Assembly: GCA_964509675.1 (NCBI GenBank)
Contig: CAZDXC010000002.1
Span: 71,425-135,424 of the forward strand
Length of the DNA: 64,000 nt
Direction of reading: 5' to 3'
Source of the DNA: Candidatus Woesearchaeota archaeon
GTDB lineage: Archaea > Nanobdellota > Nanobdellia > Pacearchaeales > GW2011-AR1
The translations under genes and the position numbers were made by a program. Below the pieces are notes generated by a model that made no database searches, had not been told where the DNA came from, and saw only the letters and a list, made by a program, of their open reading frames with translations. Shown here one piece after another: positions 1 through 64,000 of this stretch (position 1 is the stretch's first letter; every line of letters starts with the position of its first letter).

Positions 1-2
1 AA

Positions 3-896
3 AAACAGAATTTTAAGGAAAGGTTTGCTAATTTCCATGACAAGAATTACAAATTATTACTTTTAATACCAATTATTTTAATTATTTCTGGTTTTATATA
101 TATGGGTTTTTTTTATTCACACAACCATGATTTTATTTACAAAGATATTTCTTTGACAGGAGGAACTTCTGTTACAATTAATGATGGAAGCATTAATCCA
201 ATCGATTTAAAAAATGCGATTTCAAATAAATTAGAAAACGTTCATGTTCGTGAAGTTTCAGATTTAGTGACTCAAAAGCGCATTGCAGTAATAGTAGAAA
301 CAAAAAGTAATGAACAACAAACAAAGAAAGTCCTTGAAGGCTACCTTGGCTATAAATTGATTGAAGGCCAAAACAGCAGTTTTGAGTTCACAGGCTCGAC
401 GTTAGGTGAAAGTTTTTACAGACAACTCTTAATTTCTTTATTAATTGCCTTTGTTTTAATGGCTGTTGTTGTCTTTATACAATTTAAAACCTTTGTTCCT
501 TCTACAGCAGTAATCTTTTCTGCTTTTGCTGATATTTTTATGACTTTGGTTTTAGTAAATATTTTGGGAATACAAATATCAAGTGCAGGAATTGTTGCAT
601 TTCTTATGCTTATCGGATATAGCGTTGATACAGATATTCTGCTTACAAATAAGGTATTGAAACGAGAAGGGAAATCCTTAAACAACAAAATTTTCGAATC
701 ATTCAAGACAGGAATAACTATGACATTAACTTCTCTTTTTGCTGTTCTTACAGCTCTTATTATTGTTGGCTCTTTTTCTTTGATATTACATCAAATTTTT
801 CTTATCCTTGCAATAGGCCTGAGCTTTGATATATTGAATACCTGGCTTACTAATGTTTCAATAATTAAATGGTATTCATTAAAAAAGAAAAAATGA
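3..896 (+). CDS. secF: Protein-export membrane protein SecF (5' partial; the ORF is open to the window start)
   Basis: GYSVDTDILLTNKV motif of the SecD/F family near the C-terminal TM bundle. Upstream in-frame codons carry no stop and encode the N-terminal TM helix (LLLLIPIILIISGF) preceding the GGTSVTI periplasmic domain. Archaeal secF-secD gene order. Confidence 0.8.
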   Translation, partial: KQNFKERFANFHDKNYKLLLLIPIILIISGFIYMGFFYSHNHDFIYKDISLTGGTSVTINDGSINPIDLKNAISNKLENVHVREVSDLVTQKRIAVIVETKSNEQQTKKVLEGYLGYKLIEGQNSSFEFTGSTLGESFYRQLLISLLIAFVLMAVVVFIQFKTFVPSTAVIFSAFADIFMTLVLVNILGIQISSAGIVAFLMLIGYSVDTDILLTNKVLKREGKSLNNKIFESFKTGITMTLTSLFAVLTALIIVGSFSLILHQIFLILAIGLSFDILNTWLTNVSIIKWYSLKKKK

Positions 897-2419
897 AAAT
901 TAAACTCACTTTTAAGATTTGGCTTTGGATAATTATTTTTATCTTGGCTTTAGTTTCTATTTTTGTTACTCCTAATTTTCTTCAGAAAGGCGTTTTGGTA
1001 ACCAGTGTTGAGCAAAATTCTTCTGCTTTTGAAGAAGGATTAAGGCAAGGGCAAGTTATTACAGCGATAGATGGAAAAACAGTTAATAATGTCGAAGATT
1101 ATTCAAAAATTGTTCAAAGTAAGTTCATTTCTGATGAAAAAGTGAAAACCATCGTAGCAACAACAGAAGATGAATATATCATTTATTCTAACAATTCTTT
1201 AGAAATAACAGTATCTAATCTTCCAAAGACAAATTTAAAGACAGGACTGGATTTAAGCGGAGGTTCCAGAGCATTAGTGAAAGCAGAGAATCATAAACTT
1301 ACTTCTTCGGAAGTAAATGATTTAGTAAATGTAATAAGCAACAGGTTTAATGTTTACGGGATTTCTGATATGACAATCAGGCCAGTTAGAGATTTAAGCG
1401 GAAATTATTTTATGTTGGTTGAAATTGCAGGCGCAACTCCCCAAAATTTAGAAAATCTTGTTTCTCAGCAAGGAAAATTTGAAGGAAAAATAGGAAATGA
1501 TATCGTTTTTATTGGAGGGGAAAGAGATATTAGAAATGTAGCACAAGGAGGACAAGATTTAGGAATTACTAGTTGTAACTCTTTTTCAGGTGGATATATT
1601 TGCCAATTTAGATTTGGGGTTACTATAAGTTCTCAAGCTGCTGAACGGCAGGCAGCAATAACCAAAAATTTAACTATTATTACTGGTCCTAATGGAGAAA
1701 GTTATCTCTCTAAACCATTAGATTTATATTTAGATGGTAAATTTTACAGTAATCTTTCTATAAGTGCAAATTTGAAGGGAAATCCTGCATTACAAATTTC
1801 AATTAGTGGTTCTGGGGCAGGCCCAACAAAAGATGATGCAATAAATGCAGCAAATGATGAAATGAAAAGATTACAAACAATTCTCATGACAGGAAGTCTT
1901 CCGTATAAATTAGAAATCGTTAAATTACAAACCATTTCTCCTACTCTTGGAACCAATTTTACAAAATACATTTTTATTGCAGGAATTGTTGCCCTTCTTT
2001 TAGTTTCAATTATAATCTTTATAAGATATAGAGTAAAATCTTCAATTTTCCCTTTAATAATATGTATTTCTGAGATAATTATAATATTAGGAGTTGCTGC
2101 TTTTATGAAATGGGATTTAGATTTACCTGCAATAGCAGGAATTTTGGCTGCTATTGGAACAGGCGTAGATGATCAAATTGTTGTGTTAGATGAAGCAAAG
2201 CAAAAAGAATCTCTAAGCATAAAACAGAGAATTAAAAGGGCATTTGCAATAATTTTAGGAGCATATTTTACTGTGGTGGTTTCATTAATTCCTTTATGGT
2301 GGGCAGGAGCAGGATTATTAAAAGGGTTCGTTTTCACAACTCTTGTGGGAATTACAGCAGGGGTTTTAATTACTCGTCCTGCTTTCGCAGATATTGTAAA
2401 ACTGACAGAGAAACAGTAA
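869..2419 (+). CDS. secD: Protein-export membrane protein SecD
   Basis: Large periplasmic domain followed by C-terminal TM bundle with GTGVDDQIVVLDE (SecD/F signature). Immediately downstream of secF. The start may be the internal MKIK at ~893. Confidence 0.8.
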   Translation: MVFIKKEKMKIKLTFKIWLWIIIFILALVSIFVTPNFLQKGVLVTSVEQNSSAFEEGLRQGQVITAIDGKTVNNVEDYSKIVQSKFISDEKVKTIVATTEDEYIIYSNNSLEITVSNLPKTNLKTGLDLSGGSRALVKAENHKLTSSEVNDLVNVISNRFNVYGISDMTIRPVRDLSGNYFMLVEIAGATPQNLENLVSQQGKFEGKIGNDIVFIGGERDIRNVAQGGQDLGITSCNSFSGGYICQFRFGVTISSQAAERQAAITKNLTIITGPNGESYLSKPLDLYLDGKFYSNLSISANLKGNPALQISISGSGAGPTKDDAINAANDEMKRLQTILMTGSLPYKLEIVKLQTISPTLGTNFTKYIFIAGIVALLLVSIIIFIRYRVKSSIFPLIICISEIIIILGVAAFMKWDLDLPAIAGILAAIGTGVDDQIVVLDEAKQKESLSIKQRIKRAFAIILGAYFTVVVSLIPLWWAGAGLLKGFVFTTLVGITAGVLITRPAFADIVKLTEKQ

Positions 2420-2878
2420 ATGCGGCCACAAATTCATTTTCTTTTAGGAATTATCTTTGTGATTTTTTTATATTTCTTTTTCTTTCCAATTATTTCTGTA
2501 TTCGGTTTAACGATTATTTTTCTGTCCTCAGTTTTAATAGACATAGACCATTATATTTATTATGTCTTTAAGAAAAAAGACTTGAACCCTTTCAAAGCAT
2601 ATGAATGGTATAAAAAATACACTTGTAAATTCTGTTCCTTGCCTAATGAAAAACAAAAGAAACTTTTTTTGGGTTTTTATTTTTTACATGGAATAGAAAT
2701 TTTGTTGCTTTTTCTTTTTCTTGGTTATATTTCACAATTTTTTATTTTTATATTTATTGGATTTTTCTTTCATTGGTCTGTTGATTTAATCTCAGACATA
2801 ATTTGGAAAAGAAGATTAGATAAACTTTCCATAATTTATAATATCTTGAATTTTAGAAAATTAACTCCTTTAGAATAA
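2420..2878 (+). CDS. Hypothetical small polytopic membrane protein
   Basis: 152 aa, 4-5 predicted hydrophobic helices, no recognisable motif. Starts exactly at the secD stop. Confidence 0.4.
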   Translation: MRPQIHFLLGIIFVIFLYFFFFPIISVFGLTIIFLSSVLIDIDHYIYYVFKKKDLNPFKAYEWYKKYTCKFCSLPNEKQKKLFLGFYFLHGIEILLLFLFLGYISQFFIFIFIGFFFHWSVDLISDIIWKRRLDKLSIIYNILNFRKLTPLE

Positions 2879-2935
2879 TTTATTTGATATTTCTACTACA
2901 TAAATCTTTTTAAATTTCTATCTTTATGAAGTAAA

Positions 2936-3886
2936 ATGACTAGTAAAAAGAATGTTTTAATCACTGGTGGAGCTGGTTTTGGAGGAAGTGGTTTGGCCAA
3001 AGAACTTCTGAAAAAAGGACATGATGTAAGAATTATTGATATTGTTGCTCCAAATGAAGCATGGAGACTTAAGGGGGTAATAGATAATGTAGATTACAGA
3101 TGGAAATCTGCACAGGATATTAAAGATGATGATATGAAAGGAATAGATTCTGTTGTTCATATGGCTGCCCAGGCAGATGTTCCAATGGGATTTACAGCCC
3201 CTTTTTGGACTGGTTGGGAAGAAACTATGGGAACAATTCCTGTTTTAGAAGCATGCAGAGGAAAAAATTTGGATAGATTTGTTCTTGCTAGCACAGGAAA
3301 TGTTATTGGCAGGCCTTTGTATCTTCCAATAAATGAGAAACATCCTGTAGTTCCTCATAATCCTTATTCTGCTACAAAAGCAAGCCAGGAATTATTAGCC
3401 CATGCGTACAGAAGATGTTATGATATTCCAACTGCTGTGATGAGAAATGGAATAGTCTATGGGCCAGGAATGAGGAAACAAATTTTCATTTATATTTGGC
3501 TTAAGAATATTCTTAATAACAAGCCCATAACAATAGAGGGGGGAGAACAAACAAGAGACCCCTGTTATGCGAGTGATACAATGGATGCATGGGTTAAAGT
3601 TTTAGAAGCTCCTAGGGAAAAAGTTATCGGAGAGACTTTTCAGGTAAGTAGAGGCAAGGAATGGCATATGAAAGATATTGCTAAAATGTGTATGAAAGTT
3701 GCCGGAAAAGAAGTTCCGATAGTTTATACAGATTACAGACCAGGAGAAAGAGGGCAGAGAGAATGTTTTGATAATTCTTTTGCAGAAAAACAAGTTGGGT
3801 ATAAACCCAAGATAGATTTAGAAGAAGGACTTAAACCAACATGGAAATGGGTTCAGGAACAAGAGGCTTACAATCCATTATCTTAG
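2936..3886 (+). CDS. NAD-dependent sugar epimerase/dehydratase (extended SDR, UDP-glucose 4-epimerase-like)
   Basis: N-terminal Rossmann motif VLITGGAGFGGSGL. Catalytic YSATK (YxxxK). Length 316 aa. Confidence 0.85.
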   Translation: MTSKKNVLITGGAGFGGSGLAKELLKKGHDVRIIDIVAPNEAWRLKGVIDNVDYRWKSAQDIKDDDMKGIDSVVHMAAQADVPMGFTAPFWTGWEETMGTIPVLEACRGKNLDRFVLASTGNVIGRPLYLPINEKHPVVPHNPYSATKASQELLAHAYRRCYDIPTAVMRNGIVYGPGMRKQIFIYIWLKNILNNKPITIEGGEQTRDPCYASDTMDAWVKVLEAPREKVIGETFQVSRGKEWHMKDIAKMCMKVAGKEVPIVYTDYRPGERGQRECFDNSFAEKQVGYKPKIDLEEGLKPTWKWVQEQEAYNPLS

Positions 3887-4003
3887 ATTTCTTAGATACC
3901 TATCTATAAACCAATAGGACAAATAAAAAACGTTTATATATCAAAAAAAATATCTAAGTCGATGCAGGATGAGAACTTAAATATTATTTTTTCATAATTT
4001 CAA

Positions 4004-5545
4004 ATGTATAAAAATACAGAAAATCAGGAAATAAAGGGCTCTCTTAAGATAATTGCGAAAACCTCTTTTTTTATTTTTACAATAATTTTATTCTCAAAAA
4101 TTACATCATATTTTTATAGAATAGTTATTGCTAGAGAATTTGGACCTATGATATATGGTACCTTTTCACTAGCTTTAATAGTTTTTTTGCTTTTTATATC
4201 TCTTTCTTCTTTTGGTTTTTTTGAAGGACTTTTGAGATTTATACCATTATATAGAGGAATTAAAAAAATAAATAACATTAGATATATTTTTAGATTTTCT
4301 GTTTTAATATTAACTGTATCAAGTCTTTTCTTTGGGGGAATCCTCTTTTTTTCTTCAGAATTTATTTCAACCAATATTTTTCATGATTCAAATCTGATAA
4401 TTTTTCTTAGAATATTATCCATAGCAATGCCTTTTTATATTATTAGTTTCGTTTTTCTCTCTTTAATCAGAGGTTTTGAAAAAATAAAAATACATTCTTT
4501 TATATCTGAATTTTTCCAGAATTTAGTTAAATTAGTTTCTCTTTTTTTGCTTATCTTTTTTGGATTTAAGATTAATTCGGTGCCACTTTCTTATTTGATT
4601 GGTATTTTATTAGTTTTTGGAGCATCATATTTTTATTGTAGATACAAATTACCCGGAATTTTTAAAAAATATCTTTTAAAAAAGATCATAAAGAAAAAGA
4701 TAAAAAGAAAATTTCTTTTATATTCTACTCCTTTAATTTTTTTGACTATTCTCTATGATATTTTCGGGTATACGGATTCCTTTGTTATTGGATTATTTAA
4801 GGGTTCTTTTAGTGTAGGTTTATATAATGCTGCTCTTCCAATTGCCTATTTAATGTCATTTGTTCCTTCTTTGTTTTTACAGATTTTTTTTCCAATGATT
4901 ACTAGAGAATTTTCTAAAAATAAAATTGATGTTATAAGAGAATTGAGCAAACAAGTCCAGAAATGGATATTAATTATTAATCTTCCTCTATTCGCACTTA
5001 TGTTTTTATTTTCAGGAGCTTTTATTAATTTGCTTTTTGGTTCTCAATATGTAGGAGCAGAACAGGTTCTTAGAATCTTATCTATTGGTTTTTTATTTTA
5101 TTCTATGGTGCAGATTTTAGAGAATTTGATTTTAGTTAAAGGAAAATCAAAAATATTTTTGATGAACATGATATTTTTAGCCCTTTTCAATTTAATATTA
5201 AATATTTTGCTTATCCCTCTCTATGGAATTGAGGGAGCAGCATTTTCTACAACCATAAGTTATGTACTTCTTGGAATAATTCTTCTTTTTCAAGTTAAAT
5301 ATTATTTAAACATAATCCCCCTAAGAAGAAAAATGTTCCAAATATTAATTTCAGTAGCAATTCCTTCTATAATTTTATTTTATATCCGACAATTCTTCCA
5401 AATTAATCTTGTTTCAATAATTCTCCTTGTTTTCTTTTTTATTTTACTATATACTCTGCTAATATTAATAACAAAAAGTTTAGATAAGAATGATTTTGAG
5501 ATATTAAAAATATTTAAAAGAAAGTTAACAGGAAGTCCAAAATGA
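4004..5545 (+). CDS. Oligosaccharide/polysaccharide flippase (Wzx/AglR-like, MOP superfamily)
   Basis: 513 aa, ~12-14 TM helices, polysaccharide-biosynthesis-protein-like N-terminus. Located in the glycosylation island. Confidence 0.7.
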   Translation: MYKNTENQEIKGSLKIIAKTSFFIFTIILFSKITSYFYRIVIAREFGPMIYGTFSLALIVFLLFISLSSFGFFEGLLRFIPLYRGIKKINNIRYIFRFSVLILTVSSLFFGGILFFSSEFISTNIFHDSNLIIFLRILSIAMPFYIISFVFLSLIRGFEKIKIHSFISEFFQNLVKLVSLFLLIFFGFKINSVPLSYLIGILLVFGASYFYCRYKLPGIFKKYLLKKIIKKKIKRKFLLYSTPLIFLTILYDIFGYTDSFVIGLFKGSFSVGLYNAALPIAYLMSFVPSLFLQIFFPMITREFSKNKIDVIRELSKQVQKWILIINLPLFALMFLFSGAFINLLFGSQYVGAEQVLRILSIGFLFYSMVQILENLILVKGKSKIFLMNMIFLALFNLILNILLIPLYGIEGAAFSTTISYVLLGIILLFQVKYYLNIIPLRRKMFQILISVAIPSIILFYIRQFFQINLVSIILLVFFFILLYTLLILITKSLDKNDFEILKIFKRKLTGSPK

Positions 5546-6720
5546 AGAATAAAAAAAGAATAATTTTTTATTATGCCTCTACACCTTCAATTATGATCCA
5601 TAGAATTGCAAAAAGATTTCATAAAAAAGGTTATGAAACTATTCTTTTTGCGATGTGCGAAAAAGACAGGTTTGATTATCAATTTTATTCAGAAGCTTTT
5701 GACAAAATAGAATGTTCAAATTTTCAATTTTTTAAACTTAGTTTAAAGACTCCTTTTTATTTCTTAAAGAGAGGATTTTCTTTAATGAAATTTTTAATCT
5801 CAATGAAATTTGTTAAGCCTTATATTGTAATGGGTATTTCTGGAAATAATTGGCAATTAAAATTAATCCATAAATATTTTCTTAAGAAATACCCTTTTAT
5901 TTATTTTCCTTATGACATTCTTTCTATTATTCTAAATGAAAATAAACCCCCCCAATTTGAAATAAATGCAGAAAAATATTGTTTTGAAAATTCTGATGGA
6001 ATAATACATAAAGGAGATCCTGATGAATTAAAATTTTTTAATAATAAAATGAATCTATCTAAGTTTCAACTAAGTTTTTTACCTTATTGTTCAAATGAGT
6101 CAATAATTCCAATAAATAAAAATAAATTTTCTTCTCAAAATAAGGAAATTCATTTAGTTTATATTGGTTTTTTTTATAATGATCCCCACTCTCTAAAAAA
6201 ATTTATTAAATGTTTTAAGATAATATTACAACAAAAAATTCATATTCATATTTATACTAGAGTTAGTCATATCCCAGAAAAAGAGGAAGAAAAATATATA
6301 CATGATTTTTTCAAACCTCTTTTGGATAATAAATATTTCCATTTACATAAATTAGTTGGGAAAAAAGAAACAATTCAAGAAATTTCCAGATATGATTTTG
6401 GTTTTTGGCCGATTCATGCAGTTACAAAAGAATCAAAAATTGCAACAGGGAATAAACTTGCAGGATTTTTAGAAGCAGGATTACCATTTATTTATGACCA
6501 AGATTTGGAATTTGTAGATAAGCTTATGAAAAAATGGGGGATGGATAACCTTTCTTATAATGAAAAAAATCTTAAGACTTTGAAAAAGAGATTAATGAAT
6601 CTAAATTATAAAAATTTATTAAAAAAATTAGAAAAGGCAAGAAAAAATTTTGATCTTGATAAGAATTTTTCAAGATTAGAGAAATTTATAGCAAGGATTG
6701 TAGAAAGAAAAAACTTTTAA
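5542..6720 (+). CDS. Hypothetical protein, possible divergent GT-B fold glycosyltransferase
   Basis: C-terminal segment GNKLAGFLEAGLPFI resembles the E-x7-E region of GT4/GT1 C-terminal domains. Otherwise no clear motif. Confidence 0.35.
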   Translation: MKNKKRIIFYYASTPSIMIHRIAKRFHKKGYETILFAMCEKDRFDYQFYSEAFDKIECSNFQFFKLSLKTPFYFLKRGFSLMKFLISMKFVKPYIVMGISGNNWQLKLIHKYFLKKYPFIYFPYDILSIILNENKPPQFEINAEKYCFENSDGIIHKGDPDELKFFNNKMNLSKFQLSFLPYCSNESIIPINKNKFSSQNKEIHLVYIGFFYNDPHSLKKFIKCFKIILQQKIHIHIYTRVSHIPEKEEEKYIHDFFKPLLDNKYFHLHKLVGKKETIQEISRYDFGFWPIHAVTKESKIATGNKLAGFLEAGLPFIYDQDLEFVDKLMKKWGMDNLSYNEKNLKTLKKRLMNLNYKNLLKKLEKARKNFDLDKNFSRLEKFIARIVERKNF

Positions 6721-6737
6721 AAAGAAATAAATAATCA

Positions 6738-7400
6738 TTGAAGATGAAATCCCTTACAAAAAATAAAAGATTTAGAGAGAAATATGGTTTTGAGAAACCC
6801 AAAGATTTAAAATCAAGAATAAAAATATGGATAGAGAGAGTTTTTTTCTTAGAATTCTTACATTTACATATTAAAAAACAACACCCCAAACCCCATGTAA
6901 GATTCTTAAAAACTTTTTTTGGAAATAGAGACTTGATTGGATGTGAAATAGGCATATATAAAGGAGAAAATTCAGAACAACTTTTAAAAAATTTGAATAT
7001 CCAAAAATTGTATTTAATTGACCCTTATATTGAGTATAAAGATTATGATATTGAAAATGAGTTTACAATACAGATACCCTTTAAAAAAATTGAACCTGTT
7101 GCACATAAAAAATTATCAAGATATAAAGATAAAATAATTTTTATTAAAGAAAAATCTTCTGATGCCCTTTCAAAAATTCCTTCTAACTTAGATTTTGTTT
7201 ATATAGATGGAAATCATGCCTATAAATTTGTAAAAGAAGATATTGAAAATTATTACAAGAAAATAAGGAAAGGAGGAATCCTTTCAGGGCATGATATTGA
7301 CCACCCAGAAATAGCAAGAGCAGTTATAGAATTTATTCAAAAAGAAAAGATAAACAATTTTCAGGTTGATTTTCAAGATTGGTGGATCAAAAAAAAATAA
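6738..7400 (+). CDS. Class I SAM-dependent O-methyltransferase (Methyltransf_24 / TylF-CmcI-like)
   Basis: LIGCEIGIYKGENS (motif I) and YIDGNHAY, characteristic of macrocin-O-MT/cephalosporin hydroxylase-like methyltransferases. Confidence 0.6.
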   Translation: MKMKSLTKNKRFREKYGFEKPKDLKSRIKIWIERVFFLEFLHLHIKKQHPKPHVRFLKTFFGNRDLIGCEIGIYKGENSEQLLKNLNIQKLYLIDPYIEYKDYDIENEFTIQIPFKKIEPVAHKKLSRYKDKIIFIKEKSSDALSKIPSNLDFVYIDGNHAYKFVKEDIENYYKKIRKGGILSGHDIDHPEIARAVIEFIQKEKINNFQVDFQDWWIKKK

Positions 7401-7469
7401 AAAATATATTATTTATAATACAATATTTTTTAAAGTCTTTTCTTTTTAAAGACATCAAAAAGAAATCCC

Positions 7470-8645
7470 ATGAAAAAGATATCTGAATTAGCAAAAAGAC
7501 TAGAAGGGCAAAAAATGTTTCAGATACTTTCAAAAGCTAAAGAACTAGAAAGAAGTGGAAAAGATATAATCCATTTTGAGATAGGGGACCCAGATTTTGA
7601 AACCCCTGAAAATGTTATTGAGGGAGCTAGAGAATCACTTAGAAAAGGAGAGACACATTATACATCTTCATGGGGATTACTTGAATTAAGGGTAGCTGCT
7701 GCAGATGTCACATTAAGGTCAAGAGGATTTAAACCAGAACTAAATCAGTTACTAGTCACCCCTGGGGCGAATTATCAGATAAGGCTCACATTGGGGTGTG
7801 CTGTAAATCCAGGAGAAGAAGTAATTCTATCAGACCCCTCTTTTGTAAGTTATCCTTCCCTAATAAATGCTATTGGATTAAAACCAATAAAAATTCCTCT
7901 TTATGAAGAAAATGGATTTAGACTAAATCCAAAAGATATAGAGAAAGCAATAACAGATAAAACAAGAATGATTATTATAAATTCTCCACATAATCCTACG
8001 GGAGCAGTTATGAAGGAAGAGGAAATTAAAAAAACATACGAAATAGCAAAGAAATATGATATTTATTTGCTTAGTGATGAGGTGTACGCAAGGTTGCTAT
8101 ATAAAGATGATAAGACTTACTTTTCTTCTCCAAGCAAATATGATCAATGTAAAGAAAGAACAATAATTGTAAATGGTTTTAGTAAATCTTATGCAATGAC
8201 TGGGTGGAGACTCGGGGTTGTTACAGGGCCCCCTGATTTAATTGAAAAGATGAATTTATTACTTGAATCAGAAATTTCTTGTGTTTCATCATTTATTCAA
8301 AGAGCAGGGATTGAAGCACTACATGGAAGTCCTGAGAAAACTTTCGAAATGAGAGAAGAATATAGAAAAAGGAGAGACGCAATTGTAAAAGGATTAAATA
8401 GCTTACCCAATATAAGATGTATGGAACCTAAGGGAGCCTTTTATGCTTTTCCCAACATAAAAAAAACTGGATTCTCAAGCGAAGATTTTGCAAAATTTAT
8501 GCTAGAAGAAGCGAGTGTTGCTTTATGTCCCGGAAATTTTTTTGGAGAAATGGGAGAAGGATATATTCGATTATGTTATGCAAACTCATTAGATAACATT
8601 AATAGAGGAATTGATAGAATGAGGGGGGTCCTCAAAAATATATAG
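7470..8645 (+). CDS. PLP-dependent aminotransferase, class I/II (AspC-like)
   Basis: NSPHNPTGAV and SKSYAMTGWRLG (PLP-lysine region) motifs. 391 aa. Confidence 0.85.
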   Translation: MKKISELAKRLEGQKMFQILSKAKELERSGKDIIHFEIGDPDFETPENVIEGARESLRKGETHYTSSWGLLELRVAAADVTLRSRGFKPELNQLLVTPGANYQIRLTLGCAVNPGEEVILSDPSFVSYPSLINAIGLKPIKIPLYEENGFRLNPKDIEKAITDKTRMIIINSPHNPTGAVMKEEEIKKTYEIAKKYDIYLLSDEVYARLLYKDDKTYFSSPSKYDQCKERTIIVNGFSKSYAMTGWRLGVVTGPPDLIEKMNLLLESEISCVSSFIQRAGIEALHGSPEKTFEMREEYRKRRDAIVKGLNSLPNIRCMEPKGAFYAFPNIKKTGFSSEDFAKFMLEEASVALCPGNFFGEMGEGYIRLCYANSLDNINRGIDRMRGVLKNI

Positions 8646-8690
8646 TGCTTAATAATTAAATTTAAAAACTTTTTTATAATCACATTTTAG

Positions 8691-10457
8691 ATGGAAATAT
8701 CTGATTATGTTGCCAATTTTATAGCAAATCAAAAGGTAAAACATATTTTTTTAATCACTGGTGGAGCTGTTTTTAATCTAGTTGATGCAATTGCAAGAAA
8801 TAATTCTTTAGAATATATCTGTACAGAACATGAACAAGCAGCAGCCATGGCTGCAGATGCATATTCAAGAGTAACTAAAAATTTGGGAGTGGCAGTATCA
8901 ACTAGTGGGCCAGGGGCGACCAATTTGATAACCGGTGTCTGTTGTTCTTGGTATGATTCAATTCCAACAATGTTTTTCTCGGGGCAAGTGTCTACTCCTA
9001 AATTGAAAGGGAAAAGTAAAATTAGACAATTTGGATTTCAAGAGACTGATGTTTCTTCTTTATTTAAGCCAATAACAAAGTATTCAAAAACTATAAAAGA
9101 TCCTCAGAAAATAAGATATGAATTAGAAAAAGCAAATTATCTCGCAAGAAATGGAAGACCCGGACCTATACTTCTTGATTTACCAAATGATATTCAAAGA
9201 GCAGAAATAAACCCAAAAGAGTTAATTGGATACCGCCCCCATAAAATTGAGAAGGATTTAAATAAATTAGAAGGATTAGTGGAAAAAACAACATATCTTT
9301 TAGAAAATTCAGAAAGGCCAATAATCATATTTGGAGGAGGAATAAGATTAGCAAATGTAGAATCTGAAGCGAGAGAATTGATAGAGAAATTAAATTTTCC
9401 AGCATTAATGACTTGGGCAACTAAAGATCTTTTTCCATATACTCATCCTCTTGTGATAGAAGGATTTGGTGTTTCTTCTGAAAGAACAGGAAATTTTGCA
9501 ATACAAAATTCAGATTTGGCATTGGCTTTAGGAACAAGATTAGATACTCATGAAACAAGTGACCTCACGACCTTTGCTCGTAATGCAAAGAAAATAATAG
9601 TAGATGTAGATAAATATGAATTAGAAAAATATGAAAAAAGGGGAATGAAGCCAGATTTATTGATAAACTGTGATCTTAGAGATTTTTTAAGAATTTTAAG
9701 TAAGAAGAATATAAAAATAAATAATATTTCTAAATGGATAAATAAGATTAATGAATGGAAGAAAAATTATCCTATTTGCCTTCCAGAATATTACAATCAA
9801 AAAGGAAATGTAAATCCTTATGTATTTATGGATGAACTATCAAAACAATCAAAAGAGGGAGATATTATAATTCCTGATGCTGGTGGGAACCTTACTTGGA
9901 CAATGCAAGGGTTCAGGGCAAAAAGGAACCAAAGACTTTTTTCTGCTTTTAATCATTCGCCAATGGGATATTCTCTTCCTGCAAGTATAGGTGCATGTTT
10001 TGCATCTGGGAAAAAATCAGTAACTTGTATTATTGGAGATGGAGGAATACAAATGAATATACATGAATTAGCGACTGCAAAACATCATAATCTCCCAATT
10101 AAAATCTTCCTATTCAATAATCAGGGTTATGGCATAATCCGTCAGACTCTTGAAAATTATATGAACTCAAGATATGAGGCAGTTGATGAAAAATCTGCAG
10201 TTCCAATGCCGAATTTAATAAGAATCGCAAATGCATATGGAATTCGTACTTTAAGCATAAAAGACAATAGGGAAATACAAAGGGGGGTAAAAGAAACTTT
10301 GAATTACAAAGGGGGGCCAATATTATGTGATGTAAACATTCATCCTTATCAAAAAATAGAGCCTAAATTAATCTCCAGCAGACCCTTGGAAGAATGTTCT
10401 CCAGAGCTTCCAAGAGAGGTTTTCTTAAAAGAGATGATTATTAAACCCCTTGGTTAA
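8691..10457 (+). CDS. Thiamine-pyrophosphate-dependent enzyme, acetolactate-synthase large-subunit-like
   Basis: N-terminal TPP-Pyr domain (ITGGAV...TSGPGATNLITG). C-terminal TPP-binding motif IGDGGIQMNIHELATA...NNQGYG. 588 aa with a central domain. Confidence 0.8.
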   Translation: MEISDYVANFIANQKVKHIFLITGGAVFNLVDAIARNNSLEYICTEHEQAAAMAADAYSRVTKNLGVAVSTSGPGATNLITGVCCSWYDSIPTMFFSGQVSTPKLKGKSKIRQFGFQETDVSSLFKPITKYSKTIKDPQKIRYELEKANYLARNGRPGPILLDLPNDIQRAEINPKELIGYRPHKIEKDLNKLEGLVEKTTYLLENSERPIIIFGGGIRLANVESEARELIEKLNFPALMTWATKDLFPYTHPLVIEGFGVSSERTGNFAIQNSDLALALGTRLDTHETSDLTTFARNAKKIIVDVDKYELEKYEKRGMKPDLLINCDLRDFLRILSKKNIKINNISKWINKINEWKKNYPICLPEYYNQKGNVNPYVFMDELSKQSKEGDIIIPDAGGNLTWTMQGFRAKRNQRLFSAFNHSPMGYSLPASIGACFASGKKSVTCIIGDGGIQMNIHELATAKHHNLPIKIFLFNNQGYGIIRQTLENYMNSRYEAVDEKSAVPMPNLIRIANAYGIRTLSIKDNREIQRGVKETLNYKGGPILCDVNIHPYQKIEPKLISSRPLEECSPELPREVFLKEMIIKPLG

Positions 10458-10465
10458 TTTAAGAA

Positions 10466-11938
10466 ATGGTAAGAGTGTTATTTATCACAAGAGGAGAAGA
10501 ACATTATCCTCCAATGGGAATTATGCAGATTTCTGCTACTGCAAAACAGGCTGGACATGAAACTTATTTAGCCTTATTATCAAAAGATAATGTATGGGAA
10601 AGGATAGAAGAAGTCCAGCCAAACGTAATTGCTTATTCTGGGTCAACAGGAGAACACAAAGATTACTTTGAATTTAATAAAAAACTTAAGGCTAAAAAAT
10701 CTAATATTATAACAATAATGGGCGGACCCCATGCTACCTTTTTTCCTGAAAATACTTTAGAAGATGCTAAACTTGATGCTGTTTGTATTGGAGAGGGAGA
10801 TTATGCCTTTCCGAATTTTTTAAATGTTGTAAGTGCAGGGGGGGATTTTTTGAATCTTAGAAATATAATGACACGTCCCAATAAAAGACCAGAATTATCT
10901 TCACTTATAAAAAATTTAGACTCTCTTCCCTTTGTAGATAGAGAATTATTTTATGGTTATGGAAAGGCTGGAAAAAATTCATTAAAACATTTTTTTGCTA
11001 CAAGGGGTTGTCCATTTAATTGTACTTATTGCTTTAACGAATCTTTTAGAAATATGTACCCTGGACAGAGATATGTAAGAAGAAGAAGTGTAGATTCTCT
11101 TTTAGAAGAAATTCAAGAGGTAAAAGAAAAATGGCCAATGCAATATATAAAATTTTATGATGATATTTTTGCTTTAAAAGTTGATGATTGGCTAAAAGAA
11201 TTTGCAGAAAAATATCCAAGAAAGATTGGATTGCCATTTTTTGCATTAGCCCGAGTTAATTTAGTTAATAAGGAAATGGTTGATTTATTTTATAAGGCAG
11301 GATGTAGAGCAATAAGCCTATCTATTGAATCTGCAAATCCAAGGATAAGAGAAGAGGTACTAAAAAGAAGGATGACCAATGATGAAATAAAAAATGCATA
11401 CAAATTATTTGGAGACAAAGGAATAGCGATACAAAGTAATAATATTCTTGGACTTCCAACCTCTACTATTGAAGATGATATTCAAACTGTTGATTTTAAT
11501 ATAGAATGCGGTCCGAAACAAGGAGCAATTGTAATGGCGGAATTTGGAACTGCACATCCTTATCCTGGAACAGTTCTTGGAGAATATTGCGAAAATAATG
11601 GGCTTTATGATACTCATAAGGGTTTCTTTGACATGCATCTTTCTTATCAAACAGAATCACCCTTAAATTGTTTTAGTCCTTTAGAAAAAATAATGCAAAG
11701 AAATCTCACTATGCTGGGTCCAATTGCTGTAAGATTTCCTTGGACTAGAAATTTAATAATCAATAATTTAATAAAAAAGCCCACAAATCCATTATACTTC
11801 ATTTTATTTAATATAAATAAAAGCACAGGATATATGAAACACATTTATAAAATAAAAAGGAGTTTTGGAGAATCTTTCGGAGTTATATATAAGAGTTTCA
11901 AGAAAAATTGGTTTAAGAGGATGGGAGAAAAGGTTTAG
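10466..11938 (+). CDS. Cobalamin-binding (class B) radical SAM enzyme
   Basis: N-terminal B12-binding-like Rossmann region (IMGGPHAT, GEGDYAF) followed by the ATRGCPFNCTYCFN CxxxCxxC cluster. Confidence 0.8.
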   Translation: MVRVLFITRGEEHYPPMGIMQISATAKQAGHETYLALLSKDNVWERIEEVQPNVIAYSGSTGEHKDYFEFNKKLKAKKSNIITIMGGPHATFFPENTLEDAKLDAVCIGEGDYAFPNFLNVVSAGGDFLNLRNIMTRPNKRPELSSLIKNLDSLPFVDRELFYGYGKAGKNSLKHFFATRGCPFNCTYCFNESFRNMYPGQRYVRRRSVDSLLEEIQEVKEKWPMQYIKFYDDIFALKVDDWLKEFAEKYPRKIGLPFFALARVNLVNKEMVDLFYKAGCRAISLSIESANPRIREEVLKRRMTNDEIKNAYKLFGDKGIAIQSNNILGLPTSTIEDDIQTVDFNIECGPKQGAIVMAEFGTAHPYPGTVLGEYCENNGLYDTHKGFFDMHLSYQTESPLNCFSPLEKIMQRNLTMLGPIAVRFPWTRNLIINNLIKKPTNPLYFILFNINKSTGYMKHIYKIKRSFGESFGVIYKSFKKNWFKRMGEKV

Positions 11939-11948
11939 GAGAGAATTC

Positions 11949-12935
11949 ATGTCCGAGGATAAAAATTTTCAAAAATATTTTTATAAAAAAATCTTATCTG
12001 TTATTAATTTAGAAAGCAAAGGAAATAATAGAATCTTAGAAGTTATTACATCTGAGGGAAAATTTGCTTTAAAAATTTATTCAAGGAGACATTTTCAAGG
12101 ATGGGATAGGGGTGGAACGGAATTTAAGACATTATCCTACTTATGGAAAAAAGGTTTTAGAGAAATCTCACAACCAATTAAGTTTTATAGAGAAGATAAT
12201 ATCGGAGTATATACTTTTGCAGAAGGAAAAATTCTTAAAACAGAAGAAATAGGGAGAAAGGACATTAATAAAGCTATTAATTTTTTAATACATTTACATA
12301 AATTGGGGGAAGAAGACAAAAAAAAATTCTCTCCTGCTAGTTCAGCATGTTTAAACCTTCAAGAATATATTAATGTTTTAGAATCAAGATTTCAATACAT
12401 AAAAAAAGGATTTTTTGAAAGAAATCCAGAAATTAGAGATTTTTTATTATCTTCCGTTAGGGGTAAGATAACAGAACTTAAAAATAATTTTCTTGAAGAA
12501 ACTAAAGATTTAGATATTACAAGAAAAATTGGTTTAGAACAACAAGTTTTAACTCCTGCAGATTTTGGTTTTCATAATATTTTAAAAAATGGAAAAGAGT
12601 ACACTTTTCTTGACTTTGAATATTTTGGTAGAGATGATCCTGTTAGACAGATACTTGATTTTATATATCATGGAAGTTCCAGAGGAATTAGTGAAGAATT
12701 GAAATCTTATTTCATGGATGAATATCTCTTTTCTATGAATGATTTAGATCTTAGGGATAGACTTAAATTATTAACTCCTCTAATTAAAATGGCATGGATC
12801 CTTATTTGTTTAAATCCTTTTAATGCTGAGTATGAGGAAAATATTCTATCTAAACACTTAGAAGGAGATTATATAAAAAAATTCAAAAAAAAGAGATTTG
12901 AAGAAGCTAAAAAAAGATTCGAGGAACTTCCGTGA
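11949..12935 (+). CDS. Aminoglycoside/choline-kinase-fold phosphotransferase (APH/ChoK family). Candidate sugar-1-kinase or LicA-like kinase.
   Basis: Brenner-type catalytic motif FGFHNIL and DFEYFG (DFG-equivalent). The start is chosen at the internal Met to avoid overlap with the upstream gene. Confidence 0.55.
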   Translation: MSEDKNFQKYFYKKILSVINLESKGNNRILEVITSEGKFALKIYSRRHFQGWDRGGTEFKTLSYLWKKGFREISQPIKFYREDNIGVYTFAEGKILKTEEIGRKDINKAINFLIHLHKLGEEDKKKFSPASSACLNLQEYINVLESRFQYIKKGFFERNPEIRDFLLSSVRGKITELKNNFLEETKDLDITRKIGLEQQVLTPADFGFHNILKNGKEYTFLDFEYFGRDDPVRQILDFIYHGSSRGISEELKSYFMDEYLFSMNDLDLRDRLKLLTPLIKMAWILICLNPFNAEYEENILSKHLEGDYIKKFKKKRFEEAKKRFEELP

Positions 12936-12995
12936 AAACGATTAATTATATAAATATTTTAAATTTGACAATAAATAAGGATTTAATATAATAAG

Positions 12996-14042
12996 ATGGT
13001 GCGATTAGATATAGATGGAACAAACCTCCCATATCAACCAGAAAGAGTTTCTGAATGGAAAAAAAAAGGAGATTGCTTTCCCCTTTATGTTGAAATAGGG
13101 CCTACAAACAGGTGTAATCATAGATGTATTTTTTGTGCATTAGACTGGGTCAAACATGGAAAGATAGATATCAACAAAAAAATTTTGATTAGAAATTTAA
13201 AAGATATGATTCGGGGAGGAGTTAAATCAGTAATGTTTGCAGGAGAGGGGGAACCCGTATTACACAAAAATCTAACTGATTTTGTATGGACAGCTAGCAA
13301 TTATGGTGCTTCTGTTTCAATAACGACAAATGGTTCTATATTTAATAAAGACCTTGCAGAAAAAATAATGCCTTATTTAACTTGGATAAGATTTAGTGTG
13401 GATGCAGGATCAAGCGAGACATATTCTAAAATTCATGGAACTAATAAGGAAGATTTTAGAAGAACAATTAAAAATATAGAGTATGCTGTTAAATTAAAGA
13501 ATGAAAAGGCTAATGTAAGTGTTCAAACATTGGTTCTTCCACAAAATATTCATGAAATAAGTAAACTTGCAAAGATTTTATTAGAAATTGGAGTTGATAT
13601 GTTACAAGTAAAACCCTATTCTTATCATCCGCTTAGTTCAAATAATTTTTATGTAAATCTAAAAGAATATGAATTGTTAGATAAAGAATTAAAAGTTTTT
13701 AATTCCCCAAATTTTAAGATTAAAGTTAGAAAAAAAACATTAGAAAGAATACTAAAAGGGATAGATTATTTACAATGCTATGCTTTACCCTTTTTTGCTT
13801 TAATAGATGCAAAAGGAAATTTAATTCCTTGTAATCTGTTTTATGATAATGAAAATTTTATATATGGAAATTTATATAAAGAAAAATTTAGTAAGATTTG
13901 GAGAGGAAAAAAAAGAAGAATGGTCTTGGAAAAATTAAGGGAAGGGGGACTTGAAAATTGTAGAAAAGGATGCAGATTAGATGCAAGCAATAGATATTTG
14001 GATAGTATCATAAATCGAGGAGAATTTCAAAATTTTCTTTAA
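12996..14042 (+). CDS. Radical SAM enzyme with C-terminal SPASM/twitch-like Cys-rich domain
   Basis: IGPTNRCNHRCIFCAL (CxxxCxxC). Additional C-terminal cysteines (CYALPFF...CNLFYD...CRKGC). Confidence 0.75.
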   Translation: MVRLDIDGTNLPYQPERVSEWKKKGDCFPLYVEIGPTNRCNHRCIFCALDWVKHGKIDINKKILIRNLKDMIRGGVKSVMFAGEGEPVLHKNLTDFVWTASNYGASVSITTNGSIFNKDLAEKIMPYLTWIRFSVDAGSSETYSKIHGTNKEDFRRTIKNIEYAVKLKNEKANVSVQTLVLPQNIHEISKLAKILLEIGVDMLQVKPYSYHPLSSNNFYVNLKEYELLDKELKVFNSPNFKIKVRKKTLERILKGIDYLQCYALPFFALIDAKGNLIPCNLFYDNENFIYGNLYKEKFSKIWRGKKRRMVLEKLREGGLENCRKGCRLDASNRYLDSIINRGEFQNFL

Positions 14043-14043
14043 A

Positions 14044-14892
14044 ATGGATTTAATAAAGCTTCCAGAGAGATATAATTATAGTGAAGCATATCTAACTCTT
14101 AGATGTAATCTTGGCTGTTCTTATTGTATAAATCAACAATCTAGTGTTATAAGGAATAGAAGAGAATTATCTGCAAAAGAATGGGCAAATGCATTAAATA
14201 GGATAGATTTTGGAGATATTCCATTAACATTGGGTGGAGGAGAGCCAACTCTCCATAAAGAATTTTTTGTTTTATTGGATTTATTACGGCCAGATATTAA
14301 CATAGATTTATTAACAAATTTAGATTTTAATATAGATGAATTTATCTCAAGGACTTCTCCTGACAGATTTAACAGTAGAAAAAATTCTGCATATCGTTCT
14401 ATAAGAGTTAGTTATCATGCTGAAAAAATGAATCCTGAAGACTTGATGTATAAAGTTGAAAAATTACAAAAAAAGGGTTTTTCTATAGGTGTTTTTGGAT
14501 TAAATCATCCCCATAATTTAGAATCTAATATGCATATGTCAGAAGTAGCAAGACAAAATCAAGTATATTTTTTTATAAAAGATTTTTTAGGAATATATGA
14601 TGGACATCTATTTGGATATTTTAAATACCCTTCTGGATTAGATGGAAAAAAAAAGAGAGTATTTTGTAGAACAAATGAATTTTTGATAGATCCCTGTGGA
14701 GATGTTTATAGATGTCATAGAGATTTATATAAAAAAGAAGGCGCAATAATAAATATAACTAACCCCCATTTTAAAATAAATGAAAGATTTAAATATTGTA
14801 ATAATTATGGGGAATGTAATCCTTGTGATGTAAAATTAAAAGCAAATCGTTTTTTAAAAGGAGGAAATTGTTCTGTAGAGATTATAGGTTAA
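14044..14892 (+). CDS. Radical SAM enzyme (small, QueE/activase-like core with auxiliary Cys cluster)
   Basis: LTLRCNLGCSYCIN CxxxCxxC. C-terminal CRTNEF...CGDVYRCHRD...CNNYGECNPCD cysteines. Confidence 0.7.
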   Translation: MDLIKLPERYNYSEAYLTLRCNLGCSYCINQQSSVIRNRRELSAKEWANALNRIDFGDIPLTLGGGEPTLHKEFFVLLDLLRPDINIDLLTNLDFNIDEFISRTSPDRFNSRKNSAYRSIRVSYHAEKMNPEDLMYKVEKLQKKGFSIGVFGLNHPHNLESNMHMSEVARQNQVYFFIKDFLGIYDGHLFGYFKYPSGLDGKKKRVFCRTNEFLIDPCGDVYRCHRDLYKKEGAIINITNPHFKINERFKYCNNYGECNPCDVKLKANRFLKGGNCSVEIIG

Positions 14893-15677
14893 CGAATTTC
14901 TGAAACTTTTCTTGATTTATACTTAGATAAAAAAATAGCTATTTTTTCAAATAATTCAAAATTATCTAAAACAGCCATTGTTATTGGATGAATTAATAAT
15001 ATGCTTGGAATTTTTTTTCTTTCATTATCAATAATCCTTTTTTTAATAATCTCAAACCATTCTTCTGGATTAATTCTGCTTTTTACACAACTCGCAAAAG
15101 GACTTTGGTTTTCTGGTCTTAATACCCCATATGCAATTGTATTTTGGTCAGGAGGAATGTTTATTGGGATATGAATGATTCCTCCTTTTTCAAAAGGCAT
15201 AATATCTCCTGCCAAATCAGAAACATATTTTACTTCTTTCTGTTTTAAAATTTTGAATGTTTCTTCATTTGAACCAAAAGCATGTGTTCTCCATGATTTC
15301 ATGTCAAGCCCAGATTTCTCAAATGCCTTTTTGGTTTTTTTTATATCTTTTTTTTGGAATCTTTTTGAACCGTAAACACATTCAAAAAATTTTCTGTTAA
15401 TGTAACTTCTAAAAACATTCATTCTTCCAAAATTGTCGTAGGTATGTCCTCCTAACTCTACATTATAGATTAACAATTCTTTAATTTTGGAAGGATTTTC
15501 ATCTAAAAATTTTCCATTAATAAACAATGTTGAAGATAATTTGTATTTTTTTAAAATTTCCAAATATTTTTTTGCAGCATCCAACTCAGAACCAGCTTTC
15601 TGTTGCTCCCAGTTCCCTTTCATCTTAGTATGAACATCTCCTGTTAGATATATCATAATTCTTTTTGATAATGGCAT
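14889..15677 (-). CDS. Polysaccharide deacetylase-like (CE4/NodB-like) protein
   Basis: IMIYLTGDVH and LGGHTYDNF resemble CE4 motifs 1-2. The start is placed at the internal Met (MPLSKRIM) to avoid overlap with the divergent GT4. Confidence 0.5.
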   Translation of the reverse strand: MPLSKRIMIYLTGDVHTKMKGNWEQQKAGSELDAAKKYLEILKKYKLSSTLFINGKFLDENPSKIKELLIYNVELGGHTYDNFGRMNVFRSYINRKFFECVYGSKRFQKKDIKKTKKAFEKSGLDMKSWRTHAFGSNEETFKILKQKEVKYVSDLAGDIMPFEKGGIIHIPINIPPDQNTIAYGVLRPENQSPFASCVKSRINPEEWFEIIKKRIIDNERKKIPSILLIHPITMAVLDNFELFEKIAIFLSKYKSRKVSEIR

Positions 15678-15737
15678 TATAAAAATCTTTCTTGTTAATA
15701 AAGAAGATTTAAATAGGGGTTTATTTTTTGAATTTTC

Positions 15738-16808
15738 ATGATTAAAAGACTTTGCATATTTACTGTCGATTATGCCTTTAATAGACAATCAATAATCAAT
15801 TATCTGGAGAAAATTATTCCTGAAAATATAGAAATTTATATTTTTACAACTGAAAATAATAAAAATAAATATACTTCAAAGAAGGCTAAAACAGCAGATA
15901 CATATTGTAACAAGTATAATTGTTTTTTTGAATTGAGGAAATTTTGTAAGAAAAACAAAATTGACAGAATAATAAACTTGGGGGTTCTACCTCAAGAAGG
16001 CTTTCTAATGCTATTTGCGACAATATTTACAAAAACAGATTTTATAAGTTATCAATTAGGAAATCCATTAGAAGCCTTTAAGGTAAATGAAGGAAAAAGA
16101 AAAATAAAAACTCTCTTTGAGAAACTATTTTTTTATCCTATTCTTTTCTTTTCAAAAAAGGGCGTTCTTTGTTTAAAGAATTTAACTAATCATTACAAAA
16201 GAAAACTTCCACCCATAAAGAAAAAAATATTTTATTTCCCCCATTTAATTGACATCAGTCTCTTTATACCTAAAAATAAATTAAATTGCAGAAAAAGATT
16301 AAAAATAGGAAAAAAGGATAAGGTGATAATATTTGTTGGAAGAATAGAATATCTTAAAGGTTCTGATATTTTGTATGAAACCATTAAGCAAAATCCAGAC
16401 AAGAAATTCATTTTGATAGGAAAAATAAAAGATGAGACCTATAAAAAAAGAAAATTAAAAAATATTATACATTTAGAATCAAAATCGCAAAAAGAATTGG
16501 TTGATTATTATAATGTAGCGGATTTATGTTTTTTTCCGAGCAGACTTGAAGGAATTCCTGTAGTTCCACGAGAAGCTATGGCATGTGGTATTCCAACAAT
16601 AATTTCTGATATAAGTTGCTCAAAAGAAATAAAAAGTATAATTATTGTTCCTTTGGATATAGAAAAAATGAATTATGAAATAAATAATTTTTTTAAATTA
16701 TCTTCTAGAGAAAAAAAAGAGTTGTCTATAAAATCAAGAAATTCAATTATAAGAGACTATAGTTTAGAAACTTGGAAAGAAGAGTATATAAGGAAAATTT
16801 TAAATTAA
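15738..16808 (+). CDS. GT4 family glycosyltransferase
   Basis: C-terminal RLEGIPVVPREAMACGIPTIISD (E-x7-E retaining GT-B signature). Confidence 0.75.
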   Translation: MIKRLCIFTVDYAFNRQSIINYLEKIIPENIEIYIFTTENNKNKYTSKKAKTADTYCNKYNCFFELRKFCKKNKIDRIINLGVLPQEGFLMLFATIFTKTDFISYQLGNPLEAFKVNEGKRKIKTLFEKLFFYPILFFSKKGVLCLKNLTNHYKRKLPPIKKKIFYFPHLIDISLFIPKNKLNCRKRLKIGKKDKVIIFVGRIEYLKGSDILYETIKQNPDKKFILIGKIKDETYKKRKLKNIIHLESKSQKELVDYYNVADLCFFPSRLEGIPVVPREAMACGIPTIISDISCSKEIKSIIIVPLDIEKMNYEINNFFKLSSREKKELSIKSRNSIIRDYSLETWKEEYIRKILN

Positions 16809-16810
16809 AA

Positions 16811-17572
16811 ATGAAACATATAGCCAGTTCTAAACGTTGGAAAATCGCACAGGATTCTGAAAAAGAATATTGGGGAGAATTTACAAAAGAATTTCTTTTG
16901 AAAGGGGAAGCAGAAAGGCATAGAAAAAAAGCCCAAATTTTAGAAAAAAGATGGAAAAAATTTATAAATCCAAATAAAAATTTTAGGATTTTACAGATAG
17001 GTTGTGGCCCGGAAGATGTTATTAATTACATCTCAACAGGCAGAAAATATGCTATTGATCCTTTAGCAGATTTCTATAAAAGAAAATTTAATTTAGATTA
17101 CAACCAAATAGTATTTATCGAGGGAAGAGCAGAAAACCTTCCATTCAAAGATAAATACTTTGATTTAATAATCTTAGCAAATGTTTTAGATCATGTTGAA
17201 AATTCACAAAAAGCTTTGTCAGAAATAAAACGTGTAATGAAAGATAAAAGTCTATTTTATTTTGAAAATTTATTTTATCAAAAAAACTTTATTAGAATCG
17301 CAAAAATATATGGTGCATTACGAAAAAAATTAACCGGCAATATATTTAATATTCATCATCCTTTTATGTTTATGTTAAAAGACCTTAAATATTTGCTTTC
17401 TAAAGATTTTTCAATTATCAATGAAGAAATAGGTATGGATATTGGTTCTTACAATAGTCTAGAAGAAATGAAAAAGATGAAGAAAAAAGAAAAAAAACTT
17501 ACTGCTAAAATTCCAGCAATGTTCGGATTGTATGGCGCGATTAATTATACTGCTATATGTAATAAAAAATAA
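16811..17572 (+). CDS. Class I SAM-dependent methyltransferase
   Basis: ILQIGCGPEDV motif I. FDLIILANVLDHV motif. Start at the internal MKH to avoid overlap. Confidence 0.7.
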   Translation: MKHIASSKRWKIAQDSEKEYWGEFTKEFLLKGEAERHRKKAQILEKRWKKFINPNKNFRILQIGCGPEDVINYISTGRKYAIDPLADFYKRKFNLDYNQIVFIEGRAENLPFKDKYFDLIILANVLDHVENSQKALSEIKRVMKDKSLFYFENLFYQKNFIRIAKIYGALRKKLTGNIFNIHHPFMFMLKDLKYLLSKDFSIINEEIGMDIGSYNSLEEMKKMKKKEKKLTAKIPAMFGLYGAINYTAICNKK

Positions 17573-17588
17573 TTTTTTTCTTTTTATT

Positions 17589-18161
17589 CTATTCTTTTAT
17601 TAAAAAATTATAAATGTGTGGATGTAATTTTTTTTCATCAGAGGTCTTTTTTTCCTTACTACTAGTATACCTAATAGGAAAACCAAAATGGGGAACTGCC
17701 TTAAAAAGTTTGAAATTTTTTAGTTCATCAGGAATAATTGGAGAATAATAAGAATCCCACCCCAAAATTAAAATCCCTTTTTTTTTCAAAACTTTATAAC
17801 AATTTTTCATAACTTTTTCTGCATCTTTTATAGTATCTACACCAAAACCAAAAACTCCACAAAAGAATATATAATCAAAAAAGTCTTTTGGAAAATATTT
17901 GCCAACATTAACTATGCTTCCTACTATGTGTTTCCGGGCTCCGAATTGTGCAACTTCAGGATTTACATCTATAGTCCATAAATCATTTCTTTCTAGTTTT
18001 TCGGGATAATCTTTAGTATAACTTGCAACTCCAACGAATAAAACCTTTTTATTTTTTATTTTAGGAAACATCTTTCTTTCCAAGTCATATCTTGCTTTAC
18101 ATCGCCATTTTAATAACAATTCTCTCATAATTTTTCTAAAGATATTTTGTCTATTGTTCAT
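17589..18161 (-). CDS. Hypothetical protein with methyltransferase-like Rossmann fold
   Basis: VLFVGVASYT...DLWTIDVNPE...FDYIFFCGVFGF resembles MTase motifs I/II/III but lacks a canonical Gly-rich loop. Confidence 0.3.
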   Translation of the reverse strand: MNNRQNIFRKIMRELLLKWRCKARYDLERKMFPKIKNKKVLFVGVASYTKDYPEKLERNDLWTIDVNPEVAQFGARKHIVGSIVNVGKYFPKDFFDYIFFCGVFGFGVDTIKDAEKVMKNCYKVLKKKGILILGWDSYYSPIIPDELKNFKLFKAVPHFGFPIRYTSSKEKKTSDEKKLHPHIYNFLIKE

Positions 18162-18814
18162 TCTTTTCTCTTAGGTTTTGCAAAAACTACCATGCTATAC
18201 CTTAATTTATCTCCAAGAATATCACAAAGTAGATTTTGCAAAAATCTTTTGATTGTATCTGCATTCTGAAAATTTACAAATTTTATCTTTTCCATTGTAA
18301 AATGATGTCTGTTTAATAAACTTTTAATTACTGTTGGAGAAAACCAAAGAGTATGTTCTGGATGAACTTTAAGGTCATTGTTAAGTAATCTTATTAATCC
18401 CCCAATTTTATAATTAAGAGCAAAAACATTTGGTGTTGTAATTATAAGAAGACCATTTTTTTTGAGGTGTTTCCAAGAACTATCCAAAAACAATCCCGGG
18501 TTACTTAAATGTTCAATGACATCTCCTGCAAAAATAACATCAAATTTCTTATTAAATTTAAAAGTCTCTGCACTTTGACAATAAACATCATAACCCTGTT
18601 TTTTTAGTATATCTATCTTATCTTTGGTTATGTCTATACCTATAACCTCTTTTGCATATTTTTTAAGAAAGCCATGTATCCATCTAGGTTTGTTTTCATT
18701 ATTGATTAATTCTCCTATTTCCGCATAACATCCAACATCTAAAACTATTTTATTTTTAATGTAGGGGGATATAGAAATAATCCTTTGGTCATTGAATTCC
18801 TTTTTTTTTAACAT
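18158..18814 (-). CDS. Class I SAM-dependent methyltransferase
   Basis: VLDVGCYAE motif I. DVIFAGDVIEHL. IITTPN. Confidence 0.65.
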   Translation of the reverse strand: MLKKKEFNDQRIISISPYIKNKIVLDVGCYAEIGELINNENKPRWIHGFLKKYAKEVIGIDITKDKIDILKKQGYDVYCQSAETFKFNKKFDVIFAGDVIEHLSNPGLFLDSSWKHLKKNGLLIITTPNVFALNYKIGGLIRLLNNDLKVHPEHTLWFSPTVIKSLLNRHHFTMEKIKFVNFQNADTIKRFLQNLLCDILGDKLRYSMVVFAKPKRKE

Positions 18815-18904
18815 TTTCTATTTAAGAAACATAAATTCTTAATTTAAAAATATTCCTAAGAAATTACAAGAAAATTTAAAAAGGCATAAAATTCATAAAG
18901 ACTT

Positions 18905-20326
18905 GTGGCAAAAGTTTTGTTAATACAACCAAATAATGATATAAGAAAAAGAGAGATTAGTGCAGAACCTTTTACTCCATTAAGTTTAATCTATTTGGCT
19001 ACGGTTATAGAAGATAAACACTCCGTAAAAATTTATGATAGAAACTTAAATGTAAACGATTTTGCCTTTCTTGATTTTTTAAGGAAATACAATCCAGACA
19101 TAGTTGGATTTACAAGCAATACATCAGAAGTTTTATTTGATATAATCTTATTAGGAAAACTCATAAAAAAAGAATTCCCTAAACTGTTAATTGTTGTGGG
19201 AGGGCCTCACGCAACAATAGAACCAGATTCTGTTTTAAATGAGCCTTATGTGGATTATATAATTAGGGGGGAAGGAGAAGAAGCTTTTTTGGAATTTTGT
19301 GATACTTTTGATAAAAATCCTAAAAAACTTAAGATATTAAAAAACATTAATCATAATCTTTTAAGACCTTACTTAAATATGAACAATTTAAAAATTCCAA
19401 ATTATGGATTACTTGATTTAAAGAAATATAAGATATTCTACGTGAGCATGAATCGGGGTTGTCCAGGAAATTGCACTTTTTGCTATAATGTAAGAAGTTG
19501 GGGTAAAAATGGAAAAGCTTTTGTTAGAACATTTAGCTTAGAAAAATCAAAAGAATTATTCAAACAACTTGCTGAAAAATATCATTTTAAAGTATTTTCT
19601 ATAGTTGATGACCATTTTATTTCTAATAAGCCTTATGCAATTGAACTGTGTACTTATCTAAAAAATTTTAATTTCCATTTTTTTTGTTTTGGAAGAGCAG
19701 ATTATGTAGATGATGAAATATTAAAAGCCCTAAAAAAAGCCGGATGTCACACAATACAAATCGGTATAGAATCAGGCAGCCCCAAAATCTTAAATTTCCT
19801 CAATAAGCAGGTTACAGTTGAACAAAATAGAAAGGCAATAGAATGTTGCAGACGAAACAATATAATTTGCGATGCAAGTTTTATGCTTGGTTTGCCAATT
19901 GAGAATATCTTCAATATGAAAGAAACTGTAGATTTCATTAAAAAGACTAAACCTGATATTATAAACTTAAAAATTTATGATCCACTTCCCGGGGCCATTG
20001 TTTTTGATTTTTGTATTAGCAAGGGCTCATTAGTAAAACCACAAACTTTGGAAGATTGGGCTTCTTGGACAGGGAATATGAGCAGAGTAAACCATAATGT
20101 GAGCCAGGTATCAGATGAAATGATTTTAAAAACTGCAGAAGAAGTATGGAAAGTTAATTTTTATAAGACCAAATTTAAAAAATTAATTTTTTGGTTTAAA
20201 ATTGGAGAATATATTTATGCATTAAAGGGAATTAAGAGATTATTTTTTGATAGAAATCGTATAAGAATTCCTTTTATAGGTCATTTAAATTTAATAAAAA
20301 AGAAAAAAGAGATAAAAAATTATTAA
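18905..20326 (+). CDS. Cobalamin-binding (class B) radical SAM enzyme
   Basis: VVGGPHAT / IRGEGEEAF B12-domain-like region. MNRGCPGNCTFCYN cluster. Apparent GTG start. Confidence 0.8.
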   Translation: MAKVLLIQPNNDIRKREISAEPFTPLSLIYLATVIEDKHSVKIYDRNLNVNDFAFLDFLRKYNPDIVGFTSNTSEVLFDIILLGKLIKKEFPKLLIVVGGPHATIEPDSVLNEPYVDYIIRGEGEEAFLEFCDTFDKNPKKLKILKNINHNLLRPYLNMNNLKIPNYGLLDLKKYKIFYVSMNRGCPGNCTFCYNVRSWGKNGKAFVRTFSLEKSKELFKQLAEKYHFKVFSIVDDHFISNKPYAIELCTYLKNFNFHFFCFGRADYVDDEILKALKKAGCHTIQIGIESGSPKILNFLNKQVTVEQNRKAIECCRRNNIICDASFMLGLPIENIFNMKETVDFIKKTKPDIINLKIYDPLPGAIVFDFCISKGSLVKPQTLEDWASWTGNMSRVNHNVSQVSDEMILKTAEEVWKVNFYKTKFKKLIFWFKIGEYIYALKGIKRLFFDRNRIRIPFIGHLNLIKKKKEIKNY

Positions 20327-21504
20327 GATGCCAATTTAGTATAATCATCAACAGTTTCTTTTATTATCTTTTTCCATTTGTATTTATTAGCATATTTTCT
20401 TATATCTCTTTTTTTCCATTTTAATATACTCCTAACAGCCATAACAATTTCTTCAGAATTTTTTGGCTTTATTATTATCCCTTCTCTACCATTTCTAATC
20501 ATCAGAGAAACTCCCCCTACATTAGTTACTATAACTGGCAAATTCATTGCTATGGCTTCCATTGCTGTAACTGGAGCTCCTTCTTTTGAGCTTGGTAGAA
20601 TTAATGCGTCTGCAGAACTAAGGTATAACAATTTTTTTTCTCCAAAAACTCCTCCAAGAAATTTTACATTTTTTATGTTATTTTTTTCTGCATAATTCTG
20701 AAAGAATTCTTTTTCATTTCCATAACCAAGAAGATATAATTCAACGCCAGTTAATTTTTTCATAGCATCAAGAAGGAATTTAATTCCTTTTATACTATTT
20801 ATTCTTCCAACATAAATAATAATTTTTTTATTTTCTTTTATTTTCAATTTTTTTCTTGCGATTTTTTTGTCGAATTTATGAAAATATTCATTTTCAATAC
20901 CCATTGTTTGAAATTTTATCTTGGACTTAGGTGCAATTTTTTTCAGATATTCTATTTCCCCTTTACTGAGTGCATAAAAGACATTTATGTTCTTCAAAAC
21001 AAAGTTCTCCCAAATCTCTCCAATTATAAAAAAAGGAAAAAAGCACCAATATTTCTTTTTTTCTTTCAAATGTTTTAAGGGGCAACTTCCACCATGGTGT
21101 TGCGTGATTATCTTTTGTTTTTTAAAAAAGCTTGCTATTAACAAGCCATGCAGATTATGGTACTCATGAAGATGAATAATCAAATCATATCCATTATTTT
21201 TACTTTTATCAATTTCTTTTTTAAGTTCTTTTAGCATTTTAATTGAAAAATCTAAAGCATATATTGGAGAAAAATTAACAGGAAAAAATCTGAAAAGAAC
21301 TCCAAATTCTGTAAAATTAGACTCTTTCTTATTTAGTTTTTCAGGAGCCCAGCATTCAACCTCAATTTCAGGATAAAATTTTTTTAATTGCTCTGCAGTT
21401 TTTGAATACCAATCATTCAATGTAATCTTTTTTAAATCATCATCTTTATCTGCAAAATAGGAATGAGAAGCATGTGCTATTTGTATTACTTTTAATCTTT
21501 TCAT
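20323..21504 (-). CDS. GT4 family glycosyltransferase
   Basis: SSKEGAPVTAMEAIAMNLPVIVTNVGG (GT-B C-terminal signature). Confidence 0.8.
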   Translation of the reverse strand: MKRLKVIQIAHASHSYFADKDDDLKKITLNDWYSKTAEQLKKFYPEIEVECWAPEKLNKKESNFTEFGVLFRFFPVNFSPIYALDFSIKMLKELKKEIDKSKNNGYDLIIHLHEYHNLHGLLIASFFKKQKIITQHHGGSCPLKHLKEKKKYWCFFPFFIIGEIWENFVLKNINVFYALSKGEIEYLKKIAPKSKIKFQTMGIENEYFHKFDKKIARKKLKIKENKKIIIYVGRINSIKGIKFLLDAMKKLTGVELYLLGYGNEKEFFQNYAEKNNIKNVKFLGGVFGEKKLLYLSSADALILPSSKEGAPVTAMEAIAMNLPVIVTNVGGVSLMIRNGREGIIIKPKNSEEIVMAVRSILKWKKRDIRKYANKYKWKKIIKETVDDYTKLAS

Positions 21505-21671
21505 TAAAAATTAAAAAGTATCTTTTTGTAAAAAAGATCTTCATTCTCCTGTAACTAAGACTTTTACCATTAATAAAAACACAAAATTCCTTTTAAATAG
21601 ATTTATGTATTAAAAATATATTTTTACCATTCATCAATAATCTTTATAAATAAATACCCTTTTTTCCTAAA
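21505..21671. promoter_or_regulatory. Divergent intergenic region with archaeal TATA-like elements (ctttataaata ~25 nt upstream of the 21672 ATG; AT-rich boxes for the minus-strand GT4)
   Basis: 167-nt non-coding gap between divergently oriented genes. TATA-like tttataaata at ~21641-21650. Confidence 0.3.
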
Positions 21672-22808
21672 ATGCCAACAATGTCTTTTAGTCATAAAGT
21701 TAGACTCTTTTCTAATTTTATTCTTGACAGAAGATTTAAAGAAATAAAAAATATGTTTTGGGTTTATCCTCTTTGGTGGAATAGAAAAACAGCAGCTTTT
21801 TTATTGAATAAATTATTTCCAAAATTAGGAATAGATTTATTTCCTCCTTTTTTGGAAATAGAACCAACAACAGCATGTAATTTTAGATGTGTTTGTTGTG
21901 AGCATACTTATTGGCATGAAAAACCCAAAAATATGACATTTGAACAATTTAAAAAGATATTTGATGATTTCGGAAAACCAAAATGGCTTGGGCTTACAGG
22001 AATAGGTTCTTCTTATTTAAATAGAGATTATCATAAAATGCTTGTTTACGCAAAATCAAAGGGGACTATTGTAGAAGTTTTTGACCATTTTGCACATTTT
22101 AAGAATGATAATCAGATAAAGGAATTAATTGAGATAGGCCCCGATTTTCAGTTTATTTCAACTTACGGAGCATCAAAAAAATCTTTTGAGAAAGTATGCA
22201 AGGGAAGTAATTATAAAAGAATAGAAAAAAATTTGAAAACTTTTGTTAGATTAAAAAAACAAATGAAAAAAAAATTTCCAATATTAAATTTTCATTATAT
22301 CATAACAAGCGAGTCTAAAGAGGAAGTTCTTAAATTTTTAGATTTTGTTCATTCATTAAACACGGAGGTAGGAGAAATTTTATTAACTCCAATGCTTCAT
22401 GGCTTTAAAGAAGCAGAAAAATATGTCGCAGAAGTAGATGAAAATTATGTAAACAAAATAAAAGAAAGAGCAAAAAAATATAATATTCCAATAACAATTA
22501 ATATGTCTGCAAAACAAGAAGCTGAAGGATTAGAAAAAAAACCCCCAATGAAAAATTGTAAGGAATATATAATGCCCTTCATTTTTGTTACCGGGCATAT
22601 TACTCCTTGTTGTGGACAGAATGAGGCTAATGCAAGAGACTGGCAGAAAAAGGTATCATTAGGAAATGCATTAGAAAAGCCCTTCAGAGAGATTTGGTAT
22701 TCTCCGAGATATGTCCAAATGAGAAAGATGATAAGAGAGAATAAATTACCCAAAGAATGTGCATTATGTCCTGCATATAATATAAATCAAAAGAGGTCAA
22801 TAAAATGA
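21672..22808 (+). CDS. Radical SAM / SPASM domain enzyme
   Basis: IEPTTACNFRCVCCEH cluster. C-terminal SPASM cysteines (ITPCCGQNEA...CALCPAY). Confidence 0.8.
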   Translation: MPTMSFSHKVRLFSNFILDRRFKEIKNMFWVYPLWWNRKTAAFLLNKLFPKLGIDLFPPFLEIEPTTACNFRCVCCEHTYWHEKPKNMTFEQFKKIFDDFGKPKWLGLTGIGSSYLNRDYHKMLVYAKSKGTIVEVFDHFAHFKNDNQIKELIEIGPDFQFISTYGASKKSFEKVCKGSNYKRIEKNLKTFVRLKKQMKKKFPILNFHYIITSESKEEVLKFLDFVHSLNTEVGEILLTPMLHGFKEAEKYVAEVDENYVNKIKERAKKYNIPITINMSAKQEAEGLEKKPPMKNCKEYIMPFIFVTGHITPCCGQNEANARDWQKKVSLGNALEKPFREIWYSPRYVQMRKMIRENKLPKECALCPAYNINQKRSIK

Positions 22809-23794
22809 AAATAGATTATCTTTATGCTCTTGAGAACATAATTCCAAATAAAAAAAGGAGAAGGATAATTCTTGCAGTTACGAATTTATGCAATTCTAAA
22901 TGCAAAACATGTTCTATGTGGAAAAATAAAAAAAGAACAGAATTAAGCTTGGAAGAACTGGAAAAATTTGCGAACACAAACCTCTTCAAAGAAGCAAGAT
23001 TTCTTTCTATAACAGGAGGAGAACCTTTCCTCAGAAAAGACATAGATAAAATTGTAAATTTGTTAAGAAGCAAAAATCCAAAATTGCATATCACGATTCT
23101 AACAAATGCCCTCCTTCCAGAAATCATAGAAGAAAAAGTACAGAAAATGCCTAAAGATGTTTTAATAACTTTATCTTTTAATGGAAAAGAACAAGTTCAT
23201 GATGAAACAAGAGGAGTGAAAGGAAATTTCAAAAAACTTCTTCAGACAATAGAAATCCTAAAAAGATTGAATATGAATATGAGTTCTATTTTCACTGTCA
23301 CAAAAGAAAATTATGATCAGTTATTATGGGCTTGGGATTTTGCAAAACAAAACAATCTCAATATAATGTTTTCTCCTGAAATGGATTATGGAAGACTAGA
23401 ACATGAAACAAAAAACAGAACACTAACAGAAGAAGAAAGAAATGCTGTTCTCCAGCAACTGAAAAAAATTTACTTAGAAAGAAGGAGAGGATTTTTTGAC
23501 AAAACCTATCTTTTATTCTTCAAGAAATTCTATGAAAAAAAGACAATTTCAAATAACTGCTATGCAGGAACAAACTCTCTCTATATAGATTTCACAGGAG
23601 ATATCTATCCATGTGAGAATCTCGTAGGAAGAATTCAGTCATTCGGAAATATAAAAACAAGTTTCACAATGCCTCTGAATTATAAAAATAAAGTGAAGAA
23701 GATGAAATGCTACGAAGGATGTTATCTTCTTTGTGAGATGGTTAGGAATATGAGAAAGCATCCTATAAAATCAATGAGAGAGATGAGAAATTAA
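22805..23794 (+). CDS. Radical SAM / SPASM-twitch domain enzyme
   Basis: LAVTNLCNSKCKTCSMW cluster. C-terminal NNCYAGTNSLYIDFTGDIYPCENL. Overlaps the upstream radical SAM gene by 4 nt. Confidence 0.8.
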   Translation: MKIDYLYALENIIPNKKRRRIILAVTNLCNSKCKTCSMWKNKKRTELSLEELEKFANTNLFKEARFLSITGGEPFLRKDIDKIVNLLRSKNPKLHITILTNALLPEIIEEKVQKMPKDVLITLSFNGKEQVHDETRGVKGNFKKLLQTIEILKRLNMNMSSIFTVTKENYDQLLWAWDFAKQNNLNIMFSPEMDYGRLEHETKNRTLTEEERNAVLQQLKKIYLERRRGFFDKTYLLFFKKFYEKKTISNNCYAGTNSLYIDFTGDIYPCENLVGRIQSFGNIKTSFTMPLNYKNKVKKMKCYEGCYLLCEMVRNMRKHPIKSMREMRN

Positions 23795-25695
23795 TCTTTT
23801 TTATGTTTTTTCCATGCATAAATATATGCCTCAAGCATTTTATCTGCAAAAGATTTCCAGCTTAAATTATCCCTTACAAATAATGTAGCTTTTTTTGCCT
23901 GTTCTTTGTATTTTTCTGTGTTATTATAAATTTCAAGAATTGCTTTATCATAATCTCTAGTTACTATTCCAAGATTATTTTTTTTAATCAAGGGTGCTGT
24001 TTCTATCCCTAAAGAAACAATTATTGGAATACCTGCACACAGGGCTTCTATAGGAGCCAAAACTCCTCCCTGCCTTTTTATCGGAAATAATCCGACATTC
24101 GCAGCCTTGTATAAATCTCTCAGCTCCTCTCTTGTCTTAAGATATTCTGCAAATAAGACATTTTTTTGCAAATTTTTCTCTTTTACATATTCTTCCAATT
24201 TCCTCCTGTATTCTGCATCTTCTCTTCCTGTCATGATAAGAAGAACCTTCGGAATCTTTTCTCTCACTTTTTCTATTGCCTTTATGCTGTCAAATTGATT
24301 TTTAACATCGCATAATATTCCAGATTGTATTACAACAAATTTATCTTCCAGGTTGAATTTTTTTACTGCATTGGAAGCTTTTCCTTTTGAGAAAAAATCA
24401 TAATCAATTCCAAAGTCCACAAGTTTAGCATCCTTTCCATATCTTTTCTTCGCTCTTGCTTGATTCAGGCTTTCAGCAACAGTAATAATATCTATGCTAT
24501 TTCTTACAATAAATCTATCTATCGAGTTTCTTATTTTACTTAGAGTTTTTAAAAAAATTCCTGCATTTGGCTTGCTGAATAAATTTGGAGGGAGATTCAT
24601 AAACCACACCGCTGGTTTTTTCCTTGGAAATAAAGTCCAAGTTACAGGAAAGTCATGAAAATTGACAATATCATAATTATGTTCAATTTCCTTCATCTTT
24701 TTCCTGAAAACTTTTATTGCATTTAAAACATCAGACATGCTCTTGTATCCGGGGGGTTGTAAATCGATATTGTTTTTTGTAGTTATTATTGTAGTATTGA
24801 GCAATTTAGCTTCGACTTCTTTTGAACTGGATAATGCTAATATATCATTCTTTATCCCCCTTTTTGTTAATTCATTCGCGAGTTCAACAATTAAAAGTTC
24901 TCCTCCTCCATAATATTTCATCTGATTGTGAACTATCAGAACTTTCTGATTATTCTCTTTTATCATTTGTTTTGCCATGTTTAAGTCTTCAAAGTCATTT
25001 ATATTTACATAGCCGTCCGCAATTTTGTAAATCTTTACATTTTTTCCATCATCAATAGCACATTGTATCATATCAACCATCTCTTTCTGATTTCTATACA
25101 TATTAATTGGAGTTTTCTCTATGTAATCTAATATTTCATTTTTGAAAATGCAATGTCCTGTTCCCTTAATATTGTTGATTGGAAAGCGAGGCTTTTCAAT
25201 CAGCCGGAAAATTCTTCCTTTTTCATTCAGCATTATAGAATATGTTTTTTTTATGCTTGATTTGTCTTTTTCATACACAACTCCACAGATCGCAAACAAT
25301 TCCTTCCTTTTGAATTCATTCAACATTCCTCTTATATCTGAATTAATCATTACTTCATCTCCAAGCATTAAGATGAAATCGCTTTTTCCTATAGCCTCTT
25401 TCGCATTATTAATTGCATTTACTATTCCTTCTCCCTTTTTTTCAATTACATAAGTAATTTTTATTTCCTTGTACCTTTTGCCTATCTTTTTGGTGATATC
25501 TTTTGGTTTGTAGCAAAGAACTAAGATTATTTCTGTAACTCCTGCCTCAACTGCTCTATCTAAATTGTATTCGAGAACAGTTTTGTCATACAATTCAAGA
25601 ATTGTCTTATTTTTGTTTGAAGTGATTTCCTTTAGTCTTGTTCCTTTTCCTCCAGAAATTATAACAGCCTTCATTACTTCTCTTTCACTTTCCAT
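23791..25695 (-). CDS. Bifunctional sugar-phosphate nucleotidyltransferase (LicC/RmlA-short-like N-domain) fused to GT4 glycosyltransferase
   Basis: N-terminal MKAVIISGGKGTRL (G-G-x-G-T-R-L NTP-transferase loop). C-terminal GT-B domain with GGVLAPIEALCAGIPIIVS. Confidence 0.7.
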   Translation of the reverse strand: MESEREVMKAVIISGGKGTRLKEITSNKNKTILELYDKTVLEYNLDRAVEAGVTEIILVLCYKPKDITKKIGKRYKEIKITYVIEKKGEGIVNAINNAKEAIGKSDFILMLGDEVMINSDIRGMLNEFKRKELFAICGVVYEKDKSSIKKTYSIMLNEKGRIFRLIEKPRFPINNIKGTGHCIFKNEILDYIEKTPINMYRNQKEMVDMIQCAIDDGKNVKIYKIADGYVNINDFEDLNMAKQMIKENNQKVLIVHNQMKYYGGGELLIVELANELTKRGIKNDILALSSSKEVEAKLLNTTIITTKNNIDLQPPGYKSMSDVLNAIKVFRKKMKEIEHNYDIVNFHDFPVTWTLFPRKKPAVWFMNLPPNLFSKPNAGIFLKTLSKIRNSIDRFIVRNSIDIITVAESLNQARAKKRYGKDAKLVDFGIDYDFFSKGKASNAVKKFNLEDKFVVIQSGILCDVKNQFDSIKAIEKVREKIPKVLLIMTGREDAEYRRKLEEYVKEKNLQKNVLFAEYLKTREELRDLYKAANVGLFPIKRQGGVLAPIEALCAGIPIIVSLGIETAPLIKKNNLGIVTRDYDKAILEIYNNTEKYKEQAKKATLFVRDNLSWKSFADKMLEAYIYAWKKHKKD

Positions 25696-25791
25696 TATTT
25701 AAAGCATTTATATAAGAAAACTATATTCTTTCAAAATATATATTGAACCTAATTACATAATACTTAAAAATAACCCTTTTTATGTCGTCTG
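25696..25791. promoter_or_regulatory. Divergent intergenic promoter region (TATA-like catttatataag / cttaaaaataa)
   Basis: 96-nt gap between the minus-strand NTase-GT4 fusion and the plus-strand B12 radical SAM gene. Confidence 0.3.
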
Positions 25792-27330
25792 ATGAAGATA
25801 ACCTTAATATCTACTTCAACCTTTCCTTCAGATCAGGGTATAAGAACAATTTCCAGTGTTTTAAAAAAAGAAGGACATGATGTAAAAATAGTTTTTATGA
25901 CTCTTAGTGAAGATTATTCTCAAAATTATAATCTTTCGGAATTAATTCAATTGTTACAAATTTGTAAAGACAGTAAATTAATAGGAGTAAATTCTTTTGC
26001 CTCAACTTCTACAAGAGCATCGAGAATAATTTCTTTTCTTAAGAAAAATCTTTATATACCTATAGTTTATGGAGGAGTTCATGCAACTATTTCTCCTGAA
26101 GATTGCATAAAGTTTTCGGATATTGTTTGTATTGGAGAAGGAGAAGGAGCAATAATAGATATAACAAAAGCAATAGAAAAAGGAAAAAATTTTGAGAAAA
26201 TAAAAAATCTTTGGATAAAAAAAAGAGGAGGAATTGTAAAGAATCCTGTAAGAAATCTCATAGATGATTTAGATTCTCTTCCGATGCCAGATTATGATAT
26301 AGAAACCCATTATATTCTTAACAAGGGAAAGATAAGAAAATTTATTGAAGAGGATTTGGCAGGACAGATTTTTTTCCTGACAGGAAGAGGATGTCCTTAT
26401 GGTTGTGATTATTGCAGCAATTCTTTTTTTAATAAACTTTATGAAAAAAAAAGAAAAAAAATTTTAAGGTGGCATTCCCCCGAATATATAATTAAGGGCA
26501 TACTTGAACTTAAAGAAAAATTTCCTAAAACTCTTTCTTATTTTGATATAAGAGACGACACTTTTTCATTACGGCCTTTAGGAGATATAAAGAAATTTTG
26601 TAAACTCTATAAAGAGAAAATTAAAATGAGATTTAAATGCCTTGCAGATCCACATACTGTTTCTGACGAAAAAATAGCCTTTTTAGTAGATGCAGGCTGT
26701 ACTGATATAATAATAGGAATACAAGGAAGTGAAAGAACTAATCTTGAAGTTTATCATAGAAATCAAAAAGATGAGGATGTTTTGAGGGCCGCACAGATAT
26801 TGAATAAATACAAAGCTAAACTTACTGTTATGTATGATGTAATTACTTGTAATCCATATGAGAATCCAGAAGATATAATAAATTTAATAAAACTTCTACA
26901 GCAAATTCCAAAACCTTATTACCTTTCTGTGAATAATTTAGTATTTTTTCCTGGTTCTCAATTATATAGAAAAGCTATCAATGACCCAAACTTAAATAAT
27001 TTCATAGAAGCATCCTCAAAATTAAACTATTGGGATAGAGCAAAACATATTAGGCTAAAGAAAAAAAATGCTTACCTTGTTTTAATCTTGAATTTAATGA
27101 GGGGGGCAGTTACAGAAAAAAGATTTGGGTTTATGCCCAACAAATTGCTAAAACGGCTTTTGGAACAGGGAAGAATAAATAGAAATCTTATAGATGATTT
27201 TAGGACAAAAATTTTACTAAGAGCTGTAGAAACCAGTGATTTAATACGTGAAAAAATTGCAAAACCTCTTTATCGCTCCTTCCCAGTTAATTTTAAGGGT
27301 TGGTATGATAAAATAAGATATAGGATGTAA
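25792..27330 (+). CDS. Cobalamin-binding (class B) radical SAM enzyme
   Basis: VYGGVHAT / IGEGEGAI B12-like region. GRGCPYGCDYCSNS cluster. Confidence 0.8.
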   Translation: MKITLISTSTFPSDQGIRTISSVLKKEGHDVKIVFMTLSEDYSQNYNLSELIQLLQICKDSKLIGVNSFASTSTRASRIISFLKKNLYIPIVYGGVHATISPEDCIKFSDIVCIGEGEGAIIDITKAIEKGKNFEKIKNLWIKKRGGIVKNPVRNLIDDLDSLPMPDYDIETHYILNKGKIRKFIEEDLAGQIFFLTGRGCPYGCDYCSNSFFNKLYEKKRKKILRWHSPEYIIKGILELKEKFPKTLSYFDIRDDTFSLRPLGDIKKFCKLYKEKIKMRFKCLADPHTVSDEKIAFLVDAGCTDIIIGIQGSERTNLEVYHRNQKDEDVLRAAQILNKYKAKLTVMYDVITCNPYENPEDIINLIKLLQQIPKPYYLSVNNLVFFPGSQLYRKAINDPNLNNFIEASSKLNYWDRAKHIRLKKKNAYLVLILNLMRGAVTEKRFGFMPNKLLKRLLEQGRINRNLIDDFRTKILLRAVETSDLIREKIAKPLYRSFPVNFKGWYDKIRYRM

Positions 27331-27333
27331 AAT

Positions 27334-28047
27334 TTAATTTGCAGTTCTAAAGTCTTTCATTTTTTCTTTATAATTTATGGGGTCTTTTACGTTAGCCCAA
27401 TAAAATCCTTCTTGCCTTAAACGACAAGCAAGACAAGTTCCACAATGTTCTCCTTTTATACTATTGTAACAACTAAAAGTATACTTGAAATTCACACCAA
27501 GTTTTTCCCCTAAAAGAATAATGTCTTCTTTATCCTTCTTTATAAGCGGAGCCTTAATCTGAAAATTTTTATAACAACTTATTTTGCTTAACTTATTCAT
27601 CTGCTTAATAAATTTGGAGGTAGTATCAGGATAAGCTTCTTTTCCCTCGTTTTTAAAACCAACAAATAAATCATATTTTTTTTTGCTTTTGATATATAAA
27701 GATTCTGCAAGTGTAAGAGAGTAAATCAAAAAAACAGTATTCCTGCAGGGAATATACAGCCTCTTAGATTCTTTAGAACTATCTTTTAATTTTCTTCTTG
27801 TAATTTTTTGAGGTTTATTTTTTAAGGATTTTGTTATATCCCCCAACCATTTTAAATCCACTTCAATAAATTCTGCAGAAATATCTTTAGCACATTTTCT
27901 AGATGAATTTCTCTCTTGAATGACGCTTTTTTGGTTATAATTAAAAAAAACAAGTTTGATATCTTTGTATTTTAATATTTTTTTGACATAATAAGCAGTC
28001 GTAACACTATCCAATCCCCCAGAACACAATATTATTGCATTTTTCAT
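27334..28047 (-). CDS. queC: QueC-like PP-loop ATPase (7-cyano-7-deazaguanine synthase family)
   Basis: N-terminal MKNAIILCSGGLDS PP-loop (SGGxDS). C-terminal zinc-ribbon CYNSIKGEHCGTCLACRLR as in QueC. Confidence 0.6.
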   Translation of the reverse strand: MKNAIILCSGGLDSVTTAYYVKKILKYKDIKLVFFNYNQKSVIQERNSSRKCAKDISAEFIEVDLKWLGDITKSLKNKPQKITRRKLKDSSKESKRLYIPCRNTVFLIYSLTLAESLYIKSKKKYDLFVGFKNEGKEAYPDTTSKFIKQMNKLSKISCYKNFQIKAPLIKKDKEDIILLGEKLGVNFKYTFSCYNSIKGEHCGTCLACRLRQEGFYWANVKDPINYKEKMKDFRTAN

Positions 28048-28097
28048 AGATATTTCATTTAGATAATCTTTATAAATTTGTCTTATGAAGATATCTT

Positions 28098-28292
28098 ATG
28101 AAAAAATCTGCAAGGGAGTTAAAAAAGGGAGATAAGATATTAATAGCAAATCGAGAATATTTTGTAGAAGAATTAGAAATATCAGATATAGGAAAACACG
28201 GAATGAGAAAAGTAAGGATTGTTGCAATTTCCCCTCAACAGGAAAAAATAATCCTCATACGTCCTGAAGATTATCCCTTTGACTTCCTTTAA
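28098..28292 (+). CDS. aIF5A N-terminal-domain-like small protein (hypusine-loop GKHG motif). No C-terminal OB domain.
   Basis: KKGDKILIANREYFVEELEISDIGKHGMRKVRIVAIS aligns with the aIF5A N-domain LKVGQYVMIDG...DISVSKPGKHG.AK.R.V.I. The ORF ends where the GT2 gene starts. Confidence 0.45.
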   Translation: MKKSARELKKGDKILIANREYFVEELEISDIGKHGMRKVRIVAISPQQEKIILIRPEDYPFDFL

Positions 28293-29199
28293 AATGATAG
28301 ATGTAATCATAACTTCCTATAATGAACCAAAGTCCACTCTAAGAGCAGTTAATGCTTTTTTAAAACAGAACACAAAAGAAAATTTTAGGATAGTTATCTG
28401 TGATCCATTTAAAAAAGTAAGGAATTTTATAAAAAAAGAAATAAAAGACAAAAGAGTTAGATTTTTCCTTGACCCTGGAGAGGGAAAAAGCTATGCCCTT
28501 AATTTAATTTTTGAAAAATTGAAATCAGATAATAAAGAAGACATATTTATACTTACTGATGGCGATGTTTATGTTTCAGATAACGCTATTGGTGAAATTT
28601 CTAATGCCTTTAAAGATAAAGAGATTGGTTGTGTGACAGGAAGACCAATGTCTATAGATGAAAAAAATACAAAATTTGGATATTGGTCTCATTTGTTATT
28701 TTCAGGAATTCATAAAATAAGAAAAAAATTATCAGATGAGAAAAAATTTTTGGAATGCTCAGGATACTTATTTGCAATACGTAAGGGAGTAATAAATGAC
28801 TTTCTCATAGATGCATCAGAAGATTCTGTAATCCCTTATCTATTCTGGCAAAAAGAGTATAAAATAAAATATCTTCCAGAAGTAAAAGTATATGTAAAAA
28901 ACCCAGATAATATAAAGGACTGGGAAAATCAAAAAATAAGAAATGTAAAAGGACATGAAAACTTGAATAAGATATTCCCCAAAATGTCAAGGACAAAAAC
29001 TTTTTGGAATGAGATTAGATATGGTTTTTTTCACACTTTATTTTTCCCCCAAAACTTCAAGGAATTTATATGGACTATGAGTCTTTTAAAAGCGAGGTAT
29101 AAGATTTATAATAAAGCATTCAAAGACCTAAATAAAGAAAAAATGTATTTTGATGGTTGGAGAGAAACAGAAATAAATTCAACTAAAACTCTTGATTAA
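28279..29199 (+). CDS. GT2 family glycosyltransferase
   Basis: MIDVIITSYNE... and LTDGDVYVSDNAI (DxD) motifs. The start may be the MIDV at 28294. Confidence 0.75.
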   Translation: MTSFKMIDVIITSYNEPKSTLRAVNAFLKQNTKENFRIVICDPFKKVRNFIKKEIKDKRVRFFLDPGEGKSYALNLIFEKLKSDNKEDIFILTDGDVYVSDNAIGEISNAFKDKEIGCVTGRPMSIDEKNTKFGYWSHLLFSGIHKIRKKLSDEKKFLECSGYLFAIRKGVINDFLIDASEDSVIPYLFWQKEYKIKYLPEVKVYVKNPDNIKDWENQKIRNVKGHENLNKIFPKMSRTKTFWNEIRYGFFHTLFFPQNFKEFIWTMSLLKARYKIYNKAFKDLNKEKMYFDGWRETEINSTKTLD

Positions 29200-29602
29200 C
29201 TTTAAATTTCCTAAGTTTTTCTCTTAATTCCTTTAAAGAATTCACTATTTTTGTAGAATGTATTACTATCGCACTTAGGTTATCTAAGGCGTCTTCTATA
29301 GGTTCATCTTCTTTAATCCCTATCACAGGAATTCCTTTCGCATAAGCATAACCTAATTCCCAAGCAGTTCCGGCACCAATATGTAATCCATTTAAATCAG
29401 CGATAACCAAAGAAATATCTTTAAAACCATTTATTATATCTCCATTAAATGCTTTTTCTACATCCCCTATCTCTTTGATTAATCCAATATCTCGATGTGG
29501 AAGAAAGGTTTCAAAATCAAGTTCTTCTGCTATTTTTGCTATTTTTTCCAAGAATTTTCTTTCATTTTCACTACATAATTTGCCTGCAATGTAAACTTTC
29601 AT
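29183..29602 (-). CDS. Nucleoside 2-deoxyribosyltransferase-superfamily (NDT/Rcl-like) small protein
   Basis: MKVYIAGKL N-terminus and GTAWELGYAYAKGIPVIG match the NDT/Rcl flavodoxin-like fold signatures. Confidence 0.55.
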   Translation of the reverse strand: MKVYIAGKLCSENERKFLEKIAKIAEELDFETFLPHRDIGLIKEIGDVEKAFNGDIINGFKDISLVIADLNGLHIGAGTAWELGYAYAKGIPVIGIKEDEPIEDALDNLSAIVIHSTKIVNSLKELREKLRKFKVNQEF

Positions 29603-29662
29603 ATCTTTTTATATAATTTACCTTAATAGATTTTAAATAGCTTATCAGTTTTAAATTTAACT

Positions 29663-31057
29663 ATGATAAAGAGGATATTACTAATAAAGCTTGGAGCAAA
29701 AGGAGATGTAATCAGAACTCTTCCTTTGTTAATAGCAATAAAAGAGAGGTATCCTGATTCTGAAATAACATGGATTACAAAACCTTTATGTAAGGAGATT
29801 TTAGAAACAAGTCCTTATATAAATAGAATTCTAACAATTCCAGTCAATTTAAAAAGATTTTCTGAAGATTTTGATATTTTATTAAACTTTGATGTGGAAG
29901 AAGATGCAACAAAATTAGCAGAAGAAATAAAAGCAAGAAAGAAATATGGGTTTTTTTCACATGGAGAGTATCCCACATCATTTAACCTTTCTGCAGAATA
30001 TTATCTTAACACTCTTTTTGATGATGAATTAAAAAAAACAAACACAAAAACTTACCAACAAATGATGTTTGAAGTAGCAGAACTTCCCTATAAAAAACAG
30101 CATCATCCCCTTTATCTAAACGAAGAAGATATGAAATACGCAGAAGATTTTGTAAATAAACATAATATTAATCCAAAAAAATTAATTGGGATTCATGTAG
30201 GTTCCTCTCCAAGATGGCCCTCTAAAACATGGCATTTGGATATTGTAAAAGAATTTATAAAAAGAGCAAAGGAAAAAGGATATGAAATTCTTATTTTTAG
30301 GGGACCAGATGAGTCCGAGAAACATGAAATACTTATCAGAGATTTAGAAAATCAGGGGGTTGGGGTTTTTACAAATAATCCATTAAATAGAGACAGAGAA
30401 TTTTTATCTCTGATAAATCTATGTGAGAAAATCATATGTGGAGATACCTTTGCATTGCATGTTGCTTTATCTCTTAAAAAACCGACAGTTGGATTATTTT
30501 TCTGTACTTCTCCTAATGAAATTGAAGATTATGGATTATTAAAAAAAATACTCTCTCCAAGATTATATGATTTTTTCCCTGAAAAACAAAATCTATACGA
30601 TGAAGATTTGACAAAAAGTATCTCTGTTGAACAAGTCCTAAATTCTATAGAAAATTTTGAGAAAACAAAAAGAGTAATCAACACCATCATAAAGGACAAT
30701 GATAAAGTTTTAGTTATCAAAAGAAAAAGCGGAATTCACTCAGGAAAATGGGCTTTTCCAGGCGGCATTATGAAAGATAGTGAGACTATCGGAGAAACAT
30801 TAAAAAGAGAAATAAAAGAGGAAACTAACCTTGATGTTTATAATATAATCAAAAAAATTTCAGACTATTCTTATTGGGGAAAGGAAGGAGAAAAAATCTT
30901 GGGGGAATGTTATCTTGTAAATGTAAAAAATGGAGAAGTAAAAATAAATAAAGAAGCAGAAGAATTTAGATGGGTTTCTTTAGAAGAATTTGGGAAATTA
31001 AATTATATAGAGGGACTGGATAAAGAAGTTTTTTTGGCCTTTTATAATAAACAATAA
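29663..31057 (+). CDS. GT9 ADP-heptose-type heptosyltransferase fused to a C-terminal NUDIX hydrolase domain
   Basis: N-terminal ILLIKLGAKGDVIRTLPLL (RfaC/RfaF-like GT9 start). C-terminal Nudix box GGIMKDSETIGETLKREIKEETNL (GX5EX7REUXEEXGU). Confidence 0.7.
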   Translation: MIKRILLIKLGAKGDVIRTLPLLIAIKERYPDSEITWITKPLCKEILETSPYINRILTIPVNLKRFSEDFDILLNFDVEEDATKLAEEIKARKKYGFFSHGEYPTSFNLSAEYYLNTLFDDELKKTNTKTYQQMMFEVAELPYKKQHHPLYLNEEDMKYAEDFVNKHNINPKKLIGIHVGSSPRWPSKTWHLDIVKEFIKRAKEKGYEILIFRGPDESEKHEILIRDLENQGVGVFTNNPLNRDREFLSLINLCEKIICGDTFALHVALSLKKPTVGLFFCTSPNEIEDYGLLKKILSPRLYDFFPEKQNLYDEDLTKSISVEQVLNSIENFEKTKRVINTIIKDNDKVLVIKRKSGIHSGKWAFPGGIMKDSETIGETLKREIKEETNLDVYNIIKKISDYSYWGKEGEKILGECYLVNVKNGEVKINKEAEEFRWVSLEEFGKLNYIEGLDKEVFLAFYNKQ

Positions 31058-31117
31058 TCTCAAATATATATCTTTAAATAATAATCTTTTTATACCACTT
31101 CTTTTTTTGAAGAGAAG

Positions 31118-32524
31118 ATGGAAAGATTATTGGAATTTTTAAAGGATTTTTCTAAAAAAAAGATACTTGTTATTGGGGATGTTATGTTAGATAAGACAAT
31201 TGTGGGGGATGTCTCAAGAATTTCACCTGAAGCCCCTATTCAAATAGTTAATGTAAGAGAAGAATTTTATGAACCAGGGGGGGCAGCAAATACTGCTGCA
31301 AATATTGCTTCTCTTGAAGGAAATGTTTCTTTGTTTGGATTTGTTGGAGAAGATTATAATGCAGAGGTTCTGTTAAAAATATTAAATAAAAAGAAAATCA
31401 GTTGTTTTTTTGATAAAAATCGCATAACCACCCTTAAGGAAAGAATAAGAGGAAGAAACCAACAGCTCTTGAGACTTGATTATGAAGAATCTTCCTTGAA
31501 AAATTTCAGTTTTGAAAATATGAGAAAACTTGAAAAAGAAATGGGACCTACGGATATAATTTTAATATCTGATTATGCAAAAGGAACTGTGACAGGAAAT
31601 TTAATGAATTTTTTGAAATCTTTTGATAAAAAAATTGTAATTGACCCCAAACCACAAAATATGTCTTTATATCGAGATGTTTTTTTAATTACTCCAAACG
31701 AAAAAGAAGCGTTGGAAATCACTTCCCAAAAGAATGTCTATATGGCTGGAAGAATTCTTAAGAAAAAATTTAATTGTAATGTTGTGGTTACAAGGGGGGA
31801 AAATGGAATGACTCTATTTTCAAATAATGAAATTGATATACCCACAACTGTAAGAGAAGTATATGATGTTGCTGGAGCAGGAGATACTGCTATTGCCGCA
31901 CTTTCTTTATCTTTGGCTTCAGGAGCTTCTCTTGAAGAAGCAGTTATTATAGCAAATCATGCAGCAGGTATATCAGTAAGAAAAGTTGGAACTTATCAGG
32001 TTAAATTGAGAGAATTAGAAAATGTGATTTTAGGAGAAGAAAGAAAATTAAAAACTATTGATGAATTATTTGAAATCATAAGAGAATTGAAGAAAAAACA
32101 AAAGAAAATAGTCTGGACAAATGGTTGTTTTGATCTTTTTCATGCAGGACACAAATATTCTCTTGAGCAAGCCAGAAAAAAAGGAGATATTTTAATTGTT
32201 GGTTTAGATTCAGATGAGTCTGTTCGGAAATTGAAGGGTTCTGAAAGACCAATATATAATCAAGAACAAAGAGTAGAGATTTTATCTGGAATGGAGTTTG
32301 TTAATTATATTACAATATTTCCTCCAGAGAAAGCATCAGAATATATTCAACTATTAAAACCAGATGTTTATGTTAAGTCTGGAAATTATACAATAGACTC
32401 AATAAACCAAAAAGAAAGAAAAATTATTGAAGAATATGGAGGAGAGATTTATCTTCCAAGAGGAATTTCAGAACTTTCCACGACGAATATAATAAATAAA
32501 ATAAAAAAACAAAATGGAATTTGA
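31118..32524 (+). CDS. hldE: Bifunctional D-beta-D-heptose 7-phosphate kinase / D-beta-D-heptose 1-phosphate adenylyltransferase
   Basis: N-terminal PfkB-type kinase (GGAANTA...DVAGAGDTAIAAL). C-terminal cytidylyltransferase-like domain (VWTNGCFDLFHAGH). Confidence 0.8.
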   Translation: MERLLEFLKDFSKKKILVIGDVMLDKTIVGDVSRISPEAPIQIVNVREEFYEPGGAANTAANIASLEGNVSLFGFVGEDYNAEVLLKILNKKKISCFFDKNRITTLKERIRGRNQQLLRLDYEESSLKNFSFENMRKLEKEMGPTDIILISDYAKGTVTGNLMNFLKSFDKKIVIDPKPQNMSLYRDVFLITPNEKEALEITSQKNVYMAGRILKKKFNCNVVVTRGENGMTLFSNNEIDIPTTVREVYDVAGAGDTAIAALSLSLASGASLEEAVIIANHAAGISVRKVGTYQVKLRELENVILGEERKLKTIDELFEIIRELKKKQKKIVWTNGCFDLFHAGHKYSLEQARKKGDILIVGLDSDESVRKLKGSERPIYNQEQRVEILSGMEFVNYITIFPPEKASEYIQLLKPDVYVKSGNYTIDSINQKERKIIEEYGGEIYLPRGISELSTTNIINKIKKQNGI

Positions 32525-33530
32525 TAGAAATAAATTAAATATTCTTCCTTTGAATTTTAGGGTAAACAAATCTTCTATAGAACAAATTGTAATAAGTCCT
32601 AATTCAAGATCTTATCCTTCACAAAATTCTAAATTAATTCATAAAATTGCAGAAACTATTCTCTTTGCAAGAAAAAACAACAAGCAGGTTATTTTGGCAT
32701 ATGGTGCCCATTTAATTAAAAATGGATTGGGTTTGGTTTTGAGAAGAATGATTGAAGAAGGTTTTGTTACCCATTTAGCTACTAATGGAGCCGGTTCTAT
32801 TCATGATTGGGAATTTGCATTCCAAGGAGGAACTGAAGAAGATGTTGAGAAATATATTAAAGAAGGGCAATTTGGAATCTGGGAAGAAACAGGACAATAT
32901 ATAAATTTAGCATTAATCTCGGGAGCTGAAAAAGGAATTGGCTATGGAGAATCTGTTTGTGAAATGATTCATAATGAAGAATTAGTAATTCCTGAAAATA
33001 AAAAAATACAAAAAATGAATATAAAGCCAGGAAAAATTGTCATAAAACATCCTTATAAAAAATATTCTGTCCAAGATTCAGCATGGGATAAGATCCCTTT
33101 TACAGTGCATCCTTCTTTTGGTTATGATATAATTTATACTCACCCTTTTAGTGATGGAGCATCAATAGGAAAATGTGCTGAAGTAGATTTTTTAAAATTT
33201 GTTAGCAGCATAAATAAATTGGAAGGCGGCATTTATCTTTCAATAGGTTCTTCAATAATGTCTCCTATGGTATTTGAAAAATCTTTATCTATGGCAAGAA
33301 ATTTGGCAAAACAAGAAAATAGAAAAATTGAAGATTTTACTATTGTTATAAATGATATTCAGAAAGGGGATTGGGATTGGAGTAAAAAGACTGAACCAGA
33401 AAAAAGCAATCCCGCATATTATTTACGTTTTTGCAAAACTTTCCATAGAATGGGTGCAAAAGAAATGTATTATGTAAGGGAAGACAATAGAAATTTTCTT
33501 TTATCTCTTTATCAAAATTTGAAAAAATAA
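32514..33530 (+). CDS. Deoxyhypusine-synthase-like (DHS-fold) protein
   Basis: ILAYGAHLIKNGLG...VTHLATNGAGSIHD aligns with the DHS core LGYTSNLISSGIRE...VTTAGGVEED. THPFSDGASIGK aligns with ALTDGSLGD. IVINDIQ aligns with VYINTAQ. Overlaps the hldE stop by 11 nt and ends 2 nt before gmhB. Confidence 0.45.
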   Translation: MEFDRNKLNILPLNFRVNKSSIEQIVISPNSRSYPSQNSKLIHKIAETILFARKNNKQVILAYGAHLIKNGLGLVLRRMIEEGFVTHLATNGAGSIHDWEFAFQGGTEEDVEKYIKEGQFGIWEETGQYINLALISGAEKGIGYGESVCEMIHNEELVIPENKKIQKMNIKPGKIVIKHPYKKYSVQDSAWDKIPFTVHPSFGYDIIYTHPFSDGASIGKCAEVDFLKFVSSINKLEGGIYLSIGSSIMSPMVFEKSLSMARNLAKQENRKIEDFTIVINDIQKGDWDWSKKTEPEKSNPAYYLRFCKTFHRMGAKEMYYVREDNRNFLLSLYQNLKK

Positions 33531-33531
33531 A

Positions 33532-34062
33532 ATGAAAAATAAAGCTATTTTCTTAGATAGAGATGGAACAATAAATGTTAATAAAGGATACATATATAGA
33601 GTAGGGGATTTAGAGATAATCCCCAAAGTTATAGAAGGATTGAAAATTCTTAGAGAGAATGGATATAAATTAATAATTGTGACTAATCAGTCAAAGATAG
33701 CAAGAGGATATTGTACAAAAGAAGATTACTTTAAATTTAGAGGGGAAATACATAAAAAATTAAGAGAACAGGGCATTATAATAACAGCAGAATATTTTTG
33801 TCCACACCACCCCCTTGATAATTGTAATTGCAGAAAACCAAAAACAGGCATGTTAGAGCGGGCTACAAAGGATTTTAATTTAGATATAAATGAATGCTGG
33901 ATGATAGGAGATAAAGATTCAGATATACTTGCAGGAAAAAATTCAGGATGTAGAACAATTCATGTTCTGACAGGAGAAGAAAAAAAACCCATAGATTATG
34001 CAGATTTTATAGCAAAAGATTTAATTAAAGCAGCAGATTATATCTTAAAACAAAAACAATAA
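33532..34062 (+). CDS. gmhB: D-glycero-D-manno-heptose 1,7-bisphosphate phosphatase (HAD family)
   Basis: AIFLDRDGTIN (HAD motif I). Zinc-binding CPHH...CNCRKPKTGM characteristic of GmhB. Confidence 0.8.
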   Translation: MKNKAIFLDRDGTINVNKGYIYRVGDLEIIPKVIEGLKILRENGYKLIIVTNQSKIARGYCTKEDYFKFRGEIHKKLREQGIIITAEYFCPHHPLDNCNCRKPKTGMLERATKDFNLDINECWMIGDKDSDILAGKNSGCRTIHVLTGEEKKPIDYADFIAKDLIKAADYILKQKQ

Positions 34063-34086
34063 AAACTTATGAATTAATATTTTTGG

Positions 34087-35682
34087 GTGGAAGAAGTAAA
34101 AGGAGAATTAAAAGAACCTGAAAAAGAGATAGAAAAGAGAAAAAATTATATAAAGAAAAAACTTTTCTCCTGGATAAAAGATAATTATGATAAAATTTTC
34201 CTTGTTATTCTAATAGTTGCTTTTATTATAAGATTCCTTATTTTTCTTAAAACAATGAACCAGCCTCTTTGGTGGGATGAAGCAGATTATCTTTCAACTG
34301 CAAAAAAATGGGGGCTGGGATTACATATTAAAGATATTTGGTATTATAGAAGGGGATTTTTATGGCCATTAATAGGAGCCGCCTTTTTTGGAATAGGTAT
34401 GGGGGAAGTAGGAATGAGATTTCTTGTAGTTCTTTTATCAACCGGAACTGTGGCTCTTTCTTATTTTATAATTAGAAAAATGTTTGACAAAAAAACTGCC
34501 CTTTTAGTATCTATAGGAATTTTATTTTCTTGGGTTTCTTTATTTTTTACAGGAAGAGTACTGACAGATATTCCTGCAACTTTCTTTCTTTTATTTGCAT
34601 TGTTATTCTTCTGGAAAGGTTATGTCCTTAAAGAAGGAAATAAATTTTTATATCTTTTTGGAGTATTTTTTGCCCTCTCATTATTGACAAGATTTCAATT
34701 TGCAATGTTTGCATTACCTTTTCTTGTTTTTATATTTACAAGAGAAAAATTCAAATTTGTGAAGAATAAACACCTTTGGATAACACTTGGTTTGGCCTTT
34801 GCTGTTCTTCTTCCTTTTTTTGTTTTGTATTGGATGCATTATGGAAATATTGTTACTGATATCTTATCTCATTATTTTGGAGTCTCGGGAGTGTCTTCCA
34901 CTGAACCTGCTCAGAGAACCTTTTCTACAATATTCAATTATTTCAAAGATTTACCTTATATTCTTACTAAATCTATTTTTGTTCTATTTATTATAGGATT
35001 ATTTGTCTTCTTTCAGGATATGTTTCTAGGGATAGATAAAATTTTCAAAAATGAAGAAGTTCAAAAGAAATTTTTTATTTTTCTATGGATTATTGTTCCT
35101 TTCTTAGTTTTAGGATATATAACAGAATATGTAGAACACAGATATATTCTCTCAACTTTGCCTTTTTTATTTTTAGTTTCAATATCTCCATTAATAAAAT
35201 TTGGAGGCTTATTGAGTAGACACTATAAGAAAATTAATAAAAAAACAGCATATATCTTTTCAGCTATTTTATTTTTGTTTTTAATGATAGTAAGTTTTGG
35301 CAGTAGTATCCCTTCAAATTATTCATGGGGGAATAATTTAATAGCAAATAAATTAACTTCTTATTCAGAAGTACAACAGGCTGGATTATGGATGAAAGAG
35401 AATTCTAATACTACAGACATAATAATCTCTCAGTCAAGACCTCAAATAACTTATTATTCTGAAAGAACAACATATGATTTAACTCAAATGGGGCCAGAAT
35501 CTGCATTTCAAGAAAATTTATCGAGAATAAAGCCAAAATATCTTATGTTATCCAAATTTGAACCCCATCAGCAGTGGATGTACTCCTATCCTCAAGAGCA
35601 TAATAGCACTGTAATTCCTGTGAAGGTATATTATCAAAACCAACAGCCTGCTGCAATAATCTATCAATTCAAATATTCTTAA
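34087..35682 (+). CDS. GT-C fold glycosyltransferase (PMT/ArnT-like, GT39/GT83-type)
   Basis: 531 aa polytopic membrane protein with WWDEADY motif in the first extracytoplasmic loop, as in ArnT/PMT-family lipid-linked-sugar transferases. Confidence 0.65.
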   Translation: MEEVKGELKEPEKEIEKRKNYIKKKLFSWIKDNYDKIFLVILIVAFIIRFLIFLKTMNQPLWWDEADYLSTAKKWGLGLHIKDIWYYRRGFLWPLIGAAFFGIGMGEVGMRFLVVLLSTGTVALSYFIIRKMFDKKTALLVSIGILFSWVSLFFTGRVLTDIPATFFLLFALLFFWKGYVLKEGNKFLYLFGVFFALSLLTRFQFAMFALPFLVFIFTREKFKFVKNKHLWITLGLAFAVLLPFFVLYWMHYGNIVTDILSHYFGVSGVSSTEPAQRTFSTIFNYFKDLPYILTKSIFVLFIIGLFVFFQDMFLGIDKIFKNEEVQKKFFIFLWIIVPFLVLGYITEYVEHRYILSTLPFLFLVSISPLIKFGGLLSRHYKKINKKTAYIFSAILFLFLMIVSFGSSIPSNYSWGNNLIANKLTSYSEVQQAGLWMKENSNTTDIIISQSRPQITYYSERTTYDLTQMGPESAFQENLSRIKPKYLMLSKFEPHQQWMYSYPQEHNSTVIPVKVYYQNQQPAAIIYQFKYS

Positions 35683-36193
35683 ATTTAGAAATATAACTCA
35701 CTGTTAAAAAATTAATTTTTTTTAATTGCCTGAACTCTCCCTTTAAAATTTTCAAAATTTCCTTTAAATTAGTAATATGGTCATTAACTCTTTCATTTTT
35801 TCCTAATATTCTTCTTACTTTTCTAGAAATCCAATTTTCCGTCGGAATAGATGTTATGAGCTCAAAATCAGGATTCATTTTTTTAAAGTTATTTATTATT
35901 TTTTTAATTTCTTTTATTGGGATATGTTCAAAAACATCCATCACAAATATTTTATTTGGTTTTAATAGAGTATAATTTTTTATATCGCTATGTTCGGGGG
36001 TTATATCATATCCAATAATTGTATAGCCTTTTTTTTTCAGATTATTTTTCATCCATCCTGCGCCACATCCAAAATCCAAGATAATATCTGTTTTTTTTAA
36101 ATTGGCAATTTTTAAAGCAATTTTTATTTTGCTTCTACTGAAAAATCTTACTAATGGATTTTTGTTTGAATAAGTGGAAGATATGTTATCCAT
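35669..36193 (-). CDS. Class I SAM-dependent methyltransferase
   Basis: ILDFGCGAGW motif I. VFMDVFEHI. Confidence 0.7.
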   Translation of the reverse strand: MDNISSTYSNKNPLVRFFSRSKIKIALKIANLKKTDIILDFGCGAGWMKNNLKKKGYTIIGYDITPEHSDIKNYTLLKPNKIFVMDVFEHIPIKEIKKIINNFKKMNPDFELITSIPTENWISRKVRRILGKNERVNDHITNLKEILKILKGEFRQLKKINFLTVSYISKFKNI

Positions 36194-37197
36194 TATAAGT
36201 ATCCTTTTTCTTTATAATAGTTCACTGTTCTTTTTATTCCTTCTTCCAAGGAAAAAATTGGTCTATAACTTAATTCTTTTTCTGCTTTTGAAATATCACT
36301 ATACCAAAATTTTTCAGTCATCCATTTAATTGTATCATGTTTAAATGGAGGATGAAAGTTTAGTATTTTTCCTAAGAATTCTAGGAGATATCCTCCAGAA
36401 ATAAAAACAAATTTAGGAAATTTTATAAATAAAATTTTTTTATTTTCTGCTTTTTCCATAGCTTTAATTATTTGATTAATGCTGTAATGCTCTCCATTTG
36501 AAATATTGTATTTTCCCCCCACTTTTCCTTTCTTAATTGCTAATAAGCAGGCTTCAATTAAATTTTTAACATATAAAAATTCCATTCCTTTTATATTGCT
36601 TCTTATTGGAAAAAATCTTTTATTTACAGTCAAGAATAATTTCAGCATTTCAAAATCTCTCTCTCCAAAAACCATGGAAGGACGTAGTATAACAATCGGC
36701 ATTTTATATTTATTAAAATATTCCATTGCAATTTTTTCTTGAGCTAATTTGCTCCAACCATATATATCTACTGGCCTGCATTCTGTTTCTTCATTTACAG
36801 GGATTTCATCTCTTGTTGGTCCTACAGCAGAAATACTACTCATTATAATTATCTTTTTTATTTTTTTATTCTTACATGATTCTAAAAGATTTTTTGTTCC
36901 TTCCTCATTTATTTTAAAATATAAATCATTAGGAATAGTCATAGGTCTTGCAATTGCAGCCAAGTGAAAAATCACATCAATATTTTTAACAGCATCTTTC
37001 AATGAGCGTTTATCTAATAAATCTCCTTCAATGATTTCTATATTTAATCTTTTTAATAATTCTAACGAATCTCGCCTTTTTTCAGATCTTTTCTTTTCTT
37101 TTCTGACCAAAACCTTAATTTTATTTTTTTCTTTTGCAAGTCGTTCTACTAAATGACTTCCAATAAGCCCTGTTGCTCCTGTAACAAAAACTTTCAT
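36193..37197 (-). CDS. NAD-dependent epimerase/dehydratase (SDR)
   Basis: MKVFVTGATGLIGSHLVERL Rossmann motif. YGWSK (YxxxK). Start at MKV, giving a 4-nt overlap with the upstream radical SAM gene. Confidence 0.8.
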   Translation of the reverse strand: MKVFVTGATGLIGSHLVERLAKEKNKIKVLVRKEKKRSEKRRDSLELLKRLNIEIIEGDLLDKRSLKDAVKNIDVIFHLAAIARPMTIPNDLYFKINEEGTKNLLESCKNKKIKKIIIMSSISAVGPTRDEIPVNEETECRPVDIYGWSKLAQEKIAMEYFNKYKMPIVILRPSMVFGERDFEMLKLFLTVNKRFFPIRSNIKGMEFLYVKNLIEACLLAIKKGKVGGKYNISNGEHYSINQIIKAMEKAENKKILFIKFPKFVFISGGYLLEFLGKILNFHPPFKHDTIKWMTEKFWYSDISKAEKELSYRPIFSLEEGIKRTVNYYKEKGYL

Positions 37198-38648
37198 GGT
37201 AAAATAGGAGAAAAAATCCAAGCGATATAAGCAGCTATTTTTCTCATAGTTTTATTTTTCACCAACAATTTTGCAAAATTTTCTGTTAAAAAAAATGCAA
37301 GAATTTTTTCTATTTTTGGATAATCTTTTCTTTTTTTTGAATTTTTGCAGCTCCAGACATGTCCCAGTTGAGTCAAAAAAATCATCTCTCTATCAGAATA
37401 ATTTTTGGTATATAAAGGAGCATTTCCTGTTTTTGGATTGATATAATAAAGCCATAAATAATCATTAATCAGGCCTTCCTTTTTAGCAATATCATAAACA
37501 GTAGTTCCTGGGTAAATTGTCAAGGCATTAATTCCTATCCAGTCTGGTTTTGTTTCTCTTATCAATTCAAAAGTTTTCCATGTATCTTCTGCTTCCTCTT
37601 CAAGCGAGCCTACAATTAAAAAGAATTTTAATTCAATTTCTGCCTTTTTAGTCATTTCAGAAGCTTTTTTTATCTTTTCAATTGTAATATTTTTTCCAAT
37701 AGCTCTTAAAACTTTGTCTGAGCCAGATTCAGCGCCATATTCAATTAAATCACACCCTGCTTTTTTCAATATCTTTAGCATTTCTTCATCAACTGTGTCT
37801 ACTCTTGCCTGTATTCTAAATTTAATGGGAAGTTTATTTTTTATTACTAATTCACAAAATTTTATTACCTTCTCTTTTTTCAATGTGAATAAATCATCAG
37901 CAAATCTTATATAATCTATTCCATATTCTTGGTTCAATTCTTTTACTTGCTTAAATAATTTTTCAGCAGAGGTGCTTCTTACCTTTCTTCCCCAAGCAAG
38001 CGTAGTTTCACAAAATTTGCAACCCATAGGACATCCCCTTGAAGTTGTTACAAGTGTTGTTTGTTTTACATTTTTGACATCTGGAGGTAAGGGATATTCT
38101 TTCATAGGGAATAAATCATAAGCAGGAAGAGGAAGATTTTCTATATTTTCCATAAAACATCTTGGAGGATTAATTTTTATTTTTCCTTTTTCCCTAAAAG
38201 ATATTCCTAAAATCTTATTAATTTTTTTTTTATTTTTTATTGCCTTGATCAATTCATACAGAGTCTCTTCCCCTTCCCCCCTAACAACAATGTCAACAAA
38301 ATTGTAATTTTTTAACAGAAGACTATCTAAAAAAGTAGCATGCAATCCTCCAATTATCGTAATAATATCTGAATTTCTTTTTTTTATTTCTTCTAATGTT
38401 TTTAAGGCAGAATATCTATTTTCAGTTAAGCAGCTTACTCCAACTATTTTTGCTCTGGTTCTGATAGATTCACTTGCAGTTTTTTCAAAATTCCATCCTT
38501 TTATTGGAGCATCTATCACTTGAGATGATATTTCTCTCTCTCTTAAATAAGCTGCTAAACAAGCAATTCCCAATGGAACTCCTGACATGGGAAACTTACT
38601 GGTTGTTTTTTTATCTAAGGGGGGGTTAATTAAACAAATATCATTCAT
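37194..38648 (-). CDS. Cobalamin-binding (class B) radical SAM enzyme
   Basis: IIGGLHAT / VRGEGEET B12-like region. TSRGCPMGCKFCET cluster. Confidence 0.8.
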   Translation of the reverse strand: MNDICLINPPLDKKTTSKFPMSGVPLGIACLAAYLREREISSQVIDAPIKGWNFEKTASESIRTRAKIVGVSCLTENRYSALKTLEEIKKRNSDIITIIGGLHATFLDSLLLKNYNFVDIVVRGEGEETLYELIKAIKNKKKINKILGISFREKGKIKINPPRCFMENIENLPLPAYDLFPMKEYPLPPDVKNVKQTTLVTTSRGCPMGCKFCETTLAWGRKVRSTSAEKLFKQVKELNQEYGIDYIRFADDLFTLKKEKVIKFCELVIKNKLPIKFRIQARVDTVDEEMLKILKKAGCDLIEYGAESGSDKVLRAIGKNITIEKIKKASEMTKKAEIELKFFLIVGSLEEEAEDTWKTFELIRETKPDWIGINALTIYPGTTVYDIAKKEGLINDYLWLYYINPKTGNAPLYTKNYSDREMIFLTQLGHVWSCKNSKKRKDYPKIEKILAFFLTENFAKLLVKNKTMRKIAAYIAWIFSPILP

Positions 38649-39739
38649 AGAATCTTTCTAATTTCATTTATTTTTAAAGATTTATTTGCTCTTTTTTTAT
38701 AATTAGTAATAAGAAATCCATTTAATTCTTTGTCATTGGGGTAACCATGCATAGCCTTGAATTTCTCTTTTTGATAAAAATTAGGAAAAAAATATTTTCC
38801 TTTTTCTACATAAAAAATAATTTCTCCGTATCTTTTATCTAAGGGAATTTTATATTTTTTTGCAGTTTTTTTATTCAAAATTTTAAGCTCTTTTATCTTA
38901 GATAATTTTCCTAAAACTTCTTTTTTAGCCTCCTCATTTTTAAACCAAAAGGAAGCAGTAGTTCCTGCGATAAAAAAAAGGTAATCTTTCCTTTTAGGTA
39001 GAATTTTTTCTAAATCTATGTATTCTTTGATATCTGCAAAACCATGATCTCCCCACAAAATAATTCTTGCTCCCCTATTTTCTTTTAAGAATTTTTTTAT
39101 ATATTTCTCTATTATTTTATCTATATTAAACAATGCTTCTTTTGTTTCTATACTTTCTTTTCCAAATTTATGTATAGTTTTATCTACTGACATTAATTGG
39201 GTGTAATAAATTTCTACATTTTTTTCTTTAGTCAATCTTTCAAGTCTCTCTTCATCAGATTCATATTTGAATATTATTCTTCTTTTTTCCTTTTTCTTTT
39301 TTATAACAAAAAATGGCCACTTATAAAAACAGAAATCTTTTTCTTGAAAATAAGGCAATTTCCACAGCCCAAATTTAACACTAGAATCAAAATATTTTAG
39401 TTTTTCTGCTGGAATATTATGCAATGCAGAAATATATGTTCTTTTATTTAAAAGTTGAAAAATTGCTCCAAGGTAAGTTCTTAATTTTTTATTAAAAGAA
39501 AAAAACCTTAATAGAAAATTATTAAATGTAGAATTTTCAGATTTTGAAAATTCCAACCAAATTCCATTTTCTTCCAGAGTGCTTCCTGTGAAAAAACCAT
39601 ATTCAATTCCAGTAAAAGCAAAAAATGTTTCTAAAACACTTAAATTATTTTTAGCCCCGAATTCATACAAAAAAGGAGTATTTTCTTTTGAAATTAAATC
39701 ATATCCTAATCCATCAATGCAGATTATCAATTTTTTCAT
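38645..39739 (-). CDS. Alkaline-phosphatase-superfamily metalloenzyme (type I phosphodiesterase/nucleotide pyrophosphatase or phosphotransferase-like)
   Basis: N-terminal IICIDGLGYDLI (metal-ligand DGL motif of PF01663-like enzymes). C-proximal ILWGDHGF (GDHG metal site). Confidence 0.55.
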   Translation of the reverse strand: MKKLIICIDGLGYDLISKENTPFLYEFGAKNNLSVLETFFAFTGIEYGFFTGSTLEENGIWLEFSKSENSTFNNFLLRFFSFNKKLRTYLGAIFQLLNKRTYISALHNIPAEKLKYFDSSVKFGLWKLPYFQEKDFCFYKWPFFVIKKKKEKRRIIFKYESDEERLERLTKEKNVEIYYTQLMSVDKTIHKFGKESIETKEALFNIDKIIEKYIKKFLKENRGARIILWGDHGFADIKEYIDLEKILPKRKDYLFFIAGTTASFWFKNEEAKKEVLGKLSKIKELKILNKKTAKKYKIPLDKRYGEIIFYVEKGKYFFPNFYQKEKFKAMHGYPNDKELNGFLITNYKKRANKSLKINEIRKIL

Positions 39740-41001
39740 TAAATTTTTTGAAGAAAAAATGCTATATAAGCATTTGCGTAGTCTGTACTTATTTCTTCCC
39801 AGTTCTCTCCTTCCGAGGGATATATTTTACTAAGTAATTCTTTTCCTTTATCTAACATTTTTTTATCTATTCCCGATTCATTTATCGCCCCAATTATGTA
39901 AATTAATGAAGAGAAGATAACAGAATCAGGAGTATATTTTATTGGGTGTTTGGATTTAAAATAGATGCTCATGTCTTTTAATCTTTTATTATATTTTTTA
40001 TTTAATAAAATAATTGCTGCCCATCTGGCTATTGGAATAGAAATAAAATGCAATCCTCTTATCGGAATCATTTTTTTGAGATAAGGATTATAAAATTTTT
40101 TACTCATATCTAATATGGAATAAGATAATTCATCTAAATTTTCTATATTTTTTTTTAGGAATTTGCTAAAAAAATATTTAGAGACTTCCAAAATATTCTT
40201 CCTTGCTATAAACCATTCTTTTTCTATGCTTTTTATAGGTTTATTCGGATTTAGTTTCCATTGTATGAATTGCTCTATTTTTTTATCTAAATTTGGGATT
40301 TTTTTATGAAGTTCTGGGAAATTCTTTTTATATGTTTTTTTTAATATTTCCATTGCCTTTTTATATCCAATTTCATATTTTTTGCTTAATAAGAGAAGGG
40401 AAGTGCAACAGGCAGCATATGCTTGTTGGATTATATAAGTTAGAAATTCTTTTTCATATTTTCCATTAATTGAATAATATTCAACCATTTGACTCATTCT
40501 GTCTAATAAAAGTTTGGCACCTTCTGATAATGGGATTTCTTTTAGAGAGTAATTTGGGATCAAATATCTCAAATCTTTTCCATATAAAATTTTTGATTTA
40601 TTTTTCAATTCATATGTCCTTATCCGCGGAAGCATTTTTTTGAGAGATTGTAGAGAATCCACTTTTAAATCAATGTAAAAATTATTTCTCATTTTTTGCT
40701 CTTCTTTTTTGAAGGGATAAAAATTAGTAATTCCCTTATATCCTAATTTTTCAGAAATTTCTATAGAAATTTTATCTATTTCTTTTTTTGTTAGAATAGT
40801 TCTACTAATAACCTGGATGTCATAATCATTGTATGGAAAAACTTTTTTTCCTTCTATTTTTACAGCCCCCTCTCCTTTTGAGTACCCTCCTGTTAGAATT
40901 ATTGTCTCAATATTTTTTATCCTGTTTAAAATTTCTTTGCAGATAATTTCCATATCTGATATTATCTTACTGTCTCCGATTTCAGAAGTTGTATATTTCA
41001 T
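39739..41001 (-). CDS. Pol-beta-superfamily nucleotidyltransferase with large C-terminal helical domain
   Basis: LTGGYSKGEG...NDYDIQV fits the hG[GS]x9-13[DE]h[DE]h signature. 420 aa. Confidence 0.4.
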   Translation of the reverse strand: MKYTTSEIGDSKIISDMEIICKEILNRIKNIETIILTGGYSKGEGAVKIEGKKVFPYNDYDIQVISRTILTKKEIDKISIEISEKLGYKGITNFYPFKKEEQKMRNNFYIDLKVDSLQSLKKMLPRIRTYELKNKSKILYGKDLRYLIPNYSLKEIPLSEGAKLLLDRMSQMVEYYSINGKYEKEFLTYIIQQAYAACCTSLLLLSKKYEIGYKKAMEILKKTYKKNFPELHKKIPNLDKKIEQFIQWKLNPNKPIKSIEKEWFIARKNILEVSKYFFSKFLKKNIENLDELSYSILDMSKKFYNPYLKKMIPIRGLHFISIPIARWAAIILLNKKYNKRLKDMSIYFKSKHPIKYTPDSVIFSSLIYIIGAINESGIDKKMLDKGKELLSKIYPSEGENWEEISTDYANAYIAFFLQKI

Positions 41002-41945
41002 TTTTCTTTCCTTGAAAATAAAAGCAATATTGCAAATACAGACGGAATTATATTGGAGATAAGAATACCAAGTATGGACATGGAAAATATCTTAACAGCC
41101 CCAATTCCGAACAATCCAAACAGACTTATCATAGTTAACTCCCTCGTTCCAAGCCCACTTATTGTTATTGGGATTTGAGCCACAAGCGTAGATATGGGAA
41201 GTATTGCTAAAAAATAAATAAAGTTTAAATTTACTCCAAGAGATAACCCAATAAAATAAAGAATGCAATAATTAATTGTCCAACTTATTACATTAAAAAT
41301 CAAAACACCAATTAGAAAAAAAGGAGAAGGCATATTTTCATAAAAAGAATAAAAAGTTATTTTTGCTTTCTCTTTCATCTTTTCGGGAATAAATCTTCTA
41401 TATATAAATCTTAAAAAAAATCTGCTTGAATTTTTTCTGTAAAAAACAAAAGAAAACAAGATTAAACTAAAAAATATTGCTATAAGAATATATAATATCT
41501 CTTTTGAAATTATTTCTATTTTGTTGTAAAAAATAAATCCAAAAGTTATTGCTAAAATAAATAATGAACTTAAATCCAAAATTTTGTCTATAACAAAATT
41601 GCTTAACCCTCGTCCAACCCCTCCGCTATATTTGCTTAAATAATCTGCTCTCATCGCACTTCCAATTTTAGCAGGGGTTACAAATCCATAAAAATCTGAT
41701 TTTAGATTTATTTTAAAGGCTTCACCGAATGGGACATCAATTTTTTGTTTTTTTGCTATAATAAACCACTTTGCTGTCTGAAAGATTAAGAAAATAAGAA
41801 CAAAAATTGCTGCAATAAAGAAATAATAAAGATTTATTTTAGTTATTTCTTGAAATATTTTTTTAATGTCTAATCTTATTAGAAGATAAATAAACAATCC
41901 AATACCTATAATCGGGAGGAATTTTCTGACCCTTTTCCATTCCAT
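40998..41945 (-). CDS. UPF0104 / lysylphosphatidylglycerol-synthase-TM-like (flippase-like) membrane protein
   Basis: ~8 TM helices. GFVTPAKIGSAMRADYL conserved loop typical of the LPG_synthase_TM / TIGR00374 family. Confidence 0.5.
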   Translation of the reverse strand: MEWKRVRKFLPIIGIGLFIYLLIRLDIKKIFQEITKINLYYFFIAAIFVLIFLIFQTAKWFIIAKKQKIDVPFGEAFKINLKSDFYGFVTPAKIGSAMRADYLSKYSGGVGRGLSNFVIDKILDLSSLFILAITFGFIFYNKIEIISKEILYILIAIFFSLILFSFVFYRKNSSRFFLRFIYRRFIPEKMKEKAKITFYSFYENMPSPFFLIGVLIFNVISWTINYCILYFIGLSLGVNLNFIYFLAILPISTLVAQIPITISGLGTRELTMISLFGLFGIGAVKIFSMSILGILISNIIPSVFAILLLFSRKEK

Positions 41946-41984
41946 TAAAATTATTGCTTTTCTGCCAATAAAAACCTTTTGATA

Positions 41985-43493
41985 TTATTGTTTAGATAAA
42001 ATTTTCTTCGGTAAAAAATCTCTTAAATGCCCAAAAACAGCCTTTATCCCTCTTAAATTAAATTTGAGATCATTCAAATTTTGTATATTTTTTGTTCTTT
42101 GAATAATATAACTTGGGGTTAAAAATATTGTGTAGATTTTTCCGCAAATATTTGCAATTTCCTTGGCTCTTTCAGAATCAGAGTGAATTTGATCTTTTTC
42201 ATCAGAATTTTTAGTTTTCAAAACAGGTTCCTTCATATCATATCTTTCATATTCTTCAGGAGAAAATAAAAATTCATTTTTCTCTTTTGCTTCTTTCCAT
42301 AAAAGAGTTCCTGGATAAGGAACAAGGACTGTAGCCTGAAGAAGGTCTGCCTTGCCTTTTTGCATTAATTCTTTTGCTAAATTAAAGGTTCTCAGTGCAT
42401 CCTCTTTATTCTCCCAAGGATATCCCACAATCATTGTCAAATGAACAGTTAATCCTGCTTTTTTTGCCATTTCACATCCATTAAGTATATCTTCAACTTT
42501 TATTCCTTTATTCAGTTTGTCTAGTGTTTTCTGATTTGCACTTTCTAATCCAAATTTCAACAATCTAAATCCTGCTTTTTTCATCAAATTGAAATCTTCT
42601 TGTTTTAATGCTCCAAATCTCATGTTACAGGAATATTTTATTTTTTTATTATATCTCCTTTCTATCAGTCCATTGCATAATTCTGTAAGCCAGTTTCCTG
42701 TCATCAACGTTCCAGAATCATCAAAGATTTCTTTTGCATTATATTTGTCAATTAACATTCCTATTTCATCAAGAACATTTTCAACACTCCTGACTCTGAA
42801 TTTTGGAAAAAGGGTCGGCCATGCACAGAATTTGCATTTTCCCCACCAACAATCTCTCCCAGACATTATATAAAAAAATGGTTTCCCTTGTAAGTTATAC
42901 TCTTTTTCATACAATTTCCATTTTGTTAATTCTCTGTCAATAAAAGGAAGTTCATCCAAATTATGTTTCAGGTTAAATTTTCCAGAATTGATTATCTTAT
43001 TATTTTTTCGATAATATATTCCTTCAGGAATTCTTTTTTTATTTCCTGAAAGCCAATCACAAAGAGCAGAAAGACTAAAATCAAAATCTCCCCCTTGCAA
43101 GACAAAATCCACTCTGGAATTTTCAAGACTTTCCTTTGGAAGAAAAGTAACATGGTCCCCCATTATTACTATTTTCATTTCAGGGAATTTCTCTTTTAAT
43201 TTGTCAATAATTCTCCAATGTTGCTTTATTACAGGGGTTTTGGTTTCAAAAGCAAATAATTCTGGTTTTTCATTTTCAATTGTTTTTGTAAATTCTTCCC
43301 ATGAAATATTTTCTGCTATGCAATCCTTCCAAATTACTTCATTTCCATTTTTTTTTAAAAGAGTTGCCGCGCTTCCTAATACGACAGGAAATAAATAAGA
43401 AGGATTTGAAAACCATTGAAATTGCCTGTTTTGGCTTAACAATGCAACTCCTTTCTCTGATTTTAGCGGAGGATATCCTATAAGAATTTTCAT
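41985..43493 (-). CDS. Cobalamin-binding (class B) radical SAM enzyme
   Basis: N-terminal B12-like domain (IVIMGDHVT). SGRDCWWGKCKFCAW Cys cluster. ESANQ and VGYPWE radical SAM core motifs. Confidence 0.75.
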   Translation of the reverse strand: MKILIGYPPLKSEKGVALLSQNRQFQWFSNPSYLFPVVLGSAATLLKKNGNEVIWKDCIAENISWEEFTKTIENEKPELFAFETKTPVIKQHWRIIDKLKEKFPEMKIVIMGDHVTFLPKESLENSRVDFVLQGGDFDFSLSALCDWLSGNKKRIPEGIYYRKNNKIINSGKFNLKHNLDELPFIDRELTKWKLYEKEYNLQGKPFFYIMSGRDCWWGKCKFCAWPTLFPKFRVRSVENVLDEIGMLIDKYNAKEIFDDSGTLMTGNWLTELCNGLIERRYNKKIKYSCNMRFGALKQEDFNLMKKAGFRLLKFGLESANQKTLDKLNKGIKVEDILNGCEMAKKAGLTVHLTMIVGYPWENKEDALRTFNLAKELMQKGKADLLQATVLVPYPGTLLWKEAKEKNEFLFSPEEYERYDMKEPVLKTKNSDEKDQIHSDSERAKEIANICGKIYTIFLTPSYIIQRTKNIQNLNDLKFNLRGIKAVFGHLRDFLPKKILSKQ

Positions 43494-43525
43494 ATCAATT
43501 CTTAAAAAAAGTCCTTTAAATAAAT

Positions 43526-44428
43526 TTATCTACCTTTTATATATCCAAAAATCATTCCTGCACCATAACTTATGTGAATTATTGGATAAATAAATGGAAG
43601 AACAAAGAATGCTATGAAATCTTTATTCTTTACAGAATCATAAAAAGAAAAAGAAATTGCAAGAAAAAAATATACAAGAAGGGGGATAAATATTGTTTTT
43701 TTCACATAAAAAATTATTGGCAGAATAATAAGACTTATCAAATAAATTACAAATAAACTTGGAATGAGAAAAAAGGGATTTTTTAATGTATCGCTTAAAT
43801 TTTCTTTTAAAGGACGTGCCTTCCCATAATTGAATATCTGTTTTATCAATCCTCCTACATTTTCTCTTCTTCTATGATATAAAACAATGTTTGGGGTGTA
43901 AGCTACCTTAAATCCCTGTTCTTTAACATCTGCAATAAATTTAGGGTCTTCCCCCGGAAACAGGCTTGGATCAAATTTAACTTTTTCTAAAACTGCTCTT
44001 TTGCATATTAAATTGGCAGAAGTAAGAGCTGTTTCATCAACATTTAAGGCTTCTTTTTTTGAACTATACCTATTTGAGAGTTTCCATGCGCCGAATTTAG
44101 AACCAAGAGCATATCCCGAGATTTTAGCAAAACCCTCTTCGTTTTTTGGAGTTAGCTGGGGGCCGCCGACAACATCAATGTTCGGGTGTTTTTCAAAAAA
44201 TTCCTTTACTTTCTTTAAATAATCGGTCTCTAAGATTGCATCATCATCTAAAAAAATAATAATATCCCCTTTTGCTTTTTCAAATCCCCTATTTCTGTTT
44301 TCAGAGGGGTTTTCACCTTTTTCAACAATAACTTCGTATTGTTTTTTTGGGAAATCCAAATTTTCTATGCTGCCCAATATCTCTGCATCTCTGTAAGGAG
44401 CAACAGGGATTACTAATGAGAATTTCAT
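43526..44428 (-). CDS. GT2 family glycosyltransferase with C-terminal TM anchor
   Basis: FSLVIPVAP...IIIFLDDDA (DxD). C-terminal hydrophobic helices. Confidence 0.75.
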   Translation of the reverse strand: MKFSLVIPVAPYRDAEILGSIENLDFPKKQYEVIVEKGENPSENRNRGFEKAKGDIIIFLDDDAILETDYLKKVKEFFEKHPNIDVVGGPQLTPKNEEGFAKISGYALGSKFGAWKLSNRYSSKKEALNVDETALTSANLICKRAVLEKVKFDPSLFPGEDPKFIADVKEQGFKVAYTPNIVLYHRRRENVGGLIKQIFNYGKARPLKENLSDTLKNPFFLIPSLFVIYLISLIILPIIFYVKKTIFIPLLVYFFLAISFSFYDSVKNKDFIAFFVLPFIYPIIHISYGAGMIFGYIKGR

Positions 44429-44464
44429 TAATTTAAAAATGAGAACTTTCTTATAAAGATTTCT

Positions 44465-45244
44465 TTAATCTATCTTTAATTTTTTTGGAAGTTTTCTATA
44501 AGCTCTTACTATGAACCTAAAAGGAGAATGGATGAGCCTTAATCTGACGGATGAAGCAAACATTCTTAGAGGAGTTTTTTTTAAATTGATTTTTGAGCCG
44601 ACTTTGTCATGCCAAACAGTTGGAATTGATTTTATTCTTGCATTGCTTTCTTTTCTTAAACAATATAATAGTGCTATATCAAAACCCCAATTACTCGTTA
44701 CTAATTTTTTAAGATTTTTTTCAATAATGTTTCTTTTGAATAGTTTTGCTCCGCATTGAGTATCTCTAAAGGGAAAAAAGAAAAGAGCTCTGACAATTAG
44801 GTTATATCCTCTGCTCATAAATCTTCTAAGAAAACTCTGCTTCGGAGATATTATGCTTTTTTTGTGCCATCTGTCTGCGATAATTCCGTCATAATTTTTA
44901 ATATTTTTAATTAAATCATAAAAAGATCCTGGAGAAGTAGACATATCCGCATCAACATAACCTATAAATTCATTTTTTCTTTTTAATGCATCCTTAAACC
45001 CCTCAATTATCGCAAAACCCTTTCCTCCCTGTTTAAAGTTTAGGTATTTTATTTCAGGATATTTTTTTGAAATTTCTCTTACAACTTCTTTTGTTTTGTC
45101 TGTTGTGTTGTTTATTACAACTATAATTTCAAAATCTGCTATTTCCTTTTTTTCTTTCTTTTCTGTAAAAAAATCCCCATAACCTTCCAAACTTTTTCCT
45201 ATCCTCTTTTCTTCATTATGAGCAGGAATTATTATTGAAATCAT
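44465..45244 (-). CDS. GT2 family glycosyltransferase (dolichyl-phosphate hexosyltransferase, Dpm1/AglJ-like)
   Basis: MISIIIPAHNEEKRI. YVDADMSTSPG. DTQCGAKLF motifs of Dpm1-like GT2. Confidence 0.75.
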   Translation of the reverse strand: MISIIIPAHNEEKRIGKSLEGYGDFFTEKKEKKEIADFEIIVVINNTTDKTKEVVREISKKYPEIKYLNFKQGGKGFAIIEGFKDALKRKNEFIGYVDADMSTSPGSFYDLIKNIKNYDGIIADRWHKKSIISPKQSFLRRFMSRGYNLIVRALFFFPFRDTQCGAKLFKRNIIEKNLKKLVTSNWGFDIALLYCLRKESNARIKSIPTVWHDKVGSKINLKKTPLRMFASSVRLRLIHSPFRFIVRAYRKLPKKLKID

Positions 45245-45297
45245 TTATCTTAATCTTCTTGATAAGATTAAAAATTTAATTATATTATAATATCTAA

Positions 45298-46314
45298 TTA
45301 AGAGAACATCATAGAAGGAATTTTTAGAATATCTACCTTGAAAATAATAAAACCAATTATTATGATTAAAATCTGAAAGGCATTTATGAGATATACTACT
45401 TCTCTTTCATATGCTTTTTTGCTAGGTTTTATTTTTTTTAATATGCGGATTGCCAAATGTTCTAACCCATAAATTTTATTATAAGGAACTTCCAAACTTC
45501 CATCTTTATTCACTTTGGCAAAACTCTCTTTTTTTAGTCTTCCTTTTAACTTAAGAATTGTTTCAATTATATACGGAATAAAAAAGAAAATTGCAATTTT
45601 TTCAATATTTCCCAAAATTGCAATGATTGCAATAAGCCCCCCAAGGCTGTAAGTCAAAATGTCTCCAGGAAATACCTTTGCGGGATATTTATTGAATATA
45701 TAAAAAGCTGTTAAACATGCTACCATAACCAGTCCAATAATGCTCAACCACCTGTTTCCAATAATATAATTTACTAAAGAGAGGCTTATTAGAATTATTG
45801 CTCCTTGGCTTGCCTCCAATCCATTATATCCTGCTAAAAAATTAAAAGTTGCACTGGCTCCCACAACTCCAAAAACAATTAATATCACAGGATATATTAA
45901 CTCAAGATTTGTTCCTATTATTGTTTGCCCTGCATTTATAACTATTAGTGGAAGTGAGGCAAAGATTAAGAAAATAATTCTAAGAGGTTTGTTGAGTCCT
46001 ATTTTCCATCCAAGAATATCATCTGTAAAGCCAATAAAAGAAATTATTAATATCACACTTAAGAGGGAAAATATTTCCATAATATCATCATAAGATTTAA
46101 AATAAAATGTTTTTACAGCAATATAAGCCAATAGCCCGATAATAAATCCCATAATGACACATATTCCTCCGGCTTCGGCAATTTTTTCGCCACTAGTTTT
46201 ATTTATGTCTTTTCCCGTAAGTCCTACCTTTTTTGCTCTTTTTATCCAAAAGGGCAGGGAAAAAAAAGAAACCAAAAAACCTAAAAAAAGCGGAACTAAT
46301 AGTAAAATTTGCAT
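45298..46314 (-). CDS. aglH: UDP-GlcNAc:dolichyl-phosphate GlcNAc-1-phosphate transferase-like (GPT/MraY family, AglH-like)
   Basis: Polytopic membrane protein with FTDDILGW (DDxxD). NFLAGYNGLEASQG. VFPGDILTYSLG motifs of the MraY/WecA/GPT family. Confidence 0.7.
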   Translation of the reverse strand: MQILLLVPLFLGFLVSFFSLPFWIKRAKKVGLTGKDINKTSGEKIAEAGGICVIMGFIIGLLAYIAVKTFYFKSYDDIMEIFSLLSVILIISFIGFTDDILGWKIGLNKPLRIIFLIFASLPLIVINAGQTIIGTNLELIYPVILIVFGVVGASATFNFLAGYNGLEASQGAIILISLSLVNYIIGNRWLSIIGLVMVACLTAFYIFNKYPAKVFPGDILTYSLGGLIAIIAILGNIEKIAIFFFIPYIIETILKLKGRLKKESFAKVNKDGSLEVPYNKIYGLEHLAIRILKKIKPSKKAYEREVVYLINAFQILIIIIGFIIFKVDILKIPSMMFS

Positions 46315-46315
46315 A

Positions 46316-49120
46316 TTAATACTCTCCAGGTATTACTTTCTGAAACTCTAATGGATATTCTGTGCTTAAATAGGTAGAATTTAATTCCATATTAAGAGGA
46401 TAATTTATCTGCCAAATCTTGACAGGCCCCTGGAATCCCTGATAATAAACAAAATCTCCAACATTAAGTCCTTGTTTTGTGAGATCATCAATTATTAAAT
46501 TTTGCTCTGTATGCACTAATTTGAAATAATCTGATTGTTCATTGAACAAATAAAGCTTTACTAATTCAGAATGAATTGTCTTTTCACTTAAATAAAATGC
46601 TGCCCCCTTTTTGTCAAGACTTAATTTGCCGTTTTGAGAATTATCTAATTTTGGATACACAAAGATTCCTGCATCTAATCCCTTTTTAAAATCATGCAAT
46701 TTGTTGTTAATGTAGACATATCTTAAAGGCATTTGGTATTGTTGTTGTTTATATACAAAGAAAACCATTGGCTGAAGTATCTCTTCATTTTTATTTTCCC
46801 TCAGTGCAACTGCAGCAACAATAGTTTTTTTTCTGGGCAATAAAATTTCTTTTCCATCTTGGTTTAGTATGATGTCCTTATCAGTTATGCTCCCAACAGG
46901 GTATATGTAACTTGTTTCATTATTTGTTTCCCTTGTTTGTGACGGGTCTAAAAGGGCAGTTGGAATCCATGAATAACGATCATAATTTCCATTGGAACCA
47001 ATACTAGAAAAAGCAGGATATTTTCCTATATCTGTTGAATCAATTAATAAATGTGTTCCATTATGAGCATAAAGAAAATCAAGTGCCATCTTTTCATCTT
47101 CTCCGGTAAGTACTAATCTTCCCATAAAATAATTCCAATAACCGATAGCATTTCCCCCATCCAAAATTGTGGCTCTTTCTCCAATACTTTGAACCCAGTA
47201 CCCGTAGTCCCACCAGTGCGCAAAAACTGCATTTGTAGGAGTATTGTCTCTCACCCATGCCATTGCTTTTTGCCATTGCCACTGGTACAAACCAGGGGCA
47301 AAATTTTCAGCCATGTTTTTATCACTTTGGTAATATGCCCAAACAGTGAAGATAGATGCAATTAGTATAATTAAGACAGCAATTCCGACAAAAATTTTGT
47401 TACTTTCTTCTTTTTCACGGAGATATTTTTGAGAACTCTTTGTAATTAAGAATGCAATTGCAATCGGACTTACTGCTCCCAAGACCATTATTAATCTTAT
47501 CGCCCCTCTTGCAGCAACAACCATCATTGTAAAAATGATAAAATAAAATATATATGAAAAATTAAATTCTTTGAAAATTGAAAATTTTTCTCCTCTGTGT
47601 CTTTTGAAGTAGATGTATCCAAAGGCAAAGATAAATGCGAGTGTTCCGCCAAAATAAACAAATAAACTCAAACCACTTTCCCCATTAAGAATGCTCCCCG
47701 AGGAATATTTACTGAAGATTAAACTCAATAAGAAAATTATATAACCCAATGTTAGAATTATCTTTTCTTTTTTAGCAAGGGGTTTTATCATATGATAAAA
47801 TAAATAAACTGAACCAATAAAAAATAACCAAAAATATAAGGGTATATTCAATACAACAGGGCCAAATTCTCCTACCCAGTCATTCATAAAGTATGGCTGT
47901 TTATTCTCTGCAACAGTTACTCCAAATCTGCTTGGAGTGAATGGTTCTACTGCATGAGATATAACATCTTTAGCCATTCCAGGAACGAAAGAAATTCCAA
48001 ATGCAATTGAAGATAGAATTATTAATAATCCTGAAGCAACAATGATGGAAATAATCTGTCTTGGAAGTTTTATTTTTTTTAATTTGTCATTTAGGTTAAA
48101 TATCCTCTTTTTGAATAATAAAAAATCAATAAACAAAATAAAAAATATCATAAAAGCTAATCCTGTAGAACTTGAAGTAGCTAAACTTTTAATTGTATAT
48201 CTTGTTGAAAAAGGCATCATAATTAGAATTGATGAAACGAGCCATAAAGAATAAAAAAAGAATCTTTTTTTATTAACTTTCCCAAGTAAAAAAGCAAATA
48301 AAACTGCTCCTGCAATCCCCAAAAAAGCAAAAGTCACTCCCCCCCAAACTAATCCTAATGCGCCCGTGAATATTCCTGCCAATACACTAAAAATTATTCC
48401 TCTTTTTAATTTTCCAGAGGTATAAGCTTCCAAGAAAAAATAAAATGCCATAAATAAGAAAAAGAAAGCTGCAGATTCTTTTTCTGGAATTCCTGCAATT
48501 GTTCTTGAAAGAAGTGAAGGAACCAAAATGAACAGGGCAGTTGCAATCAATGCAATTATGTTTGCTATTTTTTTATCTTCTTTATAGAATAATTTACGGG
48601 CAAATAAGAAAAATGCAATTCCTGTCAAAACTGCCATAACTACAGGAAAGATAATTGAGGCGTAGGTTACTGTAACATTTTTATCAAAAAAAGATAAAAA
48701 TTTGTAGAGAGAACTCATCATATATGGGAGCAATCTCATCTCTCCTGCAGTATTTACAGCATCACACGCATTCCCAGAACAAATCTGCGCCAATGGAACA
48801 TATCTCATTGTATCTAAAACAAATAATTTCCCATGTTCTACTATGTATTTCGCCCATCGCAGAAATAAAAATGGGTCTAAATCAGGTCCTAATGTCCATG
48901 TTCCTGTTGTGATGTCTTTCAATTTTGGAATATTTCTTGTTCTTATATAAACACTAACAGAAAGAATAATTGTCAGAATAACATAATAAATCCAATTTCC
49001 ACTTTTTTTAAAAAAATCAATTATTTTTTTCTTTCTTTTTTCTATTTCTTCTCCAGAAAAAACAGAATCTTTTTTTTCTGAACTTACTAATCCTATCTCT
49101 TCCACCATAAAAAACTCCAA
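46316..49120 (-). CDS. aglB: Archaeal oligosaccharyltransferase AglB (STT3 family)
   Basis: 934 aa. N-terminal 13-TM region with DLDPF loop. Canonical WWDYG motif (FAHWWDYGYW). C-terminal soluble domain. Confidence 0.85.
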   Translation of the reverse strand: MEFFMVEEIGLVSSEKKDSVFSGEEIEKRKKKIIDFFKKSGNWIYYVILTIILSVSVYIRTRNIPKLKDITTGTWTLGPDLDPFLFLRWAKYIVEHGKLFVLDTMRYVPLAQICSGNACDAVNTAGEMRLLPYMMSSLYKFLSFFDKNVTVTYASIIFPVVMAVLTGIAFFLFARKLFYKEDKKIANIIALIATALFILVPSLLSRTIAGIPEKESAAFFFLFMAFYFFLEAYTSGKLKRGIIFSVLAGIFTGALGLVWGGVTFAFLGIAGAVLFAFLLGKVNKKRFFFYSLWLVSSILIMMPFSTRYTIKSLATSSSTGLAFMIFFILFIDFLLFKKRIFNLNDKLKKIKLPRQIISIIVASGLLIILSSIAFGISFVPGMAKDVISHAVEPFTPSRFGVTVAENKQPYFMNDWVGEFGPVVLNIPLYFWLFFIGSVYLFYHMIKPLAKKEKIILTLGYIIFLLSLIFSKYSSGSILNGESGLSLFVYFGGTLAFIFAFGYIYFKRHRGEKFSIFKEFNFSYIFYFIIFTMMVVAARGAIRLIMVLGAVSPIAIAFLITKSSQKYLREKEESNKIFVGIAVLIILIASIFTVWAYYQSDKNMAENFAPGLYQWQWQKAMAWVRDNTPTNAVFAHWWDYGYWVQSIGERATILDGGNAIGYWNYFMGRLVLTGEDEKMALDFLYAHNGTHLLIDSTDIGKYPAFSSIGSNGNYDRYSWIPTALLDPSQTRETNNETSYIYPVGSITDKDIILNQDGKEILLPRKKTIVAAVALRENKNEEILQPMVFFVYKQQQYQMPLRYVYINNKLHDFKKGLDAGIFVYPKLDNSQNGKLSLDKKGAAFYLSEKTIHSELVKLYLFNEQSDYFKLVHTEQNLIIDDLTKQGLNVGDFVYYQGFQGPVKIWQINYPLNMELNSTYLSTEYPLEFQKVIPGEY

Positions 49121-49171
49121 AATTTATCACTACTTATTATGAATTTGGAACTAAAAAACCTATTTAAACTT

Positions 49172-50032
49172 TTACTTAAATAAAAGCGGAGTAAAATATA
49201 CTTCTATTATTGCCGCGATTATTAAAATAAATAATGCAATAAATAGTAAAATTCCTACGTGTCTTAAAACCTTCATAAATTTTTTATCTGCAATTCCATG
49301 TCTTATGGCTCCTACACCAAACATTCCTCCTGCTAAAGCGGTCGTGAAATATGCCGCTATCTCTGGAAAACCATGGATCATATATCTCAATAAGCCAAGT
49401 GGGATTTCATGTATATTGTATCTAGTGAAAATTCCTATTGCTGCAGATATGACACTGGCGTTCCATGCCAAAACAAAAATGGCTCCTGCCCCAAAAATAA
49501 GAGAAAAAATTAATGTTAGTATCATAACTCCGAGATTGTTTCCAACTATCGACAAAAATCGTGCAATACCATTTGATGCACTTGAAGAAATTGTTCTGCT
49601 TGTGAGAGAATATTTGGCAATACAATCTTCTATACTTCCGGGGCTATTTATGCTGCAATAAGTTTCTATCTGTGCATTTAACAATTTTGGGTCCTGTAGA
49701 ATAACATTCCAAAAAGCAAAGGCAATGATAAAACCTAAGAAAAGCCATAAAAATGCATAAATTGCATCGCTGTGTGTTTTCCATACTGACAGAGCACCTT
49801 CTATTTGCTCATCTTCTTTTTCTTCCTGTTTGATTATAAAATACATAAAAGGAAGAGAAAACATAACACAAAATAAAACAACAATTAACCCGGAGAATTT
49901 TGACAGCACAGAATCTCCCTTAAAAATAAAATGCACCAATATAAGAGAAAGTGAAGCATACAAGAGTCCAATGAAAAACATTTTCCATGGTCCCCTTTCA
50001 GCCCTTTTTGGATTAATCATCGACTCTAACAT
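49172..50032 (-). CDS. SpoIIM/DUF95-like polytopic membrane protein
   Basis: ~6 TM helices with GFPEIAAYF segment resembling the stage-II-sporulation-M family. Weak. Confidence 0.35.
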   Translation of the reverse strand: MLESMINPKRAERGPWKMFFIGLLYASLSLILVHFIFKGDSVLSKFSGLIVVLFCVMFSLPFMYFIIKQEEKEDEQIEGALSVWKTHSDAIYAFLWLFLGFIIAFAFWNVILQDPKLLNAQIETYCSINSPGSIEDCIAKYSLTSRTISSSASNGIARFLSIVGNNLGVMILTLIFSLIFGAGAIFVLAWNASVISAAIGIFTRYNIHEIPLGLLRYMIHGFPEIAAYFTTALAGGMFGVGAIRHGIADKKFMKVLRHVGILLFIALFILIIAAIIEVYFTPLLFK

Positions 50033-50088
50033 TCAGTATAAAGAAAAAGAGATTTTTTAAACTTTCATATTCTATTTTTTATAATAAG

Positions 50089-50913
50089 ATGATACAAAAA
50101 AAAAGAGAAAAATTTGATAAAATTGCGAGAGATATAAAAAATGTTAAAATTCAGGGAGCAAGAAATATCGCAAGAGCTGCCCTTTGTGCTTATTCGCTTA
50201 TGCCAACGAAAACTTCAGCAAAAAAACTTTTGTCTCTTCGTCCTACAGAACCCATGCTAAAAAATGTTTTGATTTTAGCGGAAAAAAAACCTTATACTGA
50301 AATCCTGGAACATTTTGATTCTGCTCAAAACAAAATAAACAAATACATTTTAAAATTGATAAAGAATAATGATGTTATCTTTACTCACTGTCATTCAACA
50401 AATGTTTCTAATGCCTTAATATATGCTAAAAAGAAAGGAAAAAAATTTCAGGTTTATAATACAGAAACTCGTCCATTATTTCAAGGAAGAAAAACAGCAA
50501 AAGAACTTTCAAAGGCGAAAATAAAAGTAACTATGTTCGTTGATTCTGCTATTGAAGATATTTTGACAGGAGAGGGAAAATTAAAAAAGGTAGATAAAGT
50601 TTTTTTGGGGGCAGATGCTTTGCTTAACAACGGAATCATAAATAAAATAGGTAGTGAGTTAGTGGCAAGAATTGCAAAAGACGAGAGGATTCCTTTTTAT
50701 ATAGTAGCAGACTCATGGAAATTCACAAAAAGCAAGGTTTCTATAGAAAACAGAAATTTGAATGAAATATGGAATAATGCTCCTAAAAATGTAAAAATAA
50801 AAAATCCCGCCTTTGAGTTTGTAAGAAAAAAATATATTATGGGAATTGTGACTGAATTTGGCCTAATGAAATATGATAAGTTTTTAAGAAAAATGAAGAA
50901 TTATTCTTTATGA
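50089..50913 (+). CDS. aIF-2B alpha/beta/delta-family protein (translation initiation factor 2B-like / ribose-1,5-bisphosphate isomerase family)
   Basis: IQGARNIARAAL, THCHSTNV, YNTETRP..QG and GADALLNNGIINKIGS family motifs. Confidence 0.75.
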   Translation: MIQKKREKFDKIARDIKNVKIQGARNIARAALCAYSLMPTKTSAKKLLSLRPTEPMLKNVLILAEKKPYTEILEHFDSAQNKINKYILKLIKNNDVIFTHCHSTNVSNALIYAKKKGKKFQVYNTETRPLFQGRKTAKELSKAKIKVTMFVDSAIEDILTGEGKLKKVDKVFLGADALLNNGIINKIGSELVARIAKDERIPFYIVADSWKFTKSKVSIENRNLNEIWNNAPKNVKIKNPAFEFVRKKYIMGIVTEFGLMKYDKFLRKMKNYSL

Positions 50914-51317
50914 TTTGGGGGATTTTCTTTTTTCTGAATCTCCTCCATCATTGCTGTTAATTCTTTTCCGACTTCCTCTAAATTATCTTCTAATTCTTTT
51001 TTAATCTGCTCCAATTTTTTAATCTGTTCTTCAATGAGTTCCTTAGTTTCAGGAATGCTTTTTTTTACAAAATTGCCATTTCCAATATCAACATTTAATT
51101 TCTTGGATGTTATTTTTCCTTTTATAAAAATTCCTTTTCCGACAGAAGCAAATATTTCTTTGTCTTTTGAATTGACAAGTTCATCCAGTCCGAAATTTAT
51201 AGAATCAAGCTCAATTATCCCTTTCTCAACTGCCCTTATCTGTTCTTGAAGTTCCTGAATTTGCTTTTCAAAAATACTAAATTTAAAAAACAATTCCTGC
51301 TCCTGTTCTTCTGTCAT
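50901..51317 (-). CDS. pfdA: Prefoldin alpha subunit
   Basis: 138 aa coiled-coil / beta-hairpin / coiled-coil organisation. IFASVGKGIFIKGKI hairpin region. Confidence 0.65.
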   Translation of the reverse strand: MTEEQEQELFFKFSIFEKQIQELQEQIRAVEKGIIELDSINFGLDELVNSKDKEIFASVGKGIFIKGKITSKKLNVDIGNGNFVKKSIPETKELIEEQIKKLEQIKKELEDNLEEVGKELTAMMEEIQKKENPPNHKE

Positions 51318-51329
51318 AGGAATATATTC

Positions 51330-51881
51330 TTATACTACTTTTAAAACTTTTCTTAAAATACTACTAAGTATCATTGTAAAAATAAGATAAAACCAAAACC
51401 AGCTAAGAAATCCAAAAAATTTTGGCTGTCCGAGAGCAGCAAAAGTATCATAGAACCACCTGAAGAATAAAATAAAAGGGATTCCTGTAAATAAGACACT
51501 CCTGCTTGTTAGTTTGAATGTACGTGGAATAAATTCCAGTTGTTTTTTTGACAATTCAGCCATTTTTTCTGGATGGTCTCTGAATTTTTTCATTTCTTCC
51601 TGAAGAATTTTCTGCTCTTTTTTCAATTCCCTTAATGCTTTTTGGTCTGTGGCATATTTTTGGATAATTGTTGTTATCAATGTGATAATAAAGACAACCA
51701 AGAGCATCCCCAAAGTTAGATTCCAGTTTAATAAAGCTCCGGCACTTGGATCTAAAACACTATGCACTGCATTTTTAATGAATGGAACTCTATCCCAAAA
51801 AATTGCCATTGCCAAGGAGACAATCATTACGAAAATAATCGGAAAAAAACTTCCTTGCTTATTCATTTCAATAGTAAACAA
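51330..51881 (-). CDS. Archaeal DUF106 (YidC/Oxa1/EMC3-like) membrane protein
   Basis: 3 TM helices with coiled-coil between TM1 and TM2. Conserved position downstream of secY in archaea. Confidence 0.6.
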   Translation of the reverse strand: MFTIEMNKQGSFFPIIFVMIVSLAMAIFWDRVPFIKNAVHSVLDPSAGALLNWNLTLGMLLVVFIITLITTIIQKYATDQKALRELKKEQKILQEEMKKFRDHPEKMAELSKKQLEFIPRTFKLTSRSVLFTGIPFILFFRWFYDTFAALGQPKFFGFLSWFWFYLIFTMILSSILRKVLKVV

Positions 51882-51908
51882 ATTTAGTTTTTAAAATTTA
51901 GGTTTAAT

Positions 51909-53348
51909 TTACGAAGACATGAATTTTCTGAGTGCAGGATTCATATCTGTTTGATGCTGTTGAGCAATGCTCTGATAAAACTGGAAAAATATCATTATTA
52001 CAAGCAATATTGCTGTTCCTGATATTAATGCTCCCATAAGATTTGTTACAGAAGCCAAAAAACCAATCGCCATTCCTCCCATAACTGTTAAAGGCATTAT
52101 ATATCTTTCGAGTATGCTTTCCAGAACTCTTTCATCCTGTCTGAAACCTGCTATCTGCAATCCAGAAGAAGCAATTTTATGTGCCTGCGTTTTTGCATCC
52201 ATTCCAGATGTCTTAACCCAAAAAATTGCAAATATTGTGGACAAAATAACATAAATGAGGGTGTGTGTCAGTCCCTGAAGAAGATACCTCGGTAGAAAGC
52301 CCCCTCTTATTGTTAATTCAAGAAGATTTGTAGAGCCCATCCAAAATGCCAAACCAGAAACTGGTTGTCCTTCTACAAAATGTCCTAAAAATCCAAAATG
52401 AGAAGCAAATTTTGCAAGCCCTGTGCATGTTCCTCCTTCTATGAGGCATGGAGCAGCAGCATTTTCAAGTATTCCTCCAAATACCTGAAAACTCACAATG
52501 AGAGCAGCAGTTAAAATAACCGGAATTACAGAAGCATAGAAAAAAGACAATGGCCATTTCACACTATATCCTCTTAATTTTCCATATGCCAACGGGACTT
52601 CCACCTTAAGGGATTGTGTCCAGACTATAATTAAAAAAATCAATACTGTCACAATAATTGCTCCTGCTGCAGAAAGCAACTCTGTAGGATATTTGTTAAT
52701 TATTGCCTGTATTAATACAAAGACTTTTCCCGGACATGCAGTATTTCCAAAATCAAACAGACAATTTTTTCCCTGTTGATTTATGAATTGGAATGCACTC
52801 GTTATTAATCTCCAGGATGCTCCTGCGCCTATAAATAAACTGATCCCAGAACCAAATCCCCATTTGCTTGTCAAATCATCCATATAATAAATCGCTAATC
52901 CTCCTAATACTAATTGAAAAATCAGCAAAGGAGCTAATCCGGGAGCAGCTTGCAATCCCTGCATCAAAACATAAATTACTGCTTCAAGTATTATGAAAAA
53001 GAAAGTCAGAATTCTCTGAATTCCCTGAAAGAATTTTCTGCCTTCAGTAGTCGTGGTATCTATGTTTAAGATTCCGCTTCCTGTTAATAATTGCAAAATA
53101 ACAGAAGCCATTACAATAGGACCAATCCCAAGAGAGATAATGCTTCCAAAATCAGTTCCAAGAATTATAGCTAAATATTTAAACCTGTCAAGAGCATTAT
53201 TTGACAAGCCAAAAAGAGGAATATTTGTCAAAATAAAAAAGGCTACCAAAACTATTAGTGTCCATTTTAATTTTATATTAAAACTTAATTTTTTTTCTTC
53301 AGGACTCTTTACTTCAGGGATAAACTGAAATATTTTTCTAAAATCCAT
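51909..53348 (-). CDS. secY: Preprotein translocase subunit SecY
   Basis: 479 aa, 10 TM. Follows uL15 as in all archaea and bacteria. Confidence 0.95.
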   Translation of the reverse strand: MDFRKIFQFIPEVKSPEEKKLSFNIKLKWTLIVLVAFFILTNIPLFGLSNNALDRFKYLAIILGTDFGSIISLGIGPIVMASVILQLLTGSGILNIDTTTTEGRKFFQGIQRILTFFFIILEAVIYVLMQGLQAAPGLAPLLIFQLVLGGLAIYYMDDLTSKWGFGSGISLFIGAGASWRLITSAFQFINQQGKNCLFDFGNTACPGKVFVLIQAIINKYPTELLSAAGAIIVTVLIFLIIVWTQSLKVEVPLAYGKLRGYSVKWPLSFFYASVIPVILTAALIVSFQVFGGILENAAAPCLIEGGTCTGLAKFASHFGFLGHFVEGQPVSGLAFWMGSTNLLELTIRGGFLPRYLLQGLTHTLIYVILSTIFAIFWVKTSGMDAKTQAHKIASSGLQIAGFRQDERVLESILERYIMPLTVMGGMAIGFLASVTNLMGALISGTAILLVIMIFFQFYQSIAQQHQTDMNPALRKFMSS

Positions 53349-53380
53349 TATGCAAAATCTCCTCTCCTTTTTCAGTGTTT

Positions 53381-53403
53381 TGCGATGCGTATGCGTAATC
53401 GCA
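53381..53403 (-). promoter_or_regulatory. GC-rich hairpin in the secY leader (6-bp stem tgcgat/atcgca, 11-nt loop containing tandem atgcgt-atgcgt)
   Basis: Read directly in the 113-nt uL15-secY intergenic spacer. Markedly GC-rich for this genome. Confidence 0.3.
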
Positions 53404-53461
53404 TTTTGTATTTACAAGTTCATAAGAACTGAGGACTTTGAAAAATTTCCTGTTTTTCATA

Positions 53462-53917
53462 TTATTTTAACTGAATTTCTCCACCCCTCTTTTTTACTTT
53501 CTCTATTGCAGACTTTGAAGCTTTATTTGCTCTTATAATTAGCTTGTTTTTCACTTCCCCTGTTCCCAATATTTTATAACTCTTCAAATTAATTTCCCAT
53601 TTGTCACCCTGCTTTTTTCCATAACTTTCCAGATTATTTTCTATTGTTTCTAGATTGATTTTTTTCTCCTGATTTTTTTCTGTTTTTTTGCTTGTTATTC
53701 CCTGCTTTCCAAAATATTTATTTCCGTAGAGTTTTGTAATAAGAGTTTTTTTCTGGTCTGCCCTTTTTCCTGTTCCAGACATTCCTTTTCCTCCTCTGTG
53801 TCCTTTTTTCTTGTGCTTTTTTCTTTCACCCCAACCATGGCTTCCTCTGCCTCTTCCATTCATTCTTGAAGATTTTTTTCTTTTGTGAGTTTTTATCATC
53901 TTATAACATCCTTTCAA
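53462..53917 (-). CDS. rpl15: 50S ribosomal protein uL15
   Basis: Gly/Lys-rich N-terminus (GRGRGSHGWG...GHRGGKG). Position between uL30 and secY. Confidence 0.85.
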   Translation of the reverse strand: MKGCYKMIKTHKRKKSSRMNGRGRGSHGWGERKKHKKKGHRGGKGMSGTGKRADQKKTLITKLYGNKYFGKQGITSKKTEKNQEKKINLETIENNLESYGKKQGDKWEINLKSYKILGTGEVKNKLIIRANKASKSAIEKVKKRGGEIQLK

Positions 53918-54254
53918 TTAAATCATTTATTTTATTTTTATTGTCTCCCAGGACTCCCTTTCCTGTTCCAAAATTTTTTTTGCTTTCAATTCCTCCTCTT
54001 GGAGGATGTAACCTGAAATATTTTTTTGATTTTGAGAATTTCTCTCTCGCTTCAACTAATTTTTTAAATGTTTCCTGATTTATCTCTCCGAATGCAACAA
54101 AATTTTTTACTTTTTCTATCATTCCTGACTCTTCTGATTTTGGATTTTCCAAAATAACGCATGAATATTTTTTCTTTACCCCGAGTCTCTTTAGAGTTTC
54201 TTCTATCTCTTTCCTTATCTTAACTTTTCCTTTTATTCTGATAACTGCTATCAT
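53901..54254 (-). CDS. rpl30: 50S ribosomal protein uL30
   Basis: MIAVIRIKGKV start. Position. Confidence 0.85.
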   Translation of the reverse strand: MIAVIRIKGKVKIRKEIEETLKRLGVKKKYSCVILENPKSEESGMIEKVKNFVAFGEINQETFKKLVEAREKFSKSKKYFRLHPPRGGIESKKNFGTGKGVLGDNKNKINDLIERML

Positions 54255-54256
54255 CT

Positions 54257-55024
54257 TTAATCTCCTTTCTGATTTGTTTTTTTCAGTGCATCAATACAAG
54301 CCTTAATTAAATTAAAAGTTGTCCTTTTTTTTCCGAATGTCTTGCTATAAATGTCTTTTATTCCTGCTAATTTTAATATCTTCTTTAATTCACTCGCAAC
54401 TACAAGTCCAGTTCCTTGAGGTGCAGGAACCAAAATGATTCTTACGCTTCCTGATTTTCCTTCTACTCTGAATGGAATGCTGTGGGGTTCATCACATGCA
54501 CAATCAAAACTGGCGCAACCTCTTGTTACTTTTATGATATTTAACTTTGCTTTTCTTATTGCCTTGTCTCTTGCAGGCAAGGTTTCTTTTGCTCTTCCCA
54601 TACCAATCCCAACATGCCCGTTTTCATCTCCAACAACAGCAAGAGTCGAAAAGGTGGGGATATTTCCTTCTTTTGTTTTTCTTTGTGTTTGTTTCCATGC
54701 ACGCCTTTTTCCTCCACCAAATTTTCCTTTTGATTGTCCTATTGAGATTAAATCAGATTTAATATCCAATAAAGCATCAACAATTTGCTCTTCAAGAATT
54801 TTCTTTCCAGAATCAAGTATTTCATCTATATCTTTTATTTTTTTTGCCTTTACTTCTTTTCCAAGGTTTGTCTTTGGTTTCCACGAAGCAATTTCAGTAT
54901 CTTTTTCTTTTTCTTTTTCAGTTCTTTCATCAACTTCTAATTCCTTGTCCATTTCTTTCTCAAGCAATTCTTCACTGATTTCCTCAGCAGTTCTTTCTTC
55001 ATTCTTTTTTTCTTTTTCAGTCAT
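54257..55024 (-). CDS. rps5: 30S ribosomal protein uS5 (with N-terminal Glu/Lys-rich extension)
   Basis: GGGKRRAW...FSTLAVVGDENGHVGIGMGRAKE core. Confidence 0.9.
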   Translation of the reverse strand: MTEKEKKNEERTAEEISEELLEKEMDKELEVDERTEKEKEKDTEIASWKPKTNLGKEVKAKKIKDIDEILDSGKKILEEQIVDALLDIKSDLISIGQSKGKFGGGKRRAWKQTQRKTKEGNIPTFSTLAVVGDENGHVGIGMGRAKETLPARDKAIRKAKLNIIKVTRGCASFDCACDEPHSIPFRVEGKSGSVRIILVPAPQGTGLVVASELKKILKLAGIKDIYSKTFGKKRTTFNLIKACIDALKKTNQKGD

Positions 55025-55518
55025 TTTTTGTTTTCTATATTTGATTTAATTTCTTTGAATTTATTTGAAAAATCTTCTTTCATATTTTTTCCGGTTATTC
55101 TTTCTTCTTCTGGAAATTGCTTCTCATTGTATTTTATCTTAATACCTGCATCACCAACGCCTCTTAAGAAAGCATATCCTTTATTTTTATCCAAAACTCT
55201 CATCATTCCAAAATCAATAATTGGGGTTTCCAATTTCTTTTTAATTATCTCTTTTCCGATAAGCAGTCCTGTCAAATATGCAGCAGCAATAGATTTCAAA
55301 CTTCCTTCAAATGTTTCAGGCCATCCAAACTCTTTTAATTTTTTAGAAGTTAATCCTATTTCAACTTTGTCCTGCGCTTCTTTACTTATTATATATTGAG
55401 CAATTAGGTACTTGTTTGTTTTTCTAAAAACCAACCTTGGAGAGTTAGATTTCAGCAATTTCAGTCTTTTTCCATAATCTGTTTTTCTTTCTAGTTTTCT
55501 TTTCTTTGGAATTTTCAT
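55021..55518 (-). CDS. rpl18: 50S ribosomal protein uL18
   Basis: PRLVFRKTNKYLIAQ motif. Position. Confidence 0.85.
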   Translation of the reverse strand: MKIPKKRKLERKTDYGKRLKLLKSNSPRLVFRKTNKYLIAQYIISKEAQDKVEIGLTSKKLKEFGWPETFEGSLKSIAAAYLTGLLIGKEIIKKKLETPIIDFGMMRVLDKNKGYAFLRGVGDAGIKIKYNEKQFPEEERITGKNMKEDFSNKFKEIKSNIENKK

Positions 55519-55910
55519 TTTTTCCCTCCAAGATGTTCTTTAAGATGAGATTTACTTCTAAAAAATTTGTTTCTTATTTTTTTTCTTATATCTTTTCTTT
55601 CTTTTATGGTCAATTTTTCTTTGTTTTGTGCAAGGTGCTTTCTTAATTTTTTTGTAAGTGCTACATAATCTTTTTTTCTTCTATTGACTTTTTTTCTGAC
55701 ATTTCCTATTGTTCTTCTTTTCTTTTTCCTTGTTTTTCTTCTTCCCTTGATACTTTTTATCATTATGGCACCATCTTTATGTAAATCCCTTATATCTTGT
55801 TTTGTAATTGCTTCTTTTATCTCATCCAGCCTGGGCTCAAGAAACTCAATCCTTGATATTCCTACTTCAAAAGTTTTTGCTGCCAATGCCTTTTTCTTTC
55901 TTAGATTCAT
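55515..55910 (-). CDS. rpl19e: 50S ribosomal protein eL19
   Basis: MNLRKKKALAAKTFEVGISRI start. Confidence 0.85.
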   Translation of the reverse strand: MNLRKKKALAAKTFEVGISRIEFLEPRLDEIKEAITKQDIRDLHKDGAIMIKSIKGRRKTRKKKRRTIGNVRKKVNRRKKDYVALTKKLRKHLAQNKEKLTIKERKDIRKKIRNKFFRSKSHLKEHLGGKK

Positions 55911-56317
55911 TTCTTTTTCTCCTGATTTTTTTCTGCTTTCATTTCTTTTATTTTTATTTTCTTTAGCATTTTGTTTATGTTTATATTATGAACAGCAATT
56001 CCTTTTTCTTTTGCCTTTTTTGCTATTTCTGTTTTTTTTCTTTTTCCAATCTTTCCGAGAATCGCAATTTCTCCTTTTTGGATTTTTTCAAACTCTTTTA
56101 AATTATTGACTAATACAGGTTTTTTCTCTTTTATCTTGTTTCTTTTTTTCTTTTCTTGCTTAAATCCTACCATTACTTTAACAGGATAGCCTTTTCTTTT
56201 CTCTCTTGTTTTACTATGTCTTCCCTTTGGAGCCCTCCATGTTTGTTTTTTCTTTCTCTTTTTTCCTAGCCTTGAATATTTGTTCCAGTTTCTTCTTATG
56301 AATTTTGTTTTTTTCAT
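55907..56317 (-). CDS. rpl32e: 50S ribosomal protein eL32 (Lys-rich C-terminal tail)
   Basis: RRNWNKYSRLGKKRKKKQTWRAPKGRHSK core. Confidence 0.85.
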   Translation of the reverse strand: MKKTKFIRRNWNKYSRLGKKRKKKQTWRAPKGRHSKTREKRKGYPVKVMVGFKQEKKKRNKIKEKKPVLVNNLKEFEKIQKGEIAILGKIGKRKKTEIAKKAKEKGIAVHNININKMLKKIKIKEMKAEKNQEKKK

Positions 56318-56856
56318 ATTTCTTTTCCTGCTTTATTTATCATGAAAATTCCATCCTGGAACACTCTTCTGTCCCTATTAGATATTCTTGTTACATTTTC
56401 AAAATTTGCAGCAGCCTGTCCTGCCTTTTCTATATCAGAAGAAGTTACTGTTATGATATCTTTATCTACCTTTACTTCTGCTCCTTCAGGAATTTTTACC
56501 TTTCTTGGGGTTCTCTCTCCTAAAAAATTCTTTATTAGTGCTTCATTTCCTTTAATCTCAACACTAATGGGAAAATGACTGAAACATATTTTTAATTTAT
56601 ATTCGAAATTTTCTTTAGCTCCTTTTATCATATTTCTAATATGTGCTGTTATAGTGTTCATTTTTCTTTTTTCTTTTTTTGAAGATTTTTTATTTCCGAT
56701 TATTATTTCTTTTCCCTTTTTCTCTAAGGTTAAATTGGATATATCAAATTCTCTTTCATTTGTTTTTTCTTTTCCTTTTACAATTACTTTAGCTCCGTCT
56801 ATTTCTATGTCTATTCCTTCTGGGATCCCAATTTTTTGAAATAATTCTTTATGCAT
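56314..56856 (-). CDS. rpl6: 50S ribosomal protein uL6
   Basis: Two-domain uL6 pattern (IPEGIDIEIDG...). Position. Confidence 0.85.
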   Translation of the reverse strand: MHKELFQKIGIPEGIDIEIDGAKVIVKGKEKTNEREFDISNLTLEKKGKEIIIGNKKSSKKEKRKMNTITAHIRNMIKGAKENFEYKLKICFSHFPISVEIKGNEALIKNFLGERTPRKVKIPEGAEVKVDKDIITVTSSDIEKAGQAAANFENVTRISNRDRRVFQDGIFMINKAGKEI

Positions 56857-56858
56857 TT

Positions 56859-57239
56859 TTAATAAAAGTAAGCAATAAGACTTCCTCCAATCTTTTCTTC
56901 ATGAGCCTCTTCATGCGTTACTAATCCTTTATTTGTTGATATGATCATAGTTCCAATTCCCCTTGCGGGAAGGTATCTTCTCTCATATTTTTCTATTTGA
57001 TTTTTTTTAACTGTGAACCTTGGTTTTATTGCCTTGCATTCAGAAAGTTCCCCCAGACTTATTTCTACACTTTTCTTTTTGGGGTTGATTTTGTATTTCT
57101 TTATAGCATTTTTTTGTTTCATTATTTTTAGAATCTCAATTAACAAATTTGACATTTTCATTATTTCTATTCTTTCCTTTCCTGCCTTCTTTGCATTCCT
57201 TATCATGTTCAATGCATCAGCAACAATATCCTGTGACAT
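56859..57239 (-). CDS. rps8: 30S ribosomal protein uS8
   Basis: DIVADALNMIRNA start. GSLIAYFY end. Confidence 0.9.
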   Translation of the reverse strand: MSQDIVADALNMIRNAKKAGKERIEIMKMSNLLIEILKIMKQKNAIKKYKINPKKKSVEISLGELSECKAIKPRFTVKKNQIEKYERRYLPARGIGTMIISTNKGLVTHEEAHEEKIGGSLIAYFY

Positions 57240-57240
57240 T

Positions 57241-57471
57241 TTAACTATATTTTTTAAAGCCGATTTCTTCTGCTACTTCTCTGAAACAGTGTCGGCATAA
57301 ATTTAATCCATAGGACTTGATATGTGCGCCAAACCTTCCACAACGTTCGCATTTTTTTGCGGCGATTCCCCCCTTTCTTTCTTTTGGTTTATTATGCTTC
57401 AGGAACCTTTCCATTTTTGCCGGTTTGTTTTTCAGTTGTTTTAATATTTTTTTCCAATCACTTGCTGTCAT
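57241..57471 (-). CDS. rps14: 30S ribosomal protein uS14 (type Z, zinc-binding)
   Basis: CERCGR...CRHCFRE CxxC-x12-CxxC. The true start may be the internal MERF. Confidence 0.8.
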
Positions 57472-57476
57472 TTTGC

Positions 57477-57974
57477 CTAAGAAAATTCTGTCTGAAAATT
57501 CTCCTCCATAAATTTAATTATTTCTTCTGATGTTATTTTTTGTCTCGCAGGAATTTTCCCTCTTTTTATTTTTTTTATTCTAGATCTTTTTCCTGCCCTT
57601 TTGAACACTACTGTAACATCCAAACCCATAATTCCTATATCTCTTTGGTATTCCATTCCAGGAATTTCAATATATTCTTTAATTCCAAAAGAAAAATTGT
57701 TTGTGCTTATCTGTTTTTTCCTTAATTTATTATCTATAACAACCAACATCCTTTTCAGAATTTCGTTGATGTTTTTTCTGATTGTGACCATTGCACCCAC
57801 TTCTAATCCTGGACGAACTCCGAAGGCAGGAATTCTTTTATGAGATTTCATCTTAGCTGGTTTTTTTCCTGTAATCAGTTTTAGCAATTTTACTCCCTTT
57901 TCCAATTGTTCCGCAGTTCCGCCTATGCTTAACACAATTTTTTCTATTTTTATCGCTTGCATTTTTTCTGCCAT
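57477..57974 (-). CDS. rpl5: 50S ribosomal protein uL5
   Basis: IEKIVLSIG start. GMDVTVVF region. Confidence 0.9.
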
Positions 57975-57975
57975 C

Positions 57976-58626
57976 TTATTCCACCACCATCAGTTGTTTT
58001 AACAAGATATTGATCTCTTTTTTGCCTATCTTAACTTTTGCAGTTTTTCCTTTTAAATCTAATTTTTCCATTTCTCCTCTCTTTCCTATATGTTTTCCTG
58101 CAAATATGATTACTTTTTCTTTTTCCTTTAAGGGAAGGCATTTTTCTATCTTTCTTTCCTTTAAATTAACAACAACAGAATCATTAATCTTGCATTTGAT
58201 CTCTGACAAAAAGTTTCTTCCGTCACTTAAATTTAACTGAGCTTTCTTTCCTTTTAATATTTTTTTATTGATTATTTTTACTATTTTTTTACTTGTTTCA
58301 CTTTCTTTTATTTCTTTAAGATAAAATTTTCCCTTTTCAGAGAGCTCCAATCTGTAATATTTTTTCAAGGGAATCATATTAATGGTGTCAAATAATAAAA
58401 TAGTATTTTTTTCATTTGTTATTGGTTTTTCATTTACCAATACATTTTTTGAATGGATTATTTTTTTTACTTCATTTCTGTTTTGGGCTATCTTTAACAT
58501 ATCCCTAAGTACAATCAGTGTTGGAACCCCTTCTCTTATGCTGAATTTTGGTTTAACTACATATTTTTTTCCTTTTCTTGCTATTGGCCAGTTCTTTGGC
58601 ATTGATTGTCTTTTTATGTGATTCAT
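57976..58626 (-). CDS. rps4e: 30S ribosomal protein eS4
   Basis: HIKRQSMPKNWPIARKGKKYVVKP N-terminus. Confidence 0.9.
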   Translation of the reverse strand: MNHIKRQSMPKNWPIARKGKKYVVKPKFSIREGVPTLIVLRDMLKIAQNRNEVKKIIHSKNVLVNEKPITNEKNTILLFDTINMIPLKKYYRLELSEKGKFYLKEIKESETSKKIVKIINKKILKGKKAQLNLSDGRNFLSEIKCKINDSVVVNLKERKIEKCLPLKEKEKVIIFAGKHIGKRGEMEKLDLKGKTAKVKIGKKEINILLKQLMVVE

Positions 58627-59036
58627 TTCTTTTTCTCCTGAGTTTTACTTTCTGTTTTTTTCTCTTTTTGAGCTTTAATCCTTTTTTTATCTTCTAAATC
58701 TAGTTCAATAATTTGTAGATTCGAAGGATGTATTTTCACGTTAACTTTGCTTCCGTCTTGTTTTTTTATCATAATTCCTTCTATCCTTATTTTTGAATTT
58801 TTTACATCTATGGATATTATTTTTCCCTGTTTTTTTCTGAATTTTCCTTTCATAATTTTAACAGTGTCTCCTTTTCTTGCAGGAATGTTTCTTCTGGTGT
58901 ATTTTTTTCTTAATTCTTTTGATAAATTTACACCCAATAATTTTCTTTTTATATGCAAAGGAGCATTTGCTAAGTATTTTCTCTGCCTACGTGGCTGAGA
59001 ACTTGCCTTCCAATGTTTGCTGAATTTTTGTTTCAT
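58623..59036 (-). CDS. rpl24: 50S ribosomal protein uL24 (KOW; Lys-rich C-tail)
   Basis: KGDTVKIMKGKFRKKQGKI KOW motif. Start placed at the internal Met directly after uL14. Confidence 0.85.
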   Translation of the reverse strand: MKQKFSKHWKASSQPRRQRKYLANAPLHIKRKLLGVNLSKELRKKYTRRNIPARKGDTVKIMKGKFRKKQGKIISIDVKNSKIRIEGIMIKKQDGSKVNVKIHPSNLQIIELDLEDKKRIKAQKEKKTESKTQEKKK

Positions 59037-59037
59037 T

Positions 59038-59439
59038 TTAATATACACTAGATGCGATTTTTGCAACTGAAGGCCACCGCTCCATAACTTCCCTTGCAAC
59101 TACTCCTTTAATCTGTGTTCCTTTTGGATTTCCTTTTTCGTCCTTCAAAAGAGCAACTGCATTGTCTTCAAATGCAATTCTCTCTCCATTTAGTCTCCTG
59201 TAGGGTCTTTTTTGTCTTACCACTATTGCATCAAATACTTTTCCTTTCATGTCTGGAACACCTTTTCTCACACTTACTTTTACCCAATCTGCTATTTTTG
59301 CATATCCCTGTCTTCCTTTTGTGCTTTTTCCTCTCTTTACAGAGACAAGTTTGACAATCTTTGCTCCGCTATTATCAGCAGCAATAATTTCTGCTCCAAG
59401 ATTTAATCCACGTGTTACTTTTGCATTTATTGCTTTCAT
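59038..59439 (-). CDS. rpl14: 50S ribosomal protein uL14
   Basis: GLNLGAEIIAADNSGAK signature. Confidence 0.9.
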   Translation of the reverse strand: MKAINAKVTRGLNLGAEIIAADNSGAKIVKLVSVKRGKSTKGRQGYAKIADWVKVSVRKGVPDMKGKVFDAIVVRQKRPYRRLNGERIAFEDNAVALLKDEKGNPKGTQIKGVVAREVMERWPSVAKIASSVY

Positions 59440-59786
59440 TTAGTTTCTCCTGATTTTATTTTTTTAATTACAACAAAATGGATTATCTTGCTTAATGGAC
59501 GACATTCCTGCACCATTATATAATCTCCAATATTGATTTCATTTTCCATACAAGAAGGAAGATGTGCATGGATTTTTGTTTTTGATTTAAAATATCTCTC
59601 ATATTTTCTTGAATAAATCATTCTTTCAAATTCAATTACAATCCTGCCTTTGAATTTTTTGGTTACCTTTCCCTCAAAAATTCTTCCTCTTACTTTCAAA
59701 TTTCCATGAATGTGACATTTCTTATCATTGCAGATAGCTCCGGCTATCTCTTTTCCTTCTATCTTTTTATTTTCTTTCTTTTTCAT
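59436..59786 (-). CDS. rps17: 30S ribosomal protein uS17
   Basis: CNDKKCHIHG...VRGRIFEGKV archaeal uS17 N-terminus. Confidence 0.85.
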   Translation of the reverse strand: MKKKENKKIEGKEIAGAICNDKKCHIHGNLKVRGRIFEGKVTKKFKGRIVIEFERMIYSRKYERYFKSKTKIHAHLPSCMENEINIGDYIMVQECRPLSKIIHFVVIKKIKSGETK

Positions 59787-59801
59787 TTTCTGTTTGTTGT
59801 G

Positions 59802-60095
59802 TTAATCTATCGCCTCTTCATCAAATCCAAGTTTCACAAGAGCTTCTTTTATCTTCTTCCTGTGGTCTCCTTGAAGCTCTACTTCATTGTTTCTGTAAGT
59901 TCCGCCGCATGCAAGCTCATTTTTCAGGGCTTTTGCGATTTCTTTTACATTCACTCCATCAAGTCCACTTACGATAGTGACATACTTCCCGTATCTTTTT
60001 CGTTCGGTAGTCACTTTTATATTCTGTGAACCCTTTGCGATTTTTTCACACACACAGGCTTGCTTAGGCAAGCCACATTTTGGACATATTTCCAT
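59802..60095 (-). CDS. Translation initiation factor aSUI1 (eIF1 homologue) with N-terminal zinc ribbon
   Basis: CPKCGLPKQACVC zinc ribbon. SUI1 fold. Conserved position between uL29 and uS17. Confidence 0.75.
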   Translation of the reverse strand: MEICPKCGLPKQACVCEKIAKGSQNIKVTTERKRYGKYVTIVSGLDGVNVKEIAKALKNELACGGTYRNNEVELQGDHRKKIKEALVKLGFDEEAID

Positions 60096-60099
60096 TGTT

Positions 60100-60315
60100 T
60101 TACTTATTTATCTCAATTTTCTTTGAAGATTTGTCTTCTTCATTATTGAGTGTGAATATTCTTGCAATTATTTTTTTAATCTCCTTTGTCTTTGAAGTTC
60201 CTGTCTTTGAAGCATGAGCCTTGGATTTTACCAATTCAAATTTTAATTCTTCTATTTTTTTCATTCTTTCTTCCTTGTTCATTTTTTTGATATCTTTTGT
60301 TTTTAATGTTGCCAT
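60100..60315 (-). CDS. rpl29: 50S ribosomal protein uL29
   Basis: 71 aa helical. MATLKTKDIKKMNKEERMKKIEELKFEL. Confidence 0.85.
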   Translation of the reverse strand: MATLKTKDIKKMNKEERMKKIEELKFELVKSKAHASKTGTSKTKEIKKIIARIFTLNNEEDKSSKKIEINK

Positions 60316-60316
60316 T

Positions 60317-61012
60317 TTATTTTTTCTTCACTTTTCTCTTTGGTTTTTCTTCCTTCTGCTTTTCAGCTTCTATATTTATTTTTAATTTTTCTAAAACATC
60401 TTTATTAATATCCAGTCTGTCCTTTAGAATTGCGTAAGGAGAAAGAATACTAACTTTAACTCCGATTGTTCCAGGTCTTGTCTGTGCTACTGCTTTGGCT
60501 CTGTCAACGACTTTTGCACTGTCTCCGATTTTCTTTAAATATCCTTGTGCAAATCTCCATGTTTTTGCTCTTGAACCAGGAAGTTTTCCACTTAAAATAA
60601 TTTCTGCCCCCAAAGCTCCCGCATCCATTATTTTTTGCAGACTTTTATATGCTATAACTTTGAATTTTAAAGGCCCAAGTCTCTCTAACCCGAGTGCAAT
60701 TTCATCTGCAACTATCTGCGCATCAAACTCGGGCTGTTTTATTTCATCAATTTCTACTCTTGGATTTTCAAGTTTGAATTTTGTTTTTAATACATTTGTA
60801 AGTTCATCTATTTTTTCTCCTCTTTTTCCTATAATCAATCCCGGTTTGTTTGTTGAAACAATGACTTTTTCTCCTACTGGAGTATATTCTATTTTTACTT
60901 TGCTTATTTTCCCCTTTCCAAGTATGCTTTTAATATATTCCTTAATAGCAAACTCGTCTTTCTTAAATTTTACAATATTTTTTTCTTCCATCATGAAAAA
61001 TCCCAACTCCAA
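60317..61012 (-). CDS. rps3: 30S ribosomal protein uS3 (KH domain; Lys/Glu-rich C-tail)
   Basis: KH motif GLIIGKRGEKI. The start may be the internal MMEEK. Confidence 0.9.
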   Translation of the reverse strand: MELGFFMMEEKNIVKFKKDEFAIKEYIKSILGKGKISKVKIEYTPVGEKVIVSTNKPGLIIGKRGEKIDELTNVLKTKFKLENPRVEIDEIKQPEFDAQIVADEIALGLERLGPLKFKVIAYKSLQKIMDAGALGAEIILSGKLPGSRAKTWRFAQGYLKKIGDSAKVVDRAKAVAQTRPGTIGVKVSILSPYAILKDRLDINKDVLEKLKINIEAEKQKEEKPKRKVKKK

Positions 61013-61072
61013 GGGAATGTTTCATCCGCAAGTCTTAGCTGAGGACTGAAAAAATTTATTTCTTCTTTCATT

Positions 61073-61672
61073 TTAACTTCTTGGTTTTTTCTCGATAGCT
61101 TTTATTTTAATATGAGTCCTTTTTTTTCTGACACTCCCAAATCTGCCATAGGGTTGTGAAGCTTTATTTGAAACAGCCTCATTGATTATCGGTTCTTCCA
61201 ATCCATTTACATTTGAATTTGCCTGCAGGTTTTTTAACATCTTTATAAAAAATCCAATGGCCTTTATAGGATATCTTCCCGACATAATTTTTCCTTTTCT
61301 GTGGGGAATTTCTCCTTTCATTGGAATTGCTTTTTTAAATTTCAAAACTTCCTCTAAATCTGCAATTGCCTTTCTTATACTTTTCTTTTTTATGAATTTA
61401 CAGATTGCAACAGAATCTTTTGTTGATATTGGCAAACTAATCCCATTAATAACTGCCTCATCTTTTTTGATTTTCTTTTCTTTCTTTTCTTTTTTTTCAA
61501 CCTTTTTTTCTTCTTTTTTCTCGGTTTTTTCAACTTCTTCGACTTTTGTTGCTTTAGTTTCAACCTTTTTTTCTTCTTTTACAGGAGTTTCTATTTTTTG
61601 CTCTGCTGCATTTTTTTGTTTTTGCATTGTTTTCATCATTTTTTGATGTGGGTTATAATCTTTTTCTGTCAT
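61073..61672 (-). CDS. rpl22: 50S ribosomal protein uL22 with ~70-aa N-terminal Lys/Glu-rich low-complexity extension
   Basis: C-terminal uL22 core. N-terminal (E/K)n repeats. Confidence 0.8.
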   Translation of the reverse strand: MTEKDYNPHQKMMKTMQKQKNAAEQKIETPVKEEKKVETKATKVEEVEKTEKKEEKKVEKKEKKEKKIKKDEAVINGISLPISTKDSVAICKFIKKKSIRKAIADLEEVLKFKKAIPMKGEIPHRKGKIMSGRYPIKAIGFFIKMLKNLQANSNVNGLEEPIINEAVSNKASQPYGRFGSVRKKRTHIKIKAIEKKPRS

Positions 61673-61677
61673 TTTGA

Positions 61678-62076
61678 TTATTTCTTAGATTGGGATTTAC
61701 TTCCTTTTGTTGCTCCAACTCCTGCACTTCCATGTTTAATTTTTCCTCTTGTTGGAGAAAATTCTCCTAATCTATGCCCCAACATTTGGTTTGTTATTTC
61801 TACTGGGACAAATGTATGTCCGTTGTAAATTTGAATTCTCATTCCAACCATCTGAGGAACAATAACTAATTCTCTCTTGTGAGTTTTTACTAGTTTATTT
61901 TTCTCTATTTTTTTCTTTGCTCTGCTGATGAAATTTTCTATAATCTGAAAATGTTTGAGAACAGCCCTTCTCTGCCGAGCTTTTAAATATTTTGCAAATT
62001 CCCGAACATCTAAAGATTTCAGTTCTTCAATAGTCTTTCCACGAAATGTAAATTGTTTTTTAATTAATTCTGGCAT
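61678..62076 (-). CDS. rps19: 30S ribosomal protein uS19
   Basis: NGHTFVPVEI...GHRLGEFSPTR signature. Confidence 0.9.
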   Translation of the reverse strand: MPELIKKQFTFRGKTIEELKSLDVREFAKYLKARQRRAVLKHFQIIENFISRAKKKIEKNKLVKTHKRELVIVPQMVGMRIQIYNGHTFVPVEITNQMLGHRLGEFSPTRGKIKHGSAGVGATKGSKSQSKK

Positions 62077-62077
62077 T

Positions 62078-62779
62078 TTATCTTTTCTTCTTTCCTGTTC
62101 TCTTTGGCCTTAATAATCCTACTTTTGCTCCAGGAGGAGCATTTCTTTTGGCAATTTTTCCCTTTATTCTTTTTCCTCTACCGCTTCCGAAAGGATGGTC
62201 TATTGCATTCATTTTTACTGCAGAAGTTCTTGGCCATAATTTATTTCTTGATTTTTTAATATAAAAGTTCTTACCTGCTTTAACAATCGGTTTGTCCAGT
62301 CTTCCTGCCCCCGCAACAACCCCAATTATTGCCCTGCATTTAGGATTGAATTTTTTTTCTTTTTTGGAAGGCATTAAAATAAAAATGTTTTTCCCCACAA
62401 TTCTATTAACAATAGCAAAACTTCCTGCCGTTTTTATGAATACACCTCCATCTCCGGGCCTTGATTCTATATCATAAATGAATGTTTTTATTGGAATATC
62501 TTTTAATCTCAAGATATTTCCATCTTTAATTTCATTTCCTTCAAAATTTATTTTTTGCCCTTCAATCATTCCTTTGCATGCAGGAATGTAGAATATTCCT
62601 TTATTATATCTGATTTTTGCCAAAGGAGCAGAGTGTCCCGGTGAATTAAATAATTCTACAACAATTCCTTCTTTAGTAAGTTCTCGTGGATATTTTAATC
62701 TGAATCTGTAAGCATTTCTTCTTACTCTGTAACTGAAACTTCCTTTTCCTCTAGCCTGTTGAATTATTCTTTTTCCCAT
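62078..62779 (-). CDS. rpl2: 50S ribosomal protein uL2
   Basis: GKRIIQQARGKGS start. GGVFIKTAG and HPFGSGRG motifs. Confidence 0.95.
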   Translation of the reverse strand: MGKRIIQQARGKGSFSYRVRRNAYRFRLKYPRELTKEGIVVELFNSPGHSAPLAKIRYNKGIFYIPACKGMIEGQKINFEGNEIKDGNILRLKDIPIKTFIYDIESRPGDGGVFIKTAGSFAIVNRIVGKNIFILMPSKKEKKFNPKCRAIIGVVAGAGRLDKPIVKAGKNFYIKKSRNKLWPRTSAVKMNAIDHPFGSGRGKRIKGKIAKRNAPPGAKVGLLRPKRTGKKKR

Positions 62780-62784
62780 TTTCC

Positions 62785-63024
62785 TTACATTAATCCTAAT
62801 TTCGTTGCTATATCAATAGCAGGAAATTCTTTTTTTAATTTAACATAAACATATTTTTTGTTTCCTTTAATCATTGTTCTTAAACTTTTGATTTTAACAT
62901 TGAATAAATTTGCAATTTCTTTTGCAATCTCAATCTTTGTTCTTTCTTTTTCAGTTACAAAAGTCAAAACATTTTGCATTTCTATTGCCATAACTGCTTT
63001 TTCTGTTACAATCGGTTTCATCAT
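62785..63024 (-). CDS. rpl23: 50S ribosomal protein uL23
   Basis: 79 aa. KPIVTEKAV...TFVT...KIEIAKEI pattern. Confidence 0.85.
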   Translation of the reverse strand: MMKPIVTEKAVMAIEMQNVLTFVTEKERTKIEIAKEIANLFNVKIKSLRTMIKGNKKYVYVKLKKEFPAIDIATKLGLM

Positions 63025-63641
63025 TTTCTTAATTCCTCTGGAATTTTATATTTTGAAAATTTAGAAAATAAATTTTTTCCATATATTAATCTTGAAAAAC
63101 ATTCTGCTTCTAATTCACAATCTTCTAATGCATTATGAGCATTTCTATTATCTTCCATTCCAACAAAATTTAATATGTTTTTTAAGCCCATGTCAGTATA
63201 ATCCTCTTTAATCAAAAATTTTTTATAAATATCAAAATATCTTATTAATGCAATTGTTGATATGTCCAAAGTTCTATGATAAAAAGGAACTTTTAACCCA
63301 TATTTATTTGCCTTTGTCCAGATAAATCCATAATCAAATTGCGGATTATGACATATAAAGTTTTTAATCTTACATTTTTTAATAAATTCAAAGAAATTTT
63401 CTATTAATTGTTTCTCTGATTGTTTATCCTTATCTCTCATCTGTTCTTCTGTCATATCTACAACTTCTATAACTGATTTTGCATTTACTAAATTTGTTGC
63501 ATTTATTATTTCATATTCTTCATTTAGTCTAGCATTCTCAAGGAAAATATTTTTAGGATTTTCTAACTCAATTGCTCCAATCTGTAAAATTCCGCATTTA
63601 GTGAAATCTGCTCCGCTTGTTTCAATATCTACAACTATCAT
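63021..63641 (-). CDS. DEDDh-family (DnaQ-like) 3'-5' exonuclease embedded in the ribosomal protein operon
   Basis: Exo I VVDIETSG. Exo II HNPQFDYGFI. Exo III HNALEDCELE (H-x4-D). 206 aa. 4-nt overlaps with both the uL4 stop and the uL23 start. Confidence 0.7.
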   Translation of the reverse strand: MIVVDIETSGADFTKCGILQIGAIELENPKNIFLENARLNEEYEIINATNLVNAKSVIEVVDMTEEQMRDKDKQSEKQLIENFFEFIKKCKIKNFICHNPQFDYGFIWTKANKYGLKVPFYHRTLDISTIALIRYFDIYKKFLIKEDYTDMGLKNILNFVGMEDNRNAHNALEDCELEAECFSRLIYGKNLFSKFSKYKIPEELRK

Positions 63642-64000
63642 TTTAGTTTTTCTCCTATCTCATCAATTGCTTTTTCAGTGTAAATTGTAAGTCTCCCAAT
63701 CCCCCCTTTTGCGAGATCACTCACATTCAAATTCCCAACATTTTTTGTATCTATTATGTTTGTTTTTAATTTTTCTTTCTTTCCTGTTACTAAGAGCAAC
63801 CCCAAATTTTTTTTGTATTTTCTTCCCCTTGATTTTCCCTTTCCACTTCTTATTGTTTTTTTCTTTAGAGATATTTCAAACAAATCCCCCAGAATTTTTT
63901 TCAGACTCTCTATTAAGGTTTTTGTTTTCAAAGAAATTATTTTTGATTCAACGACAATTGGCAGCCCCGAAATTTTTTTGCTTTTTAATTTTTCATATCT
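63638..64000 (-). CDS. rpl4: 50S ribosomal protein uL4 (3' portion; gene continues beyond the window end)
   Basis: SGKGKSRGRKYK and C-terminal AKGGIGRLTIYTEKAIDEI match archaeal uL4. Expected position upstream of uL23. Confidence 0.75.
   Translation of the reverse strand, partial: RYEKLKSKKISGLPIVVESKIISLKTKTLIESLKKILGDLFEISLKKKTIRSGKGKSRGRKYKKNLGLLLVTGKKEKLKTNIIDTKNVGNLNVSDLAKGGIGRLTIYTEKAIDEIGEKLK

Follow-up and report, generated by a model that had tools for sequence, protein, structure and literature searches.

A DEDDh exonuclease gene as a facultative guest between uL4 and uL23 in the ribosomal protein operon of a DPANN archaeon and its relatives

The stretch of DNA analysed here (64,000 nt, hereafter the window) carries on its minus strand a ribosomal protein operon in which the gene for a stand-alone DEDDh (DnaQ-fold) 3'-5' exonuclease, here called EXO, stands between the genes for uL4 and uL23 (Table 1). 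The host is an archaeon, judging from its ribosomal proteins and from the taxonomy of the matches. The uL3-uL4-uL23-uL2 string is among the most invariant gene orders of prokaryotes, and a conserved enzyme gene inside it, coupled by overlaps to the neighbours on both sides, is unusual. The position of the ORF between rpl4 and rpl23 with a 4-nt ATGA overlap at either end, as described in the initial annotation, can be read directly from the DNA, with uL23 identified by Pfam and uL4 by tblastn: the uL4 fragment alone has no Pfam match, and it aligns (45% identity, E 7e-18) with about the C-terminal half of the full-length uL4 of a syntenic complete genome (L001), which is itself matched by Pfam Ribosomal_L4. 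Among the genes downstream, uL2, uS19 and uL22 were named by Pfam and the others by synteny with the Pfam-annotated L001, where the genes follow one another in the same way; the ORF list shows no other non-canonical insert in this remainder of the operon. Rfam and tRNA scans of the whole window were empty, and a scan of positions 60000-64000 with sigma-70 and intrinsic-terminator consensus patterns, which do not cover archaeal signals, found no terminator-like site on the minus strand.

Table 1. Features of the uL4-EXO-uL23 region in the window
Feature	Position	Strand	Basis or remark
uL4 gene, 3' part, 121 codons, frame open to the window end	63638..64000	-	TGA overlaps EXO ATG
Putative SD-like GGAG within the C-terminal codons of uL4, 10 nt before the EXO ATG	63642..63656	-	predicted
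ATGA overlap, uL4 stop/EXO start	63638-63641 (TCAT on + strand)	-	read from sequence
EXO (type A subfamily), stand-alone DEDDh (DnaQ-fold) 3'-5' exonuclease gene	63021..63641	-	ORF list; 206 aa, ATG start
EXO catalytic residues	D5, E7, D103, H169, D174		
EXO motifs	DIETSG, residues 5-10; HNPQFDYGFI, 98-107; HNALEDCELE, 169-178		
Putative SD-like GAGG within the last EXO codons (..IPEELRK-stop), CCAGAGGAATTAAGAAAATGATG, 10 nt before the uL23 ATG	63025..63040	-	predicted
ATGA overlap, EXO stop/uL23 start	63021-63024	-	read from sequence
uL23 gene	62785..63024	-	Pfam Ribosomal_L23, 43.7 bits
Remainder of the operon downstream: uL2, uS19, uL22, uS3, uL29, SUI1, uS17, uL14, uL24, eS4, uL5	57477..62779	-	

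At the empty site of a close relative (L070; GGAGAGAGAATAAAATGATAAAACC) one ATGA is common to the uL4 stop and the uL23 start, and the occupied site of the window (GGAGAAAAACTAAAATGATAGTT(EXO)..GAGGAATTAAGAAAATGATGAAACC) differs from it by exactly one ORF, with AAAATGA on each side. The SD-like element that precedes EXO in the window stands before uL23 in the relatives with an empty site (window junction compared with L070, L068 and L075). The 5' ATGA is built into the family, every member of which starts with ATGAT(H)GT (a Met-Ile-Val N-terminus), and the 3' ATGA overlap occurs in 22 of 23 ribosomal-operon contexts, in 10 of 16 GINS contexts and in 3 of 33 others. A reading of the AAAATGA flanks as a target-site duplication or direct repeat, and so as evidence of transposition, was rejected, because the Met-Ile-Val start is conserved and Lys-rich C-termini are common in an AT-rich genome. 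Given the 4-nt overlaps, the lack of intergenic space and the SD-like motifs 10 nt before both starts, it is very likely that EXO is co-transcribed with the ribosomal operon and translationally coupled to it, as had been proposed from the overlaps; translation would proceed by sequential coupling or re-initiation via SD-like motifs inside the preceding gene. In composition EXO is not foreign to the flanking genes (GC 0.249 in EXO and in uL23 alike).

Profile matches, invariant catalytic residues and a confident AlphaFold2 model together indicate that EXO is a bona fide and, to judge from its sequence, apparently active DEDDh exonuclease. The Pfam family RNase_T (PF00929), named for the ORF from the outset, matches with 42.6 bits (gathering score 24). 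The Rv2179c-like 3'-5' exoribonuclease family (PF16473) also matches (35.7 bits against a threshold of 27, residues 2-184), which adds no functional resolution because it overlaps the stronger RNase_T match. Each of the three exonuclease motifs previously pointed out in the 206-aa ORF proved conserved on alignment: the DxE of Exo I (D5 and E7 in DIETSG) and the acidic residue of Exo II (D103 in HNPQFD) are invariant in alignments of 50 and of 76 sequences, and the Hx4D of Exo III that marks the 'h' subtype (H169 and D174) is invariant among the 50 close homologues, which are 52-83% identical. The model built from the 50-homologue alignment reaches a mean pLDDT of 95.8 and a pTM of 0.90, and EXO has the RNase H-like alpha/beta fold of the DEDDh superfamily. 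In 17 of the 76 aligned sequences, which form a distant CPR/DPANN branch, D174 is replaced by Gly; the EXO of the window keeps it. The existence of 379 homologues rules out that the ORF is an AT-rich artefact, and the same uL4-EXO-uL23 order in independent assemblies (among them CP070794.1, here L001, and L149) rules out an assembly error.

EXO belongs to a large family of stand-alone proteins of about 200 aa in DPANN archaea of the Pacearchaeota/Woesearchaeota type. In a 90%-clustered database 379 clusters match it at E<=1e-3; among the matches listed (the top 120 of the 379) all are about 200 aa long, and the named ones are MAGs of Pacearchaeota, Nanoarchaeota or 'archaeon', with one labelled Patescibacteria. 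A second subfamily, type B, comprises proteins of 215 aa with two short insertions that are 42-48% identical to the EXO of the window, and a search with it yielded 339 clusters, hardly any of which are among the 379. At greater depth (profile against a 50%-clustered library) there are 446 representatives at E<=1e-10 and 136 at E<=1e-30; almost all of the latter are proteins of about 200 aa with a single domain that align over their full length. One protein of the family, P0001 from a Logan run, is 100% identical to the EXO of the window. Distant members (30-36% identity) come from Aenigmarchaeota, Micrarchaeota, Parvarchaeum and CPR bacteria (Saccharibacteria, Paceibacterota) and have in common the MIVVDIETSG N-terminus and the C-terminal tail ..AEAFSRL..GK.L...F..Y.IP.YL. 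Within the clade the family seems to be widespread and, from its alignments, under strong purifying selection. The NCBI label on the homologues is already '3'-5' exonuclease', and a partial literature search found no papers on the family or on its place within the uL4-uL23 pair.

How stable the position of the gene is can be judged from two surveys. The first, anchored on uL2, covered 80 metagenomic loci (uL2 68-88% identical), among which the uL4|uL23 junction was assessable in 61: it is occupied by an exonuclease in 15 (about 25%), and in the remaining 46 uL23 follows uL4 directly or almost directly. In the closest relatives of the window (L068, L069, L070, L071 and L075; uL2 84-88% identical) the junction is empty, and in two others (L072 and L073; 83-85%) it holds a type B gene, the exonuclease being about 47% identical to that of the window. 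The second survey, anchored on EXO and restricted to one genome per species, covered 63 loci. Its 34 homologues with at least 40% identity are found at uL4|uL23 (10), directly upstream of GINS51 (15), usually overlapping it and preceded in turn by a gene of phosphoglycerate mutase type, or elsewhere (9), for instance next to UDG/Fpg or to cysteine desulfurase; no distant homologue in this survey lies in a ribosomal operon. The order uL4-EXO-uL23 is present in the complete 648-kb genome CP070794.1 and also in L017-L036, L072 and others, and no other single location is as frequent in the two divergent subfamilies as uL4|uL23. At this junction the DEDDh gene recurs in independent genomes, but it is not constant there: the position is facultative.

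The exonuclease and its ribosomal hosts, moreover, have discordant histories. Across 26 occupied loci, the identity of uL23 plus uL2 and the identity of the exonuclease are weakly correlated (Spearman 0.27), and the window itself goes against the trend: L073 shares with it 83% identity in the ribosomal proteins and 48% in the exonuclease, as against 52% and 62% for L001. In bootstrapped neighbour-joining trees, which were built on short proteins and have a weakly supported backbone, the window is joined first by L150 and L149 (ribosomal context; 85%), next by L148 (aIF2alpha/Nop10 context; 86%) and after that by L001 (ribosomal; 90%); L072, L073, L094, L098 and L105 form a separate clade with 100% bootstrap. 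On the ribosomal-protein tree the presence of the exonuclease is patchy. From this patchy presence, and from the discordance of identities and trees, it follows that the exonuclease at uL4|uL23 has been gained, lost, relocated or replaced several times.

Can the substrate of the enzyme be deduced from its relatives among characterized enzymes? EXO is the equivalog of no named enzyme, and neither its sequence nor its fold separates an RNA from a DNA substrate. The NCBIfam models for the epsilon subunit (PRK05711, 45.7 bits against a cut-off of 196; TIGR01406, 36.7 against 222.7), PolC (40.8 against 873), RNase T (TIGR01298, 34.8 against 246.2) and oligoribonuclease (Orn/REXO2; PRK05359, 19.2 against 106) all miss their cut-offs. 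The best PDB sequence matches (phmmer) are, in order, the CRISPR-linked DnaQ domain of S. thermophilus, the PolC exonuclease domain of T. maritima, Cas2-DEDDh and RNase T, and the strongest profile match is the PADLOC model for CRISPR-associated DEDDh (PDLC01247, 69 bits, E 1.6e-19). The CRISPR-associated DEDDh/DnaQ enzymes (Cas2-DEDDh 8fyc; S. thermophilus DnaQ 8h18/8h2f), which trim 3' overhangs of ssDNA, thus provide the best match (phmmer 3.9e-06, Foldseek rank 1). EXO differs from them in being a stand-alone protein, not fused to Cas2, with ribosomal neighbours; no cas gene or CRISPR was found near it in the window (neighbours uL4 and uL23, no Rfam CRISPR match in the window), and no cas-like neighbours were seen in those loci of relatives that were annotated or inspected. 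RNase T, an enzyme of gammaproteobacteria (E. coli/P. aeruginosa; PDB 3ngy, 2f96) that works as an obligate homodimer in which basic segments for nucleotide binding face the active site of the partner, is only 19-23% identical to EXO. From the epsilon subunit of Pol III and the exonuclease domain of PolC (PDB 1j53, 2p1j) EXO is set apart by scores far under the equivalog cut-offs, by a family-specific C-terminal tail (..GKxLFxxFxxYxIPxYLxK) in place of the alpha-binding segment of epsilon, and by its host, which as an archaeon, on the taxonomy of the matches, would be without Pol III. The eukaryotic DEDDh RNases of the ERI1/3'hExo and Rex types are 14-17% identical, below the bacterial-type enzymes; orthology is not indicated, and EXO lacks the SAP or other accessory domains of those enzymes.

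Since the best sequence and profile matches act on DNA and the epsilon models outscore that for RNase T, EXO might be a trans-acting exonuclease for proofreading or 3'-end clean-up that works with the replisome or with repair (epsilon-, ExoX- or TREX-like) and is merely parked in a highly expressed operon. A number of gene neighbourhoods lend themselves to this idea: besides the 15 of 34 close homologues upstream of GINS51, there is a contig in which EXO adjoins RNase HII and SMC, a contig labelled Patescibacteria in which a copy lies beside LigD_N, UDG, Fpg and RecO, and a number of loci with NUDIX, Ham1 or HD 5'-deoxynucleotidase-like neighbours. Nevertheless, every epsilon and PolC cut-off is missed widely, and archaeal replicases carry proofreading domains of their own. 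A reading of the C-terminal tail as a PIP box or clamp-binding element was rejected on inspection, as its conserved consensus contains no canonical PIP box, and the tail is probably folded, given that it is modelled at pLDDT >93. The GINS51 context is ambiguous as well, because Gins15/51 belongs, like aIF2alpha-Nop10, to the PPsG-LSIN supercluster, in which replication and translation genes are mixed (Berthon et al. 2008, PMC2643942). All in all we regard a role confined to the DNA side as unlikely.

The converse proposal, put forward in the initial annotation, is that EXO is a dedicated exoribonuclease for the maturation or quality control of rRNA and tRNA 3' ends (an analogue of RNase T, Rex or ERI1), co-expressed with the ribosomal proteins and possibly offsetting a reduced RNA decay. 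Several observations point to the RNA side: the ribosomal context and that between aIF2alpha and Nop10 (in L148, whose EXO is 71% identical and overlaps both genes by ATGA), the likeness to RNase T and to Rv2179c, and the fact that Cluster-2 DPANN have lost Csl4. The aIF2alpha/Nop10 context, though, is part of the same mixed supercluster (PMC2643942) and as ambiguous as that of GINS51. Our data do not support such a dedicated factor, as the closest operon relatives do without the insert, the genes for many members of the family are coupled to GINS51 or have RNase HII/SMC or UDG/Fpg as neighbours, the score with the equivalog model for RNase T falls far short, the best matches are DNA-acting, and the operon of this lineage takes up unrelated inserts too. 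Nor is there support for a compensation of a missing exosome or RNase, an argument that is weakened by the retention of Rrp4, Rrp41 and Rrp42 in the same cluster of DPANN lineages (PMC7414124). We therefore consider a dedicated role in stable-RNA maturation rather improbable. Genomic context as such failed as an arbiter between RNA and DNA: among 126 genes next to distant homologues no theme dominates (TrpRS/TyrRS 7, bL9 3, bL27 2, then singletons).

EXO is not the only non-ribosomal element in the ribosomal operons of these archaea. In the operons of relatives, junctions with a gap of 180 nt or more that contains ORFs on the same strand number 19 of 58 at uL3|uL4, 16 of 86 at uL23|uL2, 11 of 79 at uL2|uS19 and 4 of 25 at uL4|EXO. 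At EXO|uL23 the count was 0 of 29; in ribosomal context EXO always lies immediately upstream of uL23. The inserted ORFs code for 50-210 aa and are mostly singletons without a Pfam match. Exceptions are a NUDIX hydrolase whose gene separates uL4 from EXO (L017, L029) and an HD/YfbR-like phosphohydrolase (HD 5'-deoxynucleotidase-like; L018); in addition, a NUDIX gene directly precedes a distant bacterial member of the family (L047) and a Ham1/ITPase gene another (L049). Non-ribosomal inserts are thus common in the ribosomal block of this lineage, and the exonuclease is the only one that recurs at a fixed junction. Non-ribosomal housekeeping genes within ribosomal or informational operons are also known from other archaea (SUI1/aIF1, RNase P Rpp29, SecY, adenylate kinase). 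Those guests, however, are ancient and fixed across archaea, in contrast to the EXO insert, which is lineage-restricted, patchy among close relatives and situated inside the otherwise invariant uL4-uL23 pair.

Such mobility could be that of a selfish or defence cassette, a mobile DEDDh gene (Cap18- or CRISPR-DEDDh-like) directed at ATGA junctions in strongly expressed operons and passed on by horizontal transfer. We hold this to be highly improbable: the loci inspected have no integrase, transposase, repeats, cas or CBASS genes adjacent to EXO, a search of 2.9 million viral contigs yielded no relatives, the composition equals that of the flanking genes, the 5' ATGA is accounted for by the conserved Met-Ile start of the protein, and the family is apparently widespread in the clade and under strong purifying selection. 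Alternatively, the uL4|uL23 junction, or the ribosomal operon as a whole, may serve as a preferred landing site in Pacearchaeota-type archaea, where cassettes are swapped in and out time and again, and seamlessly, perhaps by recombination at ATGA junctions or by homologous exchange via the flanks, and where selection keeps the DEDDh insert for an action on nascent ribosomes or rRNA 3' ends. If true, EXO would be a new, lineage-specific nuclease of ribosome biogenesis; we give this scenario little credence.

The explanation that we prefer, and think probable, is that EXO is a housekeeping trimmer or degrader of 3' ends whose operon position is a facultative expression slot and not a functional signature. 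Because related genomes carry the gene elsewhere or have an empty junction, the position would tell about expression and not about function. Placement in the ribosomal operon would provide constitutive, growth-coupled expression, and elsewhere the same gene would be coupled to GINS51, aIF2alpha/Nop10 or other housekeeping genes. From the established chemistry of DEDDh enzymes, EXO may be expected to work by two-metal-ion hydrolysis, removing nucleotides singly from single-stranded 3' ends and releasing 5'-mononucleotides; most likely it would act on 3' ends and oligonucleotides, in the manner of RNase T, Orn, ExoX or TREX. Set against the slot reading is the fact that uL4|uL23 is the commonest location and that EXO there always abuts uL23. 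Such a preference might mean that selection favours expressing EXO together with parts of the ribosome, which would point to a function connected with the ribosome.

As to the main substrates of such a housekeeping trimmer, we give roughly equal weight to the DNA side (replication and repair clean-up), for which the DNA-acting best matches and the GINS51, RNase HII/SMC, UDG/Fpg and nucleotide-sanitising neighbours speak, and to the RNA side (trimming of stable RNA or clearance of oligoribonucleotides), and roughly half that weight to the scavenging of nucleotides from either. DPANN archaea and CPR bacteria are nucleotide-auxotrophic episymbionts, and the distribution of the family over both would also fit a recycling of oligonucleotides in nucleotide auxotrophs.

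EXO is unusual in where it lies, in that genes of two subfamilies recur at this place, in how readily its presence there changes between close relatives, and in that the operon of this lineage generally tolerates inserts. One DPANN lineage appears to treat its ribosomal operon as a flexible expression platform, with an exonuclease in about a quarter of the uL4|uL23 junctions and dozens of unrelated small ORFs elsewhere. This cautions that operon position is a weak guide to function in ultra-compact genomes, and it bears on those pipelines for ribosomal-protein-based binning and phylogenomics that presume a fixed gene order. It also draws attention to a large exonuclease family common to DPANN archaea and CPR bacteria, with candidate roles in RNA maturation, replication fidelity and nucleotide recycling.

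A few family members deviate from the single-domain architecture. Two proteins (P0240 and P0255) are tandem EXO-EXO fusions, in each of which one copy is devoid of the catalytic residues; these two fusions with one dead copy suggest that EXO may work as a dimer, probably a homodimer. In one further protein EXO is fused to MazF.

The uL3 to uS19 blocks of ribosomal protein operons in relatives (loci L017, L018, L024, L027-L030, L034, L036, L068-L147, L151 and L153) were surveyed for inserts, and small same-strand ORFs of 50-210 aa and diverse kinds are scattered through them. Gaps of at least 180 nt separate uL3 from uL4 in 19 of 58 loci, uL23 from uL2 in 16 of 86, and uL2 from uS19 in 11 of 79. 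The majority of the inserted ORFs are singletons without a Pfam match; those that could be identified are NUDIX proteins (L017, L029) and an HD/YfbR-like phosphohydrolase (L018). A single family of unknown proteins, 161-173 aa long and without any Pfam match, recurs at differing junctions in L109, L131 and L139. Because it is found at uL2-uS19 as well as at uL3-uL4, it suggests that inserts relocate within the ribosomal operon.

In L069 and L071, two of the loci whose uL4-uL23 junction lacks the DEDDh exonuclease gene, a conserved 16-codon mini-ORF (MTELTFSTNKNSGEFS / MTEQSSAQIQNQGGFA) occupies the 53-nt spacer; it overlaps uL4 at the stop codon (ATGA) and uL23 at the start codon (TAATG).

In another of its contexts, upstream of GINS51, the exonuclease gene follows a gene of phosphoglycerate mutase type. 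At nine loci (L002, L006, L009-L011, L016, L032, L033 and L037) this gene is apgM-like and cofactor-independent (Metalloenzyme/PhosphMutase), and at five (L005, L008, L011, L015 and L020) it is a His_Phos_1 gene. A gene for an FtsY/SRP54-type GTPase lies near the exonuclease in 11 loci of this context.

Within the exonuclease family the last Asp of the DEDDh set, in the alignment column of window residue 174, is replaced by Gly in 17 of 76 members (KPHNALNGAK), the remaining four catalytic residues being invariant. All 17 fall in the distant CPR / Parvarchaeum / Micrarchaeota branch, within the distant homologues L039-L063. Two family representatives, P0240 (399 aa) and P0255 (386 aa), are tandem fusions of two exonuclease copies, one of which has lost the DxE residues: in P0240 it is the second copy, which reads HIK there, and in P0255 the first, which reads DIK. 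These tandem fusions are a hint that the enzyme works as a dimer. In one case (P0308, 321 aa) the exonuclease is fused to a PemK/MazF toxin domain. At L043 a frameshift splits the gene into two tblastn segments in different frames; either the gene has decayed to a pseudogene or the sequence contains an error.

Two contigs labelled Patescibacteria group bacterium (L004 and L007) carry an exonuclease 53% identical to that of the window, which branches inside the archaeal clade with 64-72% bootstrap and has LigD_N, UDG, Fpg, RecO and HisRS genes as neighbours. Either a transfer from archaea to CPR or a mis-binned contig would account for it.

In the window itself, uL22 has a Lys/Glu-rich N-terminal extension of about 75 aa, and the Pfam Ribosomal_L22 match is limited to residues 79-190. 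Neither a tRNA gene nor an Rfam family at gathering threshold was found in positions 1-64000. Much of the window is taken up by a large glycosylation gene cluster, which contains three paralogous radical-SAM proteins, a glycosyltransferase fusion and an STT3-type protein.

Coordinates of features in the relatives' loci and in the window
Feature	Locus	Position	Strand	Junction
161-173 aa family member	L109	1645-2166		uL2-uS19
161-173 aa family member	L131	206-712		uL3-uL4
161-173 aa family member	L139			uL3-uL4 (gap)
16-codon mini-ORF	L069	3707-3758		uL4-uL23
16-codon mini-ORF	L071	363-414		uL4-uL23
Frameshifted exonuclease gene	L043	6001-6632		
uL22	window	61073-61672	-	
B12-binding radical-SAM protein	window	18905-20326	+	
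B12-binding radical-SAM protein	window	37194-38648	-	
B12-binding radical-SAM protein	window	41985-43493	-	
Glycosyltransferase-9 + NUDIX fusion protein	window	29663-31057	+	
STT3-type oligosaccharyltransferase, 934 aa	window	46316-49120	-
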